From Blepharisma stoltei ATCC 30299 (lineage: Eukaryota > Protista > Ciliophora), in NCBI GenBank assembly GCA_965603825.1, contig CBFDEM010000011.1, positions 1,116,001 to 1,180,000 on the forward strand: DNA of 64,000 bases, written 5' to 3'. Positions 1-64,000 of the stretch are shown here, piece after piece. How positions within the stretch are numbered: the stretch's first letter is position 1; the number at the start of each line of letters is the position of its first letter. The translations under genes were made by a program, and so were the position numbers. The notes beneath the pieces are model-generated. The model saw only the letters and a list, made by a program, of their open reading frames with translations. It ran no database searches and was not told the DNA's origin.

Positions 1-221
1 GCATTTCGCCATTACCACTCAGAACTGATATAAACAAATTATGCAATATTAAGCCCATCCTCCCTAAGCGTTCACAAAGTGTAGGGAGAAAGTCTATGAA
101 AATGATTATAAAAATCCCTGTAGAAAAAATTAGAGAAGAAGTGCCAATTACGTCATGGGAGCAAAGTCCTCATGATATGAAATTTATATACGATTACTAC
201 AATCTCCCAACCGTCAAATAA
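1..221 (+). CDS. 3' end of a hypothetical protein (truncated by window edge)
   Basis: Open frame from nt 3 to TAA at 219-221 (...KIPVEKIREEVPITSWEQSPHDMKFIYDYYNLPTVK*), convergent with the next gene. Confidence 0.6.
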   Translation, partial: ISPLPLRTDINKLCNIKPILPKRSQSVGRKSMKMIIKIPVEKIREEVPITSWEQSPHDMKFIYDYYNLPTVK

Positions 222-248
222 CAATTTTCGATACTGCTTATTTATAAG

Positions 249-1154
249 CTAAATAATATTGCATGCACAAATATCTCTCTTAATATCTTCAATCTTTGCC
301 AACCCTCCTTTCCCTTCTCCTTGCACAACAGGTTTAAAAGTTTTACTGTACGCTCTTCTTACATTCTGATAGCAAATTTGGCACAAGTTTTCTTTGATAA
401 TTTGTACAGGGACTTGGCTCCTAATAAACTCTTTCAGCTCATTCAGTTCATTTTCTACCTTTTTCTTCTCTTCAAGCATTCCATTAATTTTCAGTCTCAT
501 GATTTCTACCTCTTCATGGCCTCTAGCTGTTTTTTGTACAGTTCTTTCTTCTATAGACTGTGAAGCTTCTAATTGTAATTTTAATTCTTTTATTTCTTCT
601 TCCATCTTATAGTTATTGTCACATTCTTTTTGGAACTGCTGGTCTAGTTCCCATTCTTTTCGCTCATGATCAGCCTGCTGCTCTTTTTGTTTATTTTCAA
701 GTTTGCGTGATTTTGAGATAAATTTTGTGAGCTGCTTGGTTTTGTCGTTGCGTTCTTCAATACATTTTTGGATTTCTTGGGCTATTTCTTGCTTAACTGC
801 TTGGGATTTTGAATCAGTCTCTTCTACAAGCTTTTCGTGATGGCAGGATTCACAAAGACGCTCTTCTTCAGCACCCTTGGAAATAGAATGGTCCTTGCAG
901 ACTAGTCTGCCACAAGATAAGCAGGTATGCTTTTTTTGAATCAGTGTAAATGGGGTTTCACAAATATAACAAACTTCATTGGTTTCAATGACTTTATTGA
1001 ACAGGTTAACTGATAAGTTGACTGGCTGGGTAATCAGACCTACAGTGCCTTTTGCTAGACCTTTTAATGCCCTTTGAGCAATATTAGGATCAGATGGAGA
1101 GCTTGAAGAGCTGTTGTTAGAGTTAAACTTTAAGAGATTGGTAAAGTTTTTCAT
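249..1154 (-). CDS. FYVE-type zinc finger + coiled-coil protein with C-terminal CaaX
   Basis: CYICETPF..KKHTCLSCGRLVCKDHS..RLCESC (FYVE-like, atypical basic motif); long coiled coil; ends CACNII. Confidence 0.8.
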   Translation of the reverse strand: MKNFTNLLKFNSNNSSSSSPSDPNIAQRALKGLAKGTVGLITQPVNLSVNLFNKVIETNEVCYICETPFTLIQKKHTCLSCGRLVCKDHSISKGAEEERLCESCHHEKLVEETDSKSQAVKQEIAQEIQKCIEERNDKTKQLTKFISKSRKLENKQKEQQADHERKEWELDQQFQKECDNNYKMEEEIKELKLQLEASQSIEERTVQKTARGHEEVEIMRLKINGMLEEKKKVENELNELKEFIRSQVPVQIIKENLCQICYQNVRRAYSKTFKPVVQGEGKGGLAKIEDIKRDICACNII

Positions 1155-1341
1155 GTTTTTATTACCATATTAAAAACTCTTTTTTAGATTTTATAATAAT
1201 TTAGATTCCATTAGAAAATAATGATATAAAAGTTGATTTTATATAAAAAAATTTTTCATCATTTCACTATTTTTGAGATTTTGGCAATCATCCTATATTT
1301 TTATAAGACATTTGGTTAATAAGGCATGCTTAGGAATATTT

Positions 1342-2253
1342 TTAATTGCTAGGGCATGTATTAGAGTTCGTAGGAGAAACTTCAAATTTCAGCTCCCTCC
1401 AGTTCAGCTGGGCTTCTGGAAATTCGTTATATCCTTTAGAATTTCGGCACTCCGATCTAGAAGTGTCATCATCTAATATACCACAAAACATATAGCTGCA
1501 GTTGGCAAAGCCAAATTTATTAGCTCTATAAATGTCTTGATTGCAGACAGGACACTTATGCTCTCTTCCATCAGACATCTCCAAAATTGCGTCGAACTTG
1601 CCCATACCCAAACAAATGCACACTCTTTGTTTGTAGGCAACACATTCATGATTCATGCAAATTCCTTCTAAAACCAATCCTGATTTTTTGATTTTTCACA
1701 CCGGAACTACTGTATCTCTCCTCCCACTGTTATTATCACTAATAAGCACTGTAATAATTTCGCTTTGCTCAACTCCATAGTCAAGAAGCGTGTTGTTATC
1801 GTCCAGCTCAATTTCTTTATACAGGATTTTGACTTTATTTCGATAATCCCCACTCCCGCAGAACCTTTTCCTTAAATTCGAAATTTTTTCATTCCTTGGT
1901 AATGACGCTCTGAGGACCTTTTTGGTATTTTCACAAATCATAAAGGAAAGTGTTATTTTTTCAGTTAAATCTTCAGTAACTTCGAGCGAAAGAGAGTCTC
2001 CAGAGGTCAAGCCAATTTCATATAAAGGCACGTAGTGAGTTGATTCAAAGACAGCCTGCTTATGCTTGATTTGAAACTTTAAGTGGGATGTTGAAATCCC
2101 TTCTTTCAGATTTTGGTGAATAATTTCGCGAGAAAGCTCACAAAGCCTGGTGGAAAGCGGCTTTTTTACTTTTATTTGAGGCTTACAGAAGTAAGTCTCA
2201 TCAAGATTAATCCAGAATGAAGTATTCGCGCTAGTTGATTCATTGCAACCCAT
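1342..2253 (-). CDS. Ubiquitin-like domain protein with C-terminal Cys-rich domain (303 aa)
   Basis: ORFs 1696..2253 and 1342..1677 join in frame through UGA=Trp (PV-W-KIKKSGLVLEGICMNHEC); UBL motif KILYKEIELDDNNTLLDYGV; N-terminal MGC possible acylation. Confidence 0.8.
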
Positions 2254-2646
2254 TTTTAAGTATTTGCAACTAGTAAGACGTAGATATGGAGATTAGGGAA
2301 ATCGGAGATTATTGGGATGGAAAATATTTTGAAAAAGTATAGCGAAGCAAATGAAATAAAAATAAGGACTCTTAGAGAACATTCAGTATAGGAAATTTGT
2401 TGAAATTTGTTGCCATTTACTTAGGAGATTTTAAATTAGATTGTTAATTTTATATGAATTTCGAAGAATCGTTATTTGACATTATCTATATTAAAAGCCA
2501 ATTTTATAGAGAATCTTCATTTAGCACAATTAAAGACATGAGAATAATAAAGTCTCAACGGTCTATTTTTTTACTAGATAAATGTCCCATAATGATAATT
2601 TTATTTTTTGATTATTAAAGCAAAATAAAAATGTAAATTTTAAATG

Positions 2647-2821
2647 AAGGGTTTCGCAGACCCGTCAATTCAAATACAGGCACTTTATGGTGTATAGCTC
2701 GTAGAATTGACATTTGAAATAAAAGAAGAGTTGAGCCCTTCGGGTGCTCCTCTTCTCTGCCTCACATTCCTAATCCTAGGACATTCTATATGTCGACAGG
2801 AGACACCGTGGGCTGACAATT
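2647..2821 (+). ncRNA. snR30/U17: H/ACA snoRNA, probable U17/snR30 homologue
   Basis: GC-richer intergenic island with stems GTCAATTC/GAATTGAC and AGAAGAG/CTCTTCT (C-UUCG-G tetraloop); 3' hairpin with m1-like ACATTCCTA (2764-2772) and m2-like ACACCGT (2803-2809); ACA box 2816-2818 then T-run. 5' end approximate. Confidence 0.6.
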
Positions 2822-2904
2822 TTAAAAATAAACAGAAACTAAATCAATCTATTTATCCGCTTAAAAATTCTTTAATTTCTGTGTAAATTTCCTATAACCC
2901 TCAA

Positions 2905-3336
2905 TTATTCTTTAAAAGACTCCAAAAATGTGCTTTTATAAGTTTCTTTCAAGCTTGAATTCATATCAATTAAATTCCCTAATAGCTTTTCATAGCACTT
3001 TTCTTCACAAATAGTCAGATCTTCTTCTCCGTATTTAGATACAGGGTACTCCGAAGCACATCCAAACACACATTTTTTGCATTGATTGCTGTCATTAGGG
3101 AATTTTTTGTTAAAAATCCCAAAAAAGGTATCATGCATTTCTTGGCATTCTTTTACGCAGTTTCCTCTAACTTTTTTCCAGTCTTCAAGCTGAATAGGGT
3201 CTCCACTATAACAGCTTTCAGCACATTTTGAATATTTTACCTTAACATTTCTCAATATTTTTAAGCCTTTTTCAAGCTCTTCTTCACACTGCTGTGTAAA
3301 GCTATAATAGCTGAGTTTTCTCTTAAGATCATCCAT
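2905..3336 (-). CDS. Small helical Cx3C-repeat protein (FAM136A/DUF842-like)
   Basis: CAESC, CVKEC, CVFGC, CEEKC spacing in a 143-aa helical protein. Confidence 0.55.
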   Translation of the reverse strand: MDDLKRKLSYYSFTQQCEEELEKGLKILRNVKVKYSKCAESCYSGDPIQLEDWKKVRGNCVKECQEMHDTFFGIFNKKFPNDSNQCKKCVFGCASEYPVSKYGEEDLTICEEKCYEKLLGNLIDMNSSLKETYKSTFLESFKE

Positions 3337-3363
3337 ATTAATTATCCAGGAATGGCTTAATCT

Positions 3364-3714
3364 TTACTTATTTGAGTATTGAAGTAAATAATCATTAATG
3401 ACTGGAGCCATCGGTGAATACAACTGGCTTACCTTCTCAGCTAAATTTTGCTTGCAAGTTTCGTAGCAGCCTTCTTCTTTGCATGCAGAAAAACAGTAAA
3501 AAGCTTGTTGTCTAGATCTTTTCATTTCATGCACAAACTTATCATAGATTGATCTCCCTTCTTCAATGCAGGCTTGAGGCTTGCTTTCTTTCTTGCATCT
3601 ATGCTTATTCACTAATAAGTAATGTTTTCTCGCAAAATCAATATCATCAGTGTCTTGAATAATCGAAATTTCTTGCCTAAAAGCTTCTTCTCTAGTTGTA
3701 GGTGGATAAGACAT
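3364..3714 (-). CDS. Small Cys-motif helical protein, hypothetical
   Basis: 116-aa ORF, ATG..TAA, CFSAC/CYETC motifs. Confidence 0.65.
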   Translation of the reverse strand: MSYPPTTREEAFRQEISIIQDTDDIDFARKHYLLVNKHRCKKESKPQACIEEGRSIYDKFVHEMKRSRQQAFYCFSACKEEGCYETCKQNLAEKVSQLYSPMAPVINDYLLQYSNK

Positions 3715-3734
3715 TTTTATTAAATTAGGCTTAA

Positions 3735-4598
3735 TTATAAAATTTTGTCAGGGTGCTTTAGTCTATGAGTAAGGATTTTTATTATTTGTGGACAGCGGCC
3801 ACGAATTGGGCTTGCAGTCTTGCAAGGTGAGGAAGTTCATCCTTCACCAAAAGTAGATGATAAAGGAAGAAGATCAGATTTCATATAAGAATTCATTTCT
3901 AAAGTTTTCAGCGAAATATGTTTAAGTGCATTGCGATCTGTCCCAGATAGCATAAATGCAGGCAATGTTTTATCACATGGCTTGGTTGGAGACTTACTGA
4001 GATCTGGGCTTTGAGTTTTAGAGTCAATTTGTGAGTAGTTGATGGAATCAATTATTATATCACTTTTTGTGATCCTGTGAAATGGTGGCCTACCTTGAGC
4101 TTTATTGAATTTAATAGTACCTTTTTCTGTATTTTTTTTAACTGCACTGTAATTAGGGTCATAAGAGGCTTGGCTTGATAAATCTTGATAAGTCTTAAAA
4201 GTTTCCCTCCCAAGGTATTTCGACATATCAGGCGTCCTGATATTTTGGACTTTTGTCGATATTGGTGGAGAGTGATCAAAAGGAATAAATCGATTATGAT
4301 GGACATCCTGGGCTCATTTGAGAAATTCAGGGCGTGCAAGCTGTTTTTCGAAAGAAATTGGAGACTGAACATGGGGTGATAAAGAACGGCGAGGAGCTGA
4401 AATGGCTGATAACGTTCGTTTATGATGGGTTTCTGTAATAAAAAAATTTGAAGGCATTGTGGCAGTTTTAGGAGAGTTAAGAGGAAATGATGATTCTGCG
4501 GAGTTTGGCTTGTGGCGAACAGATTCTATGGTAAGCTTTGTAGGAGCACCAATTTTGGAGTAGAGATCTAAGGACTGGGGTTTGAAGTGCCTTGCCAT
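3735..4598 (-). CDS. Hypothetical Ser/Pro/Lys-rich protein (287 aa), possibly ciliary
   Basis: ORFs 4314..4694 and 3837..4226 join via UGA=Trp at 4314-4316 and read through 3837-3839 to TAA 3735; likely start MARHFK at 4598. Confidence 0.7.
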
Positions 4599-5000
4599 TA
4601 GATAAATGCAATTAATAGAAAATATTGTTTGTGTTTTAAAATTTATAGGCTTGTAATTACTGAGTGAATTATAGCAACGATTGAAATATTCCATTTATAA
4701 ACCAGAAATGTAATAAAAGATCAATAAAAATAAACACAAAAAAATCTGTATAATTATTATGATTAAAAGCAAAAAATGCTCCTATTTTGCAAACAATTTA
4801 CTCTTAAATTAATTTAAAAAGTTTTAACTTATACGATCAAATCCTATTTAAGTTATAAATAGACAATCATCCCAAGAATGATATTTAATGTATTTTCTTA
4901 GCTAAGCATCGATACTAGCATATATAGCTTATCAAGTCTTGAATAAAAACTTCTATATAATTTTAAATAATTTTTTGGGGGCTCATCTAATATATCATAT

Positions 5001-5411
5001 ATGGAAGCTAAAGAACTCGGCCTTTGTGCATTATTTCGAGGAGTTGACTATGTAGCGAAAGCTTCGAAGCGACCAAGAGAGCAGATAAAAGCTTTTACCT
5101 CTCTAGTTTCTAATAAGACAACTCCATGCCTTTCTAAGCTACTAGACTCCATTAAGAACGTGTCAAACGATATAGGAATTGAAGAAACTGCTGAAATACT
5201 GCGTCTTCCTACAGATGTTTTAAGACTTTTACTAATAAATTATGGGGTTCGGAAAGTGGATCGAGAGAGCAACAAAATAGCTATGGATAATGAAGATTTC
5301 AATGACCCCGAAGAAGATGAATCATACTCAGAAGCTGAAATAAAATTCGATAAAGAGCCGAAAGCTACTAAACACGCGAATTATTCTTATCAAATAATAG
5401 ACGAAGATTAA
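5001..5411 (+). CDS. Hypothetical protein with HTH-like N-terminal domain; paralogue of next gene
   Basis: VDYVAKASKRPREQIKAFTSLVS..PCLSKL matches LDYIAKAAKRPREEIQAFTSLVS..PCLDKL of the next gene. Confidence 0.7.
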   Translation: MEAKELGLCALFRGVDYVAKASKRPREQIKAFTSLVSNKTTPCLSKLLDSIKNVSNDIGIEETAEILRLPTDVLRLLLINYGVRKVDRESNKIAMDNEDFNDPEEDESYSEAEIKFDKEPKATKHANYSYQIIDED

Positions 5412-5448
5412 TTATAATATAAATTTTAAATGATTAAATTCGTTATAA

Positions 5449-6483
5449 ATTGATAAATTTTATGGCCTAGTCTTACATAAATTATGCAGAAAATTATCAA
5501 AAAATAATTTACTAGACTATATCGCTAAAGCAGCCAAGCGTCCACGAGAAGAAATTCAAGCTTTCACCTCCTTAGTATCCTACAGCTCAATACCTTGCCT
5601 AGATAAACTTCAAAAAACACTCGTAAACGTCGCAAATGAACTAGGCACAAAGCCTACAGCCCAGATGCTTAGCATATCAGAAGAAATTTTATCCTTAATC
5701 ATCTCTGAAGAATTTTCCAAACCCTCCCCAAAGCCTACCACAAACCATATAAAACCCAATCACGTAAAAAAACCCAAACAAATCCCTACAAATAACATAT
5801 CAAATCCTATAGAAATCGAAACTTATGAGCCAGTTACCGCAGAGGAGTCCAAAAATGTCTTAGAAGAACTCAAAAGGCGAATCACACAGCTTTATAGAGG
5901 AAACGTAAAAATCAAAGTCATTATGGCCTTATTTGATATTAGAAACTCCTGCTTTATACATAGTTTTGGGGACTGGGAACGATCTGTAGCTAGACAGAGA
6001 CTTTTTGAACTAAGGGAAAAAATAACCCAGCTTAAATCTGAAGGAAAAACTGATGAAGAAATCAGCAAAATACTGTGTATGCGAGAAAACAAAATGAGAG
6101 AAATCATGGGCGACTTAAAAAGACCAAAATTAGTATATACAACACAAGATATCAAAGAAGCCATTTGCTTATATAAAACTATAAGAAATAAAAAAAGAAC
6201 TGCAAAAGAGCTTGGGGTTTCAGTTTTTACGCTGGAAGAGTGGATAAATAAAAGCAAAACAGGGGAGCTGTGGTCGATTTATGATAATGATGAAGGAATT
6301 CCATCGACTATTATTTTAAATGCCTTGGAAACTTATTATTTGACGAAAAACCTTGAAGCTGCAGCTAAGGTTTCAGGGCTGACTATCCTTAAAGTTTCGA
6401 AGTTTGTGGAAAGGTGCAGAATGAGATCTTTGGAATTTAAAGACAAACGTAAAAACTCTGAAGAAAATCATGAAGAAGAATAA
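5449..6483 (+). CDS. Multi helix-turn-helix-like protein (start uncertain)
   Basis: Frame open from 5449, homology to upstream paralogue begins about 5512 (before ATG 5665); HTH-like KTDEEISKILCM, KKRTAKELGVSVFTLEEW, NLEAAAKVSGL. Confidence 0.65.
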   Translation: MDKFYGLVLHKLCRKLSKNNLLDYIAKAAKRPREEIQAFTSLVSYSSIPCLDKLQKTLVNVANELGTKPTAQMLSISEEILSLIISEEFSKPSPKPTTNHIKPNHVKKPKQIPTNNISNPIEIETYEPVTAEESKNVLEELKRRITQLYRGNVKIKVIMALFDIRNSCFIHSFGDWERSVARQRLFELREKITQLKSEGKTDEEISKILCMRENKMREIMGDLKRPKLVYTTQDIKEAICLYKTIRNKKRTAKELGVSVFTLEEWINKSKTGELWSIYDNDEGIPSTIILNALETYYLTKNLEAAAKVSGLTILKVSKFVERCRMRSLEFKDKRKNSEENHEEE

Positions 6484-6895
6484 AATATTATTTAAATGTA
6501 AAAACATTAAAAAATATTAATATTGCATATTTAAGTTAAAAAGTGCTATAAACTATGGCTCATTTGATGACCTAATTCTTTATCTTTTTATTTTAATTAA
6601 ATTTCATTTTCCTTAGAGCTGCTCATATATATTTTATCATTTAAAATACAGATTTAATCAGGAACATAAATTTAATTGCATTAAGCTATATTCTAAGAAA
6701 ATGATATAGATTACAATTAGAAGTATATTATAGTTATTATCACTAAAACTAGTATAACTCATTTTAATTTAAACAATAATAATTTTTAAGCTTATATAAA
6801 AATCAGCAATCAAGAATTTTGACTATCGAAAAGTTTTCTTTAAGATAATTTATTATGTAACTGTTTGAGAAAATGTTATAAAAGAATAAATTGCT

Positions 6896-9800
6896 ATGAG
6901 AAATTCATGAAGTGGAAGCCAAGTAAGCCGAAAACCTCTCTCAGATTTAATGAGAAGCCAGCAAGTCAGTATCGACCAAGATCAAGTTTCAAATGTCGCA
7001 TCAGATATCACTGATGATTATACAGGGCCGTCATTAGCTTTATTTGCGAAAATTATATGATCTAAAAAACTAGTCTTTACTCAACTCGCCCAACAAGGTG
7101 GATTACGGCCACGCGTAAAAATGAGCCCTTCTGAGCTACTATCATTACTAAAACGTTCCGGAGTCGCTACAAATATGCATCAACTTAAAGCGTTTCTGCG
7201 ATATATGCAAGTTGAGAGTGCATCTCCGCTAGATATAGTTGAAGCTGCTAGAGCCCTTGGCAATAATGAGAGTGGCCTTACTTCAATAGAAGAAATCGAC
7301 ACAGGAGAAGAAAAATTCCCAGTATTTGTACATACTGATAGGTATTCTGAAAGGGTCAGAGAAGTATTAAAAGACACAGATTTAAAAGCATTTTTTAGAG
7401 AAGCCACACTTGGGACGGGCGTGATGGATATTGATAGCTTTGCAACAGCAATTTCATTGAAAAGTAATGGAAGGGTAAGACAAATTGAAGCACAAAAAGC
7501 GTTTGAAAAAATTGCGAATGGGAATGAAAATTTTACTGAGGAAGAATTTGTGAATGCCTTTAAAAATTACGAGAGACCAGGAAGGACGTTAACTCATTCA
7601 ATAAAAATTTTAAAAAATTGGCTGAGAGACGAAAAACTCACTACTGAGCAAGGATTCGAGTATTTGCTAAGGATCACTGGAGCAAATAAAACTTTAAATT
7701 TTGACCAATTTGTGATAGGGCTAACAGAATTTAATTTTAGTCAATATGAGCTTTATTTGTTATTTAGAGAAATTGATTCGAAACAAGATGGAGTAATTGA
7801 CTTGACTGAGTGGATGAATAAAATCTATGAGAGCTCTGGGCCTTATCAGTCACTGCGAGACATTGTCCTTGAAAATAATTTGCAGACTGATGATTTACTC
7901 ATCAAAATGGATTTAAAAGACAAACAAAATATCGGCTTAGCTGAATTTGCAAGTATTTTACAAAAAATGGACCCTACTTTAACAGCTGGAAAAGCTGTAG
8001 ATTTAGCAAAAATCGCTATCGGCAAACAAGGATACGTTGATTTGCAAGATTTTCTATTACAATTATCACAGAAACCTGTGGATTACGAAGGCGACTGAAA
8101 AGAACAAATTTTAAGAAAAATCCAAAACCATATTAAAGGAAACGTCGAAAAAATGAAAAAAATATTTGAAGACGCTGACGAACGAAACAATGGAAAATTG
8201 CCACTTGCAGATTTCCAGCACTGTTTGCATAAAGCAGATATTGGGCTTCCTGCGATAGAAATTGAAAGACTTGCCAGAATTCTTGATAGAAAAGGTGACC
8301 ATTTGGTTGATTATACAGATTTTTTGGACCATTTAGAAGGAAAAAATTTAAGTCCTCCAGACCCTCTTAAAAAAACTATCCTCAGGCTTATAGTATTTCT
8401 CCGTCAAAATTCCCTCGCCCCAGCACAACTTCTGAAAAGACTAGGAGGGAACGTCACAATAGAAACCTTTGCCAAATTTATCAGAATAAAAGTAGATAAA
8501 CGGCTTGACCGTGTCACTGCTTATGAAGTTTCTAATAAATTTGACATGAACCATGATGGAATTATTGATATTGTCGATCTTTCAGCAGCCTTAAATAGTA
8601 AATCCTATGCTTCTTTTTCGCGAAATTCTCCATTTCCAACTGATAAATTGAACCAAGAAAGAGCTAAAGGCATTATAAGAGATGTAAGAAATGCCTTGAT
8701 ACAGAAAAGGATGAATTATAAGGACGCATTTACTGCGTTTGATACAAAAAATAACGGGATGCTGACTTGCAAAGAATTTTCTGATGGAATTGATAAGGTT
8801 ATAGAGCTGTCTCAGCCAGTCAAAAATGGGCTTTTTGCCATTATGGATAAGCAGGGGATTGGCTTGATTGATTATAAGGCGTTTTGTGATGTGATAAAAG
8901 AAGGGGATGTGCATGAGAAAGAACATGGAGATTCGTGGAGCTGGGAAACGAAAATTATTCATATGATAAAAAAATGGATTACTCAAGAAGGAATTAGCAT
9001 CGAAAACGCATTCCGGGCATTTGATAAGGATTTTGATGGGATGATGAGCAAAGAAGACTTACGACAAAGCCTAGTCTCAATCTTAAAACTTGAAGAAAGA
9101 GAAATTCCTTCATCAAGACTTGACAGGCTTTATAAGCTTATGGACAACTATAAGCGAAATTCTGTATACCTAGCTGACTTCAAAATATTATTTGAAGAAA
9201 ATAAAGTCCAGGATTGGCGAGACTCAGCCAAGCAGCAGATTGGGCTTTATTTATCAAAAAAATTTTCTGATAATATAAGGTCATTTGAATTCGTGTCACA
9301 ACTGACAGGGAAAATTACCTTTCAGCATTTTGATAAATGAATCCAGAAAAATCAAATTTTGCAAGGATTTAACCTGACCAATGAGCTAAACCAGCAATTA
9401 TTTGCAAGCTTAGATTTTCACAGAAAAGGATACTTATTACAGCATGACTGGGATTTAGCCTTTGGAAATATCAGTTGAAATAAGCAATGCTTAGACGAGC
9501 TAAAAGACGCTATACGCTCCACATTTACCGACACAAATAATGCATTTTCTCATTTCCAAAGATACGCAAAAGGCTCAGAGCTGACCATTTCTGACTTCTC
9601 TGAAGGAGTCCACGCCTTAATCCCTGACCGTTTTTCTAGCAAAGATATCAATGATTTATGGCAACAAATAGTTGGCCCCAACCCAGGCCTGAGTTTCCCT
9701 GTTTTTAAGCAGGCTTTTGAAGACGTCAAGTTTTTATCTCGCCTTTCTTTTTGTAAATCCTCTATGAAATCGCGGTCTTTAACAAGGGAGTCTCGAAGAG

Positions 9801-10699
9801 ACCTAAAAACTCCATTTTCTACCTTAAGCTATAGATCTTATGAGGAAGACCCATTAAAAAGGCTACAGTCCATGATTTCTGTTTCTAATACCAGGATTGA
9901 AAATATTTTCAGCGAAATTGACTCGACTTCGTCTGGAAAAGTCTCGTCATTTGAGTTCAGAAAAGCGCTGAGGAGGCTCAATTTAGGCCTAACAGCAAGG
10001 GAAATAGATAATATTGTTATGAGGTGTGACGCGAATAATAATGGAATTATTGATTGGAAAAATTTTAACAATCAGTTTGTGAAATCTGGGGTTGAAAACC
10101 AAATAAAAGGAATCGCTAGTGAAAAAATAGAAAAATATACAGAAAACATGTTTTCTTATATGCTGTCACCTCGAGATGCTTTTAACCAATTTGACAAAGA
10201 AAGGTCTGGGTATTTAAGTTTTGAAGCCTTTGTCAATTTGATGACAAAGCTATGCAAACTTTCAAAAGATCAAATACCTAGCTTTACTGTGCTGAGAGAT
10301 TTATTTGAAATTATTGACTTACGGAAAGACGGAGTCCTTGACGTAAAAGAATGAATTTCTACCTTTAAATCCCATGCTCCAATGCCATGGGAAAATTCCC
10401 AGCTATATGACGACGTGTGCCTTTCTATTTCCAAGCATAGAAAAGGCTTACTCCTTACCTTTGAAGCCTTATCCGGGACTGGTTTTGTCTCTTTCACCGA
10501 AGCTAAAAACATCATCACCAGTATCCTCAAAGGTACAAAACTCCCAGACATATTATGAAACCAAATCCTCAGAGTTGCCTTAAAAGATGGCAAAATTGAC
10601 TATAAGTTTCTACTCGAAGTATACAAAAACCGAGCATTAACCAAACAAATGCACCCAAAAAGTACAGCGAAGCCAGAAGAAATTTCACTTAAAGCTTAA
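6896..10699 (+). CDS. Large multi-EF-hand calcium-binding protein (1267 aa)
   Basis: ORFs 7121, 8153 and 9764 share one frame and join via UGA=Trp; many EF loops (DSKQDGVIDLTE, DMNHDGIIDIVD, DKDFDGMMSKED, DANNNGIIDWKN); ATG 6896, TAA 10697-10699. Confidence 0.9.
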
Positions 10700-10731
10700 T
10701 TTAATAGATGATGTAGGAAATTAATATAAAT

Positions 10732-11058
10732 ATGGATAAGAGAAGAGACAGACGAATTGAAGACCATGTAGAGGACGAAAACAACAAAAAAATAAAAGTT
10801 TTGCATTCCCAAGTATCAGAAATAAAAGCCGCCGCAAATAATATTTACCAAGAAACAAAAGACAGCAATTCCTTTTTAGATGTGTTTAATGGGCAGATGG
10901 AAAAAGGAAAAGCGGGTGTGAGAAATGTGTTTGATAGGTTTGAAGGGGTTTTAGCTGACAGGAATAACAGGCTGAGCATTTATATTGCAGGGTTTCTGAC
11001 TATTCTTTTCCTTATTGTGTGGAAATATGCAATGTACAGTGGAGGTGAATCTAGCTAA
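10732..11058 (+). CDS. BET1: Bet1-like Qc-SNARE
   Basis: EDENNKKIKVLHSQVSEIK..IYQET..SNSFLD SNARE motif, C-terminal TM helix, 108 aa. Confidence 0.8.
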   Translation: MDKRRDRRIEDHVEDENNKKIKVLHSQVSEIKAAANNIYQETKDSNSFLDVFNGQMEKGKAGVRNVFDRFEGVLADRNNRLSIYIAGFLTILFLIVWKYAMYSGGESS

Positions 11059-11139
11059 TCTATTATAGTAAATTTCTTTTTATTTTAGTAAAATTTATAA
11101 TAATCCTTATAAAATCTTACAATTTATAATAAGTTAGCA

Positions 11140-11736
11140 CTACTGTTTACAAAACTTGCTGATTTTCATATAAGTTTCTCGGATTCCTCGCATCCTCATC
11201 TGTAAATCCGTAACTTGTTCTGTAATATAAGCATTTTCTCGATGAATGTTAAAAAGTGGGGTCTTATTTATTTCATTGCATTTGGATTTATAGCACGCAA
11301 TCGCAGCGTCTTCTGATTCAAAATTGCCATCATCATTAAAAGGAAATCTGTCAAATTCAATTCCTGCGTCCTCTTCTGGCTCATCTTCCGACGTCATTAT
11401 TTCATCAATACATATCGAATGGGAAAGAGGGGTGAAGCCGACAGAATTTCGCTCATGGACACATCGATAACTGATAATGGACAGCTTGTCAATAGCCTCG
11501 TTGTTCCTATTCAGCTTAAAGCTATAAGTCCGCTGGCGATTCTCTCTGATGAAGTTTTCAGATTTTAGGTCTTTAAACAATCCTGGGCTTTCTGATGAAG
11601 AACTCCCACAGATGTTGTAGGCTTTCGCATCGTTGCTTTCTAAGGAGATTAACCGTGGCCTGGTATTGAGGTTTTTGTCTTTTAACGGAGTCAGAGCTCC
11701 ACAGTTTGGAGAGCTGGACTTTGAGTAGTTGAGCAT
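11140..11736 (-). CDS. Hypothetical low-complexity protein
   Basis: 198-aa ORF, ATG..TAG, flanked by AT-rich intergenic DNA. Confidence 0.65.
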   Translation of the reverse strand: MLNYSKSSSPNCGALTPLKDKNLNTRPRLISLESNDAKAYNICGSSSSESPGLFKDLKSENFIRENRQRTYSFKLNRNNEAIDKLSIISYRCVHERNSVGFTPLSHSICIDEIMTSEDEPEEDAGIEFDRFPFNDDGNFESEDAAIACYKSKCNEINKTPLFNIHRENAYITEQVTDLQMRMRGIRETYMKISKFCKQ

Positions 11737-12263
11737 TTATAAATTTCTTAACGTGAAGATACAGTCGAAAAATATCGAGAAATTGGAAAATGGGGAGAGA
11801 AGAGAAAGAGAGGGATTAGGATGGAATACGATTAAATTAGATAAGTATTATATATATGCCTGACAAAATAGAAAAAAATCGAAACATATGCAGAATCTTG
11901 ATTAAAATTGGAAATTGTAAGATGTGGATTAAGAGGATAAGGGTTTTCTGCATTCAATAGCTTGTAAACTGAAATTTAAAAGAAATATAAATTTTTTCAC
12001 CCCCATTTTAAAATTGAAAGTTGTTGAGATTTAAAATCCCATAGTAAAATTTAATTAAATTTTTCAAAATTTTGCTAAATTTTACTAAAGCCTAATTTTA
12101 TAAAAATCAAAAAATCTTTATTGATAAATATTTTAACTACGATTATTTTTGTTGAAATTAGCATCAAAATATTTTGCATTAATTTATTTAACTTAGGCTA
12201 TTTTTATATTTTTACCTCTGGCTATTATCGATTCTTTATGCCGCGCATTATTATAATTTAAAT

Positions 12264-12725
12264 ATGCCTAAAAAGGGAAATAGTGAAGGCTCAATGAAAT
12301 CCACCAAAGACAAAGCTCAAAAGCAAGTCACCAAGAAAAAAGCCGAACCAGAATCAGACCAAGAAGAAGAAAAGCCCGTAAAGCATGACGGTATCCAGCC
12401 TAAACGAGCTAGATCCGCCTACATCTTCTTCTCAACAGAAAAAAGGCCTGAAATTTCTGAAGAATACAAAGGCAAAGAAGCCATGAAAAAGCTCGGCGCA
12501 ATGTGGAAAGAATGTTCAGACGCTGCCAAGAAGCCCTACATCGCCTTAGCTGAAAAAGACAAAGAACGCTTTGATCGTCAAATGGCCGAATTCGAAAAAA
12601 CCGGGGAATTCCACGACGAAGATGGAAACGTCGTCACAGAGGACAAACCAATGAAAAGAAGAAGCATGAGCGCCAAGGAAAGTGCCGGGACCAAAAGAAA
12701 GGCAGGAGGGAAGAAAAAATGTTAA
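12264..12725 (+). CDS. HMG-box protein (NHP6/HMGB-like)
   Basis: PKRARSAYIFFSTEKRPEI..KKLGAMWKECSDAAKKPYIALAEKDKERF. Confidence 0.92.
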   Translation: MPKKGNSEGSMKSTKDKAQKQVTKKKAEPESDQEEEKPVKHDGIQPKRARSAYIFFSTEKRPEISEEYKGKEAMKKLGAMWKECSDAAKKPYIALAEKDKERFDRQMAEFEKTGEFHDEDGNVVTEDKPMKRRSMSAKESAGTKRKAGGKKKC

Positions 12726-12791
12726 TTAGATAAGGTTTCAATCCATATTTAAAAAATAGCCTCCAACTTTATAATCAGAACTTAATAGAAA

Positions 12792-13509
12792 ATGCAGTCC
12801 ACCACAGTCAAGCTTAACATTACACATAGCAAGCGCAGCATGACAGCTATGGAAATCAGATTTGATACCTCACAAACCATAGCTTCCCTTAAGGTATTTT
12901 TCTAAATAGAACAACTTATCAGTCCGATTTGGGACAGCCGCTGAATATATGATGCTGAAACTTTTCAATGAGAACGGCGAGGTCGTCGCCAATATGAGTG
13001 ATAATGATGCCCAGCTGGGGACTTATAACCCTCATGACTTTTATGTGATCCATATCATTGATTTGGACCCTTCAACTGTGAATATTGACAATCTAGAAGA
13101 AGTCCCGAAGTATCAGATCTCAGATGAGGCATATAATCAGAGAGATGACACCTTTAGGAAGTTTAAGGAGCAACAACAGAAATTGCACCCGGATTTGGTC
13201 AAGCCTAATAAGGCACCTGTGGATGAAGAGTTCCAGAGGGAGTTTATTGACGGGATTCAGGTCGGAAATAGATGCAAGATAAATCCTGGGGATAAAAGAG
13301 GGACTGTCAGGTATGTAGGAAAAATACCAGAGGCACAGCCGGGATATTGGGTGGGAATAGAGCTGGATGAGCCACTTGGGAAAAATGATGGGTGTGTAAA
13401 GGAAACGAGGTATTTCCAGACTGAAAAGAATCATGGAATATTTGTGAGGCCAAATAGTGTAGAAGTCGGGAACTTCAGACCTTATGGAGAAGACCCAGAT
13501 GAACTTTAA
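12792..13509 (+). CDS. TBCB: Tubulin-folding cofactor B (UBL + CAP-Gly)
   Basis: Exon1 MQSTTVKLNITHS..; 16-nt intron 12894-12909 (GTATTTTTCTAAATAG); CAP-Gly GTVRYVG..WVGIELDEPLGKNDG. Confidence 0.93.
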
Positions 13510-13768
13510 ATATTAGGATAAAAGTACTATCTATTAATTAGCATTTATTATTATAAAGATTCATTATTTAAATTCCTAAGCGAGTTTATTAAAATTTATA
13601 GCAAATAGCATTTCGAAATAAAAAAATTTACGATTTTTTTTACTTTTTTACTCAGCTCTTTCACAAATGCAGGCTTTCGGCTATTTTATTCCCAAAACTA
13701 TTGTTTTTAAATTAAAAAGCCGATCCTCATTTATAAATTATGATAATAAACGGATAGTATAATTAATT

Positions 13769-14203
13769 ATGAAGGCTTCATTGTTGATGATTCTTACTCT
13801 TTTTGCATTCTCATCCAGCTTAAGAGTATTCAAGCCTATGTTTTCTCTTTTAGAAAAAGAAAATAACTCTGCAGGAAATCTTGAAGACACTAATGGTACA
13901 AAATTAGCCGTTGGAAGCTTATTTTTAGAGACAAGCTCTGAGCTTTTAGGAAGCAGCGCAGACGGCAGCTCTAAAACTGGCAGTGACTCATTTTTGGAGA
14001 TATCGAGAAAAGATAATTCCTTTTTACAAACTGAATTAACTAAAGGAGGAACACGGGTAGGTGATATGGTAACTAATGGAGGATATAATGGGAATAGTAA
14101 CTCTTTCTTGCAAACAGAAATTGAGCTAACTAAAGGAGGAACACGCTCAGGAGACATAATGTCTGGGGATGGCTTTAAAACTAGCAGCGAAGATTTTTTT
14201 TAA
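13769..14203 (+). CDS. Secreted repetitive precursor protein
   Basis: Signal peptide MKASLLMILTLFAFSSS; repeated SLLE/LFLE/SFLE/SFLQ motifs; duplicated ELTKGGTRxGD. Confidence 0.75.
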   Translation: MKASLLMILTLFAFSSSLRVFKPMFSLLEKENNSAGNLEDTNGTKLAVGSLFLETSSELLGSSADGSSKTGSDSFLEISRKDNSFLQTELTKGGTRVGDMVTNGGYNGNSNSFLQTEIELTKGGTRSGDIMSGDGFKTSSEDFF

Positions 14204-14359
14204 TGAATGAATTTTACTAATTATAAGTTTTATAATAAAATTCTGTATTTTTCTATAGAATTTAATAAAATTAATATTCAGAATCTATTAGCTTAAGATA
14301 AACTTTGCTAAAACTCCATATAAATTTCAATATTTAATTCAAATCATATTTATCTAAAT

Positions 14360-17300
14360 TTATCGGATTTTTTTCTTGACTTTATCCACCATATCATTAA
14401 CGTGCTTCATCGCCTTCATCAGCTGATCAAACTGTGACGTATCAACATTTTCAGCAATTTTTTCTACCCTTCTCACCCTCTGCAAAATCTGGTCTAGCAG
14501 AGACATATCAGATTTTTCTCCATCTTTGCCCATTTCTACTCCAATTCTTAGGTTGCTTTCTACATCTTCTTTAGGCTCCCACAGCTTCAGCTCTACGCCA
14601 CTGTAAGAAATAATTTTCAGCCTTTCTTGTTCTTCTTTGTCTTGTTGCTCAATAAGTTTGAGGTTTTCTTCTTTGTATTTCTGGATCTGCGAGCTGATTT
14701 TTTCTTGGTATTTTTGCTTTCTTTCGTCAAGTTTAGCTTGGAGACGGCTTTTCTGGCGTGTTCGCTCGTCTTCCATTGATTTTTCCCATTCGTCCATTTC
14801 TTTTTGGTGCTGTTTGAGCAATTCTTCCATTTTTTCAGGCGAAATTCCTCTTTCTTTCATGACTTCGACCATCATTCTTTGTCTTTCTTCCATAATTCGA
14901 CGCTGTTCTTGGATTTCTTCAAGTCTTCTTTGCTTTTCTTCGACTTCTTTAAGCTGCTCTTGAATGCTGCTGATTTCGAGTTCTTTTCTTCGTTCGAATT
15001 CTCTAAGCTGTTGGTTTCTAAGGTCTAGTTCTCGTAGTTTTTCTGCATATAAGCGCTCGTTTTCTGACCTCAGTTTGTCGATATCTTTTTCCATATCACT
15101 TAAGTTAGCATTGGCCATTCTTGGGTCGCTTTCACTGATTTTCTTGAAAATTTCAGCATTTTCCTTCATATGAGTGTCAGCCAAATTATTGAATTTTTCT
15201 CTGAACTCATCCTCGACGTCTCGCCAAGCTTGATCTTGTTCTGAATTGAGCTGAGCCATGTTATTAAATTCTAATTGGTTTTGAGCTTCTTTTTCTCGTG
15301 CTTCAAGCTCCTCAATTTTAGCTTGAAGTTCTTCAGGTTTAAGCTTGCGTTTTTTAAGAGCTTCACGTTGGGCTAAGTATTGTGCACGAAGACTGGCACG
15401 CTCAACTGCTTTAATGTTGACAGCCGCTTGGATTAAAGTGTTTTGGCGTTCACGTAGTTTTCCATGCTTAAGAGCCGTAAGTTCACCGATTTCTCTGTCG
15501 TGTTTGGCTTCAAGCAGCTGTCTTGCAAGACCTATAAGTTCTTCTGCAGATATATTTCCTGCATTTTCAAGGATTTCTTCCATTTTTCTCATCTCGATAT
15601 TGCTTCTTGCATCTCTTTCAGCTTCTTTTTGTTGCATTTCTACGTCAAATCGTTCTCGATCTTGCTTTACTTTAATTTGGGCTTCTTTTTCAGCTTTCCT
15701 TCTCTTTCTATCAAGGAGCCTTTGTTTGAGGTCGGTTTCTTGCTTTCCTTTTTGAATACCAATAGCTTCATCGAGCCTATCAATTTCTTTCAATATTTGG
15801 TCTTTTTCAGTCTGGCTGCTTGCGTTTTCTAAGGCTTTAATAAGTCTTTCTTTTTCTTCGGACTGTGCAGCTTCTTCTTGGTCTAAGATATTATCAATTT
15901 GTAAGAGTTCTTGCTGATGGGCCTCTTGAAGTCTTACTAGTTCTTGGTCATATTCTTCTCCAACGTCTTCTATTTCTCTCTTTTCATCTTCATTAAGCAA
16001 TATTTCTCCATTTCCTTCAGCAAAAGCCAGCAGAGTATTTCTTTCAAGCTGGGCTAGTTCTTCTTGATGCCTTTCCTCCATGTCTTTTTTCTTCTCTTCA
16101 TGGTTTGCGTTAACTTTTCCCAATCTTCCTTTTCTTCTTTCCTCTAGCCTTTTGAATAAATCGGCTTCTTGTTGTTTCTTATGAGCAGTCAGCTGGTCTT
16201 CAATTCTTTTTGCTTCAATTTCAAAGTTCTTCATAAGTGCATCTGTTTCCTGCTGATTTTTAGAGTTTGCTAAATCGTTTTGCAGCTGCGTTCGGATTTC
16301 TAACAGTCTCTGCTCTACTTCTTTTCTGGTCTCTTTTTTGTAGTTTTCTTTCTCATTTAAGTAGTCTTCATTAATATTTTCAACTTCATCTTTAAGCTCT
16401 TTTTCTATTGCTTCTCTCTCTTCCTTTTGTCTAGCAATTATTTCAGCTTTTTTAGGCTCGTAGTAGGCTTTTTCTCTTTGAGCTGCTCTTCGCTTTGCTG
16501 CTCTTTCTTGAAGACGCTTATTGAGTTCTGATTGAGAATTTTGTATATCAGCATTAAGGAGTTGGTCCAATCTTTGCATATTAGCATTCAGCTCACCAAT
16601 CAGCTCTTGTTTATCATGTTCCATTAAATCTGGGTTATTTTGGATATCTTTGCTCAAAATTTCAGTATTTTTTACTTCTATCAGAGTCTCTTTTCTGAGA
16701 ATTTCAGCTACAGCATCATTATAAGTCGTTGGAATTTCTTCATCAATTATGGCTTCTGGGAGCACAATTTCTTCATCTTCATCGAATTCTGCCTCCACAA
16801 TTTTTTGTTTCAATATCTCTGGATCAATATCCGCCAATTTATCTGCAAGCTGGTCCTTCAGTTCTCTCGCTTGCTCCAACAGCTCATTCAACCCTATAGT
16901 AGCTTCTTCATCCTGGGCATCAAAAGCTGCCTTAACTCTATCATAATACTTGCACAAGTTGTCATACATATCTTTAAACTGTGACGGCTCCAACAATTCT
17001 TTATCAAAATCAATACCATCTTCTATAGACTCCTCAAATGCAGGGACAACTGGGACTAAATTTGACTTAAACCTGCATTTCTTGCAGCAGCTTCTCAACA
17101 TCGCGTATAATCTTTCTTTAGAGTTCACAGACGCCCATGCTCTCCAGTGCAAAAATGATAAAAATCCTATGATAAGAATAATCAAAATAATCAGCGCAAC
17201 AATAATGCCTGCAATAATTCCCCACTGTGGCTCAGTCATAAGGTTATCAGCTGCATATATATTTAAAGCGTCCAAATTTAAAGAAGTTCTAGCTAAAAAT

Positions 17301-20300
17301 GTGACGTCTTGGCTTGGGCAGCTTTCACTGTCCCCAACCACAGCAATAATTATATGTTTATCAGAGTCTGCATTGTCTACAAAATCATAAATTCCAGCAT
17401 CGGTAAAGGTAAAGGCAAAAGTGTCGACGTAACTTGAGGAAGATTTCATTCTCCATTCCAGTTCTTTGAAGGCCGCATAGTCAAAGTTTTTATTTGTGTT
17501 TAATAAGGAGTCTTTAAGGTAGACTGGGTAGTGAGAACGAGGGGTCAAGGAGAATAAGAAGGTGTCGTTTCGCTTTATGCAGGCAATTGGGTTGGAAAGA
17601 CCTTCAGAAGAAGCGGCAAGGAAACGAGATTCGTCGTCAGTAAGAAGACGACGGTAGTAGGTGGAAAGGGAAGAGCCAGTGCCGTAGACTCCTTGAGGAC
17701 CGTCTGAAGTCATGTCTACTGTATGGACTTTGGAAGAATCTGAGACTGAGGTAGCTCCAAGATAGTTGGAGCCTGTCATGGAGACTGGTCGAGACGATCC
17801 ACTTGAAGGGTTGTAGATGTAAAATTGGCCATCAGATTTAAGGGTAACGCTGGCTGATGTGCTTCTACAAGTAGAATTGCAGACGTCTTCTTCACTAGGA
17901 GTATCATCACATATGCAGACACTATAAGTAGAATCTAAGTTCCCAGATCCTCCATTGCATTCGCTTTCACAGCTTCCTGAGCTTTTACAAGACCCATCAG
18001 CTTTTCTCACCTGTCCTGATATACAATTGGTATACTGTTTTGGTGTGCAGTCTTCAGCTGAATCTACTTCACTTTCAGTTACCCCTTCAATTACAAACTC
18101 ATAAGTCGGCAAACATATGCAGCTTCCATCATATTTCTGATATCCACGGTATTTCCCTTTACATTGGCAAGTATCCTGTCCTGCGTCAGAATAAGCATGT
18201 GACCCACAGATTTTGCATTTACTCAGTCCTTCTTCGTCACCATAAGTATTTGCTGGGCACGCCAGACAGGCTGAAGCACTTTTTCCTTTGGTGGATGGGT
18301 TATAGGTCGTAATTGGGCATGGTATAGCTGATTCTGTGCCCTCAGGGCAATAATACCCGCTTGGACAAGGGTATCCGCCATCATTACTTAGTGTCTGAGG
18401 ATTTGAACGTGTAGCGCCAGCCACACAAAGATACCCAGCATCACAAGGGTAGCATTTTTCTGACGACGTCCCATTCGCATATAGTCCTGCTCCACATTCA
18501 ATACATACATTATCTGCCATATAAGTCCCAGGCTCACATGTTTCTGGGTAAAAGTTAGCTAATTGGCAGATAGTTCCAGTAGGGCATTCAATAGCTTCGT
18601 CTTCAGTGTAATATTTAGTAAGGTTTGTGCTATCATATAATGGACAATAATAATGCACAGGGCATTTTGTAGGGGTTTCTGTAAGGTCATTGCAGATATA
18701 GCCAGGAGTACATGGGATAGGAGCTGATGAGCCTAATGGACAATAAGTGCCAATAGTACAGGCCACTGGAGAGGTGGTAGCTTCTTCACAGTAATAGCCT
18801 CCAGGACAAGCCGGACAATCACTAGCAGAACCTGCTACACTTGAGCTGCCTACAGTGCCTGGAGGACAAGGAATATAAGATGTAGCTCCTAATACACAGA
18901 AGTAGCCTTTTTTACAAGGATATTGAGTATAATCGCCGATTCCTGTGTCATCACAATAATAACCAGCTGGACAGGGCTTGCAAGCGTTAATATCACTCAT
19001 GGATTTGCTGCCATTATACGTATATTTAGGACAAGGTGTTGGAGAATTGACACCAGAAGGACAGTAATTCCCTTTAGGACAGTCAAAAGGTGTAGGGTTT
19101 CCTGTAACACAGTAGCTTCCAGGTGGACAAGTAGTACAGTCAGAAACCTGGGTAGCTCCTGTATCTTTTCTGAATTTTCCTTCAGGACATTTAGTCGGTG
19201 TAGTTGTTCCTAATCCACAATAATAGCCAGATGGGCATGGAGTACCTGTTAAATAATATACAGAAGGAGTGGAATAAGGACTAGACTTTTTACACCAAAA
19301 CCCAGGGGCACATTGTCCTGAAATTCTTCCATCTACACAGTATTGTCCAGATGGGCACACACTGCATTCTGTATCCGCGGTAAGACCTTCACTATCTTTA
19401 TTATAGGAGCCTGAAGGACAAATAAGCCCATACCCAGTTCCTTCAGGACAATATTTGTATTGTGGGCATAAGCTATTGGCATTTGTAGCAGCGTTGTTGC
19501 ATTCTCGTCCAGCAGGGCAAGTATTGCATGTCTCTAAGTTTGTGACATCAGCATAGGTGCCTGGGCCGCATGGGTATTCATTGCTATAGCGGGTTCCGAC
19601 AGGACAATGATAGCCAGTAGGGCAGTTTGTTTGGATTGCAGTAGAGCCTGTACAGTAGTAACCACTACCACACTGTGTGCAGGATGATTGCTGAGTTTGA
19701 GTATTATAATAACCCATTGCACAAGGTATTGGAACCCAGCTGCCTGCTTCACAATAGTAGCCTGTAGGACATTCGCCTTCTGGAGGAGTAGGAGTGGCTT
19801 TTCCAGGGTCACAATAGTAGCCAGCAGTACAGTCTCCAGTAGGCGAGCTTAGACCTTGAGAATTACAATATTTGCCATAAGGACAGTCAAGACACTGAGT
19901 ATAGTCACTTAAGCCTTCTGAAGGACTATAAGTTCCAGCTGAGCAAGGAGTTACTGCAGAACTTTCTGTAGGACAATAATTCCCTTGAGAACAGATATTT
20001 CCTTGAGTTCCATCTGTCGGGTTTGCAACTGTAGATCCTGCCAAACAATAGTAGCCAGCTAAGCATGATCCTGATTGGGCTGGTAGCGCATATCCTGCAC
20101 AGTAAAGTCCAGCTTCGCATTTAGTAGCTGCACTGCTCCCTTCAGGACAATAATAGCCAGGGCTGCACATTCCACCTGTAGAGTCACTTCCTGAGGGCTT
20201 ATCCGTAAAAGCTCCACCAATGCAATAATACCCTTCAGCACACACACTTTGATAAAGCGCAGCTCCAAGGGTGGGGCAGTATTTTCCAGGGTCACAAGAC

Positions 20301-23300
20301 ACGCAAGCAGTGGAATCGCTTTGGCCAATCAAGCTATTATAAGTTCCAACTGGGCAAGGATAAGAATGATAGTACCCAGTTCCTGATGGACAATAATATC
20401 CCGTAGGGCACAATGTTTCTGAGCTAGCTCCTAAGTCGCAGTAATACCCTGGGTCACATGTGACACATGAAGACTGTTTGGTATTCATTTGATATTTTCC
20501 AGCAGGACACAAAATCTCATCAGCTGTGCCACCAGGGCAATAATAGCCTCTATCACATTCATAGGTAGGCGTGATGTCTCCTCCAGGACAATAAAAGCCA
20601 GCTGTGCAAGCTTGCCTCATATTTGATGAACTAGTGCTACCGTCACAGAAATAACCAGGGGAGCATGTAATACACTCAGTGTTTGCGGAGGCTCCGGAGT
20701 ATGGCAAATAATTTCCTGCACTGCATTGGACTGGAGAAGCTGATCCTGTGCAGTAATACATAGGTGAACAAATATTTCCGGTAGTACCATCAGTTGGAGC
20801 TGGAGTTGTGGCTTTAGAGTTACAGTAATACCCAGCTTGGCAGCTTCCAGAAACAGCTGACAATTCATCGGCTGAGCAGTATTTGCCAGAGTCACAAGGA
20901 ATGCTTGAAGTTGAACCTTGTGGACAGTAGTAACCAGGATTACAACGGCCTCCATAGGTTTGGCTTTCTTGAGGTCGGGAAGTTGTAGATTTTGAAATGC
21001 AGTAAAAGCCTGGGTCACATTGTCCAGCGACAGCTGAGGCTCCTAGCTGGTTGCAGTAATAGCCTGGAGTGCAGTCGATGCATGCAGCACTGGACTGTTG
21101 GCCTGAGTTAGGGTTGTAAGTGCCAACAGGGCATGGGAATTGCTTAGGATATGAAGTTCCTGATTCGCAATAATAACCTGCAGGGCATACATTTGCAGTG
21201 TAGTCTGATGTGCCTGGCGGACAATAATACCCAGGAGGGCATGTCTGACAACTTGCTTGATTCGTAAGATCTTGGTATGTTCCTGCTGCACAGAGCAAAT
21301 CTACTGCAGATCCTTGTGGGCAATAGCTGCCTTCTGGACATATGCCAGAGCCTGGCTCTCTTGTAGTAGATGACTCAGTGCAATACCATCCTTGTCTACA
21401 TTGAGTGCCCATATATGTTGATAACGCTGTGGTTGTGCATGCATATCCAGCAGGGCAAGGAAGACAATGGGAAGAATCACTTCCTGTAGTGCTTGGATTA
21501 AATGTGCCAGCCAAGCAAGCTGTTTGATCAGAACTTCCTAAGCAATAATACCCAACTGGACATGGGCCGTAATATCCTGGGACATCAGCATAAGGTTGAG
21601 GATATGGAGAACTTGAGGTGCAGTAGTAGCCAGCAGAGCATGAACCTGCTACAGCAGTTTGGCCAGAGTACAAACAGTATTTGTTAGCGTTACAGAGAGT
21701 GCAATCATCAATACTTTGACCTCCTGTTGCTAATCTATACGTTCCTGGAGGGCAAAACTTTCCAATAAATGAGCCTTGCAAACAGTACTTTCCTTCTTCA
21801 CATGGTGTTACAGATGTCAGTGTAGTAGTAGGACAATAATTTCCTGGGTCACATGAAATACAAGAAGACGCTGCTGTACTTGGATTATAAGTTCCAGCTG
21901 CACATGCAATTTGGGCAACACTTCCTGAAGGCGCATAGTACCCTGCTTGAGCAGCATGACTATTAGAAGTTGACTCGCCAGCTGGGCAATAGTATCCAGG
22001 GTCGCACTTTCCTGTTGGCGATGGGCTCAAATCAGTACCTGCACAGTAATATCCTGGCCAACAAGTAACGCAATCGCTAGACGACCTTCCTCCATCAAAA
22101 TTGTTAAAAGTCCCTGCGCTACACTTTTGAGGTGAAGTTGTCCCTGCTGGGCAATACCCTCCTGCAGGACATTTTTTCCCAGTTTGGCCATCATTTGGTG
22201 TAGCAATAGAAGCTCCTCCTGAGCAGTAGAACCCTTCTGTACAGGTATCTGTGGTACCAGTTTGGCCTGGAGATTGACAATAGTGTCCAGCGTCACACGA
22301 AGTGCAGTCTGTAGAAGTAGCCAAGCCTGTATTGGCTCCATAAGTGCCGCTTGGACATTGTAAAGGAGTAATGGTGCCTGATGGGCAGTATGATCCAATA
22401 GTACAAATTGTTGGGGTCGTTGTGGCTGTTGTAGGGCAATAGTAGCCAGGAGTGCATGAGGCACAGTCAGATACAGAAGCTCCGCCAGTTTCCTCTCTAA
22501 ATGTCCCTGCAGGGCAAGCCATAGCTGTAGACGTTGTTGAGCCTTTAGGACAATAATAACCAGCACTACAGAGATAGCCGGAGTAATCAGAGGTTCCAGC
22601 AGAGCTCACATAGTACCCAGCAGGCACTGTTTTGCAGTCTTTGACAGATTTAGCACCTTTAGTGTTTCTATAAGTCCCTGCAGGGCAGTTTGTGCCTGAT
22701 GAGGAGCCTTCAGGGCAGTATTGACCAGCTGGACATCCATTTGAACCCAAAGTAGGATAACTGTTCATGCCTGATGTACATTTAAATCCAGCTGGACAAA
22801 CTGATAAATACATCATAAGCTCTGAAGTAGCTACCTCAGCACAGAAAAATCCTGCCTTGCATGTAATTTGCCCTGATGCCCCTTCATAAGTATAAGAGCC
22901 TTTATCTGCATCAGTACAAGAACTTAAACCTGAAGCACTTGAATATTTTCCTGCAGGGCATCTTTTACAGCTGGGATAAACCCCTGGTCCTCCATCTTGA
23001 GCTCCTAATTCTTCCATATAGGTCCCAGCTGGACATGGTATAGGTGGTGATGACGAAGAAATATACCCAGGGCAAAAGTTTCCAGCAGTACAAAATGTGC
23101 ATTCTCCTTGGTCACTTGCTGCACCTGCATTATAAGTCCCTACTGGGCATATATACTGCTTATCATAAGTAGTGCCTCTTGGACAATAATACCCAGCTGG
23201 ACAAGTGTTTGAAGAATATGATGATGTCCCAGCTGGACAGTAATAGCCAGCAGGACAAATTAAGCACTCATGAACACCTTCTACACGAGTATTTTCGCTA

Positions 23301-26300
23301 TAAGTGCCAGCAGGGCATGGAAATTCTTTAGTAAAATGAGTGCCAATTGGGCAATAATACCCAGCAGCACATACTACTGGAGGGTTATTTACATAGTTCG
23401 TAGCATAGCCACAGGCAAAACCAGGAGGACATTGGTCACATTGGGCTAGACCATAAGCTCCATACATGGTACCGACGGTGCCTGGAGGACATGGGTTTTG
23501 GGTTTTGCGGGTCGAGCCCTCAGGGCAATAATAGCCAATTTCACATTTCATGATAGCTTCTACCATGCCTGCTCCTGGGCATGCATAGCCTGCAGGGCAG
23601 ACCCAGCAGCTGCTTAGAGGGTTTGCTTGGTATGGGCCAATTTTTCCTGGAGAGCAAGGAAGTGGCTGTGCTGAGCCCGAGCCACAGGAAGTCCCTGCTG
23701 GGCATAATAAGCAGTCTTCTATTTTATACTTTCCTGTTAATGGGTTATAAGTGCCTTCTGGGCATGCGGTAGCAGATGTGCTTCCAATCGGGCAAATTCT
23801 CCCTGCAGGACAAATGATAGGATTTCCGGTGCCTTCAGGGCAGTAGTAGCCTTCAGGACATTGTAAACAGTACCCTTCTGAAATAGCTCTAAGTTTTTTA
23901 TAATAAGTACCTTCTGGACAATTTGTGCCAGTAGATACCCCTGCTTCACAATATTTCCCTTGAGGGCAAGGGGAGTTTTCATAGTTTCCTGTGCCAGCAA
24001 TGCATTCATATCCTAATGGACAGTCAAAACAAAAAGTACTGTCATAAGCTCTGACAACAGCATTAAATTTTCCATCGCCGCATTTTGTCATTGTAGAAGA
24101 CCCATCACAGTAGTTGCCTGGCCAACATTCGAATCCAATCATATCAGGTCTATCTGCATTATCTGGCAGCCAGAAGCCTATAAATGCTGGACTTATAGTA
24201 TCTGAGCCAATATAAGAGTATTTGTTGGAAGTAGCATAATTGCCAGCGCCATCTTCTCCTCCTGGTATTGGATAGCACCATCCCCATCCTGATGAACAAA
24301 TAATATTGTCTTTCCAAGCATCATAAGATTTCACATAATCATCAACGTCTGTAGATGTTACAACGCTGCTTCCACTTGTCGTCAAACCTGGATAACCTGC
24401 TAAGGTAGTAGTTGACTTGCAATATGCTGAGCCTTCAACTGAGTCATAATCTGTTGCACAAGCTTTTGGCCTAGCGCTTGATCCAGTGCCTTCGCTGGCA
24501 GAACAATAATAGTGAGCAGGACATAGCTTACACACACTTTCTCCTGAAGCTCTGTATGTCCCTTCTGGGCAAATTCTTGTAGGTCCTTGGAATGGGTCGC
24601 ATTCCATATTGTCAGGACAAGTCGCACAACTAGCCATCCCAGCTAAAGAATAAGTCCCTGCGCTGCATGATGTATAGGTAACAGGGTTTCCGCTACAAGA
24701 AACACCAGCAGGACAAGGCACACATATATCAGGAGATCCTACTATTATATAGCCGCTCGGACATGCAACTGTAAAAGAGACTTCAGGGCCTGGAGCCATC
24801 TCACCAGAAGTAGGTGAACTGCAAGTACCTGAGCCTGGATCTGAGTACTGTCCTTGGACGCATCGCTGAATTTCATAGCCGCTTTGATTTGGGCATGAAA
24901 ACCCACCAGGACAAGCAAGACAAAATGAGTAATATTCATATGAGTAAGTCCCAGAGGCACAGCTTTGTGCAGTTTGAGTAGGATCTGCACAATATTGTCC
25001 TGCCTGGCAAGCTGTGCAGACCATATCATCTTGAGCTGAATAAGTGCCAGGAGGACATGGGACTGGTGTAGACCCCATACAATTGAACCCAGCTGGGCAT
25101 GTGCATTTCGGCCCATTTGGCCACGCATAAGGTGCATTTATACATATATTTGCCACAGAGACTACTATAGTAACACTGCTATATCCTCCACTAGAATCAG
25201 ATAAAGTAACAGTTACTGCTGTGTAAGGTGTGCTTCCCATCGAGCCAGCTGCAGCATATATAGTGGCCTGTTTAAATAATTTATAATCAGACGTCGTAAA
25301 GCTTAATGAAGAGGTCGTCAACGATAAATTTGTTGTATCTGAAGATGATATAGTCACAGTTACTGTTGACGATGGTTGTGAGGATAGTCATACATCAAAA
25401 GTCGCATATTGCTTACTTTGAACCAAAATAGCTAAGTTGCTCACTTTTATAGTAGGAGTACTTGCTGGAAGAATAACTGCTGTGGTGGTTTTATCTGAAG
25501 GATAAAATATTGCACTATTAAAATTTGAATCTGACGTAGAGACTGTATATGTAATAGTAGTGGTCTGATAAGGAGATGATGCACTTGAAGGGCCCGTTAT
25601 TAAAATCCTCTGTGTGCTCCAGCTTGATGACGTAAAAGTCACTTGGCTTGAGCTCAGTGTTATATATGAGTTACTTAATGTCATCGAAACTACTACATCT
25701 GACGATGGCGCAGCTCCAATTGAAATATAGAGCTGAGTGCTGTCTTTAGCTTGGAGGCCTACAGAAGAGTCTGCTTGAATATAATATTTAGTGCTCCCAT
25801 ATATTGGCACTGAAATTGAGCCTGAAGAAGCAGTTAAGCAAGTTTGGAAATTAGCAACACCGTTGTATGTGGAATCTGATGAAGAAATTGAGTGGATCAC
25901 ACCGATGTTGACAGGATAAGAAGTTGAAGCAAGCATCCCAGTATTGAAGTAAACTTTTTGAGCTGTGGCGTAGTTTGAATCTGTAAATGTAAGGGTAGTT
26001 GTAGTGATTTCTAAGGATGAGGAGTCTTTTGAGCTGATAGAGACGATCACATCGTATAGTGGTTTATCAGTTAAATATATCTGGTAATATTGGTTATAAG
26101 TCCCTTCAAAAATCGCATCATTCAAATTTATAGCAAGCTCTCCATTAGAATATGACGTCGCTGTAAAAGTTGTCGCAAATGCTGAATATCCTGAACAAAG
26201 AGCTTCGACTTCAACTGAGCCAGTTCCAGTATAAATTACATTGGAAAACGACAGACTGCCCAGATTAAGTGTTGCACTCCCGCCACTGCTTATTTGCCCA

Positions 26301-27122
26301 TTTCCTGATTTTGCTTGTAAGTAACACTTGATGCTGGAAACAACCTTATTTCCGCTTGAATCTGTAACAGTTGCCGTCACTGAAAATCCTGATCCTTTAT
26401 AAATAGTAGTCGGATAAGAGTTAAACGTTATAGATGACGGGGTTCCTGAAGATATTGTAAAAGAGCTGCTATAAGCGTCGCTCAGGCCTGAAGCGCTTGC
26501 CTTTAACACAAAAGTCCCAGCTCCGGTGACAGAACATGAGCTAAAAGTACTTACACCATTTGTAGCTGTCACTGAAACGCTTGACATTGTACCATAGCCA
26601 CTTCCAGGTATCAGACTCAACGTAATTGAGCTAGCAAAGGACGTATCCACAGTATTTTTACCTATAGGAGGGTTCAAAACCTGGACTATTACATCGCTGG
26701 AACAAGGGTCAGAAGCACTTGTAGGCTGAGCTGAAAAATAAAGCGTTTGAGAGGTGCCTGAAGTAATGTCAAAAGAGCTGCTGGACACAGAGCCGTAGCC
26801 TATTGCAGAAGCTATAAGTTTGTATCCGGTTCCGGTCTAAATTAGATTTTACTGTTGTAATGTAAAGATTACTAAAGGTAGCAGTGCTTGAGCTCGATGA
26901 AAAGGTCACTGCAAGATTTCCATATAAAATGACGCTGCTTGATGCAGTTGAAGGATCCAAGCTCAAATAGACCGAAGCTGTGTCACTTTGAGATTTTGTG
27001 ACTGTGACAGAAAATGTGGTATACGCCGTTGTCTACTTATAAAATACTGATGACGGAGTGCTAAATGACAAAGAAAGAGCCAATCCTCCTGGAACTAATA
27101 AGATCCAAAGAAAAAGAAGCAT
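14360..27122 (-). CDS. Giant type-I membrane protein (4243 aa): signal peptide, Ser/Thr-rich beta domains, GCC2/GCC3-type Cys repeats, single TM, long cytoplasmic coiled coil
   Basis: Start MLLFLWILLVPGGLA at 27122; introns 27033-27047 (15 nt) and 26837-26852 (16 nt); UGA=Trp at 25388-25390; dozens of CPxGxYCP repeats; TM WGIIAGIIVALIILIILIIGFLSFL. Confidence 0.9.
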
Positions 27123-27943
27123 ATTTATTATAAACATTTCGAATGTGATAAGATTAAAATAATCAGATTAATTAACATTGATTTTAAATCAGAAATGATG
27201 AGAGGGAATATAAATTTTGAAAATAGAATTGGCTTGCTTCTGTTTCTGAAGATAAACGATATAGGGGCAATGATGAAATATTTTTCTTGATACTAATAAG
27301 ATTTTTGTATGAAGATCTGAAATTGGAGAGGATTAGTGGCAAATAAGCAGAAGATTAGTTAAGCAGATTTAAAATTTTCAAGTACAAATTTGAAACTGTT
27401 GGAAATTTATAAAATGTTTTTATGAATTTTAATTAAATATTGAGATTTATAGAGTCAATTTTTGGGTAAAAAGAATTAGTCTGTTGAGTAATAAAATAAT
27501 TGGGAGAATAATAGTGCAGGATTTTATTTAAATTGTAATAATTTATTGTCTTTTATATTATTTATTCGCAAATTTATAAGTTTTCCTCTTCAAATTTATA
27601 GTAAACAGTCCTTTAGTAATAATTTTAGTTGATATTGATTCAGAATATATGATTGATACGAAGATAAAGGATATAATAAAACTTTAATAAAAAGGGTTTC
27701 TTATAAGAAGCTAGAAAATTAAGAGACTTATATAGCTATTTCAAGATAAATTAAATAGAATTATTTTTTAAATTAAAATTATTGTGATAATTGTTTATAT
27801 AGCTTCATATTAGCTATTTAAAAGAAAAAAGTGATATTCCATAAGATAATTTTAAGCTGAAATATATAATTTTATTCTATATAAGCTCCTTATATTTATA
27901 TATTTAAAAATACAAAAATTAAAACTATGAATCCGAATAAAAT

Positions 27944-28681
27944 ATGGGAAATTGCTGCAATGGAGGAGTTGACAGTGCTCAACCAATCTCCAAAAACGAG
28001 CCAAAAATCACAGAAACCCTTCCTCGAGAAGAACAAATCATCATAGAAAACGAAAAAAAATTAGAATTCAGCAAACTCAACAGCAAAGACATCATAAAAT
28101 CCCTAAAATCCGAAGGATCTCAAAATTGTTTAAGCATGCCTCAGCTAAAGCGAGCCTTTTTTGATCTCCAACTATCAGAAACTGACTTATCCTCCCCTGA
28201 TTCCGCCTTTTATAAAATCCTAGCCAAGCTAAAAAACGATAAAAAACTTTATGAAATACGTAAACTTGTATTGCTTGCCTTACTAGTAGGTAAAGGAGCA
28301 CCTCAAGATAAAGCAGTTTGGCTGTTTAAACAGTATGATTTAGACGCATCTGGGGTTATAGATGCAGAAGAAGTTGAAACTATGCTAAATGAGATGATAG
28401 ATCTTGCTGTAAATATTTTGCCATTATCGGCAAGAGGGGATGAGGAAGGTTGTCTGACAAAAGAAGAGGAAGATACATATAAGAGTATGCTGCTGGCTGG
28501 ACAACAAAGTATGGTTCAAGAAGTTATGAAGCTATTGCTGAATCAGAATGAGATTGGAGAAACAGAATTTGTGGCGAAAATATGCGACCCAAGCCAGCAA
28601 CTGAATAAGTTGCTTTGGAGCTATGGGGTTAGGCTGCTTTTGAAAAATTATGGAAATCATAACAATATTGAATCTCATTAA
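27944..28681 (+). CDS. N-acylated EF-hand protein (NCS/calcineurin-B-like), paralogue 1
   Basis: MGNCC N-terminus; KAVWLFKQYDLDASGVIDAEE EF-hand. Confidence 0.85.
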   Translation: MGNCCNGGVDSAQPISKNEPKITETLPREEQIIIENEKKLEFSKLNSKDIIKSLKSEGSQNCLSMPQLKRAFFDLQLSETDLSSPDSAFYKILAKLKNDKKLYEIRKLVLLALLVGKGAPQDKAVWLFKQYDLDASGVIDAEEVETMLNEMIDLAVNILPLSARGDEEGCLTKEEEDTYKSMLLAGQQSMVQEVMKLLLNQNEIGETEFVAKICDPSQQLNKLLWSYGVRLLLKNYGNHNNIESH

Positions 28682-29150
28682 ATCGCCTATGTTTTTACTA
28701 AGAAAACCTCTTTATATATATAAATTAAGTTTTCGCCATATCAATAGGCTATTTATACAATTAAGCCTAGCATAATAGTTAGCTTATATATTTTATTGAA
28801 TAAATTTTTCATATACTAAAAACCTTGCACATAACTAGATCTTACTCCATTCGAAATTGACAAAAAAAGCCCAAAAGGGAAATTTTTTTACACTATTTTA
28901 AATTATTATTACGAAGACTCATTCAATAAGTCCATCAATTCAAATTCCAGACTGTTTAAGTAGCATTTCCTCTATTAAATTGGTCAAAGCTGTTTAGATT
29001 TTTTTCATTGATAATTAAAAATTAAATTTGAAAGTGTTAAATTTCCTTATATTAAAATTAATTACCCATTAAGCATCCTTCCAAAATCAGCTAAATAAAA
29101 TATCATTTATATTTAATGGAATTTGAATAAGTAATAAGCAGTCAATAAAA

Positions 29151-29930
29151 ATGGGAGCGTGTTGCGAAGGAAGAGATGTTTCAAGCCAAGAAGCAAGGAA
29201 TGAGGTTGTTCATATTGGAAACACTGGAAGAGGGGCAAGCTTCAATCTTAAGGTAGCTGACAAGTCAAAGGTTCCTGATGCCCCTCCACGAGAAGAAGAA
29301 GTCATTGCAAGCAGCGAGAAAAAGCTAGAATTTTCAAAATTGAACAGCAAAGATATCATCAATGCCTTTACTGCAGAAGGCATGGAAGGGGTATTAAGCA
29401 GGCCACAACTAAAGCGCGCCTTTCTTAGCCTTGGATTGCCTGAAAATGACCTAACGTCTCCAGATGCGCCTTTTTACCAAATTTTAGCAAAAATAAAAAA
29501 TGAGAAAAAGCTGTATGATATTAGAAAAGTGGCTCTTTTAGGATTGCTATTAGGAAAAGGCTCAAACATAGATAAAGCACGCTTACTGTTTAAGCAATAC
29601 GATTCAGGAAGCTTAGGAAGCCTAGATACAGGAAAAGTCGAATTAATGGTCAACGAAATCATTGATTTATCAGTCAATATTATCCCTGATATTGCTATAG
29701 GAGAAGGCGCTGGATATTTGACGAGAGAGGAAGAAGACGCATATGAAGACCGCTTGCGTGCTCGACAGCAAAACACATTTAATGAGGTCAAAAGGATTCT
29801 TATTAGTGAAGGCCAATTGAGTGAGTCTGATTTTATAGTCAAAATGTCTGATTCTAAGCTGCCACTTTATAAGTTGCTATCAAGTGTAGGGACAAGAGCA
29901 CTTATCAGATCTCTATCTAATACCAACTAA
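29151..29930 (+). CDS. N-acylated EF-hand protein, paralogue 2 (degenerate EF loop)
   Basis: MGACC N-terminus; shares EKKLEFSKLNSKDII and PQLKRAF with paralogue 1; loop DSGSLGSLDTGK. Confidence 0.85.
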   Translation: MGACCEGRDVSSQEARNEVVHIGNTGRGASFNLKVADKSKVPDAPPREEEVIASSEKKLEFSKLNSKDIINAFTAEGMEGVLSRPQLKRAFLSLGLPENDLTSPDAPFYQILAKIKNEKKLYDIRKVALLGLLLGKGSNIDKARLLFKQYDSGSLGSLDTGKVELMVNEIIDLSVNIIPDIAIGEGAGYLTREEEDAYEDRLRARQQNTFNEVKRILISEGQLSESDFIVKMSDSKLPLYKLLSSVGTRALIRSLSNTN

Positions 29931-30005
29931 ATATTTTTCAAATCATTTGAATTTACTTACTAATTAATCTGTAATTAATATATCGTCCATATTATGCTAT
30001 GTGTA

Positions 30006-31040
30006 TTACATAATTTGGCATTTCGCGCACGTTCCTCGTCTCCCTGTTAACCCTGCCTCATTTTCTTTTTCTTTAGTCTCATCTTTTTTCGACTGCTGAT
30101 TTGGCACTGCATCTTTCATATCATTACTGGGTATCCCTACAATTAACCCTGACTCAAAAACCACAGCTTCTTCATCTGAGCTTGAACTTTCAGATTCTAC
30201 CGTTGAATCTTTTGGATCTACAATATTGCCTCTAGCTTCTTCTAAAAAGGTGTGGACAGGTGAAAAACTTTCTTTATATTCTCCATCTATATGGACGATT
30301 CCTGGAATAGTATATCTCCTAGGCTTTTTTCTCGATTTTTCTATATCTAGTTCTTCTTCTTCGTCAAGCTTTTTTTCTTCAGATTTTTCTAAATAATTTT
30401 CATCAACTTTTACTATGTGCCCTAACTCTGCATGGTGCTCATCTATAAATTCTGGCTTTTCAAAAGCCTCAACTGGCTTAATTTCTTCATCGGATAGCTC
30501 ACTAGCTTGGATTATTTGGAGGAAACTGCTTTTATAGTCAGATTGAAAAGTGCTGATATTGGTTGTTGAAGGGACAATTTCGGTACTTCCAAAAGCCCGT
30601 TTGTGCCTTTGTAGCTGAAATAAATCGACACTTACGCAGATTTTAGCAGCTTTGTCAGGAGATTTTGCAAGAACTAGCTCGAATTTAGTAAACGGCTCAA
30701 GTGTGCTAGCGATTTGTGAAAATTCTAAAGCAGCTTCTCCAAGCTTCTTTGTGGATTTCCCTCTGATTTCTAAGACTTGGAAACTCACATGCTTTTTCAC
30801 CCAGTTTTTGCCTCGTTTTATCATATGGACGATGAAGGAAATGGGGTACTCTAGAATTACTTCGCCATTTAATGAGTTATATGGCATTGGCTGAGTTTCT
30901 TGCTTTTGCTTGCCCCTTTTCACTAAGATTTTTATCAGGCCTGTTTCCCCATATTGCGCTTTGACATAATGAACTTGGATATCAAGATTAAATTTGTGCT
31001 TTTTAGGAACAATTCTCTCAAATGTTTCTCTTAGAGACAT
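30006..31040 (-). CDS. NT-C2 (EEIG1/EHBP1-type) domain protein with C-terminal CaaX
   Basis: KHKFNLDIQVHYV..VKRGK..KKLGEAALEFSQIA NT-C2 pattern; ends CAKCQIM. Confidence 0.75.
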   Translation of the reverse strand: MSLRETFERIVPKKHKFNLDIQVHYVKAQYGETGLIKILVKRGKQKQETQPMPYNSLNGEVILEYPISFIVHMIKRGKNWVKKHVSFQVLEIRGKSTKKLGEAALEFSQIASTLEPFTKFELVLAKSPDKAAKICVSVDLFQLQRHKRAFGSTEIVPSTTNISTFQSDYKSSFLQIIQASELSDEEIKPVEAFEKPEFIDEHHAELGHIVKVDENYLEKSEEKKLDEEEELDIEKSRKKPRRYTIPGIVHIDGEYKESFSPVHTFLEEARGNIVDPKDSTVESESSSSDEEAVVFESGLIVGIPSNDMKDAVPNQQSKKDETKEKENEAGLTGRRGTCAKCQIM

Positions 31041-31332
31041 TTTGATTTAGAATTATTTTCAACTAAATGCTAAAATAATTTGTATTATTAGCAATAAATA
31101 AAACAGCAATAGCATTTTTATACGAATTATTTTCCTTTACACAGCAAATCAATTTTTATCGCGTTGTTTTTTTATATAAAAAAATCTTTATATCATTTTA
31201 ATCTTATATATGTAGACAAAATCGCATTAGTGAAAAAATCAATACTTTGCCTATTTGAAAATTATTCTGTGGATTTTTATAACCAAATTCTGTATTTTTG
31301 TCTCATGCGTTTTCTCATTATCTTAATATTAG

Positions 31333-32388
31333 ATGGACTATTTAATCGATACCAATCGCGGATCTCTACGGTCAATTTTTTCAAAACACTCAACTAGTCA
31401 TGACAACCCAGTGATTACATATAACGAGCTTTTCAAGTTTTGCACTGCTGTAAGGATATTCCCTGATTTATTATCCTCATTTGAGATTAAGCGGCTGGTC
31501 ATGAAATCCTCCAATTCTCATGGAAACTCAGACAAGCGAATTGAACTCAGTTATTTGCAGTTCGAAAAGCTTTTAAAATCAATAGCAAACCATTGCTTTA
31601 CATCTGGATCAGATGGAGAAAAGCTTAAGTTGCTATTTGCCCATATCAAAAATTCCTGCAAACTCAACTATCATGTAGACTTAAATATTGCAGTGGATAG
31701 TTCGTGCTTAATTGAAGAAAATTCTTTATCCAACTCTAATTTGAACTCGTCTAATGAAAGATCACAAAAGCAGAGAGAAACTTTAAGAAAATCTTCCTCA
31801 GGGCCTAAGATGAAAAGTAAATTTTAAGCAGAAAATGTGATTAAAAAAAGTCTCACAAAATGCGCATCTCTAAAGCTACCCTCTGCAGACCAGCCAGGCA
31901 ACCGAACACGAATCGTTTCTCCTAGAATCATGAACCCAACCCCAAGAGTTGTAAATAAAAAAGTAAAGCAGCTCTATCAAGCAATTTCTCCAAGGCACCT
32001 CTCAGCTAGAAAGCTAGCATCAAGATCTCCAGATTCCAAGCATGAAATAAGCAGCTCTATTGACCAGCATTCGACTAGACTTAGCAAACCATTGGAAATT
32101 CCTAAACTGGGTAGTCCTCTTTCATCAAGCCAATTTGTTATATCAAATTTGCCTACTGTTAAAAATAGCACTCATAATAAATTAAGCAAAGTTAAAAGTG
32201 CATTTGATGATTTTAGGAAAAAACACAAAGAAATAGTAGCAAAAAAGCCAGCAGGGATAAGCCCAAAGATGCTTAGGTTTATTAAAAGTTCACATAAAAA
32301 TAGGTTTGAAAATGTAAAAGTTATGTAGAAATTTGTGACAAAGCTGTTTTTCGAGCTATGGAGGGTTAAGACGATTTATAGTGCCTAG
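31333..32388 (+). CDS. p25alpha/TPPP-like N-terminal domain + basic Ser-rich tail
   Basis: 15-nt introns 31817-31831 (GTAAATTTTAAGCAG) and 32314-32328 (GTAAAAGTTATGTAG) remove the stops; LRSIFSKH..FKFC..LSYLQFEKLLKSIA. Confidence 0.7.
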
Positions 32389-32442
32389 TATTATAATGAT
32401 TAGAATAATTTAATTAGATAGAGATCGGAAATATTAAAATAA

Positions 32443-33990
32443 TTAATCACTTGTGACTGATTTATTCACAGCATGGCTAAATACAGCAAGTTTGGCCTTT
32501 ATTGACCCCACAAGTAAATTATCGATATTTTCTTGCTGAGCAAGAGCTTTAATATTCATCGGATTCGTAGAAGATACCAAATGCTCTTTCAAAATTGCTT
32601 GTTTTTCAAGCTTCGAAACTTTTTCTGATATGATTTTCACTTTTTCTGTGTCTGAAACACTCATACTGAGCACATCGTCTCAGTTTGCCTTTATTTCTTC
32701 AACAGGCATATTTTTTTCGTTTTCTTCTCTTAATTTTCTTTTTTCTTCTAAATAATTAATTTTTTTAGCAACTTTTGGAGTTTCCACAGTCTTTGACTGT
32801 GACTGTATTTTTCTCGGCTTTATTTTCTTTTTCTCTAACTCTACAAACGACTCAGATCTCTGATTGATTTCTGACAAAATTCTATGATGCCTTGCTGGGT
32901 TTTTCATTTTTTCCAGCCTTTCCTGTAGCTCTAGCTGCTTTGTTTTATCGACTGTCGGCATAAACATTTCTTTAATCAACTCTGCATACCTCAATCTTTT
33001 TTCAATTTTTTGTAGCCTTTCTATATTTGCTGCATTTTGGGCTTCTTTTAGCTGTTTTTCCTGCTCAAGAATTTTCGCATTCCACGTGCATGATGAGCTT
33101 CTTACTTTATTTTCGATTTTTCTTGAATTTAAGGCTTCTTCGTTTCTTTTTGTATGCTCATCTCTCAGTACATCGTATCATTTCATATGCTCAATTATTT
33201 TTTCCTGATTTATTGATCGGTTTACAAGTTTCCGCTTGGCAAGCTCACTTTTTCGTTTTTCAAGCTCTGGGAGTTCGTATTCGCATTTAAATTTTTCTTC
33301 GAGTTTTACGTAGAGAGGCTTGACACCTTTGATTGATTCGTAGTCATTATTTCTGCGGCGAATTTCGTCAATTTCTTGTTGACGCTTTGCTTTGAGTTCT
33401 TTCATTTTTTCGAGTTTTTCGTAGTATTCTTGTTCTTTTTTGGCTTTGAGCTCTTCCATTTCTTGCTTTTTGGCTTCACTTTCTTCTTCGAGAATCATCA
33501 TAAGTTTTGATTGCTCTTGCTGCTTTTTTTTGGCTCGTTCTTTTTGCTCTTTGTAATAGGCCTTTATTTTTTGGGCAGCTTCTTCAGCTTTTTTTCTTTC
33601 GTTTTCGAGATACTCTTGCCGAGTTCTAGCATTTTGAAGGTTCGGCTTATTAAGCTTGTTTTCGTTCTGAATAGAACCTATATTATCAAGTGTGCTTATG
33701 GACTCTTCGATGCTTGACAACTTAGCTTCTAATAATTCTTTTTGCTTTTTTATTTCTTTCAGTTTCGCTTGTCTTACGTTTTCGTCAACATTACTCGAAT
33801 TTATCTTGCTAAGAAGATTATTGATAACTGTTTGGAGATCATCTGGGGATTTGGAAAAAGGGATCGAGGCTTGTTTTATGTGGGAAATTATTTTTAATGC
33901 TGATGAAGAGAGCGAGCCTTGAACAGATTCCTGAGTCTTGGCTTTGGATTTGATAGAAGACAGGATATTAGACAAGTAATTTGTAACCAT
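32443..33990 (-). CDS. Coiled-coil protein (515 aa)
   Basis: Three ORFs in the same frame joined by UGA=Trp at 33178-33180 and 32680-32682. Confidence 0.8.
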
Positions 33991-34155
33991 AGTTAAGAAT
34001 AATTATTTATAAGCGTTATAATGAGGTAGCTGTTGCATGCTATATAGAGAAAAATTACATTGTAAGCAGGCTTTTAATAAAAATTCAATAATCCCTAGCT
34101 ATTAAAAAGTATATAAAACTATGCCAAAACCTATATGAAATATTAGTTATTTGTC

Positions 34156-35658
34156 TTAAGAAGAAGAAGCAGCTACTACAATCATGTTTACTAGCACATA
34201 AAGCATGATTAAACTATTAAACCCTACAATCGCTAGTGAAATTCTCTAAATAGCTCTTACCCTTGACGAAAATTTCACATCATACGGTGAAGGTGTTTCC
34301 ACCATCTCCCTTGCCGCTATATGCATAAGTGGTATCGCAATTGGTACTAAAATAAACCCAAACAGTCCAACCCAGTTCAAAATAATGCTCTACATAGCTC
34401 TTACCAAATCATACACAAAAAATGCAATTGAGAATGGCAAAACTACACACAAAAATCTACAAATAGCTACAGTTTTAAAAGGCAAGTTCTTGGTCTCTCC
34501 AATGCCATAACGCATAGTAAGCACATTATCAGATAATGGAATCGCCATAAGTGGGAAGCTTGAAAACACATCAAAAGCAGGGAAAAGCACTATAATATAC
34601 GCTATTATATAAGTCCACCATGGTCTATCACTTTGTGAGTACCCAGCTGAGTACTCTCTAAATGATATATTAACTTCTCCTTTTACATCATGAATAGCCA
34701 TCGGGACAATGATCCCTAACATCGCATATAATGTGAACGACGTCGCTGCTACCATGATGATAATTCTTTTCAAGTTTTTTACCCTGCTTCTCACGAATTC
34801 CGCAATGCTTGGGAACTGGATTTGGTATACAAAGGCAAAAAGAATAATAGAAGCCATACTAGACAAATGAGTCCACACAGCCAAAGGCGGGTCGTCAAAA
34901 GATTCATGAACATCATGGTCGACTTGCTTTTGCTGAATTAAAAGAGCTATTGACGTTATAAGGACTAGACCAATAATAATAAACCTCATAATTGTCAACA
35001 CACTTTGCACCCACCGCTGCTCTTTCATGCCTTTAATAGTCAAATAAGTCATAAAAACAGCATAAATAATTAGAAATATCCAATAATTCTCATAGCAGGA
35101 ATCAGAATAGCTTGAGGTTTCATAAATATCACACTTCTTAGCCCATGGAAGCGGGATATTTGAAGCAAAAGAGCTCGCAAAAATAGAGACGTAGCCTAAT
35201 TGTGCACCTTGGAAGTAGAAACTTAAGATTATAATATAAAAAGTCGCCCATTTCTGGCCAAATAAAATTCGGATATTTTCTGTGACGTCGAACCTTCGAC
35301 TTGTGATAATTGGACGTGGGGTGCGCTCTTTTTCTAATAAATCTTCGCCTGCTTTTTGGCCTGTGAGAATTTGTCGCCATGTAGGTGGTTTTACCTTTTT
35401 TCCTTCTTCTCGAAGCCGAACTATGACTTCTGTTCGGCTCATTACTTCAAGGAGCTGCCGAGCTAGATAGTAACTCTGATACGCTGTGAAAATCATGTAA
35501 AAGAAAGAAATCAACCACCCACTTGTCTTAAATGCATGTGGAAGAGCCAAGAAACCAGCTCCAACAACGATGTTAACTGAAAAGAAATAGCCAGTCGACA
35601 ATCCAAATTTATCTGGATTGACAGAAGACGGCTCTATTGAGAAATCCATGATGGACAT
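34156..35658 (-). CDS. Amino-acid/auxin permease-family transporter (TMEM104-like), 490 aa
   Basis: NIVVGAGFLALPHAF..GW; multiple TM helices; 15-nt introns 34390-34404 and 34246-34260 extend the ORF to TAA 34156. Confidence 0.88.
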
Positions 35659-36130
35659 TTTTTAATTCACCAAGCTATTTAACAAATTTGTAAATGGGTT
35701 CTTATTAATTAAAACGTTCTCCATAGTAAATTGTTGTAAAAAGGGGAATATGGAAAGAAATCATATAAATTTTGACTGAAAATTGGTAGTTAAGTATCTA
35801 AGGATTGATGAGAAAAAAAAAGAGGAAAAATAGCTGTATTATAAATATCATCTGTGGAAAAAAATAGCGTAGACTAAGAAGATTTAGGATAGTAAAAACA
35901 TTATTATATAATCTATGATAATAAATTATGATGCTTTAAAGGCTAAGACCTATAGTATCATATAAATCTCCTATAAATAGAATAACTGATTTTTTAATAT
36001 TTTTATTATCTCTTGATTTGTACACCATATAGCCATCTCCTTATGAATTTTCTATTAAAATCCGCTTCATTATAGTAATCTTTATATCTCTATTTTTCTT
36101 TCTAATATTTTTATAATCAAAAAATAAGAA

Positions 36131-38170
36131 ATGTCATGCCCTTGCTTCATTTGTAAAACTCATGAGCCAGTGCCAACTCACACACACTTTGTCAAGTCAA
36201 AGTTTACCTCAGAAAACTCTTATGGTTTGGTGTCAATCAGCAATGTAAGCTCATCTCCTTCATCTGCATTAAAATTCAAAATTAATAAGACTCAGGCTGC
36301 GTTGGATATGAATTTTTCAGCTATTTTGCCTACTTGGATTATTGAAGACGTTCTTTTTATTGAAGCTTATGAAGGTTCTATTTCTGATTCTCTAATAGGC
36401 ACTGGAAGTATTCCATTAGCATACCAAGCATTTGACGATTCACTAGTAGAAGTAAATTTGGACTCTTTTATTGATGAACCTATTACTGTGTCTTTTAAAC
36501 TGAGTTTTGAAAGTAAATGCAAAAATATCGAAAACCCTTCTTATATGATTTTTCGCAAAACCTCAAGACTCGACCCCAGCTATAAATATACACTAGAAAT
36601 AATAAACGGTGAAAAAACAGACGAAATTCGTATAAAAGATGAGTCACAAGGCTATAAAGATGAAGTTTGGCACCATATATCCACTATTGAGTCCTTTGAA
36701 GTCATGAATCTTAATTTCAAAATGACAAATCTTAATGGGACAGGAAAAGCTAGGAACTTTGAAAGCTCTACAACAATCCAAAAGAAAAATTTTAAAAACG
36801 TTCCTTACTTTTTTACCTTGAGGTCTCCTACAGTACAGTTTTCTTCATTCCTTACTTTTTATTTGGTGCCTTTTAATTCCCAGTTTATCACATGCCCAAC
36901 AGGTTCGTTTGAGATCAAGTTTTTGCCTCAGTCTAATAGGTGAATTAGTGATTTTATAGCAGAAAGAGGCTATTTTCAGTTTCAATTGATGACTTTGCTT
37001 GTGCAGCATCAGGTTAAAGGAGAAATTCAGGTTGAGGAGCTTTCACAGATTTTGGAGCATCAGGAATATGCTTTTAAGTTTGATACTAGAGATATCAATG
37101 ACAAGCTTGTGGTGAAATTGTTTTCGTATAAGGAAAATCAAGAAGTCGCATCCCTTTGCTATGTAGGAATGATTAAATTTAAAGAAACTCCAGGCTTCAA
37201 ATATAGACAAGACTACCAATGCATAGTCCAATTCGGCCCATTCACATTAGACGTCACTCTATCCAGCGAAGAGTCCAAAATTGAAGAAAACCCTCAGAAA
37301 TTCGAAACTTCTGTTTCAGAATTCAAAGACCCAGAGCCTGCCAATTTAACCTATAAAGACAGAACTTTTTTCAATGTCCTTGACCTAATGGAATTCAAAA
37401 TCCATCAAATTTCAAAAAGAAATAGCTTGACTACCACCCATATAAATAAACTTAAAACCCGAAATGAGCTCCTCCGCAAGCAAATTTTTGATTTAGAGCA
37501 CTCTCACCCTATAACAGAATTTGATAATATTGTGCAGCAGTCTGCTCTGAAGCCTAAAAAAATGTCAAATTCTCAGTCTATAAGTCAAATTTTGCCTGGA
37601 AATAGCATCAAACCTTTAGAAGAAACAGCTGCACCTAAATATCAAATTTGTTCATGTGGGAATCGAAATCCAAAATTTAAAGGATATTGTGAAAATTGTG
37701 TGAAAACTTTAAAAGATCAGTATGAAAGAGTACTAAAATGATATACTCCCATAAAGAACAAATTTGATGAACTTGAGAGAAAATACACTGGGATTAATGC
37801 AAGAAAAATATTATTTGAAGGGAAAATAATAAAACTGCAAGAAAAATTGAAAAAACCGGTAGATATTGAAGAAGGGGATACTGAAGAAGTCAAACAAATG
37901 ATGGTCCAGCTGACTGAGCTACAAAATGAGGTAGAAAACATGCAAGAAGAAGCCAGAAGGAAAACTGAAATAATTGAAACACAGAAGAACGATATACAAG
38001 TCAATTTAAGTGAAAAAGAAAAAGAGGAAGGAAAATTGCAGAAGAAACTGAGGGAAAGCGAAGAAAAAGCTGAAATAATAGCGCAGGAAATTGATGAGAC
38101 TAATAAAAGAATGGTGGATAAAAAGGTGTTTAATGACAAGTATAGAGGAAAATATTTGCCGACTGCGTAG
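36131..38170 (+). CDS. Hypothetical protein, C2-like beta domains + Cys motif + coiled coil (679 aa)
   Basis: Three ORFs in frame via UGA=Trp (36941-36943, 37739-37741); LFIEAYE..DSLIGTGSIPL C2-like; CSCG..YCENC. Confidence 0.75.
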
Positions 38171-38234
38171 AATTATTTAAATTAAAAGATTTTTATTGAA
38201 ATATTATATAATTATGCAGTAGATAATTATATAT

Positions 38235-41200
38235 TTAATCATCATCAATTTCTGACCCAGACTCATTTTCCTGTATCTTTTTCGCTTTCCTTAATCCATT
38301 ACTTACAAGTATTTTCTCCAAAATCAAATCCAGCTTACTATAAATCGGTATATCCTCATTGCACACCAAATCTGACAGCCTCCCCAAAAAATCAAGAAAC
38401 TCCACAAACTGCATTTTATAGTGAGCCCCATCCGAGTCCATTTCATTTAATATGCTCATTTTGGAAAATGCATAAACCTTTATAAGCTCATCATCATTAA
38501 TTATGATTTTTGCTTTGTCCACAAGTGCTCTGATTGATTTAAATGACAGCCATCTTCCAAGCCTTTCTCGATATTTCGTGAAAATGTTCTGGAGATTTGA
38601 TAAATTGGCCTCAAGGATGTCGTTAACTTCAAGGTTGTAGAGCTTTTCTTTTCTGAATTTGGCAGCTTTAGCAGTCATTGCGTATTTAAATATATGGTCG
38701 TTTAGTAATTTCTCAGTCATTTGAGCAGGTGTTAAAGGAAGATCTTGGTATTTGCAGAGAGCCAATCTTACTATAATTTCATAAAACTCGTATCTACATA
38801 GCTCTTTATCAGGATTATCATCCAATTTTTCTTCAAGCTCTACATTTACAGCTATAAAAATTCTATCAACGGCCGCTTTATTTAAAAACTTTTTATCATG
38901 CATATCACATTGATCACAAAAATCGCTGAAATCAAGCCAGCCAATACTAGGATAGTTACTACTTGCTGATAAATATAAAAAGATCTCTTTAATTTCTCCA
39001 AAATTTGCTAGTAGAACGCTATAAACATCGTCTAACTGTTTAGTGTCTCTAATAACCCTTGGGAGTTTATAATATTTGCTATCATAATCAAACATAATTT
39101 TCCTGGTTTGGTCAGTATCGTCTATATAATTCCTAAAAACAGATTTATTTTTATCAAAAACCCTCCCTACTTGTATATTTTCTGCTTCACTAACAGAAAG
39201 CTCATATGACCTTAAAGGTATATTAATTTCGTTTACACTGGCTCCTTCCCATGTTCTTTTAGATAGTTCTTTAGTAACACACACATCATTCCCATCTAAA
39301 ATAAACCACAAATAATGCTTCCCAGGTGGCAAAAGTAACGAAATTTCATACTTTCCTAGGGTTTCGTCTACAAGTTCTAGTGGGATTTCTTTTCAGTCGT
39401 TAAATGAAGCTTTTAAACAGATTTTGCAGATTTCTCTGATTTTTTTCCAATTGAAGTTATTAATATTTTCAACGTTTTTAACCTTTTCTAAGCTGATTTT
39501 TAGGTCGTAAATGACCCATCTTTCACATATCCAGCAATGTGGAGACAAAATCCATTGGCTTGAGCCTTTAACTTCTCTTTTCCCCAGCATTCTGGAAAAT
39601 ATTAACTCATTGGAGTGTCCGAATAGTCTTTTATCTGCATCTTTGGTAGGACTTTCTATGTTTAGCAAATTATCTTTGTGTGTAATTAATGATCTCCCCA
39701 TTCTATCTCTCAGTCTAAGATTGATTTTTGTGCTTTGATCTACAGTATAATCATTTCTTTTTAAAAATTTCATAGGATGTGGAACTGATAAAGCTGAATT
39801 TGCTTTCATCCCTACAGTTTCTTGTGCCCCTAAATGAAGTATCATTGAATTCAGCATTTTTCTCGAAATTTTATTACCAGTAAGATGCAGTCCAATCAGG
39901 GTGTTAGACTGTTTTAAGCCGTTAATAATAATTCCTGCATCAGTGTCTGTGATTTTTGTGTGAGAAATATTAAGATGTAATAAACCAGGATGCCTGCTAA
40001 AAATCTGGCTAATATAAATGCTTAATTCAGAGTCTGGGGAGCTTAAATTGTTTCATGAATAATCTAAAAATTTTAAGCTTCTATTTTTTCTTAAATAAGC
40101 TAAAAATTTTTTAGTGCTTTCAGAAGATATTTGGTTTCATGATAAATCTAGCTCTGTCAAAATATTTTTTCTTAAAACTCTGCAGACTTGGTCCATTGCT
40201 AAATTATTGAGCCCTAAATCTGAAATATATAGTTTTCTCAAGGTTCTTGAGAGTGGTAAAGCTTTGAGCGCTTCTACAACATTCATTGGTGTAAATCTAC
40301 ACGCATTTAAATTTATTTCTGTAATTTGAGCTGAAGCTATCATTTTATTTAATTCTTTCGCAAAATTCGAGCCTATTTCGTTTCTGGTATAGTAAAGAGA
40401 TTGGATATTGGTATTTGTAGATATGCCTTTAAGCAGATTTGCACCTCCTTGATCAGAAATCCCGCATTCATCCAAATGGATTTGCATTAAATTTTTCATT
40501 GTTTTTATAGAGTCACTTATAGCTCTGCAGAGCTGGTCATTCATTTTATAGCGATTTAATATTAAAGAATGCTCTTTAGCATGTGCGAGCACTGGAAGTG
40601 GAGGGATTTGCTCTTCAGTGCATTTTTTACTGAAAACTGATAAAGAGGAGTCTTCATCATATTCATTTTTAGATCGGCCATATTTCCGATATGCATCATA
40701 AGCATTTTCTTTGCTTTGAATTTCACTATACAAGCTTTCTATTAATGGAGTTTTAGTGTTTTGTAATTCTTTTCGGAGATCTTCTATTAATCCTTCATTT
40801 TTTTCAGTATCCTGAGTAAATTCATTAGTAGATCTCATTAAATTTTCAATTGATTTTTTCTTTTCAATTTTTTCTTTTACTTTCCTCAATATTTTTCCTT
40901 GGATTTTTAAAGGTGAAATAGGCGGATTTTTTAATGTTGGGGTAACTGAAATGTGCCTAAGCGAAATATCAGAAAAATTAGTGGGAGAAGGATTGCTGTA
41001 TAATGAATTATCCTTGTGAGGGGATTTTCGGATACTTTCCAATCTGTCTTCAATTTCAGTTAGAAAAAAATCAATTTTCCTTTGTAAAGAAATAGCGTCC
41101 TTTTTACCACTTTGTCAGGACTCGTCGTTTTGAGTGATAAATGAAGGCTGAATGCCTGGAGACTTGATTTCTGGTAAGTGAATGTTATCTTTCGTTTCCA

Positions 41201-41267
41201 AAATTGGAGAAATAATATGGGTATGCTCGTTTCTTAAATAAAGAGGACTATTTCTCTCAGTTGCCAT
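38235..41267 (-). CDS. LRR (RNI-like) protein with CBM48/AMPK-beta-like and EF-hand-like domains (1010 aa)
   Basis: In-frame UGAs fall in LDLS-W-N, LDYS-W-N and SFND-W-KEIPL..LPPGKHYLWFILDG; ATG 41267. Confidence 0.85.
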
Positions 41268-41455
41268 AAATTATTAATTAATTTTTAGAGTGATTTTGCT
41301 TTCCGAGGTATCTATTGGCAATGACAAATAATATTGAAAGAATTTTATTGTAAATAAAGGTGCTATATATTTTCAGTTTATACTGAAGCATAGGCTAGAG
41401 ATTTTAATAAAATTTAATTTAATTAATTAATTTCATATATAAGCAAAAGAAGATC

Positions 41456-42196
41456 ATGGAAAAAACCTTAGCAAATTACACAAAAAAGCTTGCAAGAGTC
41501 CTAATTATCGGAGGGGCAAGTTTTCTATCAGTTTATGGAGGATTTGCTTATATAGCCTACCAAAATAGAAAAGAGTACTCAGATCTTCTTCAATCTCTTC
41601 AAGAAAATCCTCCTCCAAAGTCTCAAGCTCCAGACCTTGATATAGGTGACATATTCTATTTTGATCATGATTGCATCAAAAGTTTTTCGGTAAGAGACAT
41701 GAGAAAATGCGCCGTCCATAAAATGTACCACAGATCTGTATCGTCTGAAGAAGAATCTGCAAGGTACAGACAAGGAAAATGGCTGAATTCAGCAATAGTC
41801 ATAAAATCAAAAGACGAAACCAAAATTTTTCATAGCTATTATGGAAAACTATACCAAAATAATTATAATGAATTTGTGAATCTTCCTTACATCTCACAAA
41901 TCAGTATGAGAAAATTGGAGACTGGTATTCCAGAGCTAGAAGCTAATAGTCACGATTTTATTGAAGAATTCAAAGATTTAATAGATATTGTAAATAATTC
42001 GTGGCCAAATCATTCTGCGGATATTTTTAGAGATACAATTGATCTAATTTTGAACTTTTGAATGAAAGTTGGGATCGCAGACACAGCAAAAATTTATTTA
42101 TCATTAAAGCAAGGTATAGGAGACATGGATCTTGAAAATCCAACTTTACTTAATAGCACTATTGCTAAATATTCTAAGCCAATCTCAATTAAGTAA
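41456..42196 (+). CDS. N-terminally anchored protein, possibly degenerate permuted NlpC/P60-like fold (246 aa)
   Basis: TM near N-terminus; LDIGDIFYF..WLNSAIVI; reads through UGA 42059-42061 to TAA 42194-42196. Confidence 0.6.
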
Positions 42197-42367
42197 ATTT
42201 CGTTAAAGCTTTTATATAATAAATATACAAAAAATCAGGCCAATTATTAAATAAAATATTTATTAGTTGACCTCTATTTATGAAGCTCTCAATGCTTAAA
42301 AATTAACTAAACCATTTATTCAGACGTATTAAATCTTAAGTTTAGCCTCACGCAAATTAATTAAAAT

Positions 42368-45300
42368 TTAATGGCTGAAAATGTATTTCAAAGGCGGGAG
42401 CTTCATATGAGTCCTATCTTCTGCTGAGACTGCATATAAGATAAGACAAACTGAAGTTTTTCCATCTGTTTTGTCTTCACTAATTTCTCTATATAGCTCA
42501 TAAACTTCTTTCTTGAATATTTCATCTTTATTACCTGCCATATATTTATTAAACAGACATTTAGTACCACAACCAATCTGTATCGCCAAAATCTTGTATT
42601 TTTCTTTTAAGTTCTCAATTAATTCTTCTATCGTGCAAGGCCCATCCACTACAATTTCATCCCATTTAGTAAAGCCATCATTATATGCTTTCTTAGGAGC
42701 TGCCAAAGTTTCATCATAATCTACAGATTTAATCATTATTGCAGGCTGAGGTTCGAGAAAAGAAAAATAAGAAATGGCCAAGTTCATAAAGCAATCCCTC
42801 ATTTTCTCTATTTCAAGCCCAAGAGTATATTTAATAAACTCAGCGACCACAATTCCAGCAATAACTGCAGTGGTTGTTGCGAGGGCTGGATTATTTTTCC
42901 AGCGATTACCTTGGTTTGGTGCCTTTCTATAGTAGAAATTCGGTAGTTATTTGCCCTCAAACTTGAAGCATTGTGGATAAAATCGATATGAAAATTGCTG
43001 TCATCATCTTTTTCAAAGGAAATTGGGGTCATAGGCTTGATATTTTCTAGTGAAAATCCTTTGAGCCAGCTTATTAGTTCTTCTTTTAATTTAATTTCAG
43101 CTTCTGATGCAGGCCGCTGCTCTTCATTATCATCTATTTTAATTTTTCTTGGGATAAATTCCTTAACCTGGACTTTAGACGCAATTTCTTTTATGTAATT
43201 TCTGTCTCTATTCTGAGGGATATTAAGGTTAAAGGCTAGCAAATTTGCATAGGATTCTATAAAGTCTATATGATTTTCTTTTTCTGTGTCAAAAATACAA
43301 GGCTCAGGCAGCCTCCTGGTCCCTGTCCAAAGATCTTTACCATGCTTGTCTTTTGTGCCGGGCGGACATTGATGTAGTAAAGACCTTATTTCTTCATAAA
43401 AAAGCTCATTAAACTTATGTCTTGCTATTATAATACAATCATCAAAGCTGCTTATCCCAGAAAGTTCTAAAAATTCTTTTAGCAGCTTTAACTGGGCCAT
43501 CTGCATATCAAAATGCCCAATACTTCCCAATTTTTGTAAATAAGCCTCTGGGTTTTCTAAATATTTATTCAACTCATCAGGGCCAGAGGTAAAGAAATCT
43601 GACAATTTTTCTCTTGACCAATCAATACAATGAGAAATTTCATATGGATAATGCTTCAAAGTGCATGATTTAGCTTTCGTTTCTGTTGGCTGTGGGGTAT
43701 CTTCATAGCTTTGGGTCAGATATGGAATGATTGCTTGGGAGTTTGCTTTTGTCCCTTCTGTTCCGCTTTCAAAAAGTGGCTTTTTGTAATAAACACATTT
43801 TCGGTCAATAAAAATTCGTGCACTGGCATTATCAACAGCCCCAAAAACTGCATTTAATTTCTCCCAAAACCTATCATTAAACAAGTTTTCTGTTTCTGGG
43901 CAAGCTCTGTTTTTCAAAGCAGTGACATTTATTTCTGGGTTCATGATTTTCGCTATCCTTGTAGCACATTCACTTTTGGATTGACCTACATTGGTAATAT
44001 TGAATAAAAACTGCCTTGTCAGGTTTGAGATTTCTACATTATCGTCGTCAGTGACTGTAAGCTCTCCAGTCCCACAGCAAACTCCGGATAATGCAAAAAG
44101 CTTTAAAAATTCGCAGCCTAAAGCACCAGATCCGACCATAAATAAATTGGCTGATTTAAGCTTGTTTAGTCCTTCTTCTCCTATAATTGCTTGGAGATCG
44201 TGATATCTTGAGTCAGAAATACTTGCAGATGGCTGAATTAGCTCAAACCAGTCCATATGTAGCCACTGCTGGATTGGGGTAAATTTTCCTGTGAATTTTA
44301 TGACTTCTTGAGCTGCAATTCCGCCAAATATTGATGTGATTGGAGAAATTTGTAGCCTTGCGTATTTTGAGACGTTTTTAATGACAGATTCATCAATTGT
44401 TTCTAATGAAAAGTCTTCTGAGGCTTCATTAATTTCTCTTGCATAAGCCACACAAAGATTTGCGTGGTCCTCATTATGGATTTCAGGAAGAAATCCGTGG
44501 ATTTCTTGGAATTTTCTGATAGCAAGCATGGCTAAATGTAAATTGGCAGGTCTGTTTTCTTTTAAGTAATCAACATGCATAAAAGGCTTTAATCCTTCAG
44601 GATTTTTAATAGAAATTTCATAAGGCCGGAAATCATAATGGAAAGGTTTTCTTACTTCTTCAACTGTCCCATATTTTATATAATCAGGGTAATCTGTGGT
44701 ATCTTCATCTATAGAAAAGCTGTGCGGGTCAATATAAGTGACCTTTCGTTCTCTGCCATCATTAAGAGGAGTCATTCCTTCGACTTCTTTGAACTTTATG
44801 TAGTCTCCGTCCTGAAACCAATGCTTGTCCTCATCATTTAGCTTCACAACTCCAGGATTGCTTCTGCTTATATTTCCAACCAAGTACGTTCTTAAGGCTG
44901 ATCCATTTTTGTCAGAAATTTCAAAATTATCCCCAAAATCTACAAAAACGTGCCCAGCTGTCCCCCATGTTTCGACAGACACAAATCCAACCTGTGGGCT
45001 TAAGTCTCGGCAAATGGAGTTAACCCTTATAAGTGTGGCACTATCACTTTCAGTGAGAAGGACTAAAGAGTGTTGAGAAATGACTTCTCGAGTAATTTCT
45101 CCTCTGTGGATATTTACTGAGACATTTGGGTTGAGCGCTTGAAGCTTGGAGATGACTGATTCAGCTCGATTTTGGCTGACATGGGATTCATTTATGAAAA
45201 AATTGGTCCCTAAATCGGAGAGAGAAATTATAGCATCATCATGCAAAGTGACTGTATGGAGGCCAGCTAATATTAAGTTTTTAGCGACTTCAAGACCAAC

Positions 45301-45405
45301 CCCACGGAGTCCAGAAACTAAAACGCGTAAGGTGAAAAGCTTTTTTTGAGTAGCCATACCGATGGCAGCAATAGAGCGTGAATAGAGATTATCTTGATTT
45401 GACAT
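42368..45405 (-). CDS. UBA1-type ubiquitin-like activating enzyme E1-A (about 1012 aa; 1-nt frameshift near 42888)
   Basis: LYSR, GLRGVGLEVAKN, GSGALGCE, DDDNVEISNLTRQFLF, catalytic KSCTLKHYP (Cys codon 43663-43665), FEKDDD..HIDFI; restoring one C gives GKIIPALATTTA, joining the UFD ORF 42368..42850. Confidence 0.92.
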
Positions 45406-45889
45406 TTATTAATAAATTGTAGAATCACTTAAATATGAATAAAAAGTTTGAAAAAATGCAGAGTACTTAAGCTATGTAATGAAAGTCAGCTTGTGAGAAG
45501 TTTGCATAAAGGAAATAAGATAAGTAGAGACTCTGAAATCTCTTCTGTCATAATTTAGAAATGATCTTGGCTAATGCTTAGTTGGATTAATATCAAGATG
45601 AAAGCTCCATACGATTAGGCCTAAAGAATAGTATTAAATTATGATTTAAGCAATTAAGCAAAAGAAATTTGATTTTTGACATTGGCTCCACATGCTTAAA
45701 ACTTCTCACGTGTGGAGTCGGCTCATAATTTCATGAAACGCAAACTGGTCAGCAAGCGGGGAAGTAGCTTTAATTTCTTTTCAATAAATGCTTAATTATA
45801 TTTACCGAAAACTCTATTATAATTTCTGAAGGACTGCTTAAGTCCTTGACATGCCTTAATTCATAAATTTATTTTATTTATTTTTCCTT

Positions 45890-46330
45890 TTATCCCATAG
45901 CATACTGCTGAGTCCACTCTCTTGCCCTTTGGTTATATAAGTCCATGTTTTGAGCGCACAATGTATTAATTTCAGTTGAGAACCCGTTTGGACTAGGGTT
46001 ATACAATAGTGCTATCACATAAGAGATTACAGTTCTTACAGTGACTTTTGGCTTCCATCCAGAATTAAAGATTTCGCAGCAAATACGGCCATCAGAAGGA
46101 TGTACGTTCGGGTGGAAAATTTTCGTTTTGAAATAGAAGGTCGGAGGGCTCGCAGGGAAATTTGAAGGGAAAGTTATTTCGAACTTGAACATACCACCTT
46201 CATAGGGGCTCTCATCAGGACCGTTTAGAGTTCCTCTCCAGTGAAATAGTGATTGATCTACTAAATTTACAGTGATGCAAGGCTCAGGTATTTCTAGAAG
46301 ATTGTTAAATTCATTCGTGAGTCGCTCCAT
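45890..46330 (-). CDS. Divergent UBC-fold conjugating enzyme E2-1
   Basis: W..GP.ESPYEGG.F, FHPNV..DGRICCEIF. Confidence 0.95.
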   Translation of the reverse strand: MERLTNEFNNLLEIPEPCITVNLVDQSLFHWRGTLNGPDESPYEGGMFKFEITFPSNFPASPPTFYFKTKIFHPNVHPSDGRICCEIFNSGWKPKVTVRTVISYVIALLYNPSPNGFSTEINTLCAQNMDLYNQRAREWTQQYAMG

Positions 46331-46969
46331 TTTATTTCTATAAATTTAAAATGGTAATTGATTTTAGGTTTTTATAAATTTTGATTAAAGATTGAATAAT
46401 ATGAACTTAATAGTTTCAAAATTTATTTTGACTTGGACAAAAAGTAATCAATAAATTTGAATTGTTTAATTATAAATTATTAAAAATAATTATCAAAAAT
46501 ATTTGAAAATTAATTATTTCTTTAGCTCTGTTCTCACTTATATTATTGGTTTTAAAATCTCTATCTTGGCATAAAATATATGAATAGCTCAAAACTAAAG
46601 CTTCAGTATTTAATTTTTGATTAATTAATTTAGAGAGTTACTTTTTTAAAGCTAATTAATCATTATACATATAGTAATATTTTACCTATTAGTATAATAA
46701 ACTCGCACATGAACTAATAATAAAAATTAAATAAGCCAATATCTAATAAAATGATTATTTATTTAATAAATTTTACATGCTGCAAATTCCAACAAATTTA
46801 ATTAGTTGTGTTTAGAATCTTAACTATTTATTTAATCTCAGTTTCATATTTGAAATTCGTTATTTTTGCAAGTTTTGCCAATGAAAGTCTTCAATAATTT
46901 TCTCTCTACAATTTTTTTATAATAGATTAAATGCTCTCTATACTTATTTTATATTATAATAACCAGATC

Positions 46970-47404
46970 TTATTTAGCAAAATCAGCCGTATATCGCTTT
47001 GCCTCTCTTTCATAAGCTGATACATTGGCTCTCATAGTATTGCATGCATCATTAACGTATCCTTGCTCAGGGCACGGCTCAGCTAGTAAATGGCAAATAG
47101 CACAAAGGACAGCTCTCATTGATATTCCAGGTCTCCAAGCAACGCTTAATATTTCGGAGCATACTTTACCCTCAGAATTCACATTTGGATGATAAATCCT
47201 TGTACGGAAGAAAAACTCAGGGGGAGATACTGGGAAATTGGAAGGGAAAATTATATCAAAGCGGAAGTTTCCACCTTCAAAAGGAGTTTCTGGAGGACCA
47301 ATTAATAGACCATTCCAGTGCAGCATGTCTTGACCTAGGTTAATTTCGATTCCTTTGATAGGATTTTCCATGAGTTTATTGAATTCTTGTAATATTCTAT
47401 CCAT
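46970..47404 (-). CDS. Divergent UBC-fold conjugating enzyme E2-2
   Basis: GPPETPFEGG.F, YHPNVNSEGKVCSEIL. Confidence 0.95.
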   Translation of the reverse strand: MDRILQEFNKLMENPIKGIEINLGQDMLHWNGLLIGPPETPFEGGNFRFDIIFPSNFPVSPPEFFFRTRIYHPNVNSEGKVCSEILSVAWRPGISMRAVLCAICHLLAEPCPEQGYVNDACNTMRANVSAYEREAKRYTADFAK

Positions 47405-47868
47405 TTTATTATATCAATTATTTTTGATTCTATAAATTTTGTAAATTTTTGTTCTATTTATGAATTTAATCAAAGAAGAAATCTTTGTGATGTAAAAATA
47501 TGAATATTTCTCTTTCGGAATTATTATCAAGATAATTTCCAAGTAATTATAATAAAAGCATTTTTAATCATAGGAAACTGTTTTTAATTTTATGTAAGAG
47601 TTTTGACTAGTAGAAATAAGGGCTGAAATAAAAGTAAGGAAAAATCCATGATGAAAATTAAGTGTTCAAGCTAAAATTAAAATATTTAAGCTTTTATAAG
47701 AGACGCTAAGTGTCTTCTATTTACTTTTGGAAGGTAATAAGAAATTAAAATTTTATAGTAAATTATTATAATAATAAATTAAATGAATTTTAGAAAAATT
47801 AATGCACCATATTTTACCAAATACATTTATAGAATCTTGGAATGAATTGAAATTTATAATAAATATAA

Positions 47869-50142
47869 ATGCCTACAAGAAAAGGCTCACTTTCATGAGC
47901 TTCAAAGGCAGCTATTTCTATTATTGAATGCAATAAAGATCGACTATGTATCGATCCAAATTCGCCAATAGGCAAATTATTAGCAGATTTTGAATCAAGC
48001 TTGGAGTTTTTACCATTTAGGGAAGAAAAATTCGTAGTTAATATTCTTGAATATATTTCTAAAAATTACGATCCAAAATACTTCGAAACAGTTCAAGATT
48101 CCAATATCAACGTAAAATATCTTAAAAAAAAAGATGAAGAAACTTACTTTTTTGAACAAATAAAAGCTAAAGAAGCACCTTTAGTTTTACTTAAAAGGCA
48201 TAGTGAGGATAAACCATATGCTTATTTTGAAAGAAACAATGGAACTGTTTATTTATTAACAGCGCTTTTTACTCAAAACGTGTTGAAAAGATTATATTGC
48301 AATTTCGGAAACCAATGGAAAAATCTCAGTGAAAACCCAGATGATAAAACACCAATAAAATTCAGAGAAGAAACTGTATACATTTATACAAAAATCAATA
48401 AAGAAGATCTTGATAAAGAAAAGGTCGATAAAATTCTTCCGTCCGAATGAGAAGGACATATAAAAGAAAACCTGCGAGAGTCTATAACAATATATTCCGT
48501 TAGCACAAATCAAAACCAGGCTGGGATAAAAATACCAAAAGATATTGAAGCTCAGCAGGAGTTAAAGCAAAAAATCCAAAATAAAAATGATGAAATACAA
48601 AATTATAAAGATCAATTAGAGAAATCAAAAATTGAAAATGAGAAATTAAAAGAAACCATAAAAAGTTTAAGTGGCGAAAAAGAAAAAAATATCGAAATTC
48701 GTCAAGGGCTAATAAATGAAAATGAGAAATTAAGAGATCTCATAGAAAATTTAAATGTGAAAATAAACGAAAAAAATGCTGATATCAGTAAAGAATTGCA
48801 AAAAAGTAATTCAGCCCAACAAGAATTAAGCAAAAATATCCAAAATAAAGAGCAGATGATAGAATATTATAAAAATCAATTATCATGTTTGGAAAATGCA
48901 AACGAAAAATTGCAAAAAGAGCTAAAAATAATAAATGATGAATTAAAAGAAAAAAACATCAAAATTGATTCGCAAAATCAAGAAATTCTAAATAGAGACG
49001 ATATAATTAAAAACTATAAAGAACAATTTGAGGAACTTACAAACGAAAGAAATAAATATCAAAAAGAAATAAAAGAACTGAAAATTGAACTTCAAAAAGC
49101 AGTAGATGAAAATATAAATTTGTCTGCAATTAATGCAATTCTACAGAAAGAAGCTGAAACCGAAGCTCAATCATTAATCCAAGTAAAAGAAATTTATAAA
49201 ACTCAAAACGAAGCCTTAGTTCAAGAAAGGGAAAATCTTCAGCCTCAATTAAAAGCATTAAGTGAAGAAACTAAAGAATTCAAATCAATAAGCCTGCCTC
49301 CTAGGATTATAAGACGTCCAATAATTTATGACGGGAAAAAATCAGGGATTCCTAATATAGGGAATACCTGCTATCTTAATTCACTTCTTCAATTGCTTGC
49401 GAGCAACAATGAATTTTACGATAAAATCCAGCCTATCGAACATGAATTATTTTCTTCGTTATCCTCACTATTAAAGAGCATCAGAAATCCTGGATCCTAT
49501 AATAATACCGATCAACTTGTTAGGTCCTTTAAATACCAACTTGGTGCAGAATTCCCAATGGTAACCTTTATATAGCTTGGAAATTCATCTCAGCAAGATT
49601 CTAAAGAAGTAATGGTGATGCTGACAGGCATACTATCAGAATTAACTAATATAGACTCTATTTTTACAACTATCTATAAACAAATATTTAAATGCCATGC
49701 TTGTGGAAACAAAGCTAATAGGGATGATACAAATATTTTTATTACAGTTCCCAGGGGTAAATCTCGCTCTATACAAGAATTTTTACCAATTTTAAAACAG
49801 CCAAAATATTACACCGGAAGTAACCAATTATTTTGCGAGAATTGTCAAAATATGCAAAATATCACGATGGAGTGTGAAGAAATAATTTGGCCATCTACAG
49901 TTACCTTTTACCTGCCCTCGAATAATGGGAGTACTAAGATTAATGAAGAATTAAATATTGAAGGAACTACTTATAGATGGTATGGATTAATATGCCATTA
50001 TGGAAATTCACAATTTGGACATTATAAAGCATATACGTGGGATACCAAGAATTGGACTGAATATAATGATTTCAGTGCAAAAATTGATAAAGTCGATGTG
50101 GCAAATGGCTATCTAGCCTTTTATGCAAGGGCTGAGAGTTAA
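47869..50142 (+). CDS. USP (peptidase C19) deubiquitinase USP-1 (752 aa): N-terminal domain, coiled coil, catalytic domain
   Basis: ATG 47869; UGA=Trp read-through; GIPNIGNTCYLNSLLQ; intron 49561-49575 (GTAACCTTTATATAG) then QQDSKE; HYGNSQFGHYKAY..WTEYND. Confidence 0.9.
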
Positions 50143-50537
50143 TAAGAATAATAATTCTTAATTAAAATTATCATAAATATAAATTTAAGAATCTTAATTT
50201 ATTTATTATTATTTACATAGATCAATTCATTTTAATTACATGACTTCTTGAAAAGCCTATAAAATAATTTTTTAAGCAATATTTATTCAGTCTCGATCCT
50301 AATTTTTTAAGCAGCTAATTATTTGTTAAAAATATAAATTGCTAATAATAGATTATCTCTAATAAAAGTTGCATTTACATTTATCTTTTATATATTTCTA
50401 TTAATAAGTTTTAAGACTTAGAGTTATTTAATTTAATCTTTAATTTAATTATAATAAGTTTAAAATATAACTAAATTTTATTATTATATGGCGATTACAG
50501 GCTTTTTGTCCGAAAAGAGCTTAATTATTATTTTAAT

Positions 50538-51720
50538 TTAAAGTGTAAGCGCTCCACCATTTTTGGCTAGGTCATCAAAATTAGTTCTTAACCAAACTGA
50601 ATTGCTAGGAAAAATGCATCTGAATATTTTGATACTCTAGGCGTATTGCCAGTACAGTCATAGCAAACCTCGTTGCCTGGAACTTTACTTGAAATATATC
50701 GATGCGCAAAATTATCGAGTATTGACCAAATAAATTTTAATTCTTAATTTCAGCTTTTGTGGAAATAACAAGAACATCTTTCTTTGATTTTTTCAATTAA
50801 TTTTTCAATTCACAACTTTCTATTGTATTACTAATAAAATCTAATTTTATTTTTACAAATGCTTCTAGTACTTCTACGTTCCTGGTAACTTTGAATATTC
50901 AATTAATTATCAAAATAATCATTAAAATGGAAGTTTGGCCTATTTTAAGAGTTCAATAAATATATAGTGTAAGACACTCAGTTTATTAGCTATTTTGGGA
51001 ATTAAATTATAAAGAGATTGCTTGAGGTGTTTCATTTTAAAGACTTGATAAGATAAATATAAATATTATGAAACCATTAAAAAAGGGTTAAATAACTTAA
51101 CTTGAATTATCTTCAATCCCATTCTAAACGCATTTTTCGTAATTTCATGCAACCCTCTATCCAGTAATAGTGTACTTTTGGATCCAGATAAGCATGCATG
51201 TTGGCGTTAATGGCTGCTATCATCAAGCAGGCCTTCTTCAAATAAGAAATTCTCATATTTTTATTACTATCTACAAATTCAAGAATTTAATGCTTAACTG
51301 AATCGCTAAAAGCATTTGCTGATGGTATTTAAGAACAATAAAACAGAATTTCGGTCATATATCAAAAATTAAAGTGCTCAAGGAAATACGATAAATAAAA
51401 ATTAATTTTTTGATTTCATGAGGGTCATACTTTATGCATCTTAAATTTTACAGAGTAATATTAATTAGCAACAATTTAAGAATTTTAGAAAAAATAGTCA
51501 AAACTTCTTTTAGCTCAAACATGATTATTAAAAGAACCGAGATTAAATATTCGTCCCATGTATCTCCGCCACTTGCTTGCGAATAAGCCTCCACGGTGTT
51601 GAACATCTTAGACAGAGCTTGGAGTTTGAGATGATGGACCATAATGCAGAATCAATAGCCTAGCTCGAATATTTATGAAGCTAGGCCCTCCATAAGGGCC
51701 GAAAAGCAGCCTGGCTTCAA
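50538..51720 (-). pseudogene. Decayed gene of unknown family, possible degenerate C-terminal RING-like motif
   Basis: Protein-like reading blocks broken by stops and shifts; near the 3' end EVCYDCTGNTP..KIFRCIF..SVWL. Boundaries approximate. Confidence 0.35.
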
Positions 51721-51878
51721 AATCATTAATTGGGATATTTTATCTTTGTATTTATTAAAATTAGTTCTCGTGCAAAAATTTGCTGTCCTTTTGTCATTTT
51801 AACATATCTTTTTGCTATAAATTCATATAAAAAGTTTGCCATTTCTAATTTTTAAAGCCATGCTTCTATAAAACTTAA

Positions 51879-52160
51879 AAATTATTAATAATTTTAAAGA
51901 ATGAGTAACAGGGTGTTAGCAGAGCAATAGAAGTCTATAAAAATTGGAAATATTCATTATTATCAGAAAAAATAGCTGATATTTGTAATGTACCTCAAGA
52001 ACAGCAGATGATTACTTTCGAAACGAGAACATTGAGTTTAGCACAGCATAGAGACAAAACCTTAGGTGAATTGGGAATGCAAAATAATAAGATAGTCAAT
52101 GTTATGCATAGGTTCATTGGAGGCAAAAAGAAAAGTTTGGATATTATTTGAATTAATTAA
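51879..52160 (+). pseudogene. Ubiquitin-like modifier UBL-C (disrupted 5' end), GG + 11-aa extension
   Basis: Frame 51909-52160 QGVSRAIEVYKNWKYSLLSEKIADICNVPQEQQMITFETRTLSLAQHRDKTLGELGMQNNKIVNVMHRFIGG-KKKSLDIIWIN*; in-frame TAA 51906-51908 and no in-frame start ATG. Confidence 0.7.
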
Positions 52161-52421
52161 AAATATTTCCTCAATAAATTGTATGCACTTTTTATCAATT
52201 GTTTGACGAAAACTAATTGTTGCTTCTTTAAAAAAGATCAAACTTTGCCCGCCCTAATTTATATCAGATCTATTGAAGCTCTAATTCTTAATTTAATAAT
52301 TCAGCTTTTGAAACCCTGTTTTTGGTTATTTCTTATCCATTTTAAATTATCAACAGCTGAATTAATTTTTAACAAAATTCTACAATTTAGGACCTAAATT
52401 TTAGAACTCTATAATTATTAA

Positions 52422-52687
52422 ATGTCAACCTGGACGATAAGAATTGAAGATAAGGAAGGAAATTCACGCTCAATGCAAGTAAATAGCTCTTGAACTTATG
52501 CTCAACTCCACGGAGAGCTTTTAAATTGCTTCAGAATCGAAATGCAACTCCAACTGTGATTTATAATAATAATACTGGGGACAAGTATTTGAATTTGGAG
52601 AGATCAGGTGGACGCACTTTGGAACAGCTGGGCTTTCGGAATAGCTGCTTAGTTAAACTTCTTGAGAAAATGAGAGGAGGAAATTAA
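52422..52687 (+). CDS. Ubiquitin-like modifier UBL-A precursor (about 88 aa, ends MRGG-N; 1-nt deletion at 52523-52525)
   Basis: MSTWTIRIEDKEGNSRSMQVNSSWTYAQLHGELL/KLLQNRNATPTVIYNNNTGDKYLNLERSGGRTLEQLGFRNSCLVKLLEKMRGGN; AAA here versus AAAA in paralogue UBL-B. Confidence 0.8.
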
Positions 52688-53143
52688 GCTAATTTATATT
52701 TATAAGTGTGAGTTTTAATATAAAATTAAAGTTATCATTGATTTTTTATCAAAATTGCATTTTTAAAGCATATAAAGGACTAGACACATGCGCTCTCGAG
52801 TTTATTATGCAGGATAATTAATTAGTTAAAAAAATGAATAGAATTCATCACTTCAGTTTTGACGATAATGCTCTATTTTGACAAAATTTAGTCTTTTTAG
52901 ATTTTTATAAATTTATAAAAAGTCTTGCAATTATGCTTACCTCCAAGCAAAATTGTTGTTTCTCTAAAAAAGATCAAACTTTGTCTATCCCAAATCAATT
53001 AAATCTCTAGTTCTCTATATTAATACCTTGCTTTTAAAACCCTGCTTTCATTTATTTATTATCCATTTTATCTATTAGCAGCTCAATTAATTTTTAAAAT
53101 TCTACAATTTTAAACAAAGATTTTAGTATTTTATAATTATTAA

Positions 53144-53398
53144 ATGCCTACCTTGACTATAAGAGTTGAAGATATGGAAGGAAATGTACGCATACAGCAA
53201 GTAGATAGCTCTTGAACTTATGCTCGACTTCACGAAGAGCTTTTAAAATTGTTTGAGAATCCAAACTCAACACCGACTGTGATTTGCAATAGTAAGTATA
53301 TGAACTTGGCGATATCAGGTGGACGTACTTTGGAAGAGCTGCGCTTTGAAAACAACTGTTCACTCCAACTTCTTGAGAAAATGAAAGGGGGAAATTAA
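53144..53398 (+). CDS. Ubiquitin-like modifier UBL-B precursor (84 aa, ends MKGG-N), intact
   Basis: With UGA=Trp: MPTLTIRVEDMEGNVRIQQVDSSWTYARLHEELLKLFENPNSTPTVICNSKYMNLAISGGRTLEELRFENNCSLQLLEKMKGGN*; beta-grasp pattern, GRTL motif, di-Gly. Confidence 0.88.
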
Positions 53399-53879
53399 GC
53401 TAATTTATATTTAAAATTATGAGTTTTTACATAAAATTAAAGCATCTCGAAAATGGGCTTAGTATTGAATTTTCATTAAAAATTGCATTTTTATAAAGGA
53501 ATAGGTAATATGCATTCTCGAGTTTATTAGAATTAAATATTAAAAAATAAATAGAATTCATCACTTCAGTTATTGACGAAAATTATCTATGTTGCCAAAT
53601 TTAATTTCTCTAGATTTTTATAAATTTATAATATCCTAGACTTGACTTTCTATGTAATAAATTCTCCTTACCTTTCCTTAAAAACATCAAATTTATAAAT
53701 AGATTTTACCACTCATATAGCACAAATTCATGCTGCAGGCTTAGAATACTTTTATTAGTATAAATTTTCAAGAAATATATCTTATCAGTGCAAAGGGTAA
53801 GATAATAAATCCAAAGCGTCATGTTCCTTAAAAAATCAAAATTTTAAATAGACAAAAGTTGGCTTTGGTATATATAAAC

Positions 53880-54640
53880 TTTGCGAGCCTTTTTAGCTTT
53901 ATATAGATCAATCCTGGATATTTATCATCTGTGGCCCTTTTGGATATCTCAGCTAAGCCAATATATATTGATTTGATCACACCTGATGAATCAAATTGGA
54001 TTAATTAAGCTAAAAAATAGGAATTTACAGACTATTCTCATTTATGATCACAAATCAGATTAAAAAGATAATGATTAATTTTAAGAATAACATTGGTAGA
54101 ATTAGAAGCCAGAGATCATCGTATTATTGAACTATTATAAATTATATATAACTTATTCACTTTTATAGGTCGGCCTTATTAAAAATGCAAATACTCTAAT
54201 GAAATTCACATCTTTTGCATCCTAAGATTAAAATATTATTTTATCAAATTAATTTTGATAGATTTTAATGAGTTTTCATTTTGGTTGAGAAATGGCTAGA
54301 AAGGAAGGTTTTCAATAATAAAATAATTAAGGAAATTCGCGAATAATGCATATCTATAGATAATCCATCAGCTATTCTTTAGAAACACATATAAAGCATG
54401 AATCGCTAAAATATGTTTCAATTAATAGACTTTTCTGGACATAGCATATGATTAATAGTATCTCATATTCAAGCAATTTACAATTAGTCTGGGGAAGAGC
54501 TCTATCTCCCTGAAGCTTCTTACACTGAGTTTTTTTGCTTATATCTTTTTATAATTAACTATCTCCAAAAAAAAGTTTAGCCTCTTCTGAAATTTGATCC
54601 CCCAGGAGTGAAGGATATATAAACAAATCTAAATACCATT
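53880..54640 (+). pseudogene. Decayed gene of unknown family (resembles 63012 ORF)
   Basis: YLSSVALLDISAKPIYIDL..N*AKK*EFTDYSHLWSQIRLKR*W with in-frame TAA/TAG; later block GEELYLPEASYTEFF. Boundaries approximate. Confidence 0.4.
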
Positions 54641-54928
54641 TAGTCATATTAATATATGAATAATTATAATTTTTGCGTATGCATTTCAGCAAAATTAAGC
54701 TTTCTCAAATATATTTGTTTCATTATATCAACCTTAAGTTCGCAAAACCTGACCATATAATTAATTTTACTAACTTGGAATTGAAAATTTGTCCATAAGT
54801 TGCAACCAGCATTTGAAGGTTCAGCAGATAAATGGCTTTAGACAAACCTTTAGTAATTACACTTTAAAGATTAAATAAAGCACAATTAAATTAAAAAATA
54901 TATGCAGCTGAAAGAAAAATAAAGATAA

Positions 54929-55921
54929 TTATATAGAATTACCTAATTTTAAATAAAAAAGTATATAAGCATGATTATAGTCAGGAGGATCTTCTGTCAC
55001 AAAAGCGTCATTAAACTTATACCATTTTCCATTATCACAAGTATAAGCAATATAGTGGCCACATTGCCCGCCTCCATAATAGCATATTAAAGCATATAGT
55101 CTATAGTCACTTTCCTGGAAATTTATTTCTGTCTCAAGTTTTCTATTCTTATTCGAAGTATCAGTAACATAAAATACCAAAATTTCTGGCATTTCTAAAG
55201 AATCTACTGCGATTGTAGAGCTGGTTATTTCCTGACAAACTTCGCATTGCAAATTTAATTTATCTTTTTTGCTTTTTATGTTTTCTAAACATATTTTTGC
55301 ATTTTATTTATCCTTTGGAGCTATAATAAAAAATAATGATTTATCTGATTTTATAACTTTATGGCCTTTCTGGCATGTAAAAGTTTGGTTTTTTGTGATC
55401 TGAAATCTTTTTTCCTCATGGCTAAATTCTTGTATATATATATCTATTAGAATATTATAAAGCTCTTTACAGTCGTTCTGGGCATTAAGTTCGTACTAAA
55501 TATTGTTTACCGTAGGAAATTTTTCTTTAAGTGTATTTAAAAAATTTATAATGCCTGGTTTAAAATCACTTGATGAGATACGGGAAAGCATAAGGTAAAA
55601 AATTATTAATAAATTTCTGAATAAAATGGTGTTAGATTTCGATATGAAATCTACAAAATTTGGAGTGCTTGCTAGAACTTGGAGTACAGAATTTAAATAG
55701 CAGGTATTTCCATAGTTAGGAATTCCACTCTTTCTAGAGCATTGATTTCCAAAAGACAAATTTTCTAGCTCTTGATAATCTCTAGAGTCCTTTAGCTTTT
55801 TGTTTTGTTTATTTTTACGATTTCTCAATCATGCTACTAGTTTTGGGAAAAAATAAATAATAACTAATATTGCAACTATATATCCTCCTCTTTTAGCAAA
55901 ATACTTAATATCATAGCTCAT
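54929..55921 (-). CDS. USP deubiquitinase USP-2 with N-terminal TM anchor (325 aa)
   Basis: MSYDIKYFAKRGGYIVAILVIIYFFPKLVA-W(UGA)-LRNRK; GIPNYGNTCYLNSVLQ; intron 55496-55510 then AQNDCKE; GGGQCGHYIAY..WYKFND. Confidence 0.9.
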
Positions 55922-56292
55922 TTAATTTTCATAGAAATTTAGCTTAAATTAAATATTAAACATAAAACTCAGAAAGCAAACATATCTGCGCTTTAGGAAA
56001 TTTAGAGTCCAAATTTAATAAATTAAACTCAAATTTTTTATACCTTGTAAAAGTTTTCAATACTTTATGTATTGGCTAAGAAAGCCTAAACATATCAATA
56101 TATAAATGTAATTATTAAATCCAAATTATGAGAAACTAGAATTACTTGATGAGATTAACAATTATAACATTTGAAATTCTAGAGCTGAGAGAAGCTGCAG
56201 TAGCAAGCACCCCAATATTGGACTCCAATAGTGTGAGCATTCATATAAGTTAAAAAAACACTTTGAAATCAGACTACTTTCAGAGGCTTCTT

Positions 56293-56440
56293 AAAGAGAA
56301 TGATTGTAAAGAACTATTTATTATCATTATAAATTTATGTATGGAAAATTACCAAAGTGATATGCTTATAATAAACAAAAAACAAGCAATATTCTGTGAA
56401 AATGGTAACAGGTAGAATTATCTGAATCTCAATTATTTTA
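56293..56440 (+). pseudogene. USP catalytic-domain fragment (copy of USP-3 region)
   Basis: KENDCKELFIIIINLCMENYQSDMLIINKKQAIFCENGNR* versus USP-3 KENSCEELYTIIINIFMEFCHSEMFLINKNQAIICENNHR. Confidence 0.8.
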
Positions 56441-56873
56441 GATAATAAAATATATATAGAAGAATAGCTAGATAAGCTTTGAGTGCAAAATTATCAGATT
56501 CAAAGATATAGTCAGAATCAGTGTCTTGCATGCTCTTTCCCGATATTTCAATGTAAAATTTACCTAAAAGTTGGGTGTAAAATCAGCTAATTTTTGATAA
56601 TTTATAAATCATTCCATTAATATAGATATAATCGAAATATAGAAATTCAATTGATAAATAAATATTCTTAAAAATCCACCTTAATGCATATGTGTAATAT
56701 TTTTCTATTGTTTTGATAATTAAGCTCAATTCTTTATTATAGAGAATTAAACCTAAATGCAAAATAATAACCTTTGTTTAATAATCTGATAAGCTATGTT
56801 TATATAAAATCTTACGATTTCATATCTCCAGCAGCAAATAATTAAAATGTCTATTATAATTCTATAAATTTAT

Positions 56874-58939
56874 ATGTCAGAAGAGCTTAAAAAAGCAGTT
56901 TATATTCTTGCAACGATCAATCAGCATATAAAATTTCCTTTCAAAAATCCATGTTTAAGCAAAATTTTTCAAAATGCTTTTACCTCAGGCATTGATAATG
57001 AAGATCTTAGACTACTTGAAAAATACACATTGCCATTGCCAAGCTTTGATAGCGCATATCATATTGTAAAGGATATCATTAGATTCCAGAAATGAGAAGA
57101 TATTTTTGCTTGGCCGAACAAATTATTGCAACCATTTCAAGTATCTGACATACCTAAAAAAATTCAAAAAGTTGCATTTTTTTGCGTTTGCACTAATAAG
57201 GATTATATAGAGGAAATAGAAGGCTACAACTTAATTGTAAAACTTGTTCTACCTGAAGGGATTTTACAATGTAAATACTGAGAAGAATGAAAGAGCTGCT
57301 CATCTTCTCAGGAAATGGACAAAAATAGTAAGCCTAAAATCTATTCCGCAATTTTTGGCTTTGTTAAAAACTGAGGAGTGATTCCAAAAAATGAAGAAAC
57401 GGCAGAGAATGAAATAGAAAAAGTGGAAGATGAAGAAGCAAGAATAGAAAAAATTGAAGATAACCCTCAATATTTTGAAGAAAATGATACTAAAAATATA
57501 AATGCGGACCAAATAAATGAAAAATTCAAACAAATAGAAGAGCTATCTAAATGCAAACAAAGCAATGAAAGCAATGAAAGCCTCCAAGCTGAGCTAATAA
57601 GAGTAAAAATTGAAAATAAAAAAGCGTGCAATGATATAAGTGAAATAAAAGCAATGATAGAGGACGTGAGAAATTCTTTGAATGAAAAAATAGATGAGAC
57701 TAACATAAATTTAAAAAAAGTTTAAATTATTTAAAAGAAGGACTAGATAAAGATCAATTATTTATGGAAAATGTCCTTGAAAATTGCCAAAGTAATTTAA
57801 ATCAACTTAAGTATTACAGAAATAGCTCAAATTATGCACCAAAAAATAAAAATCGCGATTTTTCTTTAAATTTTAATGTTGTTTCTGATAATTTTCAATG
57901 CATCAATCAAACTGTTCAAGATTATATCCAAAAATTCAATCAACTGGAAATTAAATGCAATTCATTAGTAGATATATGCAATAAAATGATAATTGAGAAT
58001 GATAGCAAAGATTCATCATTAAAGGCGAAAATTGATGAAATTGAAGAAAAGATCAAGAAAGTTTCAATATCAAATGGAAATGAATTAATTTCAAGCCCAA
58101 AAAATGCTCCTGACTTAAAAATTATAAATAACAACACTCCAAAAAGGAAAAAAAGGGGGTTAACCAATATAGGGAATAGTTGCTATCTGAATTCAGTTTT
58201 ACAGATCTTTGCAAGTGTTCAAAATTTCGTAGAAAATATAAGAAACATTGAGAATGACTTATTTTATTGCTTAGGTGATGTACTATCGTCGATAACAGAT
58301 CCCTACTCTATAAAAATAGACGAAAAATTAAGAAAACTAAGAAAATTGGTTACTAGCGAATATCCTATGGTAATTTATATATAGTTTGATGGAAATAAAG
58401 AAAATAGTTGCGAAGAATTATATACTATCATAATAAATATATTTATGGAATTTTGCCATAGTGAAATGTTTTTAATAAACAAAAATCAAGCGATAATTTG
58501 TGAAAATAACCACAGGTCAGAATTACCTGAGCATCAACTATTTTTAACTATACCCGATAATGAATTGTCATTTGTAGAATGGCTAAATCAGCTTGAAAAT
58601 GAGAAAAAATTATTTAGTGGAGATAATAATTTATTCTGTGAAACTTGTGGACAGAGATCTGACTCAGAGATTGTGACAGAAAGAATTGAGACTCATGAAA
58701 TTTTAGCTTTTTATAATGGCAAAAGTAAAAATTTGATTGAAAATGCTCCTAATTCTGTTTCTTTAGGGGAAAATCAGTATGAAATATTCGGAATAATTGT
58801 GTACAGTGGAAGACACTACATAGCTTATACAAAAGAAGAGGGAATTTGAAATGAGTATAATGATAATGAAGTCACAGCAAATAAGCATCCAAATCCAAAT
58901 AATAGCTATATGCTGTTTTATAAAAAAACTTACAATTAA
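56874..58939 (+). CDS. USP deubiquitinase USP-3 (about 683 aa; 1-nt deletion in A-run 57713-57719)
   Basis: UGA=Trp joins ORFs; GLTNIGNSCYLNSVLQ; intron 58370-58384 (GTAATTTATATATAG); YSGRHYIAY..I-W-NEYND..YMLFYKK. Confidence 0.85.
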
Positions 58940-59083
58940 TTAGTTTTTCATTTATCAAATTTTTAATAAATTATATTTATTTAATTTAAACTATCACTAC
59001 AAAATTTATAGTAAATAATTTTTCATCGTCAAAAATCATAAATTATTATGATTTACTTTCCATAATAATTATTTTAGAATAAA

Positions 59084-59521
59084 TTAAACTGCATAAGTCT
59101 GCGTCCACATCCTAGCTACATTTTCATATGCTTCTTTATCAGCATTTCTGATTGTCGTGGCATCATTAAGGTATCCATCCTCAGTGCTAGGTTCACTCAT
59201 GAGTACACAAATACTGTCAATGATCGACTCTACTGTTGTTGCACTTTGCCACTTGTAATTTAATAGCATCGTACAAGCTTTGCCATTCGAGTCCACGTTT
59301 GGGTGGAAAATAATCGTTTTGAAGTAAAATTCTGGAGGACTTTGAGGGAAGTCTCGAGGGAAAAGAATCTCGAATTGGAATCTTCCACCTTCAAAAGGAG
59401 TTTCTGGAGGTCCTATTAGTATCCCACCTCAGTGATAGAAATCATTGTCGATTAAATGGACTGATAATCCGTCGGTTGGGTCTTCACAGATCTTTGCGAA
59501 ATCAGCCTGGAGCTTTTGCAT
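59084..59521 (-). CDS. Divergent UBC-fold conjugating enzyme E2-3 (145 aa)
   Basis: MQKLQADFAKICED..FYH-W(UGA)-GGILIGPPETPFEGGRF..FHPNVDSNGKACTMLL; the UGA aligns to the conserved Trp of E2-1/E2-2. Confidence 0.93.
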
Positions 59522-59846
59522 ATATGTAGAATTATAAATAATGAATTTCTTTATTAGGGATATAAAGAAATGAAAAAGTTTAAAATAAATGAATTAGGAA
59601 ATACATACTGTGTTTTCAAGTCTTCATTTTTATATAATAGAGTCTCAATGTCTTTTAATAGGTATTTTTCTATGAATTCTAACAATTTGGCGAATTAGGC
59701 TCAAAGTCCCTTAATTTTTTAGACTCAGGAATTTTGCCTAATTTGATTTTTCCATAAACTCGTTCTTATTATATCTCCCTGCTCATATTTTCATCTTTAT
59801 GCACACTTTTAACTGAGAATTAAGGATTCTACATTTTCTGTTAATA

Positions 59847-62800
59847 ATGTCAAGTCAAGATCATCTCTATTCGCGCTCAATCGCTGCTATTGGGATGGCG
59901 ACTCAAAAAAAGCTTTTCACCATGCGAGTCTTGATTTCTGGTCTCCGAGGAGTCGGTCTGGAAATCGCTAAAAACTTGATCTTAGCTGGCCTCAACACAG
60001 TAACTTTACATGATGATTCTGTAATTTCGCTCTATGACTTAGGGACCAATTTCTACATAAATGAGTCTCATATAAACCAAAATCGAGCTGAATCAGTCGT
60101 CTCCAAGCTCCAAGAGCTCAACCCAAATGTCTCAGTTAGCATCTACAAAGGAGAAATTACCCAAGAAGTTATTTCTCAACACTCATTGGTGATTCTTACA
60201 GAAAGTGACAGCACCACGCTCAGAAGGGTGAATTCCATTTGTAGAGAGCTAAATCCTCAGGTAGGCTTTATATCTGTTGAAGCCTGAGGAGTGACTGGAC
60301 ATATTTTTGTAGATTTTGGGGATAGTTTCGAAGTTTCTGATAGAAAATGGACAGACTTGAAGAGCTATATTATTACCAATATAAGCAAAAGCAATCCTGG
60401 AGTTATAATGATAGAGTTGAGGCAAAGACAAATACTTCAGACTGGAGACTATGTAAGGTTCAAAGATGTCGAAGGAATGACTCCTCTTAATGATGGCAGA
60501 GAAAGAAAGGTCACTTATATAGGCCGGGACAGCTTTTCAATAGATGAAGACACCACAGAATACCCAGATTATATAAAATATGGAATAGTTGAAGAGGTCA
60601 GAAAACCTTTCCATTATGATTTTCGGCCTTATGAAGTCTCTATAAAAAATCCTGAAGAATTAAAGCCTTTCATACAGTCTGATCACTCAAAAGAAAACAG
60701 GCCTTCCCATCTGCATTTAGCTATGCTCGCAATCAGAAAATTCCAAGAAGTTCATGGATTTCTCCCTGAAGTCCACAATGAAGACCACGCAAACCTCTGT
60801 GTGACTTATGCAAGGGAAATCATTGAGGCTGCTTCACAAGAGATTTTTATAGATGCAGTTGACGATACCATCATTAAAAGCGTCGCAAAATATGCAAGAC
60901 TGCAAATTCCTCCAGTTACTTCTATATTTGGAGGAATTGCAGCTCAAGAAGTCATTAAATTCACAGGGAAATTTACTCCAATCCAGCAGTGGTTACATAT
61001 GGACTGGCTTGAGCTGATTCAGCCAACTGCAAGCATTGTTGACTCAAGATATCATGATCTCCAAGCAATAATAGGAGAAGAAGGACTAAACAAGCTTAAA
61101 TCAGTCAATTTATTTATGGTCGGGTCTGGAGCCTTGGGCTGTGAATTGTTACAGCTTTTTGCATTATCTGGAATTTGCTGTGGGGATGGAGAACTTACTG
61201 TCACTGATGACAATAATGTAAAAGTCTCCGATTTGACAAGGCAGTTTTTATTCAACTTGACTAATGTGGGGCAATCCAAAAGTGAATGTGCTACAAGGAT
61301 AGCGAAAATCATGAACCCAGAAATGAATGTCACTGCTTTGAAAAGCAGAGCTTGCCCAGAAACAGAAAACTTGTTTAACGATAGGTTTTGGGAGAAATTA
61401 AATGCAGTTTTTGGGGCTGTGGATAATATAGCTGCACGAATTTATATTGACCAAAAATGTGTTTGGTATAAAAAGCCTCTCTTTGAAAGTGGAACAAAAG
61501 GGACAAAAGCGAAATCTCAAGTAATCATTCCATTTTTAACCCAAACATATTCAGATATCCCATGGAAGCATGAAAAGAAAATCTTAACGGATAATCTATA
61601 TTTTCCATATGCAATTTCTCACTGTATCGAGTGGTCTCGAGAAAAATTGTTAGATTACTTTACTTCTGGTCCTGGAGAGCTAAATAAGTACTTGGAAAAC
61701 CCTGAGGCTTATATGCAAAAACTACGAAGCATGAACAATGCTGGAACACAAGTTGTCCAGCTAAAACAACTTAAAAAATATTTAGAGCTTTCTAAAATAA
61801 GTAGCTTTGATGATTGTATTGCTACCGCAAGACATAAGTTTAATAAGCTGTTTAATGAAAAAATTAGAACCTTATTACATCAATTTCCCCCTGGTAGTGA
61901 TTTTTGGTCAAGGACTAGGAGATTGCCTGAGCCTTGCATTTTTGACACAGAAAAAGAAAATCATATAGGCTTCATAGAAGCTTATGCGAATTTGGTAGCC
62001 TTTAACCTTAACATCCCACAGAATAGAGACAGGAATTACATAAAAGAAGTAGCGTCTAAGGTCCAAGTTAGGGAGTTTGCCCCAAAAAAAGCCTATATGA
62101 AATTAGACGATAATGAGGGCCAGCAGCCAATCGAAAAATCTGACATAGAATTAAGAGAAGAATTGCTGAGTTGGGTCGAAGAATTTTCATTAGAAAATGT
62201 CAAGCCAATGACACCAATTGCATTTGAAAAAGATGATGATACTAATTTCCATATTGATTTTATCCACAATGCTTCAAGTTTGAAGGCGAATAATTTCAAA
62301 ATTTCTACAATAGAAAGACACCAAACCAAGGTTAGTGCTGGAAGAATCATCCCAGCTCTGGCTACAACAACTGCAGTTATTGCTGGAATTGAGGTAATTG
62401 AATTTATTAAATATACTATTGGGCTAGAATTAAAAAAAATGAGGGATTGCTTTATGAATTTGGCAAGCCCGCTTATCCTTTTTCCAGAGCCTCAGCCTGC
62501 AATAGTGATTAAATCTGTTGAATATGATGAAGTTTTTGCTGCTCCCAAGAGGGCATATAATGATGGCTTTACCAAATGGGATAATATTGTTATTGATGGG
62601 CCTTGCACAATGGGAGAGCTAATCGGCACTTTGAAAGAAAAATACAAGGTTTCACCATTACAGATCGCCTGTGGAAAGTTCTGCTTGTTTAATCACTATT
62701 CAAGAGATAATAAAGATGAGCTGCTTAGAAGAGAAGTTTATGAGCTATATAAAGAAATTAGTGGAGACAAAACAGGGGGTAAAAAGTCGATTGGTCTCAT

Positions 62801-62873
62801 GTTATATGCAGTCTCAGTTGAAGATAAAGCTCTAATGATGTTTCCACATTTGAAGTATATTTTCAGTCATTAG
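59847..62873 (+). CDS. UBA1-type E1-B (1008 aa), lacks the canonical catalytic Cys
   Basis: UGA 60285-60287 aligns to Trp of E1-A VETWG; closely similar to E1-A throughout; KILTDNLYFP replaces KAKSCTLKHYP. Confidence 0.92.
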
Positions 62874-63011
62874 CATTTAATTAAAATAAAGTTATATTGA
62901 AGTATTATTTGGCTTTTTATTAGTATAAATATTAAACGATTTTTAAAGTTAGAAAATTAAATTATTTATTACCATATTTACTTAATTTCATAAATTAATT
63001 GTAGATTTGAA

Positions 63012-63314
63012 ATGAAAATTCCTGAGGACCAGAAATACTGAGATTTATGTGCTTCAATTTGCTTGATTAATACTATAGTAGAATATCTTTATATTGATGA
63101 TGCAGGCCAAATTAGCAATTTAATGCAAATAGAGCAAGCTCTAAAAGATTCTCAAAAGTTTAACTTGAAAGAAGATTCAATAAAACAGCTGTGAGATCAG
63201 GCTAAAATGAAAAAGATATGATTTGAAACTGGCTCAACATTATTTTGAATGATAGTGATCTATGAAATTTGCTTTTTTATCAAGAACAAAATAAAACTTA
63301 GATTTCTTTGGTAA
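63012..63314 (+). CDS. Hypothetical 100-aa ORF next to the telomere (gene or fragment)
   Basis: Open only with four UGA=Trp: MKIPEDQKYWDLCASICLINTIVEYLYIDD..KQLWDQAKMKKIWFETG.. Confidence 0.4.
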
Positions 63315-63500
63315 GCTATTATAAGTTATGCCTAGGGCAAAATATTGAAAATAAGTTATTCCTATAAAAATGATGTTATATAATTATTATAATAACGACT
63401 TATTAAGATCAAATTTTATTTTAAATCTGCATTTTTTGGAGTAGTTCAATACGGTCTTGGTCTAATGCGTCGCTAATGAAATTGATTTCTTTTTTAGAAA

Positions 63501-64000
63501 GGGTGTAGTTAGGGTGTTAGGGTGGTTAGGGTGTTAGGGTGTTAGGGTGTTAGGGTGTTAGGGTGTTAGGGTGTTAGGGTGTTAGGGTGTTAGGGTGTTA
63601 GGGGTTAGGGTGTTAGGGCTGTTAGGGGTTAGGGTGTTAGGGGTGTTAGGTGTTAGGGTGTTAGGGTGTTAGGGTGTTAGGGTGTTAGGTGTTAGGGTGT
63701 TAGGGTGTAGGGTTAGGGTGTTAGGGGTGTTAGGGTGTTAGGGTGTTAGGTGTTAGGGTGTAGGGTGTTAGGGTGTTAGGGTGTTAGGGTGTTAGGGGTG
63801 GTGTTAGGGTGTTAGGGTGTTAGGGTGTTAGGGTGTTAGGGTTAGTGTTAGGGTGTTAGGGTGTTAGGGTGTTAGGGTGTTAGGGTGTTAGGGTGTTAGG
63901 GTGTTAGGGTGTTAGGGTGTAGGGTGTTAGGGTGTTAGGGTGTTAGGGTGTTAGGGTGTGTTAGGGTGTTAGGGTGTTAGGGTGTTAGGGTGTTAGGGTG
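63501..64000 (+). repeat. Telomere (TGTTAGGG)n, i.e. CCCTAACA repeat
   Basis: About 500 nt of an 8-nt repeat at the window end, with sporadic indels. Confidence 0.98.

What the first reader, a model, noticed from the sequence alone, without database searches (positions are those of the whole stretch)
42368..62873. Operon-like cluster encoding a complete, private ubiquitin-like conjugation system (E1, E2, UBL, USP)
Seen: every intact recognisable gene across 20.5 kb is a UBL-pathway component. The order is E1-A(-), E2-1(-), E2-2(-), USP-1(+), UBL-C/A/B(+), USP-2(-), USP fragment, USP-3(+), E2-3(-), E1-B(+), with the two E1s at the ends pointing outward. All are far more divergent than housekeeping ubiquitin, UBA1 or UBC4. 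Known: eukaryotic UBL pathways are normally scattered, while clustering of modifier, E1, E2 and protease is typical of archaeal ubiquitin operons and bacterial anti-phage Bil systems. Inference: a lineage-specific orthogonal modifier pathway under rapid birth-and-death evolution, possibly immune-like (ISG15-analogous) or developmental. I do not know of a description of such a cluster in ciliates.
Basis: partly seen in the sequence, partly recalled or inferred. Interest (0 to 1): 0.97.

Follow-up and report, generated by a model that had tools for sequence, protein, structure and literature searches.

The report
Ciliate's clustered private ubiquitin-like tagging kit
The ciliate Blepharisma keeps, side by side in its genome, an altered spare set of protein-tagging genes (own ubiquitin-like tags, activator, carriers and erasers) that looks like a separate tagging pathway; this copy is partly broken, and rumen ciliates appear to have built a similar gene kit independently.

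Summary
The cluster is real: two UBA1-type E1s, three UBC4-derived E2s, three small ubiquitin-fold genes with Gly-Gly at or near the C-terminus, and USP proteases, at the end of a Blepharisma stoltei contig. It is not complete here. E1-B lacks the catalytic cysteine. E1-A, UBL-A and USP-3 each miss one base in a homopolymer (error or recent loss), USP-2 has an internal stop and UBL-C is disrupted. An intact, larger kit lies on contigs C15/C35, and 7 of 9 loci of this UBL family sit beside the same compact USPs. The E1s are long-branch duplicates of heterotrich UBA1 and have lost the Asp that binds ubiquitin Arg42/Arg72; the canonical UBA1 is elsewhere. Four metagenome contigs with rumen-ciliate telomeres carry E1+E2+UBL+USP on one molecule; a common origin of the two E1 sets is rejected (AU p=0.002). 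Best reading: a lineage-specific UBL conjugation pathway under birth-and-death evolution (about 0.7), most likely defensive (about 0.4). I found no paper describing it. The scan noted this system before on other DNA of this genome (s1-646627, s1-624630, s1-629521, s1-646626).

The parts
42368..45405 (-). E1-A: UBA1-type monomeric E1 (IAD, FCCH, 4HB, AAD, SCCH, UFD). Catalytic Cys (SCTLK) and ATP motifs intact; crossover-loop Asp591 equivalent is Gln. One base missing at 42888-42889 shifts the frame before the UFD
   Evidence: dN/dS 0.16 before and 0.19 after the break versus the C15 E1
45890..46330 (-). E2-1, UBC4/5-derived E2, 146 aa, intact, HPN and catalytic Cys present; lacks UbcH5 F62 and SPA loop
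46970..47404 (-). E2-2, 144 aa, intact, catalytic Cys present
47869..50142 (+). USP-1: long N-terminal coiled-coil region plus compact USP domain, 15-nt intron 49561-49575, Cys/His/Asn-Asp motifs intact
51860..52160 (+). UBL-C: ubiquitin-fold gene ending FIGG plus extension; in-frame stops and no clean start, probable pseudogene; 49% identical to intact paralog P0155
52422..52687 (+). UBL-A: paralog of UBL-B ending MRGG-N; one base missing in the A-run at 52523-52525
53144..53398 (+). UBL-B: intact 84-aa beta-grasp modifier ending MKGG-N; Ile44 and Lys48 equivalents kept, Arg42 and Arg72 equivalents lost; UBL-A/B lie in a 725-bp tandem duplication
54929..55921 (-). USP-2: compact USP with N-terminal hydrophobic segment, intron 55496-55510, in-frame TAA at 55304-55306 between Cys and His boxes (pseudogene or error)
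56292..56439 (+). USP remnant, 78% identical to USP-3 exon 2
56874..58939 (+). USP-3: N-terminal extension plus compact USP, intron 58370-58384, catalytic motifs intact; one base missing at about 57710-57719 relative to its C8 paralog
59084..59521 (-). E2-3, intact, head-to-head with E1-B; 88% identical to C15 paralog, dN/dS 0.13
59847..62873 (+). E1-B: full-length 1008-aa UBA1-type ORF with no catalytic Cys (TDNL-YFPY for ECTLKSFPY) and three changes in the adenylation motif; still under purifying selection (branch dN/dS 0.26); probable pseudo-enzyme
63012..63356 (+). 5' stub of a further USP, paralog of the USP that follows the C15 E1
63505..64000 (+). TGTTAGGG (CCCTAACA) telomere repeats; the assemblers appended telomere reads to hand-trimmed contig ends, so this need not be a fixed chromosome end

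Best explanation
The locus is one partly decayed copy of a Blepharisma-lineage ubiquitin-like conjugation pathway spread over about nine loci. Shown by sequence: a duplicate of UBA1 diverged at the residues that read ubiquitin's tail; a family of one- to three-domain beta-grasp proteins ends in Gly-Gly, often followed by a short extension; UBC4-derived E2s and compact USPs expanded beside them. Inferred mechanism: a compact USP trims the extension to expose Gly-Gly; the private E1 (the C15/C35 copy, and E1-A if its frameshift is an assembly error) adenylates the UBL and forms a thioester; the cluster E2s transfer it to target lysines, probably with little or no help from ordinary RING/HECT E3s because the F62 and SPA docking residues are gone; the many USPs remove it. 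Linkage keeps co-adapted E1-E2-UBL-USP sets together. E1-B is a catalytically dead but conserved copy, possibly a decoy or regulator. The most likely use is defence against intracellular invaders (about 0.4); development (about 0.2) or other stress roles remain open.
For: Domain identity; beta-grasp fold of UBL-B, pLDDT 84, TM about 0.77 to ubiquitin; separate canonical UBA1 on C28 and private E1 clade with 100% support on a long stem; D591 to Gln matched by loss of R42/R72 in the UBLs; E2-1's closest paralogs are cluster E2s, ahead of canonical UBC4; UBL, E2 and compact USP co-location genome-wide; intact E1 plus 5 intact E2s, two di-UBLs and many USPs on C15/C35; purifying selection on E1s and E2s, faster change in UBL-A/B (0.55) and USP-3 (0.43-0.79); degenerate duplicates on C15 and C8; the same four-part kit on telomere-capped 7.9-10.3 kb rumen-ciliate-type contigs with an independent E1 origin.
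Against: Both E1s in this window are defective as assembled. The private E1 keeps the Gln576 equivalent and UBL-A/B have Lys at position 72, so cross-talk with ubiquitin or UBA1 is not excluded. The UBL tails vary widely (K, Q, F, R at 72), so one E1 may not serve all. No E3, target or inducing condition was found. No second heterotrich genome with the cluster was found; the nearest Stentor hit is a canonical UBA1 without such neighbours.
Confidence: 0.7

Rival explanations
1. The cluster enzymes still handle ordinary ubiquitin; the island is a dumping ground of fast-evolving ubiquitin-pathway duplicates and the UBLs are passengers, decoys or USP inhibitors rather than conjugated tags.
For: E1s keep the full UBA1 architecture and the Gln576 equivalent; one array (C18) sits beside polyubiquitin; many copies are broken.
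Against: Loss of D591 in the E1s together with R42/R72 in the UBLs; Gly-Gly kept in UBLs only 11-50% identical to each other; a tandem-duplication island does not explain why four unrelated gene families co-locate, nor why the same four recur on single molecules in rumen ciliates.
Confidence: 0.12
2. The pathway exists but serves nuclear development (conjugation, genome editing) or encystment, in the way SUMO does in other ciliates, rather than defence.
For: Ciliates use dedicated modifier pathways in development (PMC10830130 title and abstract); purifying selection on E1 and E2.
Against: Rapid gain and loss, many pseudogenes and diverse tags fit conflict better than a fixed developmental role; the genome paper's main text and SI never mention ubiquitin.
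Confidence: 0.15
3. The linked kit is a selfish or self/non-self module: conjugation is harmful unless the cognate USP is present, which would select for tight linkage.
For: USPs outnumber the other parts; the whole kit stays on one molecule in rumen ciliates whose fragmented genomes average 2.3 kb per chromosome.
Against: No mobility genes or terminal repeats seen; in Blepharisma several loci have USP+UBL with no E1.
Confidence: 0.08
4. The clustering is an assembly artefact of a repetitive contig end.
For: Contig ends were hand-trimmed; C15 and C35 share 23 kb at 99.9% and C35 joins in the middle of a USP gene; homopolymer deletions are dense here.
Against: Window genes are only 40-89% identical to their paralogs, so they are distinct loci; internal clusters exist (C18); the same gene mix recurs in unrelated metagenome assemblies. 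An artefact may explain the frameshifts and the telomere position, not the cluster.
Confidence: 0.03

Closest known systems
ISG15 - UBA7 - UBE2L6 - USP18 pathway of vertebrates
   Same: Extra modifier with a dedicated E1 that arose by duplication of UBA1 (PMC11354881), own E2 and own USP; two-domain UBLs with C-terminal extensions occur on C15/C35.
   Different: Not orthologous: the E1s branch with heterotrich UBA1 and score lower against UBA7 than against Uba1. ISG15 keeps LRLRGG (PMC12355090), these UBLs do not. Window UBLs are single-domain. The vertebrate genes are not clustered (own knowledge).
FAT10 - UBA6 - USE1 pathway
   Same: UBA1-like E1 with a changed residue-72 pocket activating a divergent-tail UBL (PMC9378703).
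   Different: UBA6 keeps the Asp (D616) and still activates ubiquitin; here it is Gln. Separate origin; multi-gene clusters.
Bacterial Bil (BilABCD) anti-phage system
   Same: Modifier, E1, E2 and deconjugase encoded together; conjugation as defence (bioRxiv 2023.09.04.556158).
   Different: Bil uses a JAB protease and a small bacterial E1 (PMC11354881); here a 1000-aa UBA1-type E1 and cysteine USPs of eukaryotic origin, on both strands, not a transcribed operon.
Archaeal ubiquitin operon (Caldiarchaeum, Asgard)
   Same: Physical linkage of modifier, E1, E2 and protease (own knowledge).
   Different: Archaeal operons carry ubiquitin-like tag, small RING protein and JAB/Rpn11; no RING or JAB gene was found here.
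Canonical ubiquitin - UBA1 - UBC4/5 pathway
   Same: Source of the parts; same folds and catalytic motifs.
   Different: Specificity residues changed; genes clustered and turning over; canonical genes sit elsewhere in the genome.

Membership tests
Ubiquitin-like modifier (type I UBL) | beta-grasp fold | tested here: met
   UBL-B model pLDDT 84, Foldseek prob 1.0, TM 0.74-0.80 to ubiquitin, NEDD8, SUMO
Ubiquitin-like modifier (type I UBL) | Gly-Gly at or near the C-terminus | tested here: met
   UBL-A/B end GG-N; kept in paralogs on C8, C9, C12, C15
Ubiquitin-like modifier (type I UBL) | covalent conjugation to targets | not testable with these tools
   needs biochemistry or GG-remnant proteomics
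Ubiquitin proper | near-invariant sequence with R42, R72, LRLRGG | tested here: not met
   22% identity; tail EKMKGG
UBA1-type canonical E1 | ThiF x2, FCCH, 4HB, SCCH, UFD in one chain | tested here: met
   E1-A's UFD lies beyond a 1-nt frameshift
UBA1-type canonical E1 | catalytic Cys in SCCH | tested here: inconclusive
   met in E1-A and the C15 E1; not met in E1-B or the lone C55 E1
UBA1 (ubiquitin-specific) | acidic crossover-loop pocket for Arg72 (yeast Q576, D591) | tested here: not met
   Q576 kept, D591 is Gln (E1-A, C15) or Trp (E1-B); Asp in 105 of 108 E1s with canonical spacing
UBE2D/UBC4-5 E2 | HPN motif and catalytic Cys | tested here: met
UBE2D/UBC4-5 E2 | E3-docking F62 and S94-P95-A96, and D117 (roles from own knowledge) | tested here: not met
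   replaced in all 8 Blepharisma cluster E2s; kept in most viral UBC4-like E2s
USP (peptidase C19) | Cys box, His box, Asn-Asp | tested here: met
   USP-1 and USP-3; USP-2 has them on either side of a stop
ISG15 system | two-domain UBL ending LRLRGG, UBA7 ortholog | tested here: not met
ISG15 system | induced by infection | not testable with these tools
Bil anti-phage system | JAB deubiquitinase and bacterial-type E1 in a four-gene operon | tested here: not met
   USPs and UBA1-type E1
Bil anti-phage system | UBL, E1, E2 and deconjugase linked | tested here: met
Archaeal ubiquitin operon | linked small RING E3 and JAB protease | tested here: not met
   no such ORF in the cluster

The most novel reading that the evidence does not exclude
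Ciliates have at least twice, independently, duplicated UBA1 and assembled a linked, E3-poor E1+E2+UBL+USP cassette that acts as a cell-autonomous immune tagging system, a eukaryotic counterpart in layout to bacterial Bil operons and in logic to ISG15, with conserved dead E1 copies as regulators.
Probability: 0.35. Interest if true: 0.95.

Novelty: new variant of a known kind. Interest (0 to 1): 0.8.

Why it matters
New eukaryotic UBL conjugation pathways are rare, and the known ones are scattered across genomes. A kit that is linked, recently derived from UBA1 and built twice in ciliates makes two questions directly testable: how a new E1-UBL specificity pair arises from ubiquitin's machinery, and whether protists have ISG15-like intracellular immunity. 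The parts are small and could also give an orthogonal tagging tool.

Tried and rejected
Spliced USP models were not sent to any search tool: exons were searched apart by reference, and the joined step was left out of searches (one local script joined exons only to read motifs). E1-A and UBL-A were read through with X at the break. Viral origin: no E1 relative in viral contigs; viral E2s keep UBC4 motifs and do not group with the cluster E2s; the best non-Blepharisma USP hit was from a giant-virus-like contig but weak (27%). Stentor synteny: the nearest Stentor and sludge E1s are canonical UBA1s with unrelated neighbours; other divergent E1s (P0107, P0116, P0119, P0108) have no kit beside them. 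A 15-nt intron that would rescue UBL-C was rejected: it lacks the A at position 10 seen in the three real introns and removes residues kept in the paralog. Common origin with the rumen kits was rejected for the E1s and no UBL similarity was detected; the E2s share an odd G-Y/F motif, so their origin is undecided. Bacterial promoter scan was at chance level. Ten literature searches found no description (among them).
Full report
Source. The window is the last 64 kb of contig C11 of a 41.46-Mb, 64-contig genome. TGA reads as Trp, introns are 15 nt and the end carries CCCTAACA repeats. A paralog of the cluster E1 is annotated as Blepharisma stoltei, and the genome paper gives the same size, code, intron length and telomere (PMC9942806).

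Observation. Pfam confirms UBA1-type domains in both E1s, UQ_con in three E2s, UCH in the USPs and a weak ubiquitin hit in UBL-C. UBL-B has no ubiquitin Pfam hit, but its predicted structure is a beta-grasp (pLDDT 84; TM 0.74-0.80 to ubiquitin, NEDD8 and SUMO). The gaps at 50.2-51.8 kb and 53.4-54.9 kb hold nothing recognisable. Genes upstream of 42 kb are unrelated.

State of the genes. Intact: E2-1, E2-2, E2-3, USP-1, UBL-B and the E1-B reading frame. E1-B has lost the catalytic cysteine through in-frame changes and a 3-nt deletion, and carries D to N, E to K and N to D changes in the adenylation motif. It is still under purifying selection (branch dN/dS 0.26 against 0.13 for its C15 sister), so it looks like a kept pseudo-enzyme or one recently released from selection. 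E1-A keeps all catalytic motifs but misses one base at 42888-42889. UBL-A and USP-3 also miss one base, each in a homopolymer. Selection downstream of the E1-A break (0.19) equals that upstream (0.16), so the lesion is very recent or an assembly error. The assembly is HiFi plus Flye with hand-trimmed ends, and the methods read mention no polishing. USP-2 has an in-frame TAA and UBL-C has stops and no start, which look like real decay.

The wider system. The genome has a canonical UBA1 on C28, 65% identical to Stentor UBA1, and four divergent E1 loci: two here, one on C15/C35 and a lone one on C55 that also lacks the cysteine. The C15/C35 end holds an intact E1 with five intact E2s, two two-domain UBLs with Gly-Gly plus extension, and many compact USPs. 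E2-3, E1-B and the USP stub in the window are an 89%-identical paralog of that end. A profile of the UBLs finds family members on C1, C8, C9, C11, C12, C15/35, C18, C41 and C55. Seven of these nine loci lie within 10 kb of a compact divergent USP, against 0.8% of the genome (p about 1e-11), and 11 of 14 E2s of the cluster type lie within 10 kb of such a UBL. Several loci are at contig ends, but telomeres were appended to trimmed ends, so 'subtelomeric' is not established.

Origin and specificity. The cluster E1s form a 100%-supported clade on a long stem inside the group of heterotrich-type UBA1s. In yeast Uba1, D591 contacts ubiquitin R42 and R72, the main specificity filter (PMC9378703, PMC12355090). 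This position is Gln in E1-A and the C15 E1 and Asp in 105 of 108 comparable E1s. The UBLs lack R42 and have K, Q, F or R at 72. The Q576 equivalent is kept, so orthogonality is inferred, not shown. The E2s are closest to UBE2D among solved structures but lack F62, the SPA loop and D117, with a G-Y/F motif in place of DDPL. From my own knowledge these residues dock RING/HECT E3s and aid lysine attack, which suggests transfer without ordinary E3s or with a dedicated partner. No RING or HECT gene lies in the cluster. Ile44 and Lys48 equivalents are kept in UBL-B, which would allow chains or proteasome recognition (inference).

A second, independent kit. An earlier scan note (s1-646627) said rumen ciliates carry a similar kit, and I tested it. 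A metagenome scan with the C15 E1 returned seven loci. Four (L048, L050, L051, L052; 7.9-10.3 kb, 20-22% GC) carry E1, E2, a Gly-Gly UBL and two to four USPs, in two gene orders. They end in CCCCAAT repeats, at both ends in L048, L051 and L052, the telomere of rumen ciliates, whose fragmented genomes average 2.3 kb per chromosome (bioRxiv 2022.01.05.474053). A fifth AT-rich contig has E2, a small ORF with Gly-Gly near its end, and E1 in a row. Their E1s also have altered crossover loops, but branch with other ciliate E1s; holding them together with the Blepharisma E1s is rejected (AU p=0.002, group named after I had seen the tree), and the UBLs show no detectable similarity. The E2s share the G-Y motif and the loss of F62, and group together against viral E2s with weak support, so their origin is open. 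I did not identify a separate canonical UBA1 in rumen ciliates.

Mechanism. Shown: the parts, their linkage, origin from UBA1 and UBC4, changed specificity residues, purifying selection and turnover. Inferred: USP maturation of the UBL, activation by the private E1, transfer by cluster E2s, removal by the USPs (about 0.7). For purpose I favour defence against intracellular invaders (about 0.4) because of rapid gain and loss, diverse tags and the parallel with ISG15 and Bil (bioRxiv 2023.09.04.556158). Development (about 0.2) and a selfish module are rivals. No direct evidence separates them.

Comparison and novelty. It works like ISG15/UBA7 or FAT10/UBA6 and is laid out like Bil or archaeal operons, but fails the membership tests for each. 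Ten full-text searches found no description in ciliates or of such clusters in eukaryotes; the library lacks most subscription journals. I class it as a new variant of a known kind. The scan has recorded the same system on other contigs of this genome; those notes are not independent evidence. What this window adds is the dead E1-B, the broken state of this copy, and the test of independent origin.

Verdict. Observation partly confirmed; interpretation partly supported; interest 0.8.

Noticed in passing
window 14360-26836 (-): A 4158-codon ORF (TGA=Trp) at 40-47% GC in a 34% GC window: Ser/Thr-rich N-terminal part, long Cys-rich repeats and a coiled-coil tail; no Pfam hit at 1e-3. Looks like a giant surface or receptor protein.
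   Followed up: partly
G000 C55:255872-258763 (L030): A lone fourth E1 of the private clade, very long branch, with no catalytic Cys and a degenerate ATP site; sits among unrelated genes.
   Followed up: partly
G000 C15:667.9-691.2k and C35:754.3-777.7k: The two contig ends are 99.9% identical over 23 kb, and C35 joins in the middle of a USP gene: recent duplication, alternative processing or misjoin.
   Followed up: partly
L039:18679-19375; C55:260557; P0256: Small B-box-like Cys/His zinc-finger starts lie beside the C8 USP array and the C55 E1; P0256 joins a B-box-like start, coiled coil and UBL domains. Possible partner or TRIM-like family.
   Followed up: no
P0272, P0277, P0176 and relatives (L040): A large family of multi-domain UBL proteins ending mostly IGA on about 1-kb AT-rich contigs with rumen-ciliate-type telomere.
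   Followed up: partly
P0107/P0116, P0119/P0043, P0108, P0100/P0109: Several further independent UBA1 paralogs with altered crossover loops in protist sequences; those checked have no kit beside them.
   Followed up: partly
window 51910-51920: An internal telomere-like AGGGTGTTAG lies at the disrupted 5' part of UBL-C; may be chance.
   Followed up: no
window 1696-2292 (-): A 198-aa ORF with a C-terminal SUMO/ubiquitin-like domain, 40 kb from the cluster and not a hit of the cluster UBL profile.
   Followed up: no
window 6890-10699 (+): A 1269-codon multi-EF-hand protein.
   Followed up: no
L037 (ENA metagenome): The best non-Blepharisma hit of the compact USP is on a giant-virus-like contig with Rpb5, Rpb6 and TBP genes (27% identity).
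   Followed up: partly

Follow-up and report, generated by a model that had tools for sequence, protein, structure and literature searches.

Divergent ubiquitin-like genes clustered with UBA1-type E1, E2 and USP genes in Blepharisma stoltei: a candidate lineage-specific modifier system

Lineage-specific ubiquitin-like proteins (UBLs) that have an E1 enzyme of their own are few, the vertebrate proteins ISG15 and FAT10 being the examples, and they are instructive on how E1 enzymes discriminate between modifiers. ISG15 is a lineage-restricted, fast-evolving derivative of ubiquitin, served by a UBA1-derived E1 (UBA7), an E2 of the UBE2 type (UBE2L6) and a USP (USP18). FAT10, a two-domain vertebrate protein that works with UBA6 and USE1, is another divergent UBL whose E1 is a paralogue of UBA1. 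NEDD8 and SUMO share the same fold but are activated by heterodimeric E1s. Ubiquitin itself is encoded by polyubiquitin genes or as ribosomal fusions, and its precursors include yeast Ubi4, which ends in GG-Asn, and an Entamoeba monoubiquitin that ends in GG-Tyr (PMC8122580).

Here we describe a UBL gene of the ciliate Blepharisma stoltei, its predicted fold, its family, the gene cluster around it and the features of the clustered enzymes, from the analysis of a 64,000-nt stretch of DNA (the window). Two small genes, UBL-A and UBL-B, are single and arranged in tandem, in contrast to the polyubiquitin and ribosomal-fusion genes of ubiquitin, and the machinery types that serve ubiquitin (UBA1-type E1, UBE2D-like E2 and USP) are encoded near them too. 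Unlike those of the ISG15 system, the ciliate genes are physically clustered. We consider it rather probable that they represent a lineage-specific ubiquitin-like modifier system shaped by birth and death, in which UBL-B is a genuine precursor gene and conjugation is argued from analogy.

Genetic code and layout of the cluster

The open reading frames (ORFs) of the window become markedly longer once TGA is taken as a sense codon. That it specifies Trp follows from one TGA of E1b that aligns opposite a Trp of E1a, from the TGA of E2c, which sits within an H-W motif where E2a and E2b use TGG, and from the TGA of the UBL genes, which occupies the position of a Trp that is invariant across the UBL family. 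At one shared position, each of the three USP genes is interrupted by a 15-nt GTAA..TAG stretch with stops inside it. According to the B. stoltei genome paper, UGA codes for Trp, introns measure 15 and 16 bp, and the assembly was made with HiFi reads and Flye (PMC9942806). The code, the tiny introns, the B. stoltei relatives of the encoded proteins and this paper together identify the window as part of a B. stoltei macronuclear contig. Scans of the window against Rfam and for tRNAs gave no match, and neither the window nor its search results show any likeness to viral, toxin or human sequences. Ubiquitin is not mentioned in the supplement of the genome paper (PMC9942806), and a literature search on Blepharisma together with ubiquitin or ubiquitin-like proteins found nothing relevant.

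The genes of the cluster (Table 1) lie between 42.4 and 62.9 kb in the order E1a(-), E2a(-), E2b(-), USP1(+), UBL-0(+), UBL-A(+), UBL-B(+), USP2(-), USP3(+), E2c(-) and E1b(+), so that within ~20 kb the UBL genes have as neighbours two UBA1-type E1 genes, three UBE2D-like E2 genes and three USP genes. A linkage of the UBL genes with USPs had been proposed in an earlier note on this DNA, and it stands, with three USP genes in the cluster. The E1 and E2 genes had been overlooked there, and are more telling than the USPs. The three E2s are 42-44% identical to one another and match UBE2D2 at ~120 bits. The USPs retain their Cys and His boxes, and their exons were searched one by one. An ORF at 56868-57725, upstream of the USP3 catalytic part and in a different frame, may or may not be part of that gene.

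Table 1. Features of the ubiquitin-related gene cluster, with positions in the window
Feature	Position	Strand	Description
E1a	42368..45405	-	UBA1-type (P0008; ThiF, FCCH, 4HB, SCCH); catalytic Cys kept; one frameshift, UFD in other frame
E2a	45890..46330	-	UBC fold; HPN and catalytic Cys kept; best solved match UBE2D2, 122 bits
E2b	46970..47404	-	UBC fold; 44% identical to E2a; HPN and Cys kept
USP1	47869..50142	+	Coiled-coil N-terminal part and USP catalytic domain with Cys and His boxes; 15-nt GTAA..TAG intron 49561-49575
UBL-0	51901..52160	+	Third, more ubiquitin-like ORF; GG and 11-residue tail containing TGA; without in-frame ATG
Two tandem units	52215..53631	+	~722 nt each (gene and both flanks); 76% identity over 725 aligned positions
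UBL-A	52422..52687	+	Tandem copy of UBL-B; 4-codon insertion and one frameshift; 266 nt; KMRGG-N in second frame
UBL-B	53144..53398	+	84 codons and TAA; single TGA (Trp) at codon 24; C-terminus KMKGG-N
USP2	54929..55921	-	Short, hydrophobic N-terminus; 15-nt intron 55496-55510; one in-frame stop between Cys and His boxes
USP3 catalytic part	57704..58939	+	15-nt intron 58370-58384
E2c	59084..59521	-	UBC fold; TGA in H-W motif; HPN and Cys kept
E1b	59847..62873	+	UBA1-type; open 1008-codon frame (P0010); without catalytic Cys; altered nucleotide-binding motif

The UBL-B gene, its family and ubiquitin

UBL-B is, as originally noted, an intact ORF that runs open to its stop codon when the single TGA is read through (Table 1). 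An ORF list made with the standard or bacterial table contains only a 49-aa fragment of it, corresponding to the last 49 codons. The idea that UBL-B is hidden unless UGA is read as Trp thus holds for a standard-code ORF track but not for the annotation, as NCBI and UniRef contain the identical 84-aa protein as an unnamed entry (P0001) that has Trp where the gene has TGA. As this locus illustrates, ORF tracks made with the standard code conceal genes of genomes in which UGA encodes Trp. The chance that a random frame would be open for 84 codons is ~0.4%, as estimated from base composition (29% GC), and paralogue matches at E = 1e-12 to 1e-16 in a search of 1.84 billion proteins exclude chance. 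P0001, P0003 and P0004 share 24 invariant columns, and UBL-B retains all of them, including the terminal GG. We conclude that UBL-B is a real gene of B. stoltei.

When 1.84 billion representatives were searched in full with HMMER, only three true relatives were found, and a word-indexed profile search added two more; a word-indexed search with a 60-aa C-terminal piece of UBL-B returned nothing beyond the window's own protein. The top-ranked match of the HMMER search, P0002 (1766 aa), was rejected as spurious, being a repeat protein that matches one short stretch 15 times. The relatives comprise four B. stoltei proteins (P0003, P0004, P0006 and P0128) and one transcript from an MMETSP transcriptome (P0007), a complete ORF of 83 aa. 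MMETSP includes Blepharisma japonicum, and the presence of this transcript among the relatives indicates that the family is transcribed and is conserved beyond B. stoltei. P0003 and P0006, of 82 aa each, have the C-terminus QMKGG-F, which is also that of P0007; these three are ~90% alike as judged by eye from the alignment, and UBL-A and UBL-B are 48-50% identical to them. From a phmmer search with a divergent member and the word-indexed profile search, the family appears, so far, to be confined to Blepharisma.

Two of the relatives have more than one domain. P0004 (181 aa) contains two UBL domains, only the second of which ends in GG (MVGG followed by six residues), a layout like that of ISG15. 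In P0128 three units follow one another head to tail, with no GG where they are fused, and the C-terminus is K-G-C. UBL-A and UBL-B have a single domain in place of the tandem two-domain layout of ISG15 and FAT10, and beyond the fold UBL-B has no sequence kinship with ISG15.

A beta-grasp pattern had been proposed for UBL-B from its sequence, and both structure prediction and a Foldseek search support it. An AlphaFold2 model made from a six-row alignment (mean pLDDT 79.2, pTM 0.66) has the order beta-beta-alpha-beta-beta-beta, with predicted strands at residues 3-9, 15-21, 45-48, 51-53 and 72-77 and a helix at 26-36. This predicted strand order is the same as in ubiquitin. The last five residues are disordered in the model, with pLDDT below 50 in the tail. 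In the PDB, Foldseek found 365 matches to the model at E <= 0.001, led by ubiquitin together with its designed variants, SUMO1, NEDD8 and ISG15, with TM scores of 0.75-0.79. The identity between UBL-B and ubiquitin given by Foldseek is ~20%.

How, then, does this family relate to the known modifiers by sequence? The view in the earlier note that UBL-A and UBL-B do not resemble ubiquitin was too strong. UBL-B matches the ubiquitin family PF00240 with 13.3 bits (E 0.075; cut-off 25.4), residues 5-80 falling onto positions 2-71 of 72, and its paralogues score 14-19 bits; PF00240 is recurrently their best or near-best match, always below threshold, and no member of the family passes any Pfam threshold. 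Ubiquitin also aligns, free of gaps, with the last 28 residues of UBL-B, the GRTL motif, two Leu and the terminal GG being identical, so that the GRTL motif pointed out earlier as common to the two proteins is recovered by a tool alignment. The pattern basic-hydrophobic-basic-G-G is likewise common to both tails. In contrast, the residues of UBL-B that align opposite Lys48 and Lys63 of ubiquitin are not lysines. Polyubiquitin chains gave E-values of 1e-7 to 1e-9, which were discounted, as they are the sum of nine weak repeats, and a single ubiquitin gives an E-value of ~0.7-0.9.

The connection with ubiquitin is made through UBL-0, which passes PF00240 (26.8 bits against the cut-off of 25.4). 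The family profile aligns with UBL-0 in hhalign over 70 columns with a probability of 93.6% and an E-value of 2e-7, the terminal GG and the Trp being aligned. Since the profile matches UBL-0, and UBL-0 in turn passes PF00240, the UBL family is homologous to ubiquitin. It appears to be a fast-evolving descendant of ubiquitin that has become a far outlier by sequence, known so far from Blepharisma only. UBL-0 itself is probably a relic or a mis-modelled gene. A nearby ATG that opens with M-S-N, as in the UBL family, sits in a different frame. A 15-nt GTAA..TAG stretch beside this ATG was considered as an intron and rejected, as no tool predicts it and the ATG would stay out of frame.

It is very improbable that UBL-A and UBL-B are simply fast-evolving orthologues of a known modifier, whether ubiquitin, NEDD8, SUMO, URM1, UFM1, ATG8/12 or HUB1. 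Such an origin is suggested by the inability of Foldseek to separate ubiquitin, SUMO, NEDD8 and ISG15, and by the Rad60/SUMO-like label that UniRef gives to one paralogue. The best scores, however, all lie below threshold; besides those against PF00240 there is one of 13.8 bits for a single domain of P0004 against Rad60-SLD (PF11976, cut-off 23.8 bits), for which no match occurs in P0001, P0003, P0006 or P0007, and the family profile has no match among PDB sequences at E <= 1. Neither Rad60-SLD nor NEDD8-like ubiquitin sequences are matched by the UBL family at Pfam level. The linked E1s, moreover, are of the single-chain UBA1 type and not heterodimers like those of SUMO and NEDD8, and there are several paralogues, two- and three-domain forms among them.

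The C-terminus KMKGG-N of UBL-B was correctly read in the earlier note, which regarded GG-N as non-canonical. It is instead a textbook form of ubiquitin precursor, exactly that of yeast Ubi4. The Gly-Gly tail with a short extension that marks type-I modifiers occurs as KMKGG-N, as KMRGG-N, as QMKGG-F and as MVGG with six further residues. By analogy with all such precursors, the residue after GG would need to be removed before activation, as had been proposed, and a link between the USPs of the cluster and GG/N processing is plausible.

Could UBL-B nevertheless be a ubiquitin-fold protein that works alone and never undergoes conjugation, serving as a binding module, as a decoy for a USP or E1, or as a regulator? 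The fused units of P0128, with no GG at the joints and a K-G-C end, would suit such a role, as would the first domain of P0004, which has no GG, and E1b, which resembles a pseudo-enzyme capable of binding but not of transfer. We regard this as improbable. The motif M-(K/R/V)-G-G with a short tail is kept in UBL-A, UBL-B, P0003, P0006, P0007 and the last domain of P0004, and GG with a removable tail is a hallmark of conjugated modifiers that is seldom kept otherwise. The disorder of the tail in the UBL-B model, as in ubiquitin, also argues for conjugation.

The E1 genes and residue 72

The domain set of UBA1 (two ThiF, FCCH, 4HB, SCCH and UFD) is present in E1b and in E1a, in the latter with the UFD in a second frame, and the two are 75% identical. 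Compared with solved structures, E1a matches UBA1 (616 bits) better than UBA6 (514 bits) or UBA7 (466 bits). At least 95% of 112 UBA1s have the catalytic Cys of the P-x-C-T motif, which is kept in E1a and in the paralogue P0009, and is replaced by Asp in E1b; there is no Cys codon near this column of E1b in any frame. In the alignment of these 112 UBA1s, 184 columns reach a conservation of 95% or more; E1a deviates at 25 of them, E1b at 30 and P0009 at 17, compared with none for three UBA1s of Stentor. Fifteen deviations are common to E1a, E1b and P0009, among them those at Ser and Asp of the stretch S-x-D-P-P-E that precedes the catalytic Cys. We take this stretch to be the crossover loop of Uba1. 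Arg72 of ubiquitin is read by a negatively charged pocket in the crossover loop of the E1, and residue 72 separates ubiquitin, NEDD8 and SUMO for their respective E1s (review, PMC12355090). Judged from their sequences, E1a, E1b and P0009 are a divergent, long-branch clade of UBA1-type enzymes that lacks the acidic residue of the Arg72-reading loop.

The residue that would be read also differs. Where ubiquitin has Arg72, the tails of UBL-A and UBL-B have Lys, and those of P0003, P0004, P0006 and P0007 have Gln; Gln is also the SUMO state at this position, as in P0003, P0006 and P0007. The changes in the E1 loop and those at residue 72 of the UBLs fit a co-adaptation of E1 and modifier, as a correlation over three enzymes. 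No canonical UBA1 of B. stoltei is found among the best 120 E1 matches, implying that the divergent clade may also serve ubiquitin, and this weakens the idea of a dedicated E1. Both E1s of the cluster look impaired, so that activation would need either an assembly error in E1a, or P0009, or another E1. P0003, P0004 and P0009 lie within ~23 consecutive accession entries, and a second set lies within 16; this accession numbering hints at a second cluster of UBL and E1 genes elsewhere.

Duplication, decay and a candidate modifier system

UBL-A had been presented as a tandem copy of UBL-B with a 4-aa loop insertion. The tandem arrangement, the insertion and the end KMRGG-N are all borne out, but its intactness is not, as a frameshift had been missed. 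With this frameshift, and with a length of 266 nt that is not a multiple of three, UBL-A does not encode the protein originally noted. P0005, the public annotation of UBL-A in NCBI and UniRef, runs on past the frame change into unrelated residues; in our comparisons the two halves of UBL-A, which are in different frames, were treated separately and never joined. A tiny intron as the cause of the frame change was rejected, as the excess of 266 over 255 nt fits neither 15 nor 16 nt, and no GTA..TAG stretch is present in UBL-A. A further degenerate copy near 54320 was also rejected, being supported by neither blastn nor tblastn. Between UBL-A and UBL-B the identity is 82% in the coding sequence and 75-82% in the flanks, and dN/dS is 0.63 over 69 codons. 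This ratio, with a coding sequence no better kept than its flanks, fits relaxed constraint and fast adaptive change equally.

Altogether, four of the twelve genes of the cluster (UBL-A, UBL-0, E1a and USP2) have one break each, and E1b has lost its catalytic Cys. UBL-B, E2a, E2b, E2c, USP1 and the catalytic part of USP3 are intact. These features raise the main rival to our interpretation: that a working system is encoded at the P0003/P0004/P0009 locus and the whole cluster, along with UBL-B, is a duplicate of it in decay, UBL-B being a young pseudogene without function. The breaks and the loss in E1b are what such decay would produce, the dN/dS value and the lack of extra conservation in the coding sequence point the same way, and UBL-A and UBL-B are distant from the P0003/P0006/P0007 group, whose own members are so alike. 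Yet we hold this to be somewhat unlikely. The frame of UBL-B is open throughout in DNA of low GC content, where chance would seldom leave it so; UBL-B keeps every invariant column of the family and gives a confident beta-grasp model; and no break is present in the three E2 genes, USP1 or the catalytic part of USP3. The dN/dS value, moreover, would be inflated if UBL-A alone is decaying.

Alternatively, the breaks in UBL-A, UBL-0 and E1a could be errors of the assembly; E1a and all three UBL genes would then work, and so would the cluster as a whole. One frame change occurs per gene, situated in UBL-A and UBL-0 within a short run of one base, and on both sides of each change the frames are open and homologous; the assembly was made from HiFi reads with Flye (PMC9942806). 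We consider this unlikely. HiFi consensus sequences seldom contain errors, and to find three within 10 kb would be unusual. Nor do the remaining lesions look like indel errors, the loss of the Cys in E1b involving a 3-nt length difference and substitutions, and the stop in USP2 being a plain TAA. Both public records apparently derive from the same assembly and so offer no independent check.

Returning to the modifier system that we favour, with UBL-B as its precursor gene, its working can be outlined by analogy with known type-I modifiers, for processing, activation, conjugation and the matching of E1 to UBL alike. A USP-type cysteine protease would cut off the single residue after Gly-Gly. 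A UBA1-type E1 would then adenylate the exposed glycine and take the UBL onto its catalytic cysteine, and a UBE2D-like E2 would hand it to lysines of target proteins, from which USPs would remove it again. The likeliest enzymes for these steps would be the divergent E1, E2 and USP paralogues that neighbour the UBL genes in this cluster and, it appears, at a second locus too. Duplication and decay are reshaping the cluster.

A more far-reaching possibility, which we put forward only tentatively, is that Blepharisma has a private tagging system, with modifiers of one, two and three domains, a clade of E1s with a remodelled loop, E2s and USPs of its own, and operon-like clusters. Such a system would be a protist counterpart of vertebrate ISG15, possibly tied to conflict, mating or nuclear development. 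If the match between E1 and UBL is real, it would provide a natural experiment in the co-evolution of E1 and modifier. The system, if real, would also count among the rare eukaryotic examples of functionally clustered genes, with a modifier and its enzyme classes adjacent on the chromosome. If it is not, the locus would still be a clear case of birth-and-death evolution among genes of the ubiquitin system.

The two E1 genes of the cluster

The cluster contains two genes of the UBA1 type, the E1 for ubiquitin, and they differ at the residue that is central to catalysis. The catalytic cysteine is retained in E1a; in E1b (public protein P0010) it is gone, and the cysteine column of the P-x-C-T motif is occupied by aspartate, with E1a and E1b differing by 3 nt in length at this site. 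The nucleotide-binding motif S-N-L-N-R-Q is also altered in E1b, both of its asparagines being replaced. E1b could be a pseudo-enzyme. For E1a, the public protein P0008 (865 aa) has unrelated residues in place of the UFD domain.

Among the 120 top-scoring relatives of E1a, which take in proteins P0011-P0033, none is a canonical UBA1 labelled as B. stoltei. The same relatives include sequences that carry no species label and are 58-79% identical to Stentor UBA1.

Open reading frames of the window discussed here
Feature	Position	Strand	Description
E1a	42368-45405	-	One frameshift, so that the UFD domain falls in another frame
E1b (P0010)	59847-62873	+	Full-length ORF, UBA1-type
ORF adjoining USP3	56868-57725	+	285 codons, four TGA; rich in coiled-coil-like sequence
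Giant open frame	14360-26836	-	4158 codons, single TGA
Two more pairs of tandem paralogous ORFs	4971-6483 and 27941-29930	both +

Reading frames beside USP3 and elsewhere

The ORF adjoining the protease gene USP3 terminates within seven consecutive A, and there the frame of USP3 opens in a different phase. This ORF is either a gene in its own right or, given one frame change, the N-terminal portion of USP3.

Over about 18-26 kb, the giant open frame has a GC content of 42-46%, compared with 27-37% elsewhere in the window, and a 3675-aa piece of this frame gave no Pfam match at E ≤ 0.001. The stretch K-R-P-R-E..I-[KQ]-A-F-T-S-L-V-S is common to one of the two further tandem pairs, while members of the other begin with M-G-x-C-C, which looks like an acylation motif.

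Paralogues outside the window

The B. stoltei protein P0128 (235 aa), a paralogue of the ubiquitin-like UBL-B, is a head-to-tail fusion of three UBL units of 77 aa each, with no Gly-Gly at its joints and K-G-C at its C-terminal end. Compared with the single-domain genes, each joint lacks exactly five residues, equal to 15 nt. Because 15 nt is the intron size of this genome, the gene model may have been stripped of such stretches as introns.

The accessions of two other UBL-B paralogues, P0003 and P0004, and of a further E1 paralogue, P0009, are CAG9316440, CAG9316450 and CAG9316463, with a second set at CAG9324177 and CAG9324193. This numbering suggests a second locus, perhaps itself duplicated, that brings UBL paralogues together with an E1 paralogue within a span of some 16-23 genes.

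Follow-up and report, generated by a model that had tools for sequence, protein, structure and literature searches.

The last gene of one somatic chromosome of Blepharisma stoltei, here called E1-B, encodes an intact, full-length homolog of UBA1-type E1 enzymes in which aspartate occupies the position of the catalytic cysteine. The gene lies near the end of contig 11, in a window of 64,000 nucleotides that constitutes the whole stretch of DNA analyzed. On balance, E1-B is probably, though far from securely, a retained noncatalytic paralog (pseudo-E1) of a Blepharisma-specific UBA1-like E1. The features of the gene are as follows.

59847 to 62873, plus strand: E1-B coding sequence, 1,008 codons plus stop, no intron detected
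60288 to 60290, plus strand: in-frame TGA, read as Trp148
61200 to 61250, plus strand: ATP-binding motif VTDDNNVKVSDLTRQFL
61560 to 61622, plus strand: catalytic-cysteine loop, Cys632 equivalent changed to Asp582
62259 to 62306, plus strand: SCCH helix motif, ASNLRAxNY changed to ASSLKANNF
E1-B domains: IAD, FCCH, 4HB, AAD, SCCH, and UFD, all present

The E1-B product is identical to the 1,008-aa protein of the public annotation (P0001). The uninterrupted frame claimed for it in the original prediction holds only if the TGA at 60288 to 60290 is a sense codon; because UGA encodes Trp in B. stoltei (PMC9942806) and this column is Trp in every Blepharisma paralog (five aligned, with the copies on contigs 15 and 35 likewise using TGA there), we read it as Trp, and in the organism's own code the 1,008 codons contain neither stops nor frameshifts. 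The Pfam families ThiF, E1_FCCH, E1_4HB, UBA_E1_SCCH, and E1_UFD each score over the cutoff, and HMMER matches the protein to human UBA1 structures in the PDB at E=8e-153. The structural model that had been proposed as a check, an AlphaFold2 prediction of E1-B (pLDDT 90.3), recovers the complete E1 fold with a TM score of about 0.9 (0.87 to 0.91) to UBA1 structures. By homology and predicted structure, E1-B can be assigned to the UBA1-type single-chain E1 family.

The catalytic-cysteine loop of E1-B reads KKILTDNLYFPYAISHC, and that of E1-A, a paralog elsewhere in the window, reads KAKSCTLKHYPYEISHC. HMMER alignment to human UBA1 (9mc4 and 6dc6) places Asp582, encoded by GAT at 61590 to 61592, opposite Cys632, and a MAFFT alignment agrees, with Cys at this column in 109 of 109 outside UBA1 homologs as well as in E1-A and the Blepharisma E1s of contigs 28, 15, and 35; the quoted peptides are also present, confirming the claim that Asp has replaced the catalytic Cys. 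Elsewhere in the loop, Leu580 replaces Pro, Asn583 replaces Thr, and one codon past Leu584 is deleted; residues 571 to 590 form the model's lowest-confidence stretch within the SCCH region (pLDDT 58 to 72).

The drift claimed for the adenylation motif is real as well: E1-B has VTDDNNVKVSDLTRQ against a homolog consensus of VTDxDxIExSNLNRQ, the changes in human UBA1 numbering being Asp506 to Asn (61212 to 61214), Ile508 to Val, Glu509 to Lys, and Asn512 to Asp (61230 to 61232). Asp506 and Asn512 of UBA1 contact the ATP beta-phosphate (PMC10448642; see also PMC12355090 for the roles of ATP-site ligands). Because Cys632, Asn512, and Asp506 are each invariant in all 109 outside homologs and all are altered in this one copy, we do not attribute the changes to chance. 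E1-B lacks both the catalytic SCCH-loop Cys of an active UBA1-type E1 and a complete ATP-Mg site (Asp504, Asp506, Asn512, Arg515, Lys528, Asp576, and the Gly-rich loop), with Asp506 and Asn512 altered. A third motif, in the SCCH helix, has changed at Asn811 (to Ser), Arg813 (to Lys), and Tyr817 (to Phe); a literature search for roles of the human residues of this motif (Asn867, Arg869, and Tyr873) found nothing.

E1-B lies 630 nt from the telomere, and its neighborhood includes the following features.

42368 to 45405, minus strand: E1-A, Cys-bearing, truncated to 865 aa in the annotation (P0003)
59053 to 63356, no strand assigned: 4.3-kb segmental duplicate, also present on contigs 15 and 35
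59084 to 59521, minus strand: E2 (UBC) gene of the duplicated cassette, oriented head to head with E1-B
63012 to 63356, plus strand: truncated 5' fragment of a 696-aa gene, carrying a 1-nt indel
63505 to 64000, no strand assigned: telomeric repeat array with an 8-nt unit, continuing to the contig end 703 nt past the window

The duplicate, delimited by blastn and global alignment, has 88.7% nucleotide identity to its counterpart on contigs 15 and 35 and comprises the E2, the E1, and the truncated gene, which stands intact (696 aa) after the E1 on those contigs. The E2 retains its HPN...C motif, with an omega of 0.13 versus the contig 15 copy.

The sister of E1-B is a Cys-bearing E1 present in two identical copies, one on contig 15 and one on contig 35 (P0002), at 87% amino acid identity; it shares with E1-B the head-to-head E2-E1 cassette, the subtelomeric location, and the in-frame TGA codon, but its Cys and its full set of ATP ligands are intact, with no private deviations at 146 conserved columns versus 14 in E1-B. 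The choice of E1-A as the comparator in the original prediction was thus mistaken, all the more so since E1-A is frameshifted in the assembly by a 1-nt deletion in the CC run at 42888 to 42889, 173 codons ahead of the stop. With this break bridged by NNN (X in the protein), omega of E1-A is 0.18 past it versus 0.16 before it. The subgroup of E1-B is Blepharisma specific and about 46% identical to the cell's canonical UBA1 on contig 28. Full-length and 100-aa loop searches, with fragments of 175 to 473 aa falling outside their length windows, found no E1-B ortholog elsewhere, and among the matches listed the closest outside B. stoltei were at 45 to 53%.

Branch counts were polarized with E1-A as the outgroup, a procedure complicated by gene conversion with E1-A at alignment columns 380 to 530, and gave 54 silent and 80 replacement changes on the E1-B branch (omega of about 0.39) versus 65 and 36 on that of the sister (about 0.15). 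The 80:54 ratio of E1-B departs strongly from the 3.8:1 expected under neutrality (P=3e-7). Private replacements number 60 in E1-B versus 31 in the sister (P=0.003), while silent changes, at 40 versus 46, have accumulated at equal rates, indicating that the two copies differ in constraint and not in mutation. All three indels in the E1-B coding sequence are multiples of 3, and no stop is present, although 3.7% of possible substitutions would create one; in about 800 nt of flanking noncoding and fragment DNA, 4 of 6 indels are not multiples of 3. The ratio, the in-frame indels, and the conserved positions outside the active sites all uphold the view that this full-length E1 homolog without a catalytic Cys is not drifting freely. 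The proposed domain-by-domain comparison adds that FCCH and UFD alone are near neutral, each with a replacement-to-silent ratio of 10:3 (omega near 0.8, from 13 changes each), and the suggestion that E1-B sequesters E2s is accordingly disfavored insofar as it would act through the UFD.

The losses are concentrated where catalysis would occur. Among 136 columns that are at least 95% conserved and intact in the sister, 14 have changed in E1-B: 10 of 26 within three active-site windows versus 4 of 110 outside them (Fisher P=8e-6; clustering permutation P=0.01), a contrast drawn from one genome with windows picked after the data had been seen. The outside rate is far under the neutral expectation (P of about 1e-6), and the three active-site motifs have diverged at roughly the neutral rate or above it. 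Decay of the active sites on this scale would take up most of the branch, suggesting that catalysis was lost early while the remainder stayed constrained.

E1-B is probably transcribed, at a low level. Exact E1-B contigs occur in Logan assemblies of runs X8 and X9 at depths of 2 to 7; the RNA nature of these runs is a guess, consistent with coverage that is patchy and absent over 57300 to 59072. Contigs of these runs also cover the E2. A search of the genome paper's supplement for E1 expression values found nothing. In runs X1 and X3, most of the variant letters trace to cross-mapping from the contig 15 and 35 copies or E1-A, with one contig remaining unexplained. Run X3 contains a variant of 60162 to 60497 with a premature TAA; if this variant is an allele, then E1-B is dispensable.

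We propose that E1-B arose when a subtelomeric cluster, today found on contigs 15 and 35, gave rise to a copy of its 4.3-kb E2-E1 cassette at the end of contig 11. E1-B has lost its thioester Cys and two ATP beta-phosphate ligands, while the remainder of its 1,008 residues held frame, fold, and most universally conserved residues. Such a protein should be unable to form an E1~UBL thioester, its adenylation would probably be poor or nil, and if it acts at all it would act by binding. Its likeliest role would be to compete for the UBLs or E2s of that cluster, or to scaffold them, and so to damp or organize a private cascade, with active E1 supplied in trans by the contig 15 and 35 copies. Because UFD and FCCH look least constrained, AAD, IAD, 4HB, and SCCH would be the better candidate binding surfaces.

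The alternative that survives best, although we consider it less likely than retention, is that E1-B is a decaying duplicate, surplus to the active copies on contigs 15 and 35, that lost catalysis under relaxed selection and remains open, and transcribed from a promoter region shared with a functional E2, merely for want of time. Several observations favor it and count against retention: protein evolution twice as fast as that of the sister (omega 2.6 times higher, private replacements doubled), redundancy with two identical active copies, apparent transcript depth that is low, the premature-stop contig in run X3, and a subtelomeric setting, of a kind known for rapid gene birth and death, in which E1-A is frameshifted and the next gene is a stump. 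The near-neutral ratios of UFD and FCCH fit gradual decay as well as they fit a change of function. A short neutral phase of 20 to 40 substitutions would leave a probability of 0.2 to 0.5 of finding no stop, but a simple two-phase model that yields an omega of 0.39 must let about 28% of the branch evolve neutrally (about 76 substitutions), for which the probabilities of no stop and no frameshift are about 0.06 and about 0.1, jointly <0.01. Very recent loss predicts fewer than 2 changes in the 26 invariant active-site codons, where there are 10, and early loss cannot account for the fact that, outside those sites, only 4 of 110 invariant codons have changed. The picture of a young pseudogene, unexpressed and with dN/dS near 1, is at odds with the measured omega, but it keeps some probability in view of the doubled rate of protein evolution and of expression evidence that is weak.

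Far less probable is that E1-B is still an enzyme, either adenylating a UBL without thioester formation, as MoeB and ThiF do, or using another nucleophile such as Cys593. Its fold is intact in the AlphaFold2 model; Asp504, Arg515, Lys528, Asp576, the Gly-rich loop, the Arg57 equivalent, and Lys851 are all retained; and the paired changes of Asp506 to Asn and Asn512 to Asp amount to a swap that might keep the local charge. However, these are two otherwise invariant beta-phosphate ligands, and their alteration makes the adenylation-only E1 that had been suggested less likely. The cysteine of the nearby SHC, Cys593, had also been put forward as a substitute nucleophile, but it is an ordinary residue of the lineage, found downstream of Asp582 in all five Blepharisma paralogs and in 52 of the 109 outside UBA1s, all 52 of which retain the canonical Cys too. 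The single Cys that E1-B has gained relative to its sister, at residue 868, is also present in E1-A, and the motifs around the two active sites are eroding, not settling into a new conserved form.

It is very improbable that the Cys loss stems from an error of assembly or sequencing or from a wrong reading frame: HiFi assemblies can contain homopolymer errors, of which the E1-A frameshift may be one, but an exact DNA contig from the independent run X1 covers 61398 to 61700, GAT codon included, so that the codon is no lone assembly slip, TGT to GAT requires two substitutions, a clean 3-nt deletion and 13 further conserved-site changes accompany it, and the loop contains no GT...AG intron candidate.

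Other origins for the loop were considered and rejected. A compensated frameshift finds no counterpart in the sequences, as no alternative frame of E1-B or the contig 15 copy gives the other's peptide. A tiny in-frame intron concealing the Cys would appear as a private insertion relative to the paralogs; E1-B has none, and there is no GT within the loop. A foreign donor or a single complex mutation is unneeded, since the polarized changes over 69 nt are split between the copies (8 in E1-B, 5 in the contig 15 copy, and 5 ambiguous). The loop DNA is unique, with no second occurrence in the genome.

Canonical UBA1 (human 6DC6 and 9MC4; yeast Uba1 3CMM) has the same one-chain IAD-FCCH-4HB-AAD-SCCH-UFD arrangement as E1-B but differs from it, at 34 to 43% identity, in having Cys632, Asp506, and Asn512 (Asp, Asn, and Asp in E1-B) and an undegraded ASNLRAxNY helix. 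NAE1/APPBP1, SAE1/AOS1, and the IAD of UBA1 itself are ThiF-fold modules without nucleotide-binding or catalytic function that serve as structural partners. Pseudo-E2s such as UEV1A/MMS2 and TSG101 keep a cascade fold without the catalytic Cys for binding and regulation, a function established experimentally, and pseudo-E2s, pseudo-DUBs, and pseudokinases are all established regulators. The noncatalytic E1 modules named above are ancient, and each is an obligatory half of a working enzyme, whereas E1-B is a young, whole E1 with its active half disabled (a comparison that draws in part on the review PMC12355090); pseudo-E2s represent another fold and another step, and the role of E1-B is here proposed from sequence. 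B. stoltei also maintains catalytically incomplete PiggyBac paralogs under purifying selection beside one active copy, and PiggyBac/PiggyMac paralogs of this dead-site kind occur in Blepharisma and Paramecium (PMC9942806), an analogy only, from an unrelated family. We came across no account of a maintained, full-length UBA1-type E1 without the thioester Cys, and a 2025 review of E1s (PMC12355090) mentions none, which is limited evidence. With its near-identical active sister in the same genome, E1-B forms a clean natural before-and-after pair, usable for asking which E1 surfaces matter without chemistry and what controls a ubiquitin-like cascade confined to one lineage.

A precedent for retention in the same lineage is another B. 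stoltei E1, on contig 55 (L011), a full-length UBA1-type open reading frame of 961 codons without the catalytic Cys. It is an independent paralog, much older and more degraded than E1-B, with 60 of the 146 conserved columns changed and Arg515 lost. We tentatively suggest that Blepharisma has made UBA1-type E1s noncatalytic at least twice, long ago on contig 55 and recently in E1-B, the latter being kept to regulate, by binding alone, a private ubiquitin-like cascade of subtelomeric genes. In that case pseudo-E1s would count as a genuine class next to pseudo-E2s and pseudo-DUBs, with E1-B showing such a class as it emerges. Should E1-B be only a dying duplicate, it would exemplify ordinary subtelomeric gene turnover, and the contig 55 protein would become the more interesting candidate. 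The latter is already the stronger pseudo-E1 case: its ortholog is transcribed in a second Blepharisma-like transcriptome, where the MMETSP fragment P0122 matches it at 86% over 292 aa with an identical loop.

E1-B, a UBA1-type E1 and the last intact gene on macronuclear contig 11, lacks the catalytic cysteine of its family, and the best-supported reading, which we favor with some reserve, is that it is an intact pseudo-E1. The genome of strain ATCC 30299 (41 Mb) reads UGA as Trp and has introns of 15/16 nt (PMC9942806). The bacterial code table interrupts the E1-B frame at TGA 60288-60290; this column is Trp in every paralogue and is also TGA in the sister copies, so the 1008-codon frame is truly open, as originally predicted, and its translation is identical to public annotation P0001. 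The protein has ThiF, FCCH, 4HB, SCCH, and UFD domains (Pfam), and its closest solved structures are human UBA1, UBA6, and yeast Uba1 (HMMER). A structural model, originally suggested for the SCCH domain, was obtained for full E1-B with AlphaFold (70 homologues in the input; mean pLDDT 90.3, pTM 0.86); superposition on UBA1 structures gives TM 0.87-0.91, and confidence is lowest in the cysteine loop (residues 571-590) and a linker at 741-770.

The HMMER alignment places KKILTDNL-YFP of E1-B opposite human EKSIPICTLKNFP, pairing Asp582 (GAT, 61590-92) with human Cys632, with a 1-residue deletion two positions on. The Cys632, Asn512, and Asp506 columns (human numbering) are each invariant in 109/109 outside UBA1 homologues, and in E1-B they read Asp, Asp, and Asn, respectively; the predicted Cys-to-Asp replacement is confirmed. 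Asp504, Arg515, Lys528, Asp576, the Gly-rich loop, and Lys851 are retained. PMC10448642 (citing Lv et al.) and PMC12355090 report that Asp506, Asn512, Lys528, and Asp576 contact the beta-phosphate, that Arg57, Arg515, and Lys851 contact the gamma-phosphate, and that Asp576 holds Mg2+.

Searching the genome (41.5 Mb, 64 contigs) recovered five full-length UBA1-type genes and two partial matches.

Full-length UBA1-type genes, with lengths read with UGA as Trp and deviations counted in 146 columns at least 95% conserved in outside homologues
Contig 28: 1023 aa, canonical-looking UBA1, 2 deviations
Contigs 15 and 35 (C15/C35): 1017 aa, identical copies, 10 deviations
E1-A, window 42368-45405, minus strand: 1012 codons with an X at the frameshift, 16 deviations, one of them the X
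E1-B, window 59847-62873, plus strand: 1008 codons (1008 aa), 24 deviations
Contig 55, L011:2376-5258, minus strand: second Cys-less gene, 961 codons (961 aa) with 2 in-frame TGA, 60 deviations

E1-B shares 86.6% amino acid identity with C15/C35, 76% with E1-A, and 45% with the canonical enzyme, so E1-A, the comparator in the original prediction, is not its sister. E1-A itself is missing 1 nt in a CC run (42888-42889), which throws the reading frame out 173 codons short of the stop; its annotation, P0003, is a truncated product of 865 aa. Past the break, the conserved frame can be followed in a different phase as far as the shared ...KYIFSH stop. Omega is 0.16 before the break and 0.18 after it, which leaves either a lesion of very recent date or an assembly error in the homopolymer. 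Across the N-terminal half of its active adenylation domain, the distance from E1-B to E1-A is equal to or smaller than that to C15; at alignment columns 380-530 (window ~60990-61440) the two diverge by 3-10% in nucleotides and private silent changes are skewed (5 vs 15), which suggests possible gene conversion between these inverted genes, 14 kb apart.

The chromosomal setting of E1-B points to its origin. Window positions 59053-63356 are 88.7% identical to the C15 locus across 4.3 kb, a segment comprising an E2 (minus strand), the E1, the intergenic region between them, and the opening 345 nt of a downstream 696-aa gene.

Features of the duplicated segment, its surroundings on contig 11, and its counterparts on contigs 15 and 35
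59084-59521, minus strand: E2 beside E1-B, keeping HPN...C
63012-63356: 5' stump, with a 1-nt indel, of the 696-aa gene found downstream of the E1 on C15/C35
63505-64000 and onward to the contig end (703 nt beyond the window; L012): telomeric repeats, 8-nt unit, ~1.2 kb
L009, contig 15, 684500-691500: E2-E1-downstream-gene segment
L010, contig 35, 771000-778000: E2-E1-downstream-gene segment

The repeats start ~150 nt past the stump. C15/C35 carry the complete 696-aa gene, so contig 11 received its copy from C15/C35. Those two copies, 5-6 kb from their contig ends, are 100% identical over 6.7 kb, explained either by a subtelomeric duplication that happened very recently or by a single locus assembled twice. 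The E2 beside E1-B has omega 0.13 against its C15 twin.

Pairwise, E1-B and C15 differ by dS 0.254 and dN 0.067 (omega 0.26), and changes were assigned to branches with E1-A as outgroup.

Polarised changes by branch
E1-B: 54 silent, 80 replacement, omega about 0.39
C15: 65 silent, 36 replacement, omega about 0.15

These counts differ between branches (Fisher P=4e-4), and the E1-B ratio is far from the neutral 3.8:1 (P=3e-7). In Tajima-type counts, private amino acid changes number 60 in E1-B vs 31 in C15 (P=0.003) and private silent changes 40 vs 46. By domain, where counts are small, the E1-B branch is near neutral in FCCH and UFD (10:3 each), constrained in 4HB/IAD-C (omega 0.17) and SCCH (0.29), and intermediate in AAD. 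The near-neutral UFD disfavors E2 sequestration, one of the roles originally suggested, insofar as it would act through this domain.

A decaying redundant subtelomeric duplicate is a serious rival, to which we give an appreciable but minority probability. A mixture of sister-like constraint followed by neutrality would give omega 0.39 with a neutral phase of ~28% of the branch, or ~76 substitutions; by our own arithmetic, such a phase leaves no stop with P ~0.06 (3.7% of all possible E1-B substitutions yield TAA or TAG) and no frameshift with P ~0.1. The E1-B coding sequence has three indels relative to C15 (3, 18, and 6 nt), and the flanks (~800 nt) have six, four not multiples of three. An X3 contig at 60162-60497 carries seven transitions relative to E1-B within 68 nt (60362-60429), including CAA to TAA at 60429; they occur in X3 only, and the contig matches none of the assembled paralogues. 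Possible sources are an allele from HT-IV (the heterozygous partner strain), a copy missing from the assembly, and an artefact; in the first case the variant would count against retention.

The distribution of changes bears on the same question. Among the 146 conserved columns, E1-B has 14 private deviations and C15 has 0, and 10 of the 14 fall in three short motifs (permutation across conserved columns, P=0.01).

Private E1-B changes by motif
ATP motif: D456N, I458V, E459K, N462D
Cys loop: P580L, C582D, T583N
SCCH helix ASNLRAxNY: N811S, R813K, Y817F

The first set bears out the claimed drift of the adenylation motifs; for the SCCH helix, we found no documented role in the literature. With windows drawn after the hits, 10/26 invariant columns changed inside the motifs, no less than the 19-25% expected across the whole branch under neutrality, and 4/110 outside, below neutral at P ~1e-6 (inside vs outside, Fisher 8e-6). 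An active-site change of this extent needs most of the branch, so catalysis was probably lost early, and the remainder of E1-B appears to have stayed constrained afterward, as a retained non-catalytic protein predicts. The idea that the Cys loop evolved far faster than neutral proved wrong: its polarised changes are split between both copies, and every family member has a fast-evolving loop.

The contig-55 E1, much older than E1-B, has IPNEFLIKYSP where IPMCTLKNFP is expected and has also lost Arg515. MMETSP transcript fragment P0122, taken to be from another Blepharisma, is 86% identical to it over 292 aa with an identical loop, which suggests that this lineage has maintained and transcribed a Cys-less E1 in more than one species. 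Close relatives of E1-B were sought outside B. stoltei: among the matches listed, the best were ordinary UBA1s at no more than 43% identity, and a 100-aa loop query found nothing close, with fragments of 175-473 aa outside both searches.

Residual enzymatic activity in E1-B is unlikely. The nearby SHC cysteine (Cys593), offered originally as an alternative nucleophile, is disfavored, being common to all five Blepharisma paralogues and occurring in 52/109 outside UBA1s alongside the canonical Cys; the sole Cys gained relative to the sister (residue 868) is also in E1-A. Comparison with the paralogues and the 109 outside UBA1s gave no sign of a substitute nucleophile among the E1-B cysteines. 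An artefactual Cys loss is very unlikely, as an exact contig across 61398-61700 in X1 (DNA-like, even depth ~20, 77-kb contig) includes the Asp codon.

Read evidence came from Logan contigs, with all run types guessed. Runs X8 and X9 (22-24 Mb total) cover the E2 at depth 14-24, have zero cover over 57300-59072, and contain exact E1-B pieces at depth 2-7, suggesting low-level transcription of E1-B; no joints were seen. Variant letters in the runs are mostly cross-mapping from C15/C35 or E1-A.

The region of the two E1 genes also contains three E2 genes with HPN...C (45890-46330, 46970-47404, and 59084-59521, all minus strand), located between or next to the E1 genes, with USP-like ORFs (47869-50142, 54929-55921, and 56874-58939) and small UBL ORFs (~53144-53398) in between, which together may form a clustered ubiquitin-like toolkit.
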